Origin: Bugula neritina | Taxonomy: Eukaryota > Animalia > Bryozoa | DNA: 64,000 nt | NCBI GenBank assembly: GCA_964035545.1 | Contig: OZ037766.1 | Coordinates: 18,501,081 to 18,565,080 of the forward strand | Direction of reading: 5' to 3' | Shown: one piece after another, positions 1 through 64,000 of the stretch | Numbering within the stretch: the first letter of the stretch is position 1 | How the letters are laid out: every line of letters begins with the position of its first letter | Made by a program: the position numbers and the translations under genes | Notes under the pieces: generated by a model | Database searches by the model: none | What the model was told of the DNA's origin: nothing | What the model saw: the letters and a program-made list of their open reading frames with translations, nothing else

Positions 1-3000
1 TTCAATAAATTTCAGTATGTTACAGTATATTTCCGTAAATTACACTATACTTCAGTGAGTTGTATATATTTCAGTATCTTGCAGTATATCTCAGTATGTT
101 ACAGTATATTTCAGTATGTTACAGTATATTTCAGTTTGTTACAGTAAATTTCAGTATGTTACAGTGCATTTGCAGATATTACACTATACTTCAGTGAGTT
201 TTAGTGTCTTTCATTATGTTGCAGTATATTTCAGTATGTTGCAGTAATTTGCAATACATTTTGTTATGTTACAGTGTATTTCAGTATGTTGCAGTATATT
301 TCAGTTTGATACAATAAATTTCAGTATGTTACAGTACATTTCCGTAAATTACACTATACTTCAGTGAGTTGTAGTATATTTCAGTATCTTGCAGTATATC
401 TCAGTATGTTACAGTATATTTCAGTATGTTGCAGTATATTTCAGCGTGTTTGAGTATATTTCAGTATGACACAGTGCATTTCCAGATATTACGCTATACT
501 TCAGTGAGTTTTAGTGTCTTTCAGTATGTTGCAGTATATTTCGGTGTTTTGCAACATATTTCAATATGTTGCAATGTATTTCAATATGTTACAGTGTATT
601 TCAGTATGTTGCAGTATGTTGCAATGTATTTCAGTATGTTACAATGTATTTCAGTAGGTTTCAGTATCTTGCAGTATATTTCAGCGTGTTTCAGTATATT
701 TCAGTATGCCACAGTGCATTTTCAGGTTATTCACTATACTTCAGTGAGTTTTAGTGTCTTTCAGTATGTTGCAGTATATTTCGGTATCTTGCAACTTATT
801 TCAATGTGTTGCAATGTAATTCAATATGTTACAGTGTATTTCAGTATGTTGCAGTACATTTCAGTATGTTACAGTATATTTCAGTATGTTGCAGTATATT
901 TCAGTGGGTTATAGCATATTTCAGTATGATACAGCGTATTTCAGTATGTTACAGTGTACTTCAGTATGTTGCAGTATTTTGCAATATATTTCAGTATGTT
1001 ACAGTGTATTTCAGTATGTTGCAGTATATTTCAGTATGTTACAATAAATTTCAGTATGTTACAGTACATTTCCGTAAGTTACACTATACTTCAGGTAGTT
1101 GTAGTATATTTCAGTATCTTGCAGTATATCTCAGTATGTTACAGCATATTGCATTGTGTTGCAGTGTATTTCAATATGTTACAGTGTATTTCAGTATGTT
1201 GCAGTATGTTGCAGTATGCTGCAGTATGTTGCAGTGTATTTCAGTATTTTAGAGTGTATTTCAGTATGTTGCAGTATATTTCAGCATGTTACAGTATATT
1301 TCAGTATGTTGCAGTATATTTCAGTGGGTTATAGTATATTTCAGTATGATACAGCGTATTTCGTTATGTTACAGTGTATGTCAGTATGTTGCAGTATTTT
1401 CCAATGTATTTCAGTATGTTACAGTGTATTTCAGTATGTTGCAGTATAATTGAGTATGTTACAATAAATTTCAGTATGTTACAGTACATTTCCGTAAATT
1501 ACACTATACTTCAGTGAGTTGTAGTATATTTCAGTATCTTGCAGTATATCTCAGTATGTTACAGTATATTTCAGTATGTTACAGTATGTTGCAATGTATT
1601 TCAGTATGTTACAGTGTAATTCAGTATCTTACAGTACATTTCCGTAAATTACACTACACTTCAGTGAGTTGTAGTATATTTCAGTATCTTGCAGTATATC
1701 TCAGTATGTTACAGTATATTTCAGTATGTTACAGTATATTTCAGTGTGTTACAGTAATTTTCAGTATGTTACAGTGCATTTGCAGATATTACACTATACT
1801 TCAGTGAGTTTTAGTGTCTTTCAGTATCTTGCAGTATATTTCAGTATGTTGCAATATTTTGCAATATATTTTAGTATGTTATAGTGTATTTCAGTACGTT
1901 GCAGTATATTTCAGTATGATACAATAAATTTCAGTGTGTTACAGTACATGTCTGCAAATTACACTATACTTCAGTGAGTTGTAGTATATTTCAGTATCTT
2001 GCAGTATATCTCAGTATGTTACAGTTGATTTCAGTATGTTCCGGTATATTTCAGCGTGTTTCAGTATATTTCAGTATGCCACAGTGCATTTTCAGATTAT
2101 TCACTATACTTCAGTGAGTTTTAGTGTCTTTCAGTATGTTGCAGTATATTTCGGTGTTTTGCAACATATTTCAATATGTTGCAATGTATTTCAATATGTT
2201 ACAGTGTATTTCAGTATGTTGCAGTATGTTGCAATGTATTTCAGTATGTTACAGTGTATTTCAGTAGGTTTCAGTATCTTGCAGTATATTTCAGCGTGTT
2301 TCAGTATATTTCAGTATGCCACAGTGCATTTTCAGATTATTCACTATACTTCAGTGAGTTTTAGTGTCTTTCAGTATGTTGCAGTATATTTCGGTATCTT
2401 GCAACTTATTTCAATGTGTTGCAATGTAATTCAATATGTTACAGTGTATTTCAGTATGTTGCAGTACATTTCAGTATGTTACAGTATATTTCAGTATGTT
2501 GCAGTATATTTCAGTGGGTTATAGCATATTTCAGTATGATACAGCGTATTTCAGTATGTTACAGTGTACTTCAGTATGTTGCAGTATTTTGCAATATATT
2601 TCAGTATGTTACAGTGTATTTCAGTATGTTGCAGTATATTTCAGTATGTTACAATAAATTTCAGTATGTTACAGTACATTTCCGTAAGTTACACTATACT
2701 TCAGGTAGTTGTAGTATATTTCAGTATCTTGCAGTATATCTCAGTATGTTACAGCATATTGCATTGTGTTGCAGTGTATTTCAATATGTTACAGTGTATT
2801 TCAGTATGTTGCAGTATGTTGCAGTATGCTGCAGTATGTTGCAGTGTATTTCTGTATTTTACAGTGTATTTCAGTATGTTGCAGTATATTTCAGCATGTT
2901 ACAGTATATTTCAGTATGTTGCAGTATATTTCAGTGGGTTATAGTATATTTCAGTATGATACAGCGTATTTCGTTATGTTACAGTGTATGTCAGTATGTT

Positions 3001-4268
3001 GCAGTATTTTCCAATGTATTTCAGTATGTTACAGTGTATTTCAGTATGTTGCAGTATAATTCAGTATGTTACAATAAATTTCAGTATGTTACAGTACATT
3101 TCCGTAAATTACACTATACTTCAGTGAGTTGTAGTATATTTCAGTATCTTGCAGTATATCTCAGTATGTTACAGTATATTTCAGTATCTTACAGTACATT
3201 TCCGTAAATTACACTACACTTCAGTGAGTTGTAGTATATTTCAGTATCTTGCAGTATATCTCAGTATGTTACAGTATATTTCAGTATGGTACAGTATATT
3301 TCAGTGTGTTACAGTAAATTTCAGTATGTTACAGTGCTTTTGCAGATATCACACTATACTTTAGTGAGTTTTAGTGCCTTTCAGTATGTTACAGTGTATT
3401 TCAGTATGTTGCAGTATTTTGCAATATATATCAGTATGTTACAGTGTATTTCAGTATGTTGCAGTATATTTCAGTATGTTACAATAAATTTCAGTATGTT
3501 ACAGTATATTTCCGTAAATTACACTATACTTCAGTGAGTTGTAGAATATTTCAGTATCTTGCAGTATATCTCAGTATGTTACAGTATATTTCAGTATGTT
3601 ACAGTATATTTCAGTTTGTTACACTAAATTTCAGTATGTTACAGTGCATTTGCAGATATTACACTATACTTCAGTGAGTTTTAGTGTCTTTCATTATGTT
3701 GCAGTATATTTCAGTATGTTGCAGTATTTTGCAATGTATTTCAATATGTTACAGTGTATTTCAGTATGTTGCAGTATGTTGCACTGTATTTCAGTATGTT
3801 ACAGTGTAATTCAGTATCTTACAGTACATTTCCGTAAATTACACTACACTTCAGTGAGTTGTAGTATATTTCAGTATCTTGCAGTATATCTCAGTATGTT
3901 ACAGTATATTTCAGTATGTTACAGTATATTTCAGTTTGTTACAGTAAATTTCAGTATGTCACAGTGCATTTGCAGATATTACACTATACTTCAGTGAGTT
4001 TTAGTGTCTTTCATTATGTTGCAGTATATTTCAGTATGTTGCAGTATTTTGCAATACATTTTATTATGTTACAGTGTATTTCAGTATGTTGCAGTATATT
4101 TCAGTTTCATACAATGAATTTCAGTATGTTACAGTACATTTCCGTAAATTGCACTATACTTCAGTGAGTTGTAGTATATTTCAGTATCTTGCAGTATATC
4201 TCAGTATGTTACAGTATATTTCAGTATGTTGCAGTATATTTCAGCGTGTTTGAGTATATTTCAGTATG
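1..4268 (+). repeat. Satellite array, left arm: 10-bp monomer / 20-bp dimer (CAGTATGTTR-CAGTRTATTT); runs off the window start
   Basis: Uninterrupted decamers with the CAGT core at a fixed position mod 10. It carries the same variant modules as the right arm and a partial internal repeat at 1610-bp offset (ORF-track pairs 426/2036 and 806/2416). Confidence 0.99.
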
Positions 4269-4290
4269 CACAGCATAATTAAGGTCATCC
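4269..4290 (+). repeat. Left terminal inverted repeat (22 bp)
   Basis: CACAGCATAATTAAGGTCATCC, immediately after the TG TSD at 4267-4268. Confidence 0.93.
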
Positions 4291-4536
4291 CCAGTAAAAT
4301 ATTGGCTCATAATCTAGTCTCAGTTCCTAGTTGCTATTGCTCTGTGGGCGGCATGCGTATTGCCTACTTGTCATAATTTAGCATGAGGTTGAACAATTGC
4401 CAACAGACCATCAAACTAGCTAGGGCTGCACCTGTTTATATTACAACCATGGCTACATTCTATTGAGCAAGTATGTGGTCATGGCAAGCCTCAGCATCAC
4501 CTCATTATTATTATTACAAGAGACTAGTGGCTCTTT

Positions 4537-7440
4537 TCATGTGCAATGTACTTGATGTACAAAGGAAGATAATTTTCGTAACTTCTTTTTCAACAAACCA
4601 TGTAAAACTATTTCAGATTCTGAAAGCAAGCTAAATGCTAAAGCTAACTCAATATTTATCCATTTGCCTAGTCTAATAAAGTTGTTAATAATTACAGGCT
4701 TGACTACAACTTTTGAACTTTCAATGCACATATTATTTAAATAACGTGAAAAGGCAGCCGTAACAAATAATTTAGAGATGCTCTTCTCTCAAAGCATAAT
4801 GTTTTTAGGCTAGACTAATAATCTATCTGTTCACTACCATTGACTAACCTAAAGCCAAACTTACCTTCATCATTAAAATCCTCTTTTAGTTGCAAAAACA
4901 CTTCTCAGTGCTAAACTATTACAATCAGTTAAGGACTCTGCACAATAGCTTAGAATAGTAAAGAGACTTGCATATAGATCAGATAGTCATGTGTGAGATT
5001 TTGTTGGTAGCTGTAATGATCAGATATGCAGAATTTTGTGTGGCCACTTTGAGTTTAGATGGTTTGGGTAAAGGATTTGATCGCTGCAAGTTTCTAATAT
5101 AGCTAGTAGGTACTTTTGTGGTCCCATTGTACATTAGTATAAGCAGTAATCAACACTTATTGAAGTGAGTTGGAACTTTGAACTATATAAAATGTTAGAC
5201 CGTGAGCCTGTGCTTTAAATATATTCTATTTGCTCTCTGTTTTATACAGTCTAAACTTTAAAAGGTCCAATCAAGCCTAAATGGCTTCTATCTAAATGTC
5301 CAAAAACTGGCTATGAGCTGTATCTTGTTGCCTTGCACTGAGAAATAAATTTGAGGCCAGCAAACAACTGGGCTCCTTTGTACTCCTGGCAGCTATCAAT
5401 AGTTGGTTATCATAGCTGCGCAGTGTTCACTGAAGCATGATATCATCGGCTTGTATACAAACTCGGAGCCAAGATTATCAACTAATTTATGTTTCTAAAT
5501 TTAGCATCTAATAGAAAAAGCTGTGTCTAGTTAGACTGACTGACCGACACTATGCTTGCCTGAGTGAAACATTCAAGATGAAAAGTTTTAATCTTAGCTA
5601 GACAAGTATTGAGAATTTGAAAAGAAAATTTCCTTAAGATAAAAGAAGATGTCCAGTGAATTCAGTTTTGTTTCCGGCCTGATAGGTGTCAGTTAATCAG
5701 CTCAGATATAACTAGCAATGCATTTTCTATTATTCTGATGCTGCAGTTATAATATTCCATAACAAGAATTGACTCAATAATTTAGGCATATGCAACAAAT
5801 CAACCAGTTTTATTCAAGTTAACACCAGATAGCCATTGCTAAAGATCAAAACGAAAATCAGTGTGGATTTTCAAACATAGTATAATATATATACACGTAT
5901 GATCAGGCATAGAAGTAGCAAGTTCAATGAATAATGTAAACATGCAGAAGGTGTAACAGCTGTATACTATTGTGAAGGAATAAGTCAGGACTTGTCATAG
6001 CAATACATCCTATAAGTATATTACAAACATGGGAGAAATAATAGGTTAGTTCCCTAATTACTTTTCTTGAACATACATTACAATATTGAATGTCAAAACT
6101 GATTTTGTAAAAAAGCAGAATCTATAAAAATTCAAGCTGCAAAAGCCTAACCAAAAGGCACATTGCTGGGGTGATTAGTCCTGTCAATTATTAATAATTT
6201 TAGTTTTTACATCTGGTAATAAAAGTCCTATTTTTGCAGGTAGAGTCTTGATATATAGGTGTCAGTTGTAGAGTATTATGCTTTTTAAACATAAAAATAT
6301 ATCGTCTTGCAAGAGTATAGAGAATCTAAAGATCCTAAAAGCTGATGCTGACATAGAAAGGATGTCCTGAGTACACATGCTATAGCATTTCTTTGACAAA
6401 ACCTAATCATCTAGTAGCCCACTTGTTTTTGGAACTCAATCTAAAAATATAAATAGCAGTTTTCTCAATACATTGAAAAGTAATTTGCAACATTTTGAAT
6501 TTGAATTAACATGTTCATACACCACATGCAGTTAGTACTATAGTAATCTTATATATTCTGTAAAATCTACCTATACTGTAATCATGCAGATCAAAGCTGC
6601 CTGCTGGTGACTTTTTAAAAAACACAGCTCATAATTACAATTACTATTAGGTTGGATGCTCCCTTGAAATTGTATTTTTCAAATAATTTCTTAGTAGATA
6701 TGATGGCCATGATGACTCCAATTCTTTTGAAACATATGCTTATAATGTATTTTAAGTTGGTCACTCACAGTAAATGTAGTTAGGTATGCAAGTAGTAGTA
6801 CAATTAGAGTTACTAAACAAAAGATTTTTAGTGCAAAACTATATTTTCTATGTGCCTACTCAACTACAGTACTCTAAATAATTGGAGAAAAAAGTGATAG
6901 TCAATAATAAATTTGGCCATTTTTCTTAGAGTTAATTACATAATGATGAAATGAACTCTGACAATTTTGATCTAGTCTTACAGTCTTAGTAATAGTTCTA
7001 CCATCAATGCATTCCTATTATACTATGCCTTTTTTATGAATATAAAACTCAATTTTGAAGTTTAGTTATACTGTGCAATGCTATAATAATAATAGTAATA
7101 TGAATATAGTAATAGTTATAGTACACAGTATAGGTCTACTGTAATACTAATAGTACAACTATACAAATTCTATAAAATTATCAAAAATAACTATATTATT
7201 GCTTGAAAGCAATATGAAATATGCGAATTTGCTGAAGGAAGCAGTGATATTCACTTACCCTTGAAGTTAAACTTTTAAAGTTAATCAAAGTACACTCTTT
7301 CATCCTAGGTTTGAGAGGTAAAAGACGTTTTTCACTCCATTTTAAAATGATAATCCCACCGCCAGTTGGCAAGTTCACTTCACAGATTGCGTTTTAACAT
7401 CGAAGTTTTTATTTACGAAGCTAGCTTTTACTAGTAACAT
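4537..7440 (-). pseudogene. Putative decayed spliced gene B inside the transposon (about 9 exons, roughly 680 codons, unknown product with an N-proximal hydrophobic segment)
   Basis: Candidate exons: 7440-7259, 6873-6769, 6723-6571, 6440-6062, 6009-~5901, 5838-5560, 5494-5161, 5093-4865, 4809-4537. Canonical donors are GTAAGT (7258, 4864), GTGAGT (6768), GTAGAT (6570) and GTAATT (6061); two are non-canonical (GC at 5559, AT at 5160). Several acceptors are pyrimidine-rich AG sites. Most introns are 45-67 nt, some with CTAAC/CTGAT motifs, and three exons are phase 0/0 (105, 153, 279 nt). It has many stops and several frameshifts. Confidence 0.55.
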
Positions 7441-7777
7441 ATCCAATCGGGCAAGATAAGTAACGCTTACAGCTACGTATGATATTATGCAGAGCAGTTA
7501 GTTTGAGGACAGTGCACTGCAGCAGCGGAATGACTAGGGTAGGTTTTGGGAGGGGTGAATATGAATTATAAACGTTCTATGTGCTTTTTTGAAAGCATTA
7601 TGATAGCATGCGCTTTAGTCATTTATATATAAAATAAAACTTATTGTTTTATAAATTATAATTTACTTATTTATCTATTTTACTATTGTTTTAAAAAATT
7701 GATAAAACTTTGAACACCCCCTCATAATACCACAACCACACTCCACTCCTTTAGTTATAACCTAATTAGATTAGAAG

Positions 7778-9119
7778 TCACATCTTCAATACAAACAAGC
7801 TATTCCGATGTCTGCTGCTGGCATTAGCTTGAAACTGCAGTGAAGCTCTTACTGAGCTAGTAGACTGAAAGTGCACTACCTATAGTTATCTACCAATGTA
7901 ATGAATTGGTGTAAGCAGTAAAGGAAATGAGTAGTATATATGTGTACAGAAACTTGTACTCAAATGCTAGAACCCCATAGTTATGGTTATTTGAGATTCA
8001 GTCAGGTCCAAAAGAAATCGTGAAATTAAATACCCATTTATTTTACATCATGCTGAATCTGGTCACATAATTGACTATTTAAAGCTAATTGTAATTAAAA
8101 CCATATTGCAATATAAAATAACCTGCCTAAGTTGCTCATTATTGACAAGTAGTCTAGTTGGGCATTTAAGTTCAAATTCGCGTGAGCTCATTTCAGCTAA
8201 AAATAGCAGCACCTTGTCACTGGGTATGAAGGGCTGGTCACTGCCAGAGCCATTAGCAAAATGGCTTACTGCTATTGCAAGCCTGCTACATACAAGCCTC
8301 TTACGTGCAAGCACTATTTATCAATCAGAAACTACTTATTTAATTGTAAGCTACCAGAATTTTAATACTTTATTATAAAAAAAAGTTGCCTGGTAGGTGC
8401 AATAGCAGAAAAGCTTAAACAGCCTATAAGTTCTTAAATTTTTCAAGAAATTCTAATTTGGTAACCTGTCGGAATTCTCTCTAAACTTCTTAAGCTGCAT
8501 CTCACTGCCTATAATAGGCCCAATAATACGAAATGCAGGGTTTAATTTCTCAATACCCTCATCACTGCACACACCACATACTTATACTTAGCTGATAAGA
8601 CTTTACTACTATTGTTTACAGAAAATTATGCAATTACTATTCAATTGACTAAGAATTCCCTCCAACAATTTTGTAGACTCCGGAAAAAAAATTTAATGTT
8701 TTAAAATAATTTGGTTACAAATGTATTATTAGAATAATTTAGATTACTCTACAGAACAATAAATTTGCTTTGAAATCACACACAAAAGGTATAAAATTTA
8801 GTGGCTTTAACTTTCACTAGCATCCTAAGATGTCTGGGTTATCATGCAGGCTGTATTACTAAACTGCTTTGCACTAGAAAGAAACAAGTCGAAGCAGGAA
8901 ATGTATGCAGGCTTCAGAAACTGCTTTATATAAATATACGACTGAAATCTAGATTCAGAGTAGATTGCACATTGTACAGCCTCGCGTCCATAGGCAGTAC
9001 AGCAATATTGCAACAGCCGGATTACAATTACTAAGCTACTATCTAATAACCAGTCTATACCATGTAATTAGTTTAGTGCAGAGATGAACTTTAACCCTTT
9101 GGTTTAGCGCGCAAAACAT
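7778..9119 (-). pseudogene. Putative decayed spliced gene A inside the transposon (about 5 exons, roughly 330 codons, unknown product)
   Basis: Candidate minus-strand exons: ~9119-8810 (ATG at 9119; ~80 open codons 9067-8828), ~8680-8390, 8313-8123 (open, LARKRLVCSRL...NNEQLRQ), 8058-7960 and 7879-7778 (open to TGA). GT-AG introns of 64 nt (8122-8059) and 80 nt (7959-7880) keep phase 0. It has several in-frame stops and at least one frameshift, and the first two junctions are uncertain. Confidence 0.5.
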
Positions 9120-9212
9120 GAATCTTAGGTCGCGCGAGCTCCCTGCAATCAGTGATGGCTAGTATAACAGCGCAGCTCTACGGCGTTCAGCCAAGCGTGC
9201 AGACTAAGCGAG
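9107..9212 (-). promoter_or_regulatory. CpG-rich patch, candidate promoter / 5' region of gene A
   Basis: A cluster of CpGs (gcgcgc, tcgcgcga, gcgc, acggcg, gcgt, gcga) in an otherwise CpG-poor element. It overlaps and lies upstream of the minus-strand ATG at 9119. Confidence 0.35.
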
Positions 9213-9288
9213 AAGTAAAATTTTTAATAAAATCAGTGTATAAATTACACGTTTACACCAATTCTATTGAGGTTATCTGAAAACTTTG

Positions 9289-9561
9289 AAAAGCCTCTAA
9301 TAGACAAATATCTTATAACTCTCTGTTTCAATTTTTGGAGAGATCTGTTGCTTAGGAATTGAATAATTCGTGGGGCACTGAGACCATGTTTTTTTATGCG
9401 AAAATGGGCAATTTTTGACTGTTTTTGAAGCATAAAAATGCAACGAGTTTGGCAGGTAAAGATTTTAAAAAAGCCTCTAATAGAGCAGCAAATGATTTAC
9501 AAGATGGTTTTTGAATTTTGATTCTAGCCTCAAAATTAGTTGAGTTATGAGTGGGGCACTG
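9289..9561 (+). repeat. Subterminal bipartite direct repeat of the transposon right end (two units, ~180-bp period)
   Basis: AAAAGCCTCTAATAGA is exact at 9289-9304 and 9469-9484. GTGGGGCACTG is exact at 9370-9380 and 9551-9561. The intervening sequence has diverged but keeps its length. Confidence 0.85.
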
Positions 9562-9609
9562 TTTCATATATAATTATAATGGAGCAATGAAATTACTGAT
9601 TCAGTAGAA

Positions 9610-9631
9610 GGGTGACCTTAATCAAGCTGTG
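9610..9631 (-). repeat. Right terminal inverted repeat (22 bp)
   Basis: GGGTGACCTTAATCAAGCTGTG, immediately followed by the TG TSD at 9632-9633. Confidence 0.93.
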
Positions 9632-9889
9632 TGACACAGTGCATTTCCAGATATTACGCTATACTTCAGTGAATTTTAGTGTCTTTCATTATGTTGCAAT
9701 GTATTTCAGTATGTTACAGTGTATTTCAGTAGGTTTCAGTATCTTGCAGTATATTTCAGCATGTTGCAGTATATTTCAGGATGTTGCAGTATATTTCAGT
9801 ATGTTACAGTGTTTTGCAGTATTTTGCAGTATATTTCAGTGTGTTACAGTATATTTCATTATGTTGCGGTATGTTACAGTGTATTTCAG

Positions 9890-12800
9890 TATGTTGCAGT
9901 ATATTTCAGCGTGTTTGAGTATATTTCAGTATGACACAGTGCATTTCCAGATATTACGCTATACTTCAGTGAGTTTTAGTGTCTTTCAGTATGTTGCAGT
10001 ATATTTCGGTGTTTTGCAACATATTTCAATATGTTGCAATGTATTTCAATATGTTACAGTGTATTTCAGTATGTTGCAGTATGTTGCAATGTATTTCAGT
10101 ATGTTACAGTGTATTTCAGTAGGTTTCAGTATCTTGCAGTATATTTCAGCGTGTTTCAGTATATTTCAGTATGCCACAGTGCATTTTCAGATTATTCACT
10201 ATACTTCAGTGAGTTTTAGTGTCTTTCAGTATGTTGCAGTATATTTCGGTATCTTGCAACTTATTTCAATGTGTTGCAATGTAATTCAATATGTTACAGT
10301 GTATTTCAGTATGTTGCAGTACATTTCAGTATGTTACAGTATATTTCAGTATGTTGCAGTATATTTCAGTGGGTTATAGCATATTTCAGTATGATACAGC
10401 GTATTTCAGTATGTTACAGTGTACTTCAGTATGTTGCAGTATTTTGCAATATATTTCAGTATATTACAGTGTATTTCAGTATGTTGCAGTATATTTCAGT
10501 ATGTTACAATAAATTTCAGTATGTTACAGTACATTTCCGTAAGTTACACTATACTTCAGGTAGTTGTAGTATATTTCAGTATCTTGCAGTATATCTCAGT
10601 ATGTTACAGCATATTGCATTGTGTTGCAGTGTATTTCAATATGTTACAGTGTATTTCAGTATGTTGCAGTATGTTGCAGTATGCTGCAGTATGTTGCAGT
10701 GTATTTCTGTATTTTACAGTGTATTTCAGTATGTTGCAGTATATTTCAGCATGTTACAGTATATTTCAGTATGTTGCAGTATATTTCAGTGGGTTATAGT
10801 ATATTTCAGTATGATACAGCGTATTTCGTTATGTTACAGTGTATGTCAGTATGTTGCAGTATTTTCCAATGTATTTCAGTATGTTACAGTGTATTTCAGT
10901 ATGTTGCAGTATAATTCAGTATGTTACAATAAATTTCAGTATGTTACAGTACATTTCCGTAAATTACACTATACTTCAGTGAGTTGTAGTATATTTCAGT
11001 ATCTTGCAGTATATCTCAGTATGTTACAGTATATTTCAGTATCTTACAGTACATTTCCGTAAATTACACTACACTTCAGTGAGTTGTAGTATATTTCAGT
11101 ATCTTGCAGTATATCTCAGTATGTTACAGTATATTTCAGTATGTTACAGTATATTTCAGTGTGTTACAGTAAATTTCAGTATGTTACAGTGCTTTTGCAG
11201 ATATCACACTATACTTTAGTGAGTTTTAGTGCCTTTCAGTATGTTACAGTGTATTTCAGTATGTTGCAGTATTTTGCAATATATATCAGTATGTTACAGT
11301 GTATTTCAGTATGTTGCAGTATATTTCAGTATGTTACAATAAATTTCAGTATGTTACAGTATATTTCCGTAAATTACACTACACTTCAGTGAGTTGTAGA
11401 ATATTTCAGTATCTTGCAGTATATCTCAGTATGTTACAGTATATTTCAGTATGTTACAGTATATTTCAGTTTGTTACACTAAATTTCAGTATGTTACAGT
11501 GCATTTGCAGATATTACACTATACTTCAGTGAGTTTTAGTGTCTTTCATTATGTTGCAGTATATTTCAGTATGTTGCAGTATTTTGCAATGTATTTCAAT
11601 ATGTTACAGTGTATTTCAGTATGTTGCAGTATGTTGCAATGTATTTCAGTATGTTACAGTGTAATTCAGTATCTTACAGTACATTTCCGTAAATTACACT
11701 ACACTTCAGTGAGTTGTAGTATATTTCAGTATCTTGCAGTATATCTCAGTATGTTACAGTATATTTCAGTATGTTACAGTATATTTCAGTTTGTTACAGT
11801 AAATTTCAGTATGTCACAGTGCATTTGCAGATATTACACTATACTTCAGTGAGTTTTAGTGTCTTTCATTATGTTGCAGTATATTTCAGTATGTTGCAGT
11901 ATTTTGCAATACATTTTATTATGTTACAGTGTATTTCAGTATGTTGCAGTATATTTCAGTTTGATACAATGAATTTCAGTATGTTACAGTACATTTCCGT
12001 AAATTGCACTATACTTCAGTGAGTTGTAGTATATTTCAGTATCTTGCAGTATATCTCAGTATGTTACAGTATATTTCAGTATGTTGCAGTATATTTCAGC
12101 GTGTTTGAGTACATTTCAGTATGACACAGTGCATTTCCAGATATTACGCTATACTTCAGTGAGTTTTAGTGTCTTTCAGTATGTTGCAGTATATTTCGGT
12201 GTTTTGCAACATAATTCAATATGTTGCAATGTATTTCAATATGTTACAGTGTATTTCAGTATGTTGCAGTATGTTGCAATGTATTTCAGTATGTTACAGT
12301 GTATTTCAGTAGGTTTCAGTATCTTGCAGTATATTTCAGCGTGTTTCAGTATATTTCAGTATGCCACAGTGCATTTTCAGATTATTCACTATACTTCAGT
12401 GAGTTTTAGTGTCTTTCAGTATGTTGCAGTATATTTCGGTATCTTGCAACTTATTTCAATGTGTTGCAATGTAATTCAATATGTTACAGTGTATTTCAGT
12501 ATGTTGCAGTACATTTCAGTATGTTACAGTATATTTCAGTATGTTGCAGTATATTTCAGTGGGTTATAGCATATTTCAGTATGATACAGCGTATTTCAGT
12601 ATGTTACAGTGTACTTCAGTATGTTGCAGTATTTTGCAATATATTTCAGTATATTACAGTGTATTTCAGTATGTTGCAGTATATTTCAGTATGTTACAAT
12701 AAATTTCAGTATGTTACAGTACATTTCCGTAAGTTACACTATACTTCAGGTAGTTGTAGTATATTTCAGTATCTTGCAGTATATCTCAGTATGTTACAGC

Positions 12801-14270
12801 ATATTGCATTGTGTTGCAGTGTATTTCAATATGTTACAGTGTATTTCAGTATGTTGCAGTATGTTGCAGTATGCTGCAGGATGTTGCAGTGTATTTCTGT
12901 ATTTTACAGTGTATTTCAGTATGTTGCAGTATATTTCAGCATGTTACAGTATGTTTCAGTATGTTGCAGTATATTTCAGTGGGTTATAGCATATTTCAGT
13001 ATGATACAGCGTATTTCGTTATGTTACAGTGTATGTCAGTATGTTGCAGTATTTTCCAATGTATTTCAGTATGTTACAAAGTATTTCAGTATGTTGCAGT
13101 ATAATTCAGTATGTTACAATAAATTTCAGTATGTTACAGTACATTTCCGTAAATTACACTATACTTCAGTGAGTTGTAGTATATTTCAGTATCTTGCAGT
13201 ATATCTCAGTATGTTACAGTATATTTCAGTATCTTACAGTACATTTCCGTAAATTACACTACACTTCAGTGAGTTGTAGTATATTTCAGTATCTTGCAGT
13301 ATATCTCAGTATGTTACAGTATATTTCAGTATGTTACAGTATATTTCAGTGTGTTACAGTAAATTTCAGTATGTTACAGTGCTTTTGCAGATATCACACT
13401 ATACTTTAGTGAGTTTTAGTGCCTTTCAGTATGTTACAGTGTATTTCAGTATGTTGCAGTATTTTGCAATATATATCAGTATGTTACAGTGTATTTCAGT
13501 ATGTTGCAGTATATTTCAGTATGTTACAATAAATTTCAGTATGTTACAGTATATTTCCGTAAATTACACTACACTTCAGTGAGTTGTAGAATATTTCAGT
13601 ATCTTGCAGTATATCTCAGTATGTTACAGTATATTTCAGTATGTTACAGTATATTTCAGTTTGTTACACTAAATTTCAGTATGTTACAGTGCATTTGCAG
13701 ATATTACACTATACTTCAGTGAGTTTTAGTGTCTTTCATTATGTTGCAGTATATTTCAGTATGTTGCAGTATTTTGCAATGTATTTCAATATGTTACAGT
13801 GTATTTCAGTATGTTGCAGTATGTTGCAATGTATTTCAGTATGTTACAGTGTAATTCAGTATCTTACAGTACATTTCCGTAAATTACACTACACTTCAGT
13901 GAGTTGTAGTATATTTCAGTATCTTGCAGTATATCTCAGTATGTTACAGTATATTTCAGTATGTTACAGTATATTTCAGTTTGTTACAGTAAATTTCAGT
14001 ATGTCACAGTGCATTTGCAGATATTACACTATACTTCAGTGAGTTTTAGTGTCTTTCATTATGTTGCAGTATATTTCAGTATGTTGCAGTATTTTGCAAT
14101 ACATTTTATTATGTTACAGTGTATTTCAGTATGTTGCAGTATATTTCAGTTTGATACAATGAATTTCAGTATGTTACAGTACATTTCCGTAAATTGCACT
14201 ATACTTCAGTGAGTTGTAGTATATTTCAGTATCTTGCAGTATATCTCAGTATGTTACAGTATATTTCAGT
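9890..14270 (+). repeat. 2190-bp higher-order repeat domain (two tandem copies; related copies at ~2036-4268 and ~23940-28010)
   Basis: Variant strings recur at +2190 (ORF-track pairs 10271/12461, 11141/13331, 12081/14271; marker aaattgcact at 12001 and 14191). Confidence 0.9.
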
Positions 14271-17009
14271 ATGTTGCAGTATATTTCAGCGTGTTTGAGT
14301 ACATTTCAGTATGACACAGTGCATTTCCAGATATTACGCTATACTTCAGTGAGTTTTAGTGTCTTTCAGTATGTTGCAGTATATTTCGGTGTTTTGCAAC
14401 ATATTTCAATATGTTGCAATGTATTTCAATATGTTACAGTGTATTTCAGTATGTTGCAGTATGTTGCAATGTATTTCAGTATGTTACAGTGTATTTCAGT
14501 AGGTTTCAGTATCTTGCAGTATATTTCAGCATGTTGCAGTATATTTCAGGATGTTGCAGTATATTTCAGTATGTTACAGTGTTTTGCAGTATTTTGCAGT
14601 ATATTTCAGTGTGTTACAGTATATTTCATTATGTTGCGGTATGTTGCAGTATATTTCAGTAGTTTGCAACATATTTCAGTAGGTTACCATATATTTCGGT
14701 ATGTTGCAGCATATTTCAAGGTGTTGCAGTGTATTTCAATATGTTACAGTGTATTTCAGTCTGTTGCAGTATGTTCCATTATGCTGCAGTGTATTTCTGT
14801 ATGTTACAGTGTATTTCAGTATGTTGCAGTACATTTCAGTATGTTACAGTATATTTCAGTATGTTGCAGTATATTTCAGTGGGTTATAGCATATTTCAGT
14901 ATGATACAGCGTATTTCAGTATGTTACAGTGTACTTCAGTATGTTGCAGTATTTTGCAATATATTTCAGTATGTTACAGTGTATTTCAGTATGTTGCAGT
15001 ATAATTCAGTATGTTACAATAAATTTCAGTGTGTTACAGTACATTTCCGTAAATTACACTATACTTCAGTGAGTTGTAGTATATTTGAGTATCTTGCAGT
15101 ATATCTCAGTATGTTACAATATATTTCAGTATCTTACAGTACATTTCCGTAAATTACACTACACTTCAGTGAGTTGTAGTATATTTCAGTATCTTGCAGT
15201 ATTTCTCAGTATGTTACAGTATATTTCAGTATGTTACAGTATATTCCAGTCTGTTACAGTAAATTTCAGTATGTTAAAGTGCATTTGCAGATATTACACT
15301 ATACTTTAGTGAGTTTTAGTGTCTTTCAGTATCTTGCAGTATATTTCAGTATGTTGCAGTATTTTGCAATATATTTTAGTATGTTACGGTGTATTTCAGT
15401 ACGTTGCAGTATATTTCAAAATGATACAATAAATTTCAGTGTGTTCCAGTACATTTCTGCAAATTACACTATACTTCAGTGAGTTGTAGTATATTTCAGT
15501 ATCTTGCAGTATATCTCAGTATGTTACAGTTGATTTCAGTATGTTCCAGTATATTTCAGCGTGTTTCAGTATATTTCAGTATGCCACAGTGCATTTTCAG
15601 ATTTTTCACTATACTTCAGTGAGTTTTAGTGTCTTTCAGTATGTTGCAGTATATTTCGGTATCTTGCAACTTATTTCAATGTGTTGCAATGTAATTCCAT
15701 ATGTTACAGTGTATTTCAGTATGTTGCAGTATGTTGCAGTGTATTTCAGTATGTTACAGTGTATTTCAGTAGGTTTCAGTATCTTGCAGTATATTTCAGT
15801 ATGTTGCAGTATATTTCAGTGGGTTACAGTATATTCCAGTATGTTCCAGTATGTTGCAGTATATTTCAGGATGTTGCAGTGTATTTCATTATGTTACAGT
15901 GTATTTCAGTGGTTTGCAACATATTTTAGTAGGTTACCATATATTTCGGTATGTTGCAGCATATTTCAATGCGTTGCAGTGTATTTCAATATGTTACAGT
16001 GTATTTCAGTATGTTGCAGTATGTTGCAGTGTATTTCTGTATGTTACGGTGTAGTTCAGTATGTTGCAGTATATTTCAGTATGTTACAGTATGTTTCAGT
16101 ATGTTGCAGTATATTTCGGTATCTTGCAACTTATTTCAATGTGTTGCAATGTAATTCAATATGTTACAGTGTATTTCAGTACGTTGCAGTACATTTCAGT
16201 ATGTTACAGTATATTTCAGTATGTTGCGGTATATTTCAGTGGGTTATAGCTTATTTCAGTATGATACAGCGTATTTCAGTATGTTACAGTGTACTTCAGT
16301 ATGTTGCAGTATTTTGCAATATATTTCAGTATGTTACAGTGTATTTCAGTATGTTGCAGTATATTTCAGTATGTTACAATAAATTTCAGTATGTTACAGT
16401 ACATTTCCGTAAGTTACACTATACTTCAGGTAGTTGTAGTATATTTCAGTATCTTGCAGTATATCTCAGTATGTTACAGCATATTTCATTGTGTTGCAGT
16501 GTATTTCAATATGTTACAGTGTATTTCAGTATGTTGCAGTATGTTGCAGTATGCTGCAGTATGTTGCAGTGTATTTCTGTATTTTACAGTGTATTTCAGT
16601 ATGTTGCAGTATATTTCAGCATGTTACAGTATATTTCAGTATGTTGCAGTATATTTCAGTGGGTTATAGTATATTTCAGTATGATACAGCGTATTTCGTT
16701 ATGTTACAGTGTATGTCAGTATGTTGCAGTATTTTCCAATGTTTTTCAGTATGTTACAGTGTATTTCAGTATGTTGCAGTATAATTCAGTATGTTACAAT
16801 AAATTTCAGTATGTTACAGTACATTTCCGTAAATTACACTATACTTCAGTGAGTTGTAGTATATTTCAGTATCTTGCAGTATATCTCAGTATTTTACAGT
16901 ATATTTCAGTATCTTACAGTACATTTCCGTAAATTACACTACACTTCAGTGAGTTGTAGTATATTTCAGTATCTTGCAGTATATCTCAGTATGTTACAGT
17001 ATATTTCAG

Positions 17010-20000
17010 TATGTTACAGTATATTTCAGTGTGTTACAGTAAATTTCAGTATGTTACAGTGCTTTTGCAGATATCACACTATACTTTAGTGAGTTTTAGT
17101 GCCTTTCAGTATGTTACAGTGTATTTCAGTATGTTGCAGTATTTTGCAATATATATCAGTATGTTACAGTGTATTTCAGTATGTTGCAGTATATTTCAGT
17201 ATGTTACAGTAAATTTCAGTATGTTACAGTATATTTCCGTAAATTACACTATAATTCAGTGAGTTGTAGAATATTTCAGTATCTTGCAGTATATCTCAGT
17301 ATGTTACAGTATATTTCAGTATGTTACAGTATATTTCAGTTTGTTACAGTAAATTTCAGTATGTTACAGTGCATTTGCAGATATTACACTATACTTCAGT
17401 GAGTTTTAGTGTCTTTCATTATGTTGCAGTATATTTCAGTATGTTGCAGTATTTTGCAATGTAATTCAATATGTTACAGTGTATTTCAGTATGTTACAGT
17501 GTATTTCAGTATGTTGCAGTATTTTGCAATATATATCAGTATGTTACAGTGTATTTCAGTATGTTGCAGTATATTTCAGTATGTTACAATAAATTTCAGT
17601 ATGTTACAGTATATTTCCGTAAATTACACTATACTTCAGTGAGTTGTAGTATATTTCAGTATCTTGCAGTATATCTCAGTATGCTACAGTATATTTCAGT
17701 ATGTTACAGTATATTTCAGTTTGTTACAGTAAATTTCAGTATGTTACAGTGCATTTGCAGATATTACACTATACTTCAGTGAGTTTTAGTGTCTTTCATT
17801 ATGTTGCAGTATATTTCAGTATGTTGCAGTATTTTGCAATACATTTTATTATGTTACAGTGTATTTCAGTATGTTGCAGTATATTTCAGTTTGATACAAT
17901 AAATTTCAGTATGTTACAGTACATTTCCGTAAATTACACTATAATTCAGTGAGTTGTAGTATATTTCAGTATCTTGCAGTATATCTCAGTATGTTACAGT
18001 ATATTTCAGTATGTTACAGTATATTTCAGTGTGTTACAGTAAATTTCAGTATGTTACAGTGCATTTGCAGATATTACACTATACTTTAGTGAGTTTTAGT
18101 GTCTTTCAGTATCTTGCAGTATATTTCAGTATGTTGCAATATTTTGCAATATATTTTAGTATGTTACAGTGTATTTCAGTACGTTGCAGTATATTTCAGT
18201 ATGATACAATAAATTTCAGTGTGTTACAGTACATTTCTGCAAATTACAGTATACTTCAGTGAGTTGTAGTATATTTCAGTATCTTGCAGTATATCTCAGT
18301 ATGTTACAGTTGATTTCAGTATGTTCCAGTATATTTCAGCGTGTTTCAGTATATTTCAGTATGCCACAGTGCATTTTCAGATTTTTCACTATACTTCAGT
18401 GAGTTTTAGTGTCTTTCAGTGTGTTGCAGTATATTTCGGTATCTTGCAACTTATTTCAATGTGTTGCAATGTAATTCAATATGTTACAGTGTATTTCAGT
18501 ATGTTGCAGTTTTTTGCAGTGTATTTCAGTATGTTACAGTGTATTTCAGTAGGTTTCAGTATCTTGCAGTATATCTCAGTGTGTTGCAGTATATTTCAGT
18601 GGGTTACAGTATATTCCAGTATGTTCCAGTATGTTGCAGTATATTTCAGGATGTTGCAGTGTATTTCATTATGTTACAGTGTATTTCAGTGGTTTGCAAC
18701 ATATTTCAGTAGGTTACCATGTATTTCGGTATGTTGCAGCATATTTCAATGTGTTGCAGTGTATTTCAATATGTTACAGTGTATTTCAGTATGTTGCAGT
18801 ATGTTGCAGTGTATTTCTGTATGTTACGGTGTAGTTCAGTATGTTGCAGTATATTTCAGTATGTTACAGTATGTTTCAGTATGTTGCAGTATATTTCCGT
18901 GGGTTATAGTATATTCCAGTATGATACAGCGTATTTCAGTATGTTACAGTGTATTTCAGTATGTTGCAGTATTTTGCAATGCATTTCAGTATGTTACACT
19001 GTATTTCAGTATGTTGCAGTATATTTCAGTATTTTACAATAAATTTCAGTATATTACAGTACATTTCCGTAAATTACACTATACTTCAGTGAGTTGTAGT
19101 ATATTTCAGTATCATGCAGTATATCTCAGTATGTTACAGTATATTTCAGTATGTTACAGTATGTTTCAGTGTGTTACAGTATGTTGCAGTATATTTCAGT
19201 AGTTTGCAACATATTTCAGTAGGTTACCATATATTTCGGTATGTTGCAGCATATTTCAATGTGTTGCAGTGTATTTCAATATGTTACAGTGTATTTCAGT
19301 ATGTTGCAGTATGTTGCAGTATGATGCAGCATGTTGCAGTGTATTTCTGTATGTTACAGTGTAATTCAGAATGTTGCAGTATATTTCAGTATGTTACAGT
19401 ATGTTTCAGTATGTTGCAGTATATTTCAGTGGGTTATAGTATATTTCAGTATGATACAGCGTATTTCAGTATGTTACAGTGTATTTCAGTATATTTCAGT
19501 ATGTTACAATAAATTTCAGTATGTTACAGTACATTGCCGTAAATTACACTATACTTCAGTGAGTTGTAGTATATTTCAGTATCTTGCAGTATATCTCAGT
19601 ATGTTACTGTATATTTCAGTATGTTACAGTATATTTCAGTGTGTTACAGTAAATTTCAGTATGTTACAGTGCATTTGCAGATATTACACTATACTTTAGT
19701 GAGTTTTAGTGTCTTTCAGTATGTTGCAGTATATTTCAGTATGTTGCAGTATTTTGCAATATATATCAGTATGTTACAGTGTATTTCCGTAAATTACTCT
19801 ATACTTCAGTGAGTTGTAGTATATTATAGTATCTTGCAGTATATCTCAGTATGTTACAGTATATTTCAGTATGTTACAATAAATTTCAGTATGTTACAGT
19901 ATATTTCCGTAAATTACTCTATACTTCAGTGAGTTGTAGTATATTATAGTATCTTGCAGTATATCTCAGTATGTTACAGTATATTTCAGTATGTTACAGT

Positions 20001-23000
20001 ATATTTCAGTTTGTTACAGTAAATTTCAGTATGTTACAGTGCTTTTGCAGATATCACACTATACTTTAGTGAGTTTTAGTGCCTTTCAGTATGTTACAGT
20101 GTATTTCAGTATGTTGCAGTATTTTGCAATATATATCAGTATGTTACAGTGTATTTCAGTATGTTGCAGTATATTTCAGTATGTTACAGTAAATTTCAGT
20201 ATGTTACAGTATATTTCTGTAAATTACACTATAATTCAGTGAGTTGTAGAATATTTCAGTATCTTGCAGTATATCTCAGTATGTTACAGTATATTTCAGT
20301 ATGTTACAGTATATTTCAGTTTGTTACAGTAAATTTCAGTATGTTACAGTGCATTTGCAGATATTACACTATACTTCAGTGAGTTTTAGTGTCTTTCATT
20401 ATGTTGCAGTATATTTCAGTATGTTGCAGTATTTTGCAATGTATTTCAATATGTTACAGTGTATTTCAGTAGGTTGCAGTATGTTGCAATGTATTTCAGT
20501 ATGTTACAGTGTAATTCAGTATCTTACAGTACATTTCCGTAAATTACACTACACTTCAGTGAGTTGTAGTATATTTCAGTATCTTGCAGTATATCTCAGT
20601 ATGTTACAGTATATTTCAGTATGTTACAGTATATTTCAGTGTGTTACAGTGCATTTGCAGATATTACACTATACTTCAGTGAGTTTTAGTGTCTTTCATT
20701 ATGTTGCAGTATATTTCAGTATGTTGCAGTATTTTGCAATGTAATTCAATATGTTACAGTGTATTTCAGTATGTTACAGTGTATTTCAGTATGTTGCAGT
20801 ATTTTGCAATATATATCAGTATGTTACAGTGTATTTCAGTATGTTGCAGTATATTTCAGTATGTTACAATAAATTTCAGTATGTTACAGTATATTTCCGT
20901 AAATTACACTATACTTCAGTGAGTTGTAGTATATTTCAGTATCTTGCAGTATATCTCAGTATGCTACAGTATATTTCAGTATGTTACAGTATATTTCAGT
21001 TTGTTACAGTAAATTTCAGTATGTTACAGTGCATTTGCAGATATTACACTATACTTCAGTGAGTTTTAGTGTCTTTCATTATGTTGCAGTATATTTCAGT
21101 ATGTTGCAGTATTTTGCAATACATTTTATTATGTTACAGTGTATTTCAGTATGTTGCAGTATATTTCAGTTTGATACAATAAATTTCAGTATGTTACAGT
21201 ACATTTCCGTAAATTACACTATAATTCAGTGAGTTGTAGTATATTTCAGTATCTTGCAGTATATCTCAGTATGTTACAGTATATTTCAGTATGTTACAGT
21301 ATATTTCAGTGTGTTACAGTAAATTTCAGTATGTTACAGTGCATTTGCAGATATTACACTATACTTTAGTGAGTTTTAGTGTCTTTCAGTATCTTGCAGT
21401 ATATTTCAGTATGTTGCAATATTTTGCAATATATTTTAGTATGTTACAGTGTATTTCAGTACGTTGCAGTATATTTCAGTATGATACAATAAATTTCAGT
21501 GTGTTACAGTACATTTCTGCAAATTACAGTATACTTCAGTGAGTTGTAGTATATTTCAGTATCTTGCAGTATATCTCAGTATGTTACAGTTGATTTCAGT
21601 ATGTTCCAGTATATTTCAGCGTGTTTCAGTATATTTCAGTATGCCACAGTGCATTTTCAGATTTTTCACTATACTTCAGTGAGTTTTAGTGTCTTTCAGT
21701 GTGTTGCAGTATATTTCGGTATCTTGCAACTTATTTCAATGTGTTGCAATGTAATTCAATATGTTACAGTGTATTTCAGTATGTTGCAGTTTTTTGCAGT
21801 GTATTTCAGTATGTTACAGTGTATTTCAGTAGGTTTCAGTATCTTGCAGTATATCTCAGTGTGTTGCAGTATATTTCAGTGGGTTACAGTATATTCCAGT
21901 ATGTTCCAGTATGTTGCAGTATATTTCAGGATGTTGCAGTGTATTTCATTATGTTACAGTGTATTTCAGTGGTTTGCAACATATTTCAGTAGGTTACCAT
22001 GTATTTCGGTATGTTGCAGCATATTTCAATGTGTTGCAGTGTATTTCAATATGTTACAGTGTATTTCAGTATGTTGCAGTATGTTGCAGTGTATTTCTGT
22101 ATGTTACGGTGTAGTTCAGTATGTTGCAGTATATTTCAGTATGTTACAGTATGTTTCAGTATGTTGCAGTATATTTCCGTGGGTTATAGTATATTCCAGT
22201 ATGATACAGCGTATTTCAGTATGTTACAGTGTATTTCAGTATGTTGCAGTATTTTGCAATGCATTTCAGTATGTTACACTGTATTTCAGTATGTTGCAGT
22301 ATATTTCAGTATTTTACAATAAATTTCAGTATATTACAGTACATTTCCGTAAATTACACTATACTTCAGTGAGTTGTAGTATATTTCAGTATCATGCAGT
22401 ATATCTCAGTATGTTACAGTATATTTCAGTATGTTACAGTATGTTTCAGTGTGTTACTGTATGTTGCAGTATATTTCAGTAGTTTGCAACATATTTCAGT
22501 AGGTTACCATATATTTCGGTATGTTGCAGCATATTTCAATGTGTTGCAGTGTATTTCAATATGTTACAGTGTATTTCAGTATGTTGCAGTATGTTGCAGT
22601 ATGATGCAGCATGTTGCAGTGTATTTCTGTATGTTACAGTGTAATTCAGAATGTTGCAGTATATTTCAGTATGTTACAGTATGTTTCAGTATGTTGCAGT
22701 ATATTTCAGTGGGTTATAGTATATTTCAGTATGATACAGCGTATTTCAGTATGTTACAGTGTATTTCAGTATGTTGCAGTATTTTGCAATATATTTCAGT
22801 ATGTTACAGCGTATTTCAGTATGTTGCAGTATATTTCAGTATGTTACAATAAATTTCAGTATGTTACAGTACATTGCCGTAAATTACACTATACTTCAGT
22901 GAGTTGTAGTATATTTCAGTATCTTGCAGTATATCTCAGTATGTTACTGTATATTTCAGTATGTTACAGTATATTTCAGTGTGTTACAGTAAATTTCAGT

Positions 23001-23760
23001 ATGTTACAGTGCATTTGCAGATATTACACTATACTTTAGTGAGTTTTAGTGTCTTTCAGTATGTTGCAGTATATTTCAGTATGTTGCAGTATTTTGCAAT
23101 ATATATCAGTATGTTACAGTGTATTTCCGTAAATTACTCTATACTTCAGTGAGTTGTAGTATATTATAGTATCTTGCAGTATATCTCAGTATGTTACAGT
23201 ATATTTCAGTATGTTACAATAAATTTCAGTATGTTACAGTATATTTCCGTAAATTACTCTATACTTCAGTGAGTTGTAGTATATTATAGTATCTTGCAGT
23301 ATATCTCAGTATGTTACAGTATATTTCAGTATGTTACAGTATATTTCAGTTTGTTACAGTAAATTTCAGTATGTTACAGTGCTTTTGCAGATATCACACT
23401 ATACTTTAGTGAGTTTTAGTGCCTTTCAGTATGTTACAGTGTATTTCAGTATGTTGCAGTATTTTGCAATATATATCAGTATGTTACAGTGTATTTCAGT
23501 ATGTTGCAGTATATTTCAGTATGTTACAGTAAATTTCAGTATGTTACAGTATATTTCTGTAAATTACACTATAATTCAGTGAGTTGTAGAATATTTCAGT
23601 ATCTTGCAGTATATCTCAGTATGTTACAGTATATTTCAGTATGTTACAGTATATTTCAGTTTGTTACAGTAAATTTCAGTATGTTACAGTGCATTTGCAG
23701 ATATTACACTATACTTCAGTGAGTTTTAGTGTCTTTCATTATGTTGCAGTATATTTCAGT
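17010..23760 (+). repeat. ~3340-bp HOR domain, first block (units of 2980 and 3340 bp)
   Basis: The gcttttgcag-containing module recurs at ORF starts 17011, 19991 and 23331. Markers tttttgcagt, acattgccgt and a doubled aaattactct recur once per unit. Confidence 0.85.
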
Positions 23761-26700
23761 ATGTTACAGTGTATTTCAGTAGGTTTCAGTATCTTGCAGT
23801 ATATTTCAGCATGTTGCAGTATATTTCAGGATGTTGCAGTATATTTCAGTATGTTACAGTGTTTTGCAGTATTTTGCAGTATATTTCAGTGTGTTACAGT
23901 ATATTTCATTATGTTGCGGTATGTTACAGTGTATTTCAGTATGTTGCAGTATATTTCAGCGTGTTTGAGTATATTTCAGTATGACACAGTGCATTTCCAG
24001 ATATTACGCTATACTTCAGTGAGTTTTAGTGTCTTTCAGTATGTTGCAGTATATTTCGGTGTTTTGCAACATATTTCAATATGTTGCAATGTATTTCAAT
24101 ATGTTACAGTGTATTTCAGTATGTTGCAGTATGTTGCAATGTATTTCAGTATGTTACAGTGTATTTCAGTAGGTTTCAGTATCTTGCAGTATATTTCAGC
24201 GTGTTTCAGTATATTTCAGTATGCCACAGTGCATTTTCAGATTATTCACTATACTTCAGTGAGTTTTAGTGTCTTTCAGTATGTTGCAGTATATTTCGGT
24301 ATCTTGCAACTTATTTCAATGTGTTGCAATGTAATTCAATATGTTACAGTGTATTTCAGTATGTTGCAGTACATTTCAGTATGTTACAGTATATTTCAGT
24401 ATGTTGCAGTATATTTCAGTGGGTTATAGCATATTTCAGTATGATACAGCGTATTTCAGTATGTTACAGTGTACTTCAGTATGTTGCAGTATTTTGCAAT
24501 ATATTTCAGTATATTACAGTGTATTTCAGTATGTTGCAGTATATTTCAGTATGTTACAATAAATTTCAGTATGTTACAGTACATTTCCGTAAGTTACACT
24601 ATACTTCAGGTAGTTGTAGTATATTTCAGTATCTTGCAGTATATCTCAGTATGTTACAGCATATTGCATTGTGTTGCAGTGTATTTCAATATGTTACAGT
24701 GTATTTCAGTATGTTGCAGTATGTTGCAGTATGCTGCAGTATGTTGCAGTGTATTTCTGTATTTTACAGTGTATTTCAGTATGTTGCAGTATATTTCAGC
24801 ATGTTACAGTATATTTCAGTATGTTGCAGTATATTTCAGTGGGTTATAGTATATTTCAGTATGATACAGCGTATTTCGTTATGTTACAGTGTATGTCAGT
24901 ATGTTGCAGTATTTTCCAATGTATTTCAGTATGTTACAGTGTATTTCAGTATGTTGCAGTATAATTCAGTATGTTACAATAAATTTCAGTATGTTACAGT
25001 ACATTTCCGTAAATTACACTATACTTCAGTGAGTTGTAGTATATTTCAGTATCTTGCAGTATATCTCAGTATGTTACAGTATATTTCAGTATCTTACAGT
25101 ACATTTCCGTAAATTACACTACACTTCAGTGAGTTGTAGTATATTTCAGTATCTTGCAGTATATCTCAGTATGTTACAGTATATTTCAGTATGTTACAGT
25201 ATATTTCAGTGTGTTACAGTAAATTTCAGTATGTTACAGTGCTTTTGCAGATATCACACTATACTTTAGTGAGTTTTAGTGCCTTTCAGTATGTTACAGT
25301 GTATTTCAGTATGTTGCAGTATTTTGCAATATATATCAGTATGTTACAGTGTATTTCAGTATGTTGCAGTATATTTCAGTATGTTACAATAAATTTCAGT
25401 ATGTTACAGTATATTTCCGTAAATTACACTACACTTCAGTGAGTTGTAGAATATTTCAGTATCTTGCAGTATATCTCAGTATGTTACAGTATATTTCAGT
25501 ATGTTACAGTATATTTCAGTTTGTTACACTAAATTTCAGTATGTTACAGTGCATTTGCAGATATTACACTATACTTCAGTGAGTTTTAGTGTCTTTCATT
25601 ATGTTGCAGTATATTTCAGTATGTTGCAGTATTTTGCAATGTATTTCAATATGTTACAGTGTATTTCAGTATGTTGCAGTATGTTGCAATGTATTTCAGT
25701 ATGTTACAGTGTAATTCAGTATCTTACAGTACATTTCCGTAAATTACACTACACTTCAGTGAGTTGTAGTATATTTCAGTATCTTGCAGTATATCTCAGT
25801 ATGTTACAGTATATTTCAGTATGTTACAGTATATTTCAGTTTGTTACAGTAAATTTCAGTATGTCACAGTGCATTTGCAGATATTACACTATACTTCAGT
25901 GAGTTTTAGTGTCTTTCATTATGTTGCAGTATATTTCAGTATGTTGCAGTATTTTGCAATACATTTTATTATGTTACAGTGTATTTCAGTATGTTGCAGT
26001 ATATTTCAGTTTGATACAATGAATTTCAGTATGTTACAGTACATTTCCGTAAATTGCACTATACTTCAGTGAGTTGTAGTATATTTCAGTATCTTGCAGT
26101 ATATCTCAGTATGTTACAGTATATTTCAGTATGTTGCAGTATATTTCAGCGTGTTTGAGTACATTTCAGTATGACACAGTGCATTTCCAGATATTACGCT
26201 ATACTTCAGTGAGTTTTAGTGTCTTTCAGTATGTTGCAGTATATTTCGGTGTTTTGCAACATATTTCAATATGTTGCAATGTATTTCAATATGTTACAGT
26301 GTATTTCAGTATGTTGCAGTATGTTGCAATGTATTTCAGTATGTTACAGTGTATTTCAGTAGGTTTCAGTATCTTGCAGTATATTTCAGCGTGTTTCAGT
26401 ATATTTCAGTATGCCACAGTGCATTTTCAGATTATTCACTATACTTCAGTGAGTTTTAGTGTCTTTCAGTATGTTGCAGTATATTTCGGTATCTTGCAAC
26501 TTATTTCAATGTGTTGCAATGTAATTCAATATGTTACAGTGTATTTCAGTATGTTGCAGTACATTTCAGTATGTTACAGTATATTTCAGTATGTTGCAGT
26601 ATATTTCAGTGGGTTATAGCATATTTCAGTATGATACAGCGTATTTCAGTATGTTACAGTGTACTTCAGTATGTTGCAGTATTTTGCAATATATTTCAGT

Positions 26701-29700
26701 ATATTACAGTGTATTTCAGTATGTTGCAGTATATTTCAGTATGTTACAATAAATTTCAGTATGTTACAGTACATTTCCGTAAGTTACACTATACTTCAGG
26801 TAGTTGTAGTATATTTCAGTATCTTGCAGTATATCTCAGTATGTTACAGCATATTGCATTGTGTTGCAGTGTATTTCAATATGTTACAGTGTATTTCAGT
26901 ATGTTGCAGTATGTTGCAGTATGCTGCAGGATGTTGCAGTGTATTTCTGTATTTTACAGTGTATTTCAGTATGTTGCAGTATATTTCAGCATGTTACAGT
27001 ATGTTTCAGTATGTTGCAGTATATTTCAGTGGGTTATAGCATATTTCAGTATGATACAGCGTATTTCGTTATGTTACAGTGTATGTCAGTATGTTGCAGT
27101 ATTTTCCAATGTATTTCAGTATGTTACAAAGTATTTCAGTATGTTGCAGTATAATTCAGTATGTTACAATAAATTTCAGTATGTTACAGTACATTTCCGT
27201 AAATTACACTATACTTCAGTGAGTTGTAGTATATTTCAGTATCTTGCAGTATATCTCAGTATGTTACAGTATATTTCAGTATCTTACAGTACATTTCCGT
27301 AAATTACACTACACTTCAGTGAGTTGTAGTATATTTCAGTATCTTGCAGTATATCTCAGTATGTTACAGTATATTTCAGTATGTTACAGTATATTTCAGT
27401 TTGTTACAGTAAATTTCAGTATGTCACAGTGCATTTGCAGATATTACACTATACTTCAGTGAGTTTTAGTGTCTTTCATTATGTTGCAGTATATTTCAGT
27501 ATGTTGCAGTATTTTGCAATGTATTTCAATATGTTACAGTGTATTTCAGTATGTTGCAGTATGTTGCAATGTATTTCAGTATGTTACAGTGTAATTCAGT
27601 ATCTTACAGTACATTTCCGTAAATTACACTACACTTCAGTGAGTTGTAGTATATTTCAGTATCTTGCAGTATATCTCAGTATGTTACAGTATATTTCAGT
27701 ATGTTACAGTATATTTCAGTTTGTTACAGTAAATTTCAGTATGTCACAGTGCATTTGCAGATATTACACTATACTTCAGTGAGTTTTAGTGTCTTTCATT
27801 ATGTTGCAGTATATTTCAGTATGTTGCAGTATTTTGCAATACATTTTATTATGTTACAGTGTATTTCAGTATGTTGCAGTATATTTCAGTTTGATACAAT
27901 GAATTTCAGTATGTTACAGTACATTTCCGTAAATTGCACTATACTTCAGTGAGTTGTAGTATATTTCAGTATCTTGCAGTATATCTCAGTATGTTACAGT
28001 ATATTTCAGTATGTTGCAGTATATTTCAGCGTGTTTGAGTACATTTCAGTATGACACAGTGCATTTCCAGATATTACGCTATACTTCAGTGAGTTTTAGT
28101 GTCTTTCAGTATGTTGCAGTATATTTCGGTGTTTTGCAACATATTTCAATATGTTGCAATGTATTTCAATATGTTACAGTGTATTTCAGTATGTTGCAGT
28201 ATGTTGCAATGTATTTCAGTATGTTACAGTGTATTTCAGTAGGTTTCAGTATCTTGCAGTATATTTCAGCATGTTGCAGTATATTTCAGGATGTTGCAGT
28301 ATATTTCAGTATGTTACAGTGTTTTGCAGTATTTTGCAGTATATTTCAGTGTGTTACAGTATATTTCATTATGTTGCGGTATGTTGCAGTATATTTCAGT
28401 AGTTTGCAACATATTTCAGTAGGTTACCATATATTTCGGTATGTTGCAGCATATTTCAAGGTGTTGCAGTGTATTTCAATATGTTACAGTGTATTTCAGT
28501 CTGTTGCAGTATGTTCCATTATGCTGCAGTGTATTTCTGTATGTTACAGTGTATTTCAGTATGTTGCAGTACATTTCAGTATGTTACAGTATATTTCAGT
28601 ATGTTGCAGTATATTTCAGTGGGTTATAGCATATTTCAGTATGATACAGCGTATTTCAGTATGTTACAGTGTACTTCAGTATGTTGCAGTATTTTGCAAT
28701 ATATTTCAGTATGTTACAGTGTATTTCAGTATGTTGCAGTATAATTCAGTATGTTACAATAAATTTCAGTGTGTTACAGTACATTTCCGTAAATTACACT
28801 ATACTTCAGTGAGTTGTAGTATATTTGAGTATCTTGCAGTATATCTCAGTATGTTACAATATATTTCAGTATCTTACAGTACATTTCCGTAAATTACACT
28901 ACACTTCAGTGAGTTGTAGTATATTTCAGTATCTTGCAGTATTTCTCAGTATGTTACAGTATATTTCAGTATGTTACAGTATATTCCAGTCTGTTACAGT
29001 AAATTTCAGTATGTTAAAGTGCATTTGCAGATATTACACTATACTTTAGTGAGTTTTAGTGTCTTTCAGTATCTTGCAGTATATTTCAGTATGTTGCAGT
29101 ATTTTGCAATATATTTTAGTATGTTACGGTGTATTTCAGTACGTTGCAGTATATTTCAAAATGATACAATAAATTTCAGTGTGTTCCAGTACATTTCTGC
29201 AAATTACACTATACTTCAGTGAGTTGTAGTATATTTCAGTATCTTGCAGTATATCTCAGTATGTTACAGTTGATTTCAGTATGTTCCAGTATATTTCAGC
29301 GTGTTTCAGTATATTTCAGTATGCCACAGTGCATTTTCAGATTTTTCACTATACTTCAGTGAGTTTTAGTGTCTTTCAGTATGTTGCAGTACATTTCGGT
29401 ATCTTGCAACTTATTTCAATGTGTTGCAATGTAATTCCATATGTTACAGTGTATTTCAGTATGTTGCAGTATGTTGCAGTGTATTTCAGTATGTTACAGT
29501 GTATTTCAGTAGGTTTCAGTATCTTGCAGTATATTTCAGTATGTTGCAGTATATTTCAGTGGGTTACAGTATATTCCAGTATGTTCCAGTATGTTGCAGT
29601 ATATTTCAGGATGTTGCAGTGTATTTCATTATGTTACAGTGTATTTCAGTGGTTTGCAACATATTTTAGTAGGTTACCATATATTTCGGTATGTTGCAGC

Positions 29701-30749
29701 ATATTTCAATGCGTTGCAGTGTATTTCAATATGTTACAGTGTATTTCAGTATGTTGCAGTATGTTGCAGTGTATTTCTGTATGTTACGGTGTAGTTCAGT
29801 ATGTTGCAGTATATTTCAGTATGTTACAGTATGTTTCAGTATGTTGCAGTATATTTCGGTATCTTGCAACTTATTTCAATGTGTTGCAATGTAATTCAAT
29901 ATGTTACAGTGTATTTCAGTACGTTGCAGTACATTTCAGTATGTTACAGTATATTTCAGTATGTTGCGGTATATTTCAGTGGGTTATAGCTTATTTCAGT
30001 ATGATACAGCGTATTTCAGTATGTTACAGTGTACTTCAGTATGTTGCAGTATTTTGCAATATATTTCAGTATGTTACAGTGTATTTCAGTATGTTGCAGT
30101 ATATTTCAGTATGTTACAATAAATTTCAGTATGTTACAGTACATTTCCGTAAGTTACACTATACTTCAGGTAGTTGTAGTATATTTCAGTATCTTGCAGT
30201 ATATCTCAGTATGTTACAGCATATTTCATTGTGTTGCAGTGTATTTCAATATGTTACAGTGTATTTCAGTATGTTGCAGTATGTTGCAGTATGCTGCAGT
30301 ATGTTGCAGTGTATTTCTGTATTTTACAGTGTATTTCAGTATGTTGCAGTATATTTCAGCATGTTACAGTATATTTCAGTATGTTGCAGTATATTTCAGT
30401 GGGTTATAGTATATTTCAGTATGATACAGCGTATTTCGTTATGTTACAGTGTATGTCAGTATGTTGCAGTATTTTCCAATGTTTTTCAGTATGTTACAGT
30501 GTATTTCAGTATGTTGCAGTATAATTCAGTATGTTACAATAAATTTCAGTATGTTACAGTACATTTCCGTAAATTACACTATACTTCAGTGAGTTGTAGT
30601 ATATTTCAGTATCTTGCAGTATATCTCAGTATTTTACAGTATATTTCAGTATCTTACAGTACATTTCCGTAAATTACACTACACTTCAGTGAGTTGTAGT
30701 ATATTTCAGTATCTTGCAGTATATCTCAGTATGTTACAGTATATTTCAG

Positions 30750-33700
30750 TATGTTACAGTATATTTCAGTGTGTTACAGTAAATTTCAGTATGTTACAGT
30801 GCTTTTGCAGATATCACACTATACTTTAGTGAGTTTTAGTGCCTTTCAGTATGTTACAGTGTATTTCAGTATGTTGCAGTATTTTGCAATATATATCAGT
30901 ATGTTACAGTGTATTTCAGTATGTTGCAGTATATTTCAGTATGTTACAGTAAATTTCAGTATGTTACAGTATATTTCCGTAAATTACACTATAATTCAGT
31001 GAGTTGTAGAATATTTCAGTATCTTGCAGTATATCTCAGTATGTTACAGTATATTTCAGTATGTTACAGTATATTTCAGTTTGTTACAGTAAATTTCAGT
31101 ATGTTACAGTGCATTTGCAGATATTACACTATACTTCAGTGAGTTTTAGTGTCTTTCATTATGTTGCAGTATATTTCAGTATGTTGCAGTATTTTGCAAT
31201 GTAATTCAATATGTTACAGTGTATTTCAGTATGTTACAGTGTATTTCAGTATGTTGCAGTATTTTGCAATATATATCAGTATGTTACAGTGTATTTCAGT
31301 ATGTTGCAGTATATTTCAGTATGTTACAATAAATTTCAGTATGTTACAGTATATTTCCGTAAATTACACTATACTTCAGTGAGTTGTAGTATATTTCAGT
31401 ATCTTGCAGTATATCTCAGTATGCTACAGTATATTTCAGTATGTTACAGTATATTTCAGTTTGTTACAGTAAATTTCAGTATGTTACAGTGCATTTGCAG
31501 ATATTACACTATACTTCAGTGAGTTTTAGTGTCTTTCATTATGTTGCAGTATATTTCAGTATGTTGCAGTATTTTGCAATACATTTTATTATGTTACAGT
31601 GTATTTCAGTATGTTGCAGTATATTTCAGTTTGATACAATAAATTTCAGTATGTTACAGTACATTTCCGTAAATTACACTATAATTCAGTGAGTTGTAGT
31701 ATATTTCAGTATCTTGCAGTATATCTCAGTATGTTACAGTATATTTCAGTATGTTACAGTATATTTCAGTGTGTTACAGTAAATTTCAGTATGTTACAGT
31801 GCATTTGCAGATATTACACTATACTTTAGTGAGTTTTAGTGTCTTTCAGTATCTTGCAGTATATTTCAGTATGTTGCAATATTTTGCAATATATTTTAGT
31901 ATGTTACAGTGTATTTCAGTACGTTGCAGTATATTTCAGTATGATACAATAAATTTCAGTGTGTTACAGTACATTTCTGCAAATTACAGTATACTTCAGT
32001 GAGTTGTAGTATATTTCAGTATCTTGCAGTATATCTCAGTATGTTACAGTTGATTTCAGTATGTTCCAGTATATTTCAGCGTGTTTCAGTATATTTCAGT
32101 ATGCCACAGTGCATTTTCAGATTTTTCACTATACTTCAGTGAGTTTTAGTGTCTTTCAGTGTGTTGCAGTATATTTCGGTATCTTGCAACTTATTTCAAT
32201 GTGTTGCAATGTAATTCAATATGTTACAGTGTATTTCAGTATGTTGCAGTTTTTTGCAGTGTATTTCAGTATTTTACAGTGTATTTCAGTAGGTTTCAGT
32301 ATCTTGCAGTATATCTCAGTGTGTTGCAGTATATTTCAGTGGGTTACAGTATATTCCAGTATGTTCCAGTATGTTGCAGTATATTTCAGGATGTTGCAGT
32401 GTATTTCATTATGTTACAGTGTATTTCAGTGGTTTGCAACATATTTCAGTAGGTTACCATGTATTTCGGTATGTTGCAGCATATTTCAATGTGTTGCAGT
32501 GTATTTCAATATGTTACAGTGTATTTCAGTATGTTGCAGTATGTTGCAGTGTATTTCTGTATGTTACGGTGTAGTTCAGTATGTTGCAGTATATTTCAGT
32601 ATGTTACAGTATGTTTCAGTATGTTGCAGTATATTTCCGTGGGTTATAGTATATTCCAGTATGATACAGCGTATTTCAGTATGTTACAGTGTATTTCAGT
32701 ATGTTGCAGTATTTTGCAATGCATTTCAGTATGTTACACTGTATTTCAGTATGTTGCAGTATATTTCAGTATTTTACAATAAATTTCAGTATATTACAGT
32801 ACATTTCCGTAAATTACACTATACTTCAGTGAGTTGTAGTATATTTCAGTATCATGCAGTATATCTCAGTATGTTACAGTATATTTCAGTATGTTACAGT
32901 ATGTTTCAGTGTGTTACAGTATGTTGCAGTATATTTCAGTAGTTTGCAACATATTTCAGTAGGTTACCATATATTTCGGTATGTTGCAGCATATTTCAAT
33001 GTGTTGCAGTGTATTTCAATATGTTACAGTGTATTTCAGTATGTTGCAGTATGTTGCAGTATGATGCAGCATGTTGCAGTGTATTTCTGTATGTTACAGT
33101 GTAATTCAGAATGTTGCAGTATATTTCAGTATGTTACAGTATGTTTCAGTATGTTGCAGTATATTTCAGTGGGTTATAGTATATTTCAGTATGATACAGC
33201 GTATTTCAGTATGTTACAGTGTATTTCAGTATGTTGCAGTATTTTGCAATATATTTCAGTATGTTACAGCGTATTTCAGTATGTTGCAGTATATTTCAGT
33301 ATGTTACAATAAATTTCAGTATGTTACAGTACATTGCCGTAAATTACACTATACTTCAGTGAGTTGTAGTATATTTCAGTATCTTGCAGTATATCTCAGT
33401 ATGTTACTGTATATTTCAGTATGTTACAGTATATTTCAGTGTGTTACAGTAAATTTCAGTATGTTACAGTGCATTTGCAGATATTACACTATACTTTAGT
33501 GAGTTTTAGTGTCTTTCAGTATGTTGCAGTATATTTCAGTATGTTGCAGTATTTTGCAATATATATCAGTATGTTACAGTGTATTTCCGTAAATTACTCT
33601 ATACTTCAGTGAGTTGTAGTATATTATAGTATCTTGCAGTATATCTCAGTATGTTACAGTATATTTCAGTATGTTACAATAAATTTCAGTATGTTACAGT

Positions 33701-36700
33701 ATATTTCCGTAAATTACTCTATACTTCAGTGAGTTGTAGTATATTATAGTATCTTGCAGTATATCTCAGTATGTTACAGTATATTTCAGTATGTTACAGT
33801 ATATTTCAGTTTGTTACAGTAAATTTCAGTATGTTACAGTGCTTTTGCAGATATCACACTATACTTTAGTGAGTTTTAGTGCCTTTCAGTATGTTACAGT
33901 GTATTTCAGTATGTTGCAGTATTTTGCAATATATATCAGTATGTTACAGTGTATTTCAGTATGTTGCAGTATATTTCAGTATGTTACAGTAAATTTCAGT
34001 ATGTTACAGTATATTTCTGTAAATTACACTATAATTCAGTGAGTTGTAGAATATTTCAGTATCTTGCAGTATATCTCAGTATGTTACAGTATATTTCAGT
34101 ATGTTACAGTATATTTCAGTTTGTTACAGTAAATTTCAGTATGTTACAGTGCATTTGCAGATATTACACTATACTTCAGTGAGTTTTAGTGTCTTTCATT
34201 ATGTTGCAGTATATTTCAGTATGTTGCAGTATTTTGCAATGTATTTCAATATGTTACAGTGTATTTCAGTAGGTTGCAGTATGTTGCAATGTATTTCAGT
34301 ATGTTACAGTGTAATTCAGTATCTTACAGTACATTTCCGTAAATTACACTACACTTCAGTGAGTTGTAGTATATTTCAGTATCTTGCAGTATATCTCAGT
34401 ATGTTACAGTATATTTCAGTATGTTACAGTATATTTCAGTGTGTTACAGTGCATTTGCAGATATTACACTATACTTCAGTGAGTTTTAGTGTCTTTCATT
34501 ATGTTGCAGTATATTTCAGTATGTTGCAGTATTTTGCAATGTAATTCAATATGTTACAGTGTATTTCAGTATGTTACAGTGTATTTCAGTATGTTGCAGT
34601 ATTTTGCAATATATATCAGTATGTTACAGTGTATTTCAGTATGTTGCAGTATATTTCAGTATGTTACAATAAATTTCAGTATGTTACAGTATATTTCCGT
34701 AAATTACACTATACTTCAGTGAGTTGTAGTATATTTCAGTATCTTGCAGTATATCTCAGTATGCTACAGTATATTTCAGTATGTTACAGTATATTTCAGT
34801 TTGTTACAGTAAATTTCAGTATGTTACAGTGCATTTGCAGATATTACACTATACTTCAGTGAGTTTTAGTGTCTTTCATTATGTTGCAGTATATTTCAGT
34901 ATGTTGCAGTATTTTGCAATACATTTTATTATGTTACAGTGTATTTCAGTATGTTGCAGTATATTTCAGTTTGATACAATAAATTTCAGTATGTTACAGT
35001 ACATTTCCGTAAATTACACTATAATTCAGTGAGTTGTAGTATATTTCAGTATCTTGCAGTATATCTCAGTATGTTACAGTATATTTCAGTATGTTACAGT
35101 ATATTTCAGTGTGTTACAGTAAATTTCAGTATGTTACAGTGCATTTGCAGATATTACACTATACTTTAGTGAGTTTTAGTGTCTTTCAGTATCTTGCAGT
35201 ATATTTCAGTATGTTGCAATATTTTGCAATATATTTTAGTATGTTACAGTGTATTTCAGTACGTTGCAGTATATTTCAGTATGATACAATAAATTTCAGT
35301 GTGTTACAGTACATTTCTGCAAATTACAGTATACTTCAGTGAGTTGTAGTATATTTCAGTATCTTGCAGTATATCTCAGTATGTTACAGTTGATTTCAGT
35401 ATGTTCCAGTATATTTCAGCGTGTTTCAGTATATTTCAGTATGCCACAGTGCATTTTCAGATTTTTCACTATACTTCAGTGAGTTTTAGTGTCTTTCAGT
35501 GTGTTGCAGTATATTTCGGTATCTTGCAACTTATTTCAATGTGTTGCAATGTAATTCAATATGTTACAGTGTATTTCAGTATGTTGCAGTTTTTTGCAGT
35601 GTATTTCAGTATGTTACAGTGTATTTCAGTAGGTTTCAGTATCTTGCAGTATATCTCATTGTGTTGCAGTATATTTCAGTGGGTTACAGTATATTCCAGT
35701 ATGTTCCAGTATGTTGCAGTATATTTCAGGATGTTGCAGTGTATTTCATTATGTTACAGTGTATTTCAGTGGTTTGCAACATATTTCAGTAGGTTACCAT
35801 GTATTTCGGTATGTTGCAGCATATTTCAATGTGTTGCAGTGTATTTCAATATGTTACAGTGTATTTCAGTATGTTGCAGTATGTTGCAGTGTATTTCTGT
35901 ATGTTACGGTGTAGTTCAGTATGTTGCAGTATATTTCAGTATGTTACAGTATGTTTCAGTATGTTGCAGTATATTTCCGTGGGTTATAGTATATTCCAGT
36001 ATGATACAGCGTATTTCAGTATGTTACAGTGTATTTCAGTATGTTGCAGTATTTTGCAATGCATTTCAGTATGTTACACTGTATTTCAGTATGTTGCAGT
36101 ATATTTCAGTATTTTACAATAAATTTCAGTATATTACAGTACATTTCCGTAAATTACACTATACTTCAGTGAGTTGTAGTATATTTCAGTATCATGCAGT
36201 ATATCTCAGTATGTTACAGTATATTTCAGTATGTTACAGTATGTTTCAGTGTGTTACAGTATGTTGCAGTATATTTCAGTAGTTTGCAACATATTTCAGT
36301 AGGTTACCCTATATTTCGGTATGTTGCAGCATATTTCAATGTGTTGCAGTGTATTTCAATATGTTACAGTGTATTTCAGTATGTTGCAGTATGTTGCAGT
36401 ATGATGCAGCATGTTGCAGTGTATTTCTGTATGTTACAGTGTAATTCAGAATGTTGCAGTATATTTCAGTATGTTACAGTATGTTTCAGTATGTTGCAGT
36501 ATATTTCAGTGGGTTATAGTATATTTCAGTATGATACAGCGTATTTCAGTATGTTACAGTGTATTTCAGTATGTTGCAGTATTTTGCAATATATTTCAGT
36601 ATGTTACAGCGTATTTCAGTATGTTGCAGTATATTTCAGTATGTTACAATAAATTTCAGTATGTTACAGTACATTGCCGTAAATTACACTATACTTCAGT

Positions 36701-39700
36701 GAGTTGTAGTATATTTCAGTATCTTGCAGTATATCTCAGTATGTTACTGTATATTTCAGTATGTTACAGTATATTTCAGTGTGTTACAGTAAATTTCAGT
36801 ATGTTACAGTGCATTTGCAGATATTACACTATACTTTAGTGAGTTTTAGTGTCTTTCAGTATGTTGCAGTATATTTCAGTATGTTGCAGTATTTTGCAAT
36901 ATATATCAGTATGTTACAGTGTATTTCCGTAAATTACTCTATACTTCAGTGAGTTGTAGTATATTATAGTATCTTGCAGTATATCTCAGTATGTTACAGT
37001 ATATTTCAGTATGTTACAATAAATTTCAGTATGTTACAGTATATTTCCGTAAATTACTCTATACTTCAGTGAGTTGTAGTATATTATAGTATCTTGCAGT
37101 ATATCTCAGTATGTTACAGTATATTTCAGTATGTTACAGTATATTTCAGTTTGTTACAGTAAATTTCAGTATGTTACAGTGCTTTTGCAGATATCACACT
37201 ATACTTTAGTGAGTTTTAGTGCCTTTCAGTATGTTACAGTGTATTTCAGTATGTTGCAGTATTTTGCAATATATATCAGTATGTTACAGTGTATTTCAGT
37301 ATGTTGCAGTATATTTCAGTATGTTACAGTAAATTTCAGTATGTTACAGTATATTTCTGTAAATTACACTATAATTCAGTGAGTTGTAGAATATTTCAGT
37401 ATCTTGCAGTATATCTCAGTATGTTACAGTATATTTCAGTATGTTACAGTATATTTCAGTTTGTTACAGTAAATTTCAGTATGTTACAGTGCATTTGCAG
37501 ATATTACACTATACTTCAGTGAGTTTTAGTGTCTTTCATTATGTTGCAGTATATTTCAGTATGTTGCAGTATTTTGCAATGTATTTCAATATGTTACAGT
37601 GTATTTCAGTAGGTTGCAGTATGTTGCAATGTATTTCAGTATGTTACAGTGTAATTCAGTATCTTACAGTACATTTCCGTAAATTACACTACACTTCAGT
37701 GAGTTGTAGTATATTTCAGTATCTTGCAGTATATCTCAGTATGTTACAGTATATTTCAGTATGTTACAGTATATTTCAGTGTGTTACAGTAAATTTCAGT
37801 ATGTTACAGTGCATTTGCAGATATTACACTATACTTCAGTGAGTTTTAGTGTCTTTCAGTATCTTGCAGTATATTTCAGTATGTTGCAATATTTTGCAAT
37901 ATATTTTAGTATGTTATAGTGTATTTCAGTACGTTGCAGTATATTTCAGTATGATACAACAAATTTCAGTGTGTTACAGTACATTTCTGCAAATTACACT
38001 ATACTTCAGTGAGTTGTAGTATATTTCAGTATCTTGCAGTATATCTCAGTATGTTACAGTTGATTTCAGTATGTTCCAGTATATTTCAGCGTGTTTCAGT
38101 ATATTTCAGTATGCCACAGTGCATTTTCAGATTATTCACCATACTTCAGTGAGTTTTAGTGTCTTTCAGTATGTTGCAGTATATTTCGGTATCTTGCAAC
38201 TTATTTCAATGTGTTGCAATGTAATTCAATATGTTACAGTGTATTTCAGTATGTTACAGTGTATTTCAGTATGTTGCAGTATTTTGCAATATATATCAGT
38301 ATGTTACAGTGTATTTCAGTATGTTGCAGTATATTTCAGTATGTTACAATAAATTTCAGTATGTTACAGTATATTTCCGTAAATTACACTATACTTCAGT
38401 GAGTTGTAGTATATTTCAGTATCTTGCAGTATATCTCAGTATGCTACAGTATATTTCAGTATGTTACAGTATATTTCAGTTTGTTACAGTAAATTTCAGT
38501 ATGTTACAGTGCATTTGCAGATATTACACTATACTTCAGTGAGTTTTAGTGTCTTTCATTATGTTGCAGTATATTTCAGTATGTTGCAGTATTTTGCAAT
38601 ACATTTTATTATGTTACAGTGTATTTCAGTATGTTGCAGTATATTTCAGTTTGATACAATAAATTTCAGTATGTTACAGTACATTTCCGTAAATTACACT
38701 ATAATTCAGTGAGTTGTAGTATATTTCAGTATCTTGCAGTATATCTCAGTATGTTACAGTATATTTCAGTATGTTACAGTATATTTCAGTGTGTTACAGT
38801 AAATTTCAGTATGTTACAGTGCATTTGCAGATATTACACTATACTTTAGTGAGTTTTAGTGTCTTTCAGTATCTTGCAGTATATTTCAGTATGTTGCAAT
38901 ATTTTGCAATATATTTTAGTATGTTACAGTGTATTTCAGTACGTTGCAGTATATCTCAGTATGTTACAGTTGATTTCAGTATGTTCCAGTATATTTCAGC
39001 GTGTTTCAGTATATTTCAGTATGCCACAGTGCATTTTCAGATTTTTCACTATACTTCAGTGAGTTTTAGTGTCTTTCAGTGTGTTGCAGTATATTTCGGT
39101 ATCTTGCAACTTATTTCAATGTGTTGCAATGTAATTCAATATGTTACAGTGTATTTCAGTATGTTGCAGTATGTTGCAGTGTATTTCAGTATGTTACAGT
39201 GTATTTCAGTAGGTTTCAGTATCTTGCAGTATATCTCAGTGTGTTGCAGTATATTTCAGTGGGTTACAGTATATTCCAGTATGTTCCAGTATGTTGCAGT
39301 ATATTTCAGGATGTTGCAGTGTATTTCATTATGTTACAGTGTATTTCAGTGGTTTGCAACATATTTCAGTAGGTTACCATGTATTTCGGTATGTTGCAGC
39401 ATATTTCAATGTGTTGCAGTGTATTTCAATATGTTACAGTGTATTTCAGTATGTTGCAGTATGTTGCAGTGTATTTCTGTATGTTACGGTGTAGTTCAGT
39501 ATGTTGCAGTATATTTCAGTATGTTACAGTATGTTTCAGTATGTTGCAGTATATTTCCGTGGGTTATAGTATATTCCAGTATGATACAGCATATTTCAGT
39601 ATGTTACAGTGTATTTCAGTATGTTGCAGTATTTTGCAATGCATTTCAGTATGTTACACTGTATTTCAGTATGTTGCAGTATATTTCAGTATTTTACAAT

Positions 39701-40760
39701 AAATTTCAGTATATTACAGTACATTTCCGTAAATTACACTATACTTCAGTGAGTTGTAGTATATTTCAGTATCATGCAGTATATCTCAGTATGTTACAGT
39801 ATATTTCAGTATGTTACAGTATGTTTCAGTGTGTTACAGTATGTTGCAGTATATTTCAGTAGTTTGCAACATATTTCAGTAGGTTACCATATATTTCGGT
39901 ATGTTGCAGCATATTTCAATGTGTTGCAGTGTATTTCAATATGTTACAGTGTATTTCAGTATGTTGCAGTATGTTGCAGTATGATGCAGCATGTTGCAGT
40001 GTATTTCTGTATGTTACAGTGTAATTCAGAATGTTGCAGTATATTTCAGTATGTTACAGTATGTTTCAGTATGTTGCAGTATATTTCAGTGGGTTATAGT
40101 ATATTTCAGTATGATACAGCGTATTTCAGTATGTTACAGTGTATTTCAGTATGTTGCAGTATTTTGCAATATATTTCAGTATGTTACAGCGTATTTCAGT
40201 ATGTTGCAGTATATTTCAGTATGTTACAATAAATTTCAGTATGTTACAGTACATTGCCGTAAATTACACTATACTTCAGTGAGTTGTAGTATATTTCAGT
40301 ATCTTGCAGTATATCTCAGTATGTTACTGTATATTTCAGTATGTTACAGTATATTTCAGTGTGTTACAGTAAATTTCAGTATGTTACAGTGCATTTGCAG
40401 ATATTACACTATACTTTAGTGAGTTTTAGTGTCTTTCAGTATGTTGCAGTATATTTCAGTATGTTGCAGTATTTTGCAATATATATCAGTATGTTACAGT
40501 GTATTTCCGTAAATTACTCTATACTTCAGTGAGTTGTAGTATATTATAGTATCTTGCAGTATATCTCAGTATGTTACAGTATATTTCAGTATGTTACAAT
40601 AAATTTCAGTATGTTACAGTATATTTCCGTAAATTACTCTATACTTCAGTGAGTTGTAGTATATTATAGTATCTTGCAGTATATCTCAGTATGTTACAGT
40701 ATATTTCAGTATGTTACAGTATATTTCAGTTTGTTACAGTAAATTTCAGTATGTTACAGT
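30750..40760 (+). repeat. ~3340-bp HOR domain, second block (units of 3040, 3340 and 3580 bp)
   Basis: ORF-track recurrences 30751/33791/37131/40711 and 32854/36194/39774. Confidence 0.85.
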
Positions 40761-43700
40761 GCATTTGCAGATATTACACTATACTTCAGTGAGTTTTAGT
40801 GTCTTTCAGTATGTTGCAGTATATTTCGGTATCTTGCAACTTATTTCAATGTGTTGCAATGTAATTCAATATGTTACAGTGTATTTCAGTATGTTACAGT
40901 GTATTTCAGTATGTTGCAGTAATTTGCAATATATATCAGTATGTTACAGTGTATTTCAGTACGTTGCAGTATATTTCAGTATGTTACAATAAATTTCAGT
41001 ATGTTACAGTATATTTCCGTAAATTACACTATACTTCAGTGAGTTGTAGTATATTTCAGTATCTTGCAGTATATCTCAGTATGTTACAGTATATTTCAGT
41101 ATGTTACAGTATATTTCAGTTTGTTACAGTAAATTTCAGTATGTTACAGTGCATTTGCAGATATTACACTATACTTCAGTGAGTTTTAGTGTCTTTCATT
41201 ATGTTGCAGTATGTTTCAGTATGTTGCAGTATTTTGCAATACATTTTATTATGTTACAGTGTATTTCAGTATGTTGCAGTATATTTCAGTTTGATACAAT
41301 AAATTTCAGTATGTTACAGTACATTTCCGTAAATTACACTATAATTCAGTGAGTTGTAGTATATTTCAGTATCTTGCAGTATATCTCAGTATGTTACAGT
41401 ATATTTCAGTATGTTGCAGTATATTTCAGCGTGTTTGAGTATATTTCAGTATGACACAGTGCATTTCCAGATATTACGCTATACTTCAGTGAGTTTTAGT
41501 GTCTTTCAGTATGTTGCAGTATATTTCGATATTTTGCAACATATTTCAATACGTTGCAATGTATTTCAATATGTTACAGTGTATTTCAGTATGTTGCAGT
41601 ATGTTGCAATGTATTTCAGTATGTTACAGTGTATTTCAGTAGGTTTCAGTATCTTGCAGTATATTTCAGCATGTTGCAGTATATTTCAGGATGTTGCAGT
41701 ATATTTCAGTATGTTACATTGTTTTGCAGTATTTTGCAGTATATTTCAGTGTGTTACAGTATATTTCATTATGTTGCAGTATGTTGCAGTATATTTCAGT
41801 AGTTTGCAACATATTTCACTAGGTTACCATATATTTCGGTATGTTGCAGCATATTGCAAGGTGTTGCAGTGTATTTCAATATGTTACAGTGTATTTCAGT
41901 ATGTTGCAGTATGTTCCATTATGCTGCAGTGTATTTCTGTATGTTACAGTGTATTTCAGTATGTTGCAGTACATTTCAGTATGTTACAGTATATTTCAGT
42001 ATGTTGCAGTATATTTCAGTGGGTTATAGCATATTTCAGTATGATACAGCGTATTTCGGTATGTTACAGTGTACGTCAGTATGTTGCAGTATTTTGCAAT
42101 ATATTTCAGTATGTTACAGTGTATTTCAGTATGTTGCAGTATATTTCAGTATGTTACAATAAATTTCAGTATGTTACAGTACATTTCCGTAAGTTACACT
42201 ATACTTCAGGTAGTTGTAGTATATTTCAGTAGCTTGCAGTATATCTCAGTATGTTACAGCATATTTCATTGTGTTGCAGTGTATTTCAATATGTTACAGT
42301 GTATTTCAGTATGTTGCAATATGTTGCAGTATGCTGCAGTATGTTGCAGTGTATTTCTGTATTTTACAGTGTATTTCAGTATGTTGCAGTATATTTCAGT
42401 ATGTTACAATAAATTTCAGTATGTTACAGTACATTTCCGTAAGTTACACTATACTTCAGGTAGTTGTAGTATATTTCAGTAGCTTGCAGTATATCTCAGT
42501 ATGTTACAGCATATTTCATTGTGTTGCAGTGTATTTCAATATGTTACAGTGTATTTCAGTATGTTGCAGTATGTTGCAGTATGCTGCAGTATGTTGCAGT
42601 GTATTTCTGTATTTTACAGTGTATTTCAGTATGTTGCAGTATATTTCAGCATGTTACAGTTTATTTCAGTATGTTGCAGTATATTTCAGTGGGTTATAGT
42701 ATATTTCAGTATGATACAGTGTATTTCGGTATGTTACAGTGTATGTCAGTATGTTGCAGCATTTTCCAATGTATTTCAGTATGTTACAGTGTATTTCAGT
42801 ATGTTTCAGTATAATTCAGTATGTTACAATAAATTTCACTATGTTACAGTAGATTTCCGTAAATTACACTATACTTCAGTGAGTTGTAGTATATTTCAGT
42901 ATCTTGCAGTATGTCTCAGTATGTTACAGTATATTTCAGTATCTTACAGTACATTTCCGTAGATTACACTACACTTCAGTGAGTTGTAGTATATTTCAGT
43001 ATCTTGCAGTATATCTCAGTATGTTACAGTATATTTCAGTATGTTACAGTATATTTCAGTGTGTTACAGTAAATTTCAGTATGTTACAGTGCATTTGCAG
43101 ATATTACACTATACTTTAGTGAGTTTTAGTGTCTTTCAGTATCTTGCAGTATATTTCAGTATGTTGCAATATTTTGCAATATATTTTAGTATGGTACAGT
43201 GTATTTCAGTACGTTGCAGTATATTTCAGTATGATACAATAAATTTCAGTGTGTTACAGTACATTTCTGCAAATTACAGTATACTTCAGTGAGTTGTAGT
43301 ATATTTCAGTATCTTGCAGTATATCTCAGTATGTTACAGTTGATTTCAGTATGTTCCAGTATATTTCAGCGTGTTTCAGTATATTTCAGTATGCCACAGT
43401 GCATTTTCAGATTTTTCACTATACTTCAGTGAGTTTTAGTGTCTTTCAGTGTGTTGCAGTATATTTCGGTATCTTGCAACTTATTTCAATGTGTTGCAAT
43501 GTAATTCAATATGTTACAGTGTATTTCAGTATGTTGCAGTATGTTGCAGTGTATTTCAGTATGTTACAGTGTATTTCAGTAGGTTTCAGTATCTTGCAGT
43601 ATATCTCAGTGTGTTGCAGTATATTTCAGTGGGTTACAGTATATTCCAGTATGTTCCAGTATGTTGCAGTCTATTTCAGGATGTTGCAGTGTATTTCATT

Positions 43701-44759
43701 ATGTTACAGTGTATTTCAGTGGTTTGCAACATATTTCAGTAGGTTACCATGTATTTCGGTATGTTGCAGCATATTTCAATGTGTTGCAGTGTATTTCAAT
43801 ATGTTACAGTGTATTTCAGTATGTTGCAGTATGTTGCAGTGTATTTCTGTATGTTACGGTGTAGTTCAGTATGTTGCAGTATATTTCAGTGTGTTACAGT
43901 ATATTTCATTATGTTGCAGTATGTTGCAGTATATTTCAGTAGTTTGCAACATATTTCAGTAGGTTACCATATATTTCGGTATGTTGCAGCATATTTCAAG
44001 GTGTTGCAGTGTATTTCAATATGTTACAGTGTATTTCAGTATGTTGCAGTATGTTCCATTATGCTGCAGTGTATTTCTGTATGTTACAGTGTATTTCAGT
44101 ATGTTGCAGTACATTTCAGTATGTTACAGTATATTTCAGTATGTTGCAGTATATTTCAGTGGGTTATAGCATATTTCAGTATGATACAGCGTATTTCAGT
44201 ATGTTACAGTGTACTTCAGTGTGTTGCAGTATTTTGCAATATATTTCAGTATGTTACAGTGTATTTCAGTATGTTGCAGTATATTTCAGTATGTTACAAT
44301 AAATTTCAGTATGTTAGAGTACATTTCCGTAAGTTACACTATACTTCAGGTAGTTGTTGTATATTTCAGTATCTTGCAGTATATCTCAGTAAGTTACAGC
44401 ATATTTCATTGTGTTGCAGTGTATTTCAATATGTTACAGTGTATTTCAGTATGTTGCAGCATGTTGCAGTATGCTGCAGTATGTTGCAGTGTATTTCTGT
44501 ATTTTACAGTGTATTTCAGTATGTTGCAGTATATTTCAGCATGTTACAGTATATTTCAGTATGTTGCAGTATATTTCAGTGGGTTATAGTATATTTCAGT
44601 ATGATACAGCGTATTTCGGTATGTTACAGTGTATGTCAGTATGTTGCAGTATTTTGCAATGCGTTTCAGTATGTTACAGTGTATTTCAGTATGTTGCAGT
44701 ATATTTCAGTATTTTACAATAAATTTCAGTATATTACAGTACATTTCCGTAAATTACAC

Positions 44760-47700
44760 TATACTTCAGTGAGTTGTAGTATATTTCAGTATCATGCAGT
44801 ATATCTCAGTATGTTACAGTATATTTCAGTATGTTACAGTATGTTTCAGTGTGTTACAGTATGTTGCAGTGTGTTACAGTATGTTGCAGTATATTTCAGT
44901 AGTTTGCAACATATTTCAGTAGGTTACCATATATTTCGGTATGTTGCAGCATATTTCAATGTGTTGCAGTGTATTTCAATATGTTACAGTGTATTTCAGT
45001 ATGTTGCAGTATGTTGCAGTATGATGCAGCATGTTGCAGTGTGTTTCTGTATGTTACAGTGTAATTCAGAATGTTGCAGTATATTTCAGTATGTTACAGT
45101 ATGTTTCAGTATGTTGCAGTATATTTCAGTGGGTTATAGTATATTCCAGTATGATACAGCGTATTTCAGTATGTTACAGTGTATTTCAGTATGTTGCAGT
45201 ATTTTGCAATATATTTTAGTATGTTACAGTGTATTCCAGTACGTTGCAGTATATTTCAGTATGATACAATAAATTTCAGTGTGTTACAGTACATTTCTGC
45301 AAATTACACTATGCTTCAGTGAGTTGTAGTATATTCCAGTATCTTGCAGTATATCTCAGTATGTTACAGTTTATTTCAGTATGTTCCAGTATATTTCAGC
45401 GTGTTTGAGTATATTTCAGTATGCCACAGTGCATTTTCAGATTATTCACTATACTTCAGTGAGTTTTAGTGTCTTTCAGTATGTTGCAGTATATTTCGGT
45501 ATCTTGCAACTTATTTCAATGTGTTGCAATGTAATTCAATATGTTACAGTGTATTTCAGTATGTTACAGTGTATTTCCGTAAATTACACTATACTTCAGT
45601 GAGTTGTAGTATATTTCAGTATCATGCAGTATATCTCAATATGTTACAGTATATTTCAGTATGTTACAGTATGTTTCAGTGTGTTACAGTATGTTGCAGT
45701 ATATTTCAGTAGTTTGCAACATATTTCAGTAGGTTACCATATATTTCGGTATGTTGCAGCATATTTCAATGTGTTGCAGTGTATTTCAATATTTTACAGT
45801 GTATTTCAGTATGTTGCAGTATGTTGTAATGTATTTCAGTATGTTACAGTGTATTTCAGTATCTTACAGTACATTTCCGTAAATTACACTACACTTCAGT
45901 GAGTTGTAGTATATTTCAGTATCTTGCAGTATATCTCAGTATGTTACAGTATATTTCAGTATGTTACAGTATATCTCAGTGTGTTACAGTAAATTTCAGT
46001 ATGTTACAGTGCATTTGCAGATATTACACTATACTTTAGTGAGTTTTAGTGTCTTTCAGTATCTTGCAGTATGTTTCAGTATGTTGCAATATTTTGCAAT
46101 ATATTTTTGTATGTTACAGTGTATTTCAGTACGTTGCAGTATATTTCAGTATGATACAATAAATTTCAGTGTGTTACAGTACATTTCTGCAAATTACACT
46201 ATACTTCAGGGAGTTGTAGTATATTTCAGTATCTTGCAGTATATCTCAGTATGTTACAGTTGATTTCAGTATGTTCCAGTATATTTCAGCGTGTTTCAGT
46301 ATATTTCAGTATGCCACAGTGCATTTTCAGATTTTTCACTATACTTCAGTGAGCTTTAGTGTCTTTCAATATGTTGCAGTATATTTCGGTATCTTGCAAC
46401 TTATTTCAATGTGTTGCAATGTAATTCAATATGTTACAGTGTATTTCAGTATGCTACAGTGTATTTCAGTATGTTGCAGTATTTTGCAATATATATCAGT
46501 ATGTTACAGTGTATTTCAGTATGTTGCAGTATATTTCAGTATGTTACAATAAATTTCAGTATGTTACAGTATATTTCCGTTAATTACACTATACTTCAGT
46601 GAGTTGTAGTATATTTCAGTATCTTGCAGTATATCTCAGTATGTTACAGTATATTTCAGTATGTTACAGTATATTTCAGTTTGTTACAGTAAATTTCAGT
46701 ATGTTACAGTGCATTTGCAGATATTACACTATACTTCAGTGAGTTTTAGTGTCTTTCATTATGTTGCAGTATATTTCAGTATGTTGCAGTATTTTGCAAT
46801 ACATTTTATTATGTTACAGTGTATTTCAGTATGTTGCAGTATATTTCAGTTTGATACAATAAATTTCAGTATGTTACAGTACATTTCCGTAAATTACACT
46901 ATACTTCAGTGAGTTGTAGTATATTTCAGTATCTTGCAGTATATCTCAGTATGTTACAGTATATTTCAGTATGTTGCAGTATATTTCAGCGTGTTTGAGT
47001 ATATTTCAGTATGACACAGTGCATTTCCAGATATTACGCTATACTTCAGTGAGTTTTAGTGTCTTTCAGTATGTTGCAGTATATTTCGGTATTTTGCAAC
47101 ATATTTCAATATGTTGCAATGTATTTCAATATGTTACAGTGTATTTCAGTATGTTGCAGTATGTTGCAATGTATTTCAGTATGTTACAGTGTATTTCAGT
47201 AGGTTTCAGTATCTTGCAGTATATTTCAGCATGTTGCAGTATATTTCAGGATGTTGCAGTACATTTCAGTATGTTACAGTGTTTTGCAGTATTTTGCAGT
47301 ATATTTCAGTGTGTTACAGTATATTTCATTATGTTGCAGTATGTTGCAGTATATTTCAGTAGTTTGCAACATATTTCAGTAGGTTACCATATATTTCGGT
47401 ATGTTGCAGCATATTTCAAGGTGTTGCAGTGTATTTCAATATGTTACAGTGTATTTCAGTATGTTGCAGTATGTTCCATTATGCTGCAGTGTATTTCTGT
47501 ATGTTACAGTGTATTTCAGTATGTTGCAGTACATTTCAGTATGTTACAGTATATTTCAGTATGTTGCAGTATATTTCAGTGGGTTATAGCATATTTCAGT
47601 ATGATACAGCGTATTTCAGTATGTTACAGTGTACTTCAGTATGTTGCAGTATTTTGCAATATATTTCAGTATGTTACAGTGTATTTCAGTATGTTGCAGT

Positions 47701-50700
47701 ATATTTCAGTATGTTACAATGAATTTCAGTATGTTACAGTACATTTCCGTAAGTTACACTATACTTCAGTGAGTTGTAGTATATTTCAGTATCATGCAGT
47801 ATATCTCAGTATGTTACAGTATATTTCAGTATGTTACAGTATGTTTCAGTGTGTTACAGTATGTTGCAGTATATTTCAGTAGTTTGCAACATATTTCAGT
47901 AGGTTACCATATATTTCGGTATGTTGCAGCATATTTCAATGTGTTGCAGTGTATTTCAATATGTTACAGTGTATTTCAGTATGTTGCAGTATGTTGCAGT
48001 ATGATGCAGCATGTTGCAGTGTATTTCTGTATGTTACAGTGCAATTCAGAATGTTGCAGTATATTTCAGTATGTTACAGTATATTTCAGTATGTTGCAGT
48101 ATATTTCAGTGGGTTATAGCATATTTCAGTATGATACAGCGTATTTCAGTATGTTACAGTGTACTTCAGTATGTTGCAGTATTTTGCAATATATTTCAGT
48201 ATGTTACAGTGTATTTCAGTATGTTGCAGTATATTTCAGTATGTTACAATGAATTTCAGTATGTTACAGTACATTTCCGTAAGTTACACTATACTTCAGT
48301 GAGTTGTAGTATATTTCAGTATCATGCAGTATATCTCAGTATGTTACAGTATATTTCAGTATGTTACAGTATGTTTCAGTGTGTTACAGTATGTTGCAGT
48401 ATATTTCAGTAGTTTGCAACATATTTCAGTAGGTTACCATATATTTCGGTATGTTGCAGCATATTTCAATGTGTTGCAGTGTATTTCAATATGTTACAGT
48501 GTATTTCAGTATGTTGCAGTATGTTGCAGTATGATGCAGCATGTTGCAGTGTATTTCTGTATGTTACAGTGCAATTCAGAATGTTGCAGTATATTTCAGT
48601 ATGTTACAGTATGTTTCAGTATGTTGCAGTATATTTCAGTGGGTTATAGTATATTTCAGTATGATACAGCGTATTTCAGTATGTTACAGTGTATTTCAGT
48701 ATGTTGCAGTATTTTGCAATATATTTTAGTATGTTACAGTGTATTCCAGTACGTTGCAGTATATTTCAGTATGATACAATAAATTTCAGTGTGTTACAGT
48801 ACATTTCTGCAAATTACACTATGCTTCAGTGAGTTGTAGTATATTCCAGTATCTTGCAGTATATCTCAGTATGTTACAGTTTATTTCAGTATGTTCCAGT
48901 ATATTTCAGCGTGTTTCAGTATATTTCAGTATGCCACAGTGCATTTTCAGATTATTCACTATACTTCAGTGAGTTTTAGTGTCTTTCAGTATGTTGCAGT
49001 ATATTTCGGTATCTTGCAACTTATTTCAATGTGTTGCAATGTAATTCAATATGTTACAGTGTATTTCAGTATGTTACAGTGTATTTCCGTAAATTACACT
49101 ATACTTCAGTGAGTTGTAGTATATTTCAGTATCATGCAGTATATCTCAATATGTTACAGTATATTTCAGTATGTTACAGTATGTTTCAGTGTGTTACAGT
49201 ATGTTGCAGTATATTTCAGTAGTTTGCAACATATTTCAGTAGGTTACCATATATTTCGGTATGTTGCAGCATATTTCAATGTGTTGCAGTGTATTTCAAT
49301 ATTTTACAGTGTATTTCAGTATGTTGCAGTATGTTGCAATGTATTTCAGTATGTTACAGTGTATTTCAGTATCTTACAGTACATTTCCGTAAATTACACT
49401 ACACTTCAGTGAGTTGTAGTATATTTCAGTATCTTGCAGTATATCTCAGTATGTTACAGTATATTTCAGTATGTTACAGTATATCTCAGTGTGTTACAGT
49501 AAATTTCAGTATGTTACAGTGCATTTGCAGATATTACACTATACTTTAGTGAGTTTTAGTGTCTTTCAGTATCTTGCAGTATGTTTCAGTATGTTGCAAT
49601 ATTTTGCAATATATTTTTGTATGTTACAGTGTATTTCAGTACGTTGCAGTATATTTCAGTATGATACAATAAATTTCAGTGTGTTACAGTACATTTCTGC
49701 AAATTACACTATACTTCAGTGAGTTGTAGTATATTTCAGTATCTTGCAGTATATCTCAGTATGTTACAGTTGATTTCAGTATGTTCCAGTATATTTCAGC
49801 GTGTTTCAGTATATTTCAGTATGCCACAGTGCATTTTCAGATTTTTCACTATACTTCAGTGAGTTTTAGTGTCTTTCAGTATGTTGCAGTATATTTCGGT
49901 ATCTTGCAACTTATTTCAATGTGTTGCAATGTAATTCAATATGTTACAGTGTATTTCAGTATGCTACAGTGTATTTCAGTATGTTGCAGTATTTTGCAAT
50001 ATATATCAGTATGTTACAGTGTATTTCAGTATGTTGCAGTATATTTCAGTATGTTACAATAAATTTCAGTATGTTACAGTATATTTCCGTAAATTACACT
50101 ATACTTCAGTGAGTTGTAGTATATTTCAGTATCTTGCAGTATATCTCAGTATGTTACAGTATATTTCAGTATATTACAGTATATTTCAGTTTGTTACAGT
50201 AAGTTTCAGTATGTTACAGTGCATTTGCAGATATTACACTATACTTCAGTGAGTTTTAGTGTCTTTCATTATGTTGCAGTATATTTCAGTATGTTGCAGT
50301 ATTTTGCAATACATTTTATTATGTTACAGTGTATTTCAGTATGTTGCAGTATATTTCAGTTTGATACAATAAATTTCAGTATGTTACAGTACATTTCCGT
50401 AAATTACACTATACTTCAGTGAGTTGTAGTATATTTCAGTATCTTGCAGTATATCTCAGTATGTTACAGTATATTTCAGTATGTTGCAGTATATTTCAGC
50501 GTGTTTGAGTATATTTCAGTATGACACAGTGCATTTCCAGATATTACGCTATACTTCAGTGAGTTTTAGTGTCTTTCAGTATGTTGCAGTATATTTCGGT
50601 ATTTTGCAACATATTTCAATATGTTGCAATGTATTTCAATATGTTACAGTGTATTTCAGTATGTTGCAGTATGTTGCAATGTATTTCAGTATGTTACAGT

Positions 50701-53700
50701 GTATTTCAGTAGGTTTCAGTATCTTGCAGTATATTTCAGCATGTTGCAGTATATTTCAGGATGTTGCAGTACATTTCAGTATGTTACAGTGTTTTGCAGT
50801 ATTTTGCAGTATATTTCAGTGTGTTACAGTATATTTCATTATGTTGCAGTATGTTGCAGTATATTTCAGTAGTTTGCAACATATTTCAGTAGGTTACCAT
50901 ATATTTCGGTATGTTGCAGCATATTTCAAGGTGTTGCAGTGTATTTCAATATGTTACAGTGTATTTCAGTATGTTGCAGTATGTTCCATTATGCTGCAGT
51001 GTATTTCTGTATGTTACAGTGTATTTCAGTATGTTGCAGTACATTTCAGTATGTTACAGTATATTTCAGTATGTTGCAGTATATTTCAGTGGGTTATAGC
51101 ATATTTCAGTATGATACAGCGTATTTCAGTATGTTACAGTGTACTTCAGTATGTTGCAGTATTTTGCAATATATTTCAGTATGTTACAGTGTATTTCAGT
51201 ATGTTGCAGTATATTTCAGTATGTTACAATGAATTTCAGTATGTTACAGTACATTTCCGTAAGTTACACTATACTTCAGTGAGTTGTAGTATATTTCAGT
51301 ATCATGCAGTATATCTCAGTATGTTACAGTATATTTCAGTATGTTACAGTATGTTTCAGTGTGTTACAGTATGTTGCAGTATATTTCAGTAGTTTGCAAC
51401 ATATTTCAGTAGGTTACCATATATTTCGGTATGTTGCAGCATATTTCAATGTGTTGCAGTGTATTTCAATATGTTACAGTGTATTTCAGTATGTTGCAGT
51501 ATGTTGCAGTATGTTGCAGCATGTTGCAGTGTATTTCTGTATGTTACAGTGTAATTCAGAATGTTGCAGTATATTTCAGTATGTTACAGTATGTTTCAGT
51601 ATGTTGCAGTATATTTCAGTGGGTTATAGTATATTTCAGTATGATACAGCGTATTTCAGTATGTTACAGTGTATTTCAGTATGTTGCAGTATTTTGCAAT
51701 ATATTTTAGTATGTTACAGTGTATTCCAGTACGTTGCAGTATATTTCAGTATGATACAATAAATTTCAGTGTGTTACAGTACATTTCTGCAAATTACACT
51801 ATGCTTCAGTGAGTTGTAGTATATTCCAGTATCTTGCAGTATATCTCAGTATGTTACAGTTTATTTCAGTATGTTCCAGTATATTTCAGCGTGTTTCAGT
51901 ATATTTCAGTATGCCACAGTGCATTTTCAGATTATTCACTATACTTCAGTGAGTTTTAGTGTCTTTCAGTATGTTGCAGTATATTTCGGTATCTTGCAAC
52001 TTATTTCAATGTGTTGCAATGTAATTCAATATGTTACAGTGTATTTCAGTATGTTACAGTGTATTTCCGTAAATTACACTATACTTCAGTGAGTTGTAGT
52101 ATATTTCAGTATCATGCAGTATATCTCAATATGTTACAGTATATTTCAGTATGTTACAGTATGTTTCAGTGTGTTACAGTATGTTGCAGTATATTTCAGT
52201 AGTTTGCAACATATTTCAGTAGGTTACCATATATTTCGGTATGTTGCAGCATATTTCAATGTGTTGCAGTGTATTTCAATATTTTACAGTGTATTTCAGT
52301 ATGTTGCAGTATGTTGCAATGTATTTCAGTATGTTACAGTGTATTTCAGTATCTTACAGTACATTTCCGTAAATTACACTACACTTCAGTGAGTTGTAGT
52401 ATATTTCAGTATCTTGCAGTATATCTCAGTATGTTACAGTATATTTCAGTATGTTACAGTATATCTCAGTGTGTTACAGTAAATTTCAGTATGTTACAGT
52501 GCATTTGCAGATATTACACTATACTTTAGTGAGTTTTAGTGTCTTTCAGTATCTTGCAGTATGTTTCAGTATGTTGCAATATTTTGCAATATATTTTTGT
52601 ATGTTACAGTGTATTTCAGTACGTTGCAGTATATTTCAGTATGATACAATAAATTTCAGAGTGTTACAGTACATTTCTGCAAATTACACTATACTTCAGT
52701 GAGTTGTAGTATATTTCAGTATCTTGCAGTATATCTCAGTATGTTACAGTTGATTTCAGTATGTTCCAGTATATTTCAGCGTGTTTCAGTATATTTCAGT
52801 ATGCCACAGTGCATTTTCAGATTTTTCACTATACTTCAGTGAGTTTTAGCGTCTTTCAGTATGTTGCAGTATATTTCGGTATCTTGCAACTTATTTCAAT
52901 GTGTTGCAATGTAATTCAATATGTTACAGTGTATTTCAGTATGCTACAGTGTATTTCAGTATGTTGCAGTATTTTGCAATATATATCAGTATGTTACAGT
53001 GTATTTCAGTATGTTGCAGTATATTTCAGTATGTTACAATAAATTTCAGTATGTTACAGTATATTTCCGTAAATTACACTATACTTCAGTGAGTTGTAGT
53101 ATATTTCAGTATCTTGCAGTATATCTCAGTATGTTACAGTATATTTCAGTATGTTACAGTATATTTCAGTTTGTTACAGTAAGTTTCAGTATGTTACAGT
53201 GCATTTGCAGATATTACACTATACTTCAGTGAGTTATAGTGTCTTTCATTATGTTGCAGTATATTTCAGTATGTTGCAGTATTTTGCAATACATTTTATT
53301 ATGTTACAGTGTATTTCAGTATGTTGCAGTATATTTCAGTTTGATACAATAAATTTCAGTATGTTACAGTACATTTCCGTAAATTACACTATACTTCAGT
53401 GAGTTGTAGTATATTTCAGTATCTTGCAGTATATCTCAGTATGTTACAGTATATTTCAGTATGTTGCAGTATATTTCAGCGTGTTTGAGTATATTTCAGT
53501 ATGACACAGTGCATTTCCAGATATTACGCTATACTTCAGTGAGTTTTAGTGTCTTTCAGTATGTTGCAGTATATTTCGGTATTTTGCAACATATTTCAAT
53601 ATGTTGCAATGTATTTCAATATGTTACAGTGTATTTCAGTATGTTGCAGTATGTTGCAATGTATTTCAGTATGTTACAGTGTATTTCAGTAGGTTTCAGT

Positions 53701-54230
53701 ATCTTGCAGTATATTTCAGCATGTTGCAGTATATTTCAGGATGTTGCAGTATATTTCAGTATGTTACAGTGTTTTGCAGTATTTTGCAGTATATTTCAGT
53801 GTGTTACAGTATATTTCATTATGTTGCAGTATGTTGCAGTATATTTCAGTAGTTTGCAACATATTTCAGTAGGTTACCATATATTTCGGTATGTTGCAGC
53901 ATATTTCAAGGTGTTGCAGTGTATTTCAATATGTTACAGTGTATTTCAGTATGTTGCAGTATGTTCCATTATGCTGCAGTGTATTTCTGTATGTTACAGT
54001 GTATTTCAGTATGTTGCAGTACATTTCAGTATGTTACAGTATATTTCAGTATGTTGCAGTATATTTCAGTGGGTTATAGCATATTTCAGTATGATACAGC
54101 GTATTTCAGTATGTTACAGTGTACTTCAGTATGTTGCAGTATTTTGCAATATATTTCAGTATGTTACAGTGTATTTCAGTATGTTGCAGTATATTTCAGT
54201 ATGTTTCAATGAATTTCAGTATGTTACAGT
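44760..54230 (+). repeat. 2980-bp HOR domain (~3 copies; one copy is 3510 bp because of an internal 530-bp duplication)
   Basis: Marker atgcttcagt at 45311, 48821 and 51801; marker atatttttgt at 46101, 49611 and 52591. The 530-bp duplicate is marked by gcaattcaga at 48041 and 48571. Confidence 0.88.
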
Positions 54231-55139
54231 ACATTTCCGTAAGTTACACTATACTTCAGGTAGTTGTAGTATATTTCAGTATCTTGCAGTATATCTCAGT
54301 ATGTTACAGCATATTTCATTGTGTTGCAGTGTATTTCAATATGTTACAGTGTATTTCAGTATGTTGCAGTATGTTGCAGTATGCTGCAGTATGTTGCAGT
54401 GTATTTCTGTATTTTACAGTGTATTTCAGTATGTTGCAGTATATTTCAGCATGTTACAGTATATTTCAGTATGTTGCAGTATATTTCAGTGGGTTATAGT
54501 ATATTTCAGTATGATACAGCGTATTTTGGTATGTTACAGTGTATGTCAGTATGTTGCAGTATTTTCCAATGTATTTCAGTATGTTACAGTGTATTTCAGT
54601 ATGTTGCAGTATAATTCAGTATGTTACAATAAATTTCAGTATGTTACAGTACATTTCCGTAAATTACACTATACTTCAGTGAGTTGTAGTATATTTCAGT
54701 ATCTTGCAGTATATCTCAGTATGTTACAGTATATTTCAGTATGTTACAGTATATTTGAGTGTGTTACAGTAAATTTCAGTATGTTACAGTGCATTTGCAG
54801 ATATTACACTATACTTTAGTGAGTTTTAGTGTCTTTCAGTATCTTGCAGTATATTTCAGTATGTTGCAATATTTTGCAATATATTTTAGTATGTTACAGT
54901 GTATTTCAGTACGTTGCAGTATATTTCAGTATGATACAATAAATTTCAGTGTGTTACAGTACATTTCTGCAAATTACACTATACTTCAGTGAGTTGTAGT
55001 ATATTTCAGTATCTTGCAGTATATCTCAGTATGTTACAGTTGATTTCAGTATGTTCCAGTATATTTCAGCGTGTTTCAGTATATTTCAGTATGCCACAGT
55101 GCATTTTCAGATTTTTCACTATACTTCAGTGAGTTTTAG

Positions 55140-58100
55140 TGTCTTTCAGTATGTTGCAGTATATTTCGGTATTTTGCAACATATTTCAATATGTTGCAAT
55201 GTATTTCAATATGTTACAGTGTATTTCAGTATGTTGCAGTATGTTGCAATGTATTTCAGTATGTTACAGTGTATTTCAGTAGGTTTCAGTATCTTGCAGT
55301 ATATTTCAGCATGTTGCAGTATATTTCAGGATGTTGCAGTATATTTCAGTATGTTACAGTGTTTTGCAGTATTTTGCAGTATATTTCAGTGTGTTACAGT
55401 ATATTTCATTATGTTGCAGTATGTTGCAGTATATTTCAGTAGTTTGCAACATATTTCAGTAGGTTACCATATATTTCGGTATGTTGCAGCATATTTCAAG
55501 GTGTTGCAGTGTATTTCAATATGTTACAGTGTATTTCAGTATGTTGCAGTATGTTCCATTATGCTGCAGTGTATTTCTGTATGTTACAGTGTATTTCAGT
55601 ATGTTGCAGTACATTTCAGTATGTTACAGTATATTTCAGTATGTTACAGTGTACTTCAGTATGTTGCAGTATTTTGCAATATATTTCAGTATGTTACAGT
55701 GTATTTCAGTATGTTCCAGTATATTTCAGTATGTTACAATAAATTTCAGTATGTTACAGTACATTTCCGTAAGTTACACTATACTTCAGGTAGTTGTAGT
55801 ATATTTCAGTATCCTGCAGTATATCTCAGTATGTTACAGCATATTTCATTGTGTTGCAGTGTATTTCAATTTGTTACATTGTATTTCAGTATGTTGCAGT
55901 ATGTTGCAGTATGCTGCAGTATGTTGCAGTGTATTTCTGTATTTTACAGTGTATTTCAGTATGTTGCAGTATATTTCAGCATGTTACAGTATATTTCAGT
56001 ATGTTGCAGTATATTTCAGTGGGTTATAGTATATTTCAGTATGATACAGCGTATTTCGGTATGTTACAGTGTATGTCAGTATGTTGCAGTATTTTCCAAT
56101 GTATTTCAGTATGTTACAGTGTATTTCAGTATGTTGCAGTATAATTCAGTATGTTACAATAAATTTCAGTATGTTACAGTACATTTCCGTAAATTACACT
56201 ATACTTCAGTGAGTTGTAGTATATTTCAGTATCTTGCAGTATATCTCAGTATGTTACAGTATATTTCAGTATCTTACAGTACATTTCCGTAAATTACACT
56301 ACACTTCAGTGAGTTGTAGTATATTTCAGTATCTTGCAGTATATCTCAGTATGTTACAGTATATTTCAGTATGTTACAGTATATTTCAGTGTGTTACAGT
56401 AAATTTCAGTATGTTACAGTGCATTTGCAGATATTACACTATACTTTAGTGAGTTTTAGTGTCTTTCAGTATCTTGCAGTATATTTCAGTATGTTGCAAT
56501 ATTTTGCAATATATTTTAGTATGTTACAGTGTATTTCAGTACGTTGCAGTATATTTCAGTATGATACAATAAATTTCAGTGTGTTACAGTACATTTCTGC
56601 AAATTACACTATACTTCAGTGAGTTGTAGTATATTTCAGTATCTTGCAGTATATCTCAGTATGTTACAGTTGATTTCAGTATGTTCCAGTATATTTCAGC
56701 GTGTTTCAGTATATTTCAGTATGCCACAGTGCATTTTCAGATTTTTCACTATACTTCAGTGAGTTTTAGTGTCTTTCAGTATGTTGCAGTATATTTCTGT
56801 ATCTTGCAACTTATTTCAATGTGTTGCAATGTAATTCAATATGTTACAGTGTATTTCAGTATGTTGCAGTATGTTGCAGTGTATTTCAGTATGTTACAGT
56901 GTATTTCAGTAGGTTTCAGTATCTTGCAGTATATTTCAGTATGTTGCAGTATATTTCAGTGGGTTACAGTATATTCCAGTATGTTCCAGTATGTTGCAGT
57001 ATATTTCAGGATGTTGCAGTGTATTTCATTATGTTACAGTGTATTTCAGTGGTTTGCAACATATTTCAGTAGGTTACCATATATTTCGGTATGTTGCAGC
57101 ATATTTCAATGTGTTGCAGTGTATTTCAATATGTTACAGTGTATTTCAGTATGTTGCAGTATGTTGCAGTGTATTTCTGTATGTTACGGCGTAGTTCAGT
57201 ATGTTGCAGTATATTTCAGTATCTTACAGTATGTTTCAGTATGTTGCAGTATATTTCCGTGGGTTATAGTATATTCCAGTATGATACAGCATATTTCAGT
57301 ATGTTACAGTGTATTTCAGTATGTTGCAGTATTTTGCAATGCATTTCAGTATGTTACAGTGTATTTCAGTATGTTGCAGTATTTTTCAGTATTTTACAAT
57401 AAATTTCAGTATATTACAGTACATTTCCGTAAATTACGCTATACTTCAGTGAGTTGTAGTATATTTCAGTATCATGCAGTATATCTCAGTATGTTACAGT
57501 ATATTTCAGTATGTTACAGTATGTTTCAGTGTGTTACAGTATGTTGCAGTATATTTCAGTAGTTTGCAACATATTTCAGTAGGTTACCATATATTTCGGT
57601 ATGTTGCAGCATATTTCAATGTGTTGCAGTGTATTTCAATATGTTACAGTGTATTTCAGTATGTTGCAGTACGTTGCAGTATGATGCAGCATGTTGCAGT
57701 GTATTTCTGTATGTTACAGTGTAATTCGGAATGTTGCAGTATATTTCAGTATGTTACAGTATGTTTCAGTATGTTGCAGTATATTTCAGTGGGTTATAGT
57801 ATATTTCAGTATGATACAGCGTATTTCAGTATGTTACAGTGTATTTCAGTATGTTGCAGTATTTTGCAATATATTTCAGTATGTTACAGCGTATTTCAGT
57901 ATGTTGCAGTATATTTCAGTATGTTACAATAAATTTCAGTATGTTACAGTACATTGCCGTAAATTACACTATACTTCAGTGAGTTGTAGTATATTTCAGT
58001 ATCTTGCAGTATATCTCAGTATGTTACTGTATATTTCAGTATGTTACAGTATATTTCAGTGTGTTACAGTAAATTTCAGTATGTTACAGTGCATTTGCAG

Positions 58101-61100
58101 ATATTACACTATACTTTAGTGAGTTTTAGTGTCTTTCAGTATGTTGCAGTATATTTCAGTATGTTGCAGTATGTTGCAATATGTATCAGTATGTTACAGT
58201 GTATTTCAGTATGTTGCAGTATATTTCAGTATGTTACAATAAATTTCAGTATGTTACAGTATATTTCCGTAAATTACTCTATACTTCAGTGAGTTGTAGT
58301 ATATTTCAGTATCTTGCAGTATATCTCAGTATGTTAGAGTATATTTCAGTATGTTACAGTATTATTCAGTTTGTTACAGTAAATTTCAGTATGTTACAGT
58401 GCATTTGCAGATATTACACTATACTTCAGTGAGTTTTAGTGTCTTTCAGTATGTTGCAGTATATTTCGGTATCTTGCAACTTATTTCAATGTGTTGCAAT
58501 GTAATTCAATATGTTACAGTGTATTTCAGTATGTTACAGTATGTTTCAGTATGTTACAGTATATTTCAGTTTGTTACAGTAAATTTCAGTATGATACAGT
58601 GCATTTGCAGATATTACACTATACTTCAGTGAGTTTTAGTGTCTTTCATTATGTTGCAGTGTATTTCAGTATGTTGCAGTATTTTGCAATACATTTTATT
58701 ATGTTACAGTGTATTTCAGTATGTTGCAGTATATTTCAGTTTGATACAATAAATTTCAGTATGTTACAGTACATTTCCGTAAATTACACTATACTTCAGT
58801 GAGTTGTAGTATATTTCAGTATCTTGCAGTATATCTCAGTATGTTACAGTATATTTCAGTATGTTGCAGTATATTTCAGCGTGTTTGAGTATATTTCAGT
58901 ATGACACAGTGCATTTCCAGATATTACGCTATACTTCAGTGAGTTTTAGTGTCTTTCAGTATGTTGCAGTATATTTCGGTATTTTGCAACATATTTCAAT
59001 ATGTTGCAATGTATTTCAATATGTTACAGTGTATTTCAGTATGTTGCAGTATGTTGCAATGTATTTCAGTATGTTACAGAGTATTTCAGTAGGTTTCAGT
59101 ATTTTGCAGTATATTTCAGTATGTTGCAGTATATTTCAGGATGTTGCAGTATATTTCAGTATGTTACTGTGTTTTGCAGTATTTTGCAGTATATTTCAGT
59201 GTGTTATAGTATATTTCATTATGTTGCAGTATGTTGCAGTATATTTCAGTAGTTTGCAACATATTTAGGCAGGTTACCATATATTTCGGTATGTTGCAGC
59301 ATATTCCAAGGTGTTGCAGTGTATTTCAATATGTTACAGTGTATTTAAGTATGTTGCAGTACATTTCAGTATGTTACAGTATATTTCAGTATGTAGCAGT
59401 ATATTTCAGTGGGTTATAGCATATTTCAGTATGATACAGCGTATTTCAGTATGTTACAGTGTACTTCAGTATGTTGCAGTATTTTGCAATATATTTCAGT
59501 ATGTTACAGTGTATTTCAGTATGTTCCAGTATATTTCAGTATGTTACAATAAATTTCAGTATGTTACAGTACATTTCCGTAAGTTACACTATACTTCAGG
59601 TAGTTGTAGTATATTTCAGTATCCTGCAGTATATCTCAGTATGTTACAGCATATTTCATTGTGTTGCAGTGTATTTCAATATGTTACAGTGTATTTCAGT
59701 ATGTTGCAGTATGTTGCAGTATGCTGCAGTATGTTGCAGTGTATTTCTGTATTTTACAGTGTATTTCAGTATGTTGCAGTATATTTCAGCATGTTACAGT
59801 ATATTTCAGTATGTTGCAGTATATTTCAGTGGGTTATAGTATATTTCAGTATGATACAGCGTATTTCGGTATGTTACAGTGTATGTCAGTATGTTGCAGT
59901 ATTTTCCAATGTATTTCAGTATGTTACAGTGTATTTCAGTATGTTGCAGTATAATTCAGTATGTTACAATAAATTTCAGTATGTTACAGTACATTTCCGT
60001 AAATTACACTATACTTCAGTGAGTTGTAGTATATTTCAGTATCTTGCAGTATATCTCAGTATGTTACAGTATATTTCAGTATCTTACAGTACATTTCCGT
60101 AAATTACACTACACTTCAATGAGTTGTAGTATATTTCAGTATCTTGCAGTATATCTCAGTATGTTACAGTATATTTCAGTATGTTACAGTATATTTCAGT
60201 GTGTTACAGTAAATTTCAGTATGTTACAGTGCATTTGCAGATATTACACTATACTTTAGTGAGTTTTAGTGTCTTTCAGTATCTTGCAGTATATTTCAGT
60301 ATGTTGCAATATTTTGCAATATATTTTAGTATGTTACAGTGTATTTCAGTACGTTGCAGTATATTTCAGTATGATACAATAAATTTCAGTGTGTTACAGT
60401 ACATTTCTGCAAATTACACTATACTTCAGTGAGTTGTAGTATATTTCAGTATCTTGCAGTATATCTCAGTATGTTACAGTTGATTTCAGTATGTTCCAGT
60501 ATATTTCAGCGGGTTTCAGTATATTTCAGTATGCCACAGTGCATTTTCAGATTTTTCACTATACTTCAGTGAGTTTTAGTGTCTTTCAGTATGTTGCAGT
60601 ATATTTCGGTATCCTGCAACTTATTTCAATGTGTTGCAATGTAATTCAATATGTTACAGTGTATTTCAGTATGTTGCAGTATGTTGCAGTGTATTTCAGT
60701 ATGTTACAGTGTATTTCAGTAGGTTTCAGTATCTTGCAGTATATTTCAGTATGTTGCAGTATATTTCAATGGGTTACAGTATATTCCAGTATGTTCCAGT
60801 ATGTTGCAGTATATTTCAGGATGTTGCAGTGTATTTCATTATGTTACAGTGTATTTCAGTGGTTTGCAACATATTTCAGTAGGTTACCATATATTTCGGT
60901 ATATTGCAGCATATTTCAATGTGTTGCAGTGTATTTCAATATGTTACAGTGTATTTCAGTATGTTGCAGTATGTTGCAGTGTATTTCTGTATGTTACGGC
61001 GTAGTTCAGTATGTTGCAGTATATTTCAGTATCTTACAGTATGTTTCAGTATGTTGCAGTATATTTCCGTGGGTTATAGTATATTCCAGTATGATACAGC

Positions 61101-64000
61101 ATATTTCAGTATGTTACAGTGTATTTCAGTATGTTGCAGTATTTTGCAATGCATTTCAGTATGTTACAGTGTATTTCAGTATGTTGCAGTATATTTCAGT
61201 ATTTTACAATAAATTTCAGTATATTACAGTACATTTCCGTAAATTACGCTATACTTCAGTGAGTTGTAGTATATTTCAGTATCATGCAGTATATCTCAGT
61301 GTGTTACAGTATATTTCAGTATGTTACAGTATGTTTCAGTGTGTTACAGTATGTTGCAGTATATTTCAGTAGTTTGCAACATATTTCAGTAGGTTACCAT
61401 ATATTTCGGTATGTTGCAGCATATTTCAATGTGTTGCAGTGTATTTCAATATGTTACAGTGTATTTCAGTATGTTGCAGTATGTTGCAGTATGATGCAGC
61501 ATGTTGCAGTGTATTTCTGTATGTTACAGTGTAATTCTGAATGTTGCAGTATACTTCAGTATGTTACAGTATGTTTCAGTATGTTGCAGTATATTTCAGT
61601 GGGTTATAGCATATTTCAGTATGATACAGCGTATTTCAGTATGTTACAGTGTATTTCAGTATGTTGCAGTATTTTGCAATATATTTCAGTATGTTACAGC
61701 GTATTTCAGTATGTTGCAGTATATTTCAGTATGTTACAATAAATTTCAGTATGTTACAGTACATTGCCGTAAATTACACTATACTTCAGTGAGTTGTAGT
61801 ATATTTCAGTATCTTGCAGTATATCTCAGTATGTTACTGTATATTTCAGTATGTTACAGTATATTTCAGTGTGTTACAGTAAATTTCAGTATGTTACAGT
61901 GCATTTGCAGATATTACACTATACTTTAGTGAGTTTTAGTGTCTTTCAGTATGTTGCAGTATATTTCAGTATGTTGCAGTATGTTGCAATATGTATCAGT
62001 ATGTTACAGTGTATTTCAGTATGTTGCAGAATATTTCAGTATGTTACAATAAATTTCAGTATGTTACAGTATATTTCCGTAAATTACTCTATACTTCAGT
62101 GAGTTGTAGTATATTTCAGTATCTTGCAGTATATCTCAGTATGTTAGAGTATATTTCAGTATGTTACAGTATTATTCAGTTTGTTACAGTAAATTTCAGT
62201 ATGTTACAGTGCATTTGCAGATATTACACTATACTTCAGTGAGTTTTAGTGTCTTTCAGTATGTTGCAGTATATTTCGGTATCTTGCAACTTATTTCAAT
62301 GTGTTGCAATGTAATTCAATATGTTACAGTGTATTTCAGTATATTACAGAATATTTCAGTATGTTACAGTATATTTCAGTTTGTTACAGTAAATTTCAGT
62401 ATGATACAGTGCATTTGCAGATATTACACTATACTTCAGTGAGTTTTAGTGTCTTTCATTATGTTGCAGTATATTTCAGTATGTTGCAGTATTTTGCAAT
62501 ACATTTTATTATGTTACAGTGTATTTCAGTATGTTGCAGTATATTTCAGTTTGATACAATAAATTTCAGTATGTTACAGTACATTTCCGTAAATTACACT
62601 ATACTTCAGTGAGTTGTAGTATATTTCAGTATCTTGCAGTATATCTCAGTATGTTACAGTATATTTCAGCATGTTGCAGTATATTTCAGCGTGTTTGAGT
62701 TTATTTCAGTATGACACAGTGCATTTCTAGATATTACGCTATACTTCAGTGAGTTTTAGTGTCTTTCAGTATGTTGCAGTATATTTCGGGATTTTGCAAC
62801 ATATTTCAATATGTTGCAATGTATTTCAATATGTTACAGTGTATTTCAGTATGTTGCAGTATGTTGCAATGTATTTCAGTATGTTACAGTGTATTTCAGT
62901 AGGTTTCAGTATCTTGCAGTATATTTCAGCATGTTGCAGTATATTTCAGGATGTTGCAGTATATTTCAGTATGTTACTGTGTTTTGCAGTATTTTGCAGT
63001 ATATTTCAGTGTGTTACAGTATATTTCATTATGTTGCAGTATGTTGCAGTATATTTCAGTAGTTTGCAACATATTTCAGCAGGTTACCATATATTTCGGT
63101 ATGTTGCAGCATATTTCAAGGTGTTGCAGTGTATTTCAATATGTTACAGTGTATTTCAGTATGTTGCAGTATGTTCCAGTATGCTGCAGTGTATTTCTGT
63201 ATGTTACAGTGTATTTAAGTATGTTGCAGTACATTTCAGTATGTTACAGTATATTTCAGTATGTTGCAGTATATTTCAGTGGGTTATAGCATATTTCAGT
63301 ATGATACAGCGTATTTCAGTATGTTACAGTGTACTTCAATATGTTGCAGTATTTTGCAATATATTTCAGTATGTTACAGTGTATTTCAGTATGTTCCAGT
63401 ATATTTCAGTATGTTACAATAAATTTCAGTATGTTACAGTACATTTCCGTAAGTTACACTATACTTCAGGTAGTTGTAGTATATTACAGTATCCTGCAGT
63501 ATATCTCAGTATGTTACAGCATATTTCATTGTGTTGCAGTGTATTTCAATATGTTACAGTGTATTTCAGTATGTTGCAGTATGTTGCAGTATGCTGCAGT
63601 ATGTTGCAGTGTATTTCTGTATTTTACAGTGTATTTCAGTATGTTGCAGTATATTTCAGCATGTTACAGTATATTTCAGTATGTTGCAGTATATTTCAGT
63701 GGGTTATAGTATATTTCAGTATGCTACAGCGTATTTCGGTATGTTACAGTGTATGTCAGTATGTTGCAGTATTTTCCAATGTATTTCAGTATGTTACAGT
63801 GTATTTCAGTATGTTGCAGTATAATTCAGTATGTTACAATAAATTTCAGTATGTTACAGTACATTTCCGTAAATTACACTATACTTCAGTGAGTTGTAGT
63901 ATATTTCAGTATCTTGCAGTATATCTCAGTATGTTACAGTATATTTCAGTATCTTACAGTACATTTCCGTAAATTACACTACACTTCAGTGAGTTGTAGT
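55140..64000 (+). repeat. 3810-bp HOR domain (~2.3 copies, runs off the window)
   Basis: Markers atgttacggc 57181/60991, attattcagt 58361/62171 and atcctgcagt 55811/59621/63491 (the last offset is 3870). Confidence 0.88.

Follow-up and report, generated by a model that had tools for sequence, protein, structure and literature searches.

The 5.4-kb insert that interrupts the 64-kb stretch of Bugula neritina DNA analysed here (the window) is a genuine cut-and-paste transposon, and it is best explained, with a probability of roughly 0.85, as a non-autonomous element of the CMC or 'CMCT' type that is moved in trans by the transposase of autonomous relatives. The enzyme, a transposase of RAG1/Transib-like (CMC-type) character, is most likely borrowed from relatives of 12 kb located at other sites of the genome. 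As befits a non-autonomous derivative, the termini of the insert match those of a transposase-encoding element, the insert has no transposase of its own and it bears evidence of mobility. The original prediction had considered a transposase-less element with the CAC ends and 2-bp target site duplication (TSD) of the CMC kind, which agrees with the present results, and had further proposed two hidden genes and possibly a novel system; the latter lead is now removed, and the insert can be regarded as an ordinary non-autonomous transposon.

The transposon is the sole break detected by Tandem Repeats Finder in the satellite of the window, and the coordinates of its parts are collected in Table 1. 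Both the clean terminal inverted repeats (TIRs), starting with CACAG and ending with CTGTG, and the TG duplication that had been described for this insert were recovered. Of the claimed subterminal repeats, one degenerate two-copy direct repeat at the right end is the only one found, and no short subterminal motif array was enriched in a motif search at the element ends. The interior is found only in copies of the family of the window element, and the autonomous element has an unrelated interior. A contig in the public run X1 joins position 4244 to 9636 and possibly represents an empty site, but this joint is ambiguous because it lies within satellite DNA.

Table 1. Coordinates of the transposon and neighbouring features in the 64-kb window of Bugula neritina
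Feature	Position	Strand	Description	Evidence
Transposon insert	4269..9631		5.4 kb, 5363 bases	
Satellite array left of insertion	9..4268	.	20-bp unit, 310-bp higher-order repeat	Tandem Repeats Finder and sequence
Same satellite array right of insertion	9690..63990	.		Tandem Repeats Finder
TSD, left copy	4267..4268	.	TG	Sequence and flank comparison
TSD, right copy	9632..9633	.	TG	Sequence and flank comparison
Left TIR	4269..4290	+	begins CACAGCATA	Repeat search: 22 nt, 86% complementary
Right TIR	9610..9631	-	ends CTGTG	Repeat search
Left arm	4269..5640	.	common to autonomous 12.4-kb elements; without coding evidence	blastn, 73-87% identity
Interior	5641..8123	.	family-specific	No coding signal on either strand
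Right arm	8124..9631	.	common to autonomous elements	blastn, 70-87% identity
Direct repeat	9285..9565 (~9285-9385, ~9465-9565)	+	degenerate, two copies, ~180 bp spacing	Repeat search

The family comprises about 40 copies in the 216-Mb genome (at least 40 matches for the element ends and about 40 for the interior), which form two subfamilies that are approximately 80% alike. CACAG...CTGTG termini are present in all 28 inspected copies, point mutations aside, and the 2-bp flanks agree in 26 of them (20 of the 21 copies with a length near 5.3 kb, and six of the seven long ones). The sequence of the TSD varies among copies, with no target sequence preference. About one-third of the copies are located in one very abundant 20-bp satellite. 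Because a twin copy at another site, with other flanks and another TSD, differs from the window element at 8 positions over 5363 bases, the element has moved very recently, and the family is active now or was so until very recently. In six of the eight long copies the extra length consists of unrelated insertions nested at differing positions in a 5.3-kb unit, and these six were therefore rejected as autonomous elements.

The window element is apparently non-coding. Its longest stop-to-stop frames (127 aa on the plus strand and 83 aa on the minus strand) are not above those of shuffled sequence, in agreement with the earlier observation that long open reading frames are missing. It had further been proposed that protein-like blocks alternate with introns and assemble into two spliced minus-strand genes arranged head to tail (A, 9119-7778, and B, 7440-4537), which would form a cargo cassette or belong to a multi-gene family as accessory genes; consistent with such genes, the window copy has several open frames of 80-83 aa on the minus strand, and both subfamilies retain the full-length interior. 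However, stops or frameshifts interrupt these frames in most of the other copies, so that they are preserved no better than frames on the plus strand, no codon (three-base) periodicity is visible in the 677 differences that are fixed between the subfamilies, and identity between the subfamilies is flat along the element. Majority sequences, for which a failure to restore open frames had been named in advance as a refuting outcome, restored no frame beyond the length expected from shuffled sequence, and a Pfam search of the element gave no significant match. Moreover, parts of A and B fall in the arms common to the autonomous element, whose gene occupies the opposite strand. A search of public sequencing runs detected the element in no RNA run. 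Four public runs that contain the element (Logan contigs) have even coverage and no intron-like joints, although these runs look like DNA and are uninformative on transcription. Two real genes at this locus are thus highly improbable; the element does not appear to carry a cargo cassette and is not a novel multi-gene system. Transcription, or very short exons, could conceivably occur within the element, and it is very doubtful that its interior encodes something functional. The idea that the element is autonomous in its own right and hides a strongly diverged transposase in tiny exons draws on nothing but the 5.3-kb size and has a practically negligible probability, as tblastn with nine full-length transposase homologues yielded nothing below E=1 in the element while the same nine queries recovered 5-7 exons in the autonomous copy, and the element carries no coding signal.

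The 2.5-kb interior might alternatively be cargo that functions without coding, whether as a regulatory sequence, as a long non-coding RNA or as a cis element required for efficient transposition, which would account for the persistence of the 5.3-kb form in place of shrinkage to MITEs. The structure has kept its full length in both subfamilies despite a divergence of about 20%, possibly a hint that the interior is required in cis; only three short derivatives (987, 1177 and 2139 bp) were seen, and a few 60-bp bins are conserved above average (5469-5528 at 0.95, and 7749-7868 at 0.91-0.93). Nevertheless, the interior has diverged as much as the arms, no Rfam family was detected across the whole window, and constant length is expected if all copies stem from a few master copies, so that such a function appears improbable.

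The recommended search for longer or autonomous copies with the same TIRs identified two long copies of 12.4-15.9 kb that encode a transposase (G000 C6:7085149-7097590 and C4:15502832-15518728), and these are the likely partners for the mobilisation in trans that had been suggested. Their product, encoded on the plus strand in multiple exons, is a RAG1/Transib/CACTA-like DDE transposase of about 900-1100 aa. The C4 and C6 copies are 98.7-99.3% alike and hence young, and every matched exon of the C6 copy is open. An HTH_Tnp_4 match in the C4 copy belongs to a separate nested element. Over their first 27 nt and their last 50 nt, which are likeliest to be the recognised parts, both copies have exactly the sequence of most 5.3-kb copies, and the window copy differs from it by one base at each end. 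The 22-nt CACAG inverted ends together with the subterminal arms of about 1.4 kb are presumably recognised by the transposase of the family, and this enzyme is probably supplied in trans by the 12.4-15.9-kb autonomous relatives, e.g. the C6 and C4 copies. Transposition produces the 2-bp target duplication.

As identity between the arms of the C4 and C6 copies and those of the 5.3-kb copies is only 72-89%, the 5.3-kb copies are not recent deletion derivatives of this lineage. The same low identity would be compatible with a non-autonomous element that takes its transposase from another source, for instance from the copy at C3:12191824, one exon of which shows 84% amino-acid identity, or from another related lineage. 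Further transposase lineages are present in the genome; in total, a query with one transposase exon produced 19 genomic matches, one of them at 84% and a set of six identical ones at 69%. Such a source is possible but rather unlikely given the shared termini, the youth of the C4 and C6 copies and the open exons of the C6 copy, and the C4/C6 transposase lineage is probably the mover of the window element.

The catalytic core of the partner copies contains, in order, D, D, CxC, H(4)H and E. By fold comparison, the predicted core has a RAG1/Transib/CACTA-like catalytic fold, resembling CACTA (Transposase_21/DUF4218) and Plavaka models, and by analogy its cutting chemistry may be like that of RAG1/Transib. 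Only the fold comparison was successful in this respect, since a profile of the transposase homologues had no significant match among PDB sequences. The homologues were collected with region 430-960 of P0079, as the whole protein, including its variable N-terminal half, matched only itself. None of the Pfam models Transposase_21, DUF4218, Plavaka, DUF1258 and RAG1 matched the exons, eight long homologues or 37 alignment members at E<=10; the sole Pfam match on the homologues was a SAP domain, found in six of the 37 and lying inside the core of some. Profile scans of the genome gave no match to PF02992 or PF06869; as their controls likewise gave no signal, these scans are weak tests.

The CMC/'CMCT' clade includes EnSpm/CACTA, Mirage, Chapaev, Transib, Plavaka, ESTA, as well as Lanisha, and its elements are recognised by 5'-CA(C)...(G)TG-3' termini and short TSDs of 2-5 bp (PMC12730594, PMC4079192). 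For the transposase, the criterion applied was a DDE enzyme in which C(2)C and H(3-4)H lie after the second D but before the E. The window element has CA(C)...(G)TG termini and a TSD within this range but encodes no DDE transposase, and therefore its membership of the clade is limited to that of a non-autonomous element. Its partner departs from the clade in the one-residue spacing of the Cys pair (CxC versus the two-residue C(2)C), in the failure of the clade Pfam models to match either the partner or its homologues, and in the SAP domain of some homologues. Mirage, a CMC lineage described from nematodes, makes 2-bp TSDs, and the window element resembles it in this feature and in its CAC ends. 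However, no HMM match was obtained to PF06869 (DUF1258), which we take to be a nematode Mirage-related family, the only link being an ESM-feature lead of 0.85 that is under the 0.9 level, and the hosts of the transposase homologues are sponge, cnidarian, mollusc and amphioxus. Compared with Transib, RAG1 and ProtoRAG (BbRAGL), the TSD is 2 bp versus 5 bp, sequence identity is 12-14% with no match to any Pfam RAG1 family, and no RAG2-like second gene was seen. The classical non-autonomous CACTA elements dSpm/I of maize retain both the ends and the subterminal regions of their autonomous counterpart, have no functional transposase and depend on mobilisation in trans. The window element likewise keeps ends and arms, lacks a transposase and is probably mobilised in trans; unlike dSpm/I, it contains 2.5 kb of unrelated sequence, so that a simple internal deletion in the known autonomous copies would not produce it, and its lineage is old relative to the C4 and C6 copies. 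Some members of PIF/Harbinger-ISL2EU (PHIS) also make 2-bp TSDs. This assignment was rejected, as the partner and its homologues have no DDE_Tnp_4-type Pfam match and the fold is RAG1-like.

Very tentatively, the family may represent an undescribed animal CMCT lineage, whose core would be RAG1/Transib-like, with the zinc motif in a CxC variant and, in some members, a SAP insertion, and whose elements would have RSS-heptamer-like CACAG ends and make a 2-bp TSD. This lineage would occur in sponges, cnidarians, molluscs and amphioxus and would be active to this day in B. neritina, where the window element would be a long non-autonomous partner that was mobilised recently. The satellite location of about one-third of the copies bears on where such elements insert or survive, and a transposase of RAG1/Transib fold that is associated with 2-bp duplications could help to compare how this group of enzymes sets the spacing of target cuts.

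The element at window 4269-9631 starts with CACAGCATAATTAAGGTCATCC and ends in its imperfect reverse complement (22 nt, 86%), with TG at both flanks. Each of its 432-nt ends has at least 40 matches in the 216-Mb assembly, and the 2.4-kb interior is found there in ~40 places, every one of them within a copy of the same family. Among 28 fetched copies, 20 of ~5.3 kb and eight longer, the two bases outside the termini agree between left and right in 26, and since these dinucleotides vary from copy to copy (TG, TA, TT, AC, CA, AA, GG, AT, TC, GA), the family makes a true, non-specific 2-bp target-site duplication (TSD). The original prediction of a clean transposon is thus well founded. Two subfamilies, with 93-99% and ~83% identity to the window copy, respectively, both keep the 5.3-kb structure, and six of the eight long copies consist of the 5.3-kb unit plus unrelated nested insertions at differing sites. 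The element has moved very recently, since a copy on contig C192 matches that of the window at all but 8 of 5363 positions, has no indels relative to it, and occupies another satellite position with another TSD (TA). Three short derivatives with both family ends are MITE-like internal deletions.

Two head-to-tail spliced genes on the minus strand (9119-7778 and 7440-4537) had been proposed to fill the element as part of a possibly novel system. However, identity between the subfamilies is flat at ~80% over the full element, with no exon/intron alternation along it. When each stop-to-stop frame of at least 35 aa in the window copy was traced through the other copies, minus-strand frames survived in 32% (subfamily A) and 13% (subfamily B) of the copies, no better than the plus-strand control (47% and 7%, respectively), and frameshifts struck most of the traced frames. 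Three-base periodicity was absent at the 677 positions fixed differently between the subfamilies (0 of 86 sliding windows at p<0.01). By the refutation criterion named with the original prediction, the gene hypothesis fails because the subfamily majority sequences do not restore open frames: at 96 and 75 aa, the longest ones are level with or below the mean maxima of shuffled sequence (94 and 90 aa), and a 324-aa frame in an autonomous copy served as positive control of this test. A Pfam search with the ten longest frames of the element gave nothing significant (best E 0.003, below the cut-off of its family), and an Rfam search of the window returned no family. Public runs containing the element, which are contig sets and not RNA, show even coverage and no intron-like joints. 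The suggestions of two genes and of a novel system are therefore not supported.

The end search also yielded two longer, autonomous copies, one on contig C4 and one on C6, with a mutual identity of 98.7-99.3%. What these copies have in common with the window element is confined to the arms (window 4269-5640 and 8124-9631, 70-87% identity). Over the first 27 nt and the last 50 nt they match most 5.3-kb copies exactly, the window copy being one base off at each end, and their arms are only 72-89% identical to those of the 5.3-kb copies. Between the arms lies a chain of protein-like exons on the plus strand, opposite to that of the proposed genes, with a first frame of 324 aa and the motifs LWHDHSD, FSGDNPARQ..GQQCGG, CIC, FHCLTVH and AESAERHF. 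The exon with H(4)H is frameshifted in the C4 copy relative to the C6 copy. The C4 copy also houses a nested element with one frame bearing a PIF/Harbinger-type HTH_Tnp_4 domain (E 1.6e-12), and both copies carry, directly after the exon of the second catalytic D, a microsatellite of unequal length.

Coordinates of the element family, its satellite setting and related transposase loci (C, contigs of the same assembly; L, fetched loci with internal coordinates)
Feature	Location	Remarks
Satellite array	window 9-4268 and 9690-63990	sole interruption 4269-9631
Satellite-inserted copies	flanks of L025, L027, L028, L029, L031, L035, L036, L038; C8:798436-811817, C5:9744340-9753873	
Autonomous copy	C4:15502832-15518728 (L050+L051)	TSDs of the C4 and C6 copies, CA and TT
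Autonomous copy	C6:7085149-7097590 (L052+L053)	12.4 kb
Nested element in C4 copy	L051:2414-5902 (C4:15513214-15516702)	3.5 kb; inverted repeats of ~260 bp at its bounds
(TA)n-type microsatellite	L052:5110-5200	
Short derivatives	C6:6447531-6448517; C7:11002595-11003771; C6:9546947-9549085	~1.0, ~1.2 and ~2.1 kb
Identical open exon versions	C1:13970688, C2:25000258, C3:1153144, C4:18582047, C6:6395799, C6:6141722	69% amino-acid identity

The transposase exons were searched singly and unjoined, and natural homologues were used for analyses of full-length protein. Searched against 1.84 billion representatives, the 135-aa exon at L053:1-405, from the C6 copy, gave 426 protein hits at E<=0.001. The long homologues come from Argopecten irradians and Branchiostoma lanceolatum, where they are uncharacterised, and from metagenome ORFs, with Nematostella vectensis and Ephydatia muelleri contributing further ones in another search. 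They align collinearly with three to seven exons of the autonomous copy and had no match below E=1 in the window element. Residues invariant among them are W/D, D, CxC, E..HD, G..H(4)H and E..E. Pfam recognised no domain in the homologues except SAP (6 of 37); in some of them (P0183, P0186, P0188) this domain (PF02037) sits within the catalytic core, after the Cys pair and before the His pair, and the Pfam model does not pick up the corresponding exon of the genome's own copy (L052:5488-5637). The core of the homologue P0079 (residues 395-965) has a confidently predicted fold (mean pLDDT 91.5, pTM 0.92), for which the best solved structures in Foldseek are RAG1 (E 1e-7), BbRAGL and HzTransib, and the nearest named ESM Atlas clusters are plant CACTA transposases (Transposase_21/DUF4218, TM 0.58), Plavaka (TM 0.54/0.68) and RAG1 (TM 0.53/0.60).

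In its termini, TSD, His pair and fold the present family agrees with the CMC/CMCT clade, but it differs in that its Cys pair is CxC, some members have the SAP insertion and no curated sequence model of the clade matches it. Chapaev elements have CAC...GTG ends and TSDs of 3-4 bp (PMC4079192). The tested transposase exon has 19 matches in the genome, one at 84% amino-acid identity, and the six loci with identical versions (69%) appear to form a second, very young lineage within this transposase family.

The 64-kb window is a single satellite array with a 20-bp unit, ATTTCAGTATGTTACAGTAT (~72% matches), and a 310-bp higher-order repeat; in public runs its words are orders of magnitude deeper than the element. 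The same satellite houses 10 of 29 inspected copies (~1/3), perhaps because satellite DNA is a preferred target, perhaps because copies survive better in it. In the public run X1, one contig connects 4244 to 9636 and skips the element; it may represent an empty allele, but a different stretch of the satellite could give the same junction.

The element lacks an enzyme of its own, shares ends and arms with the autonomous copies and has moved recently, in line with the original suggestions of a transposase-less derivative and of mobilisation in trans. The transposase of an autonomous relative, of the C4/C6 or another lineage, would bind the common termini and arms and excise the element, which would then be reinserted through cuts staggered by 2 bp; hairpin intermediates could be proposed only by analogy with RAG1/Transib. 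The element is by itself of low interest, and its family is moderately interesting.
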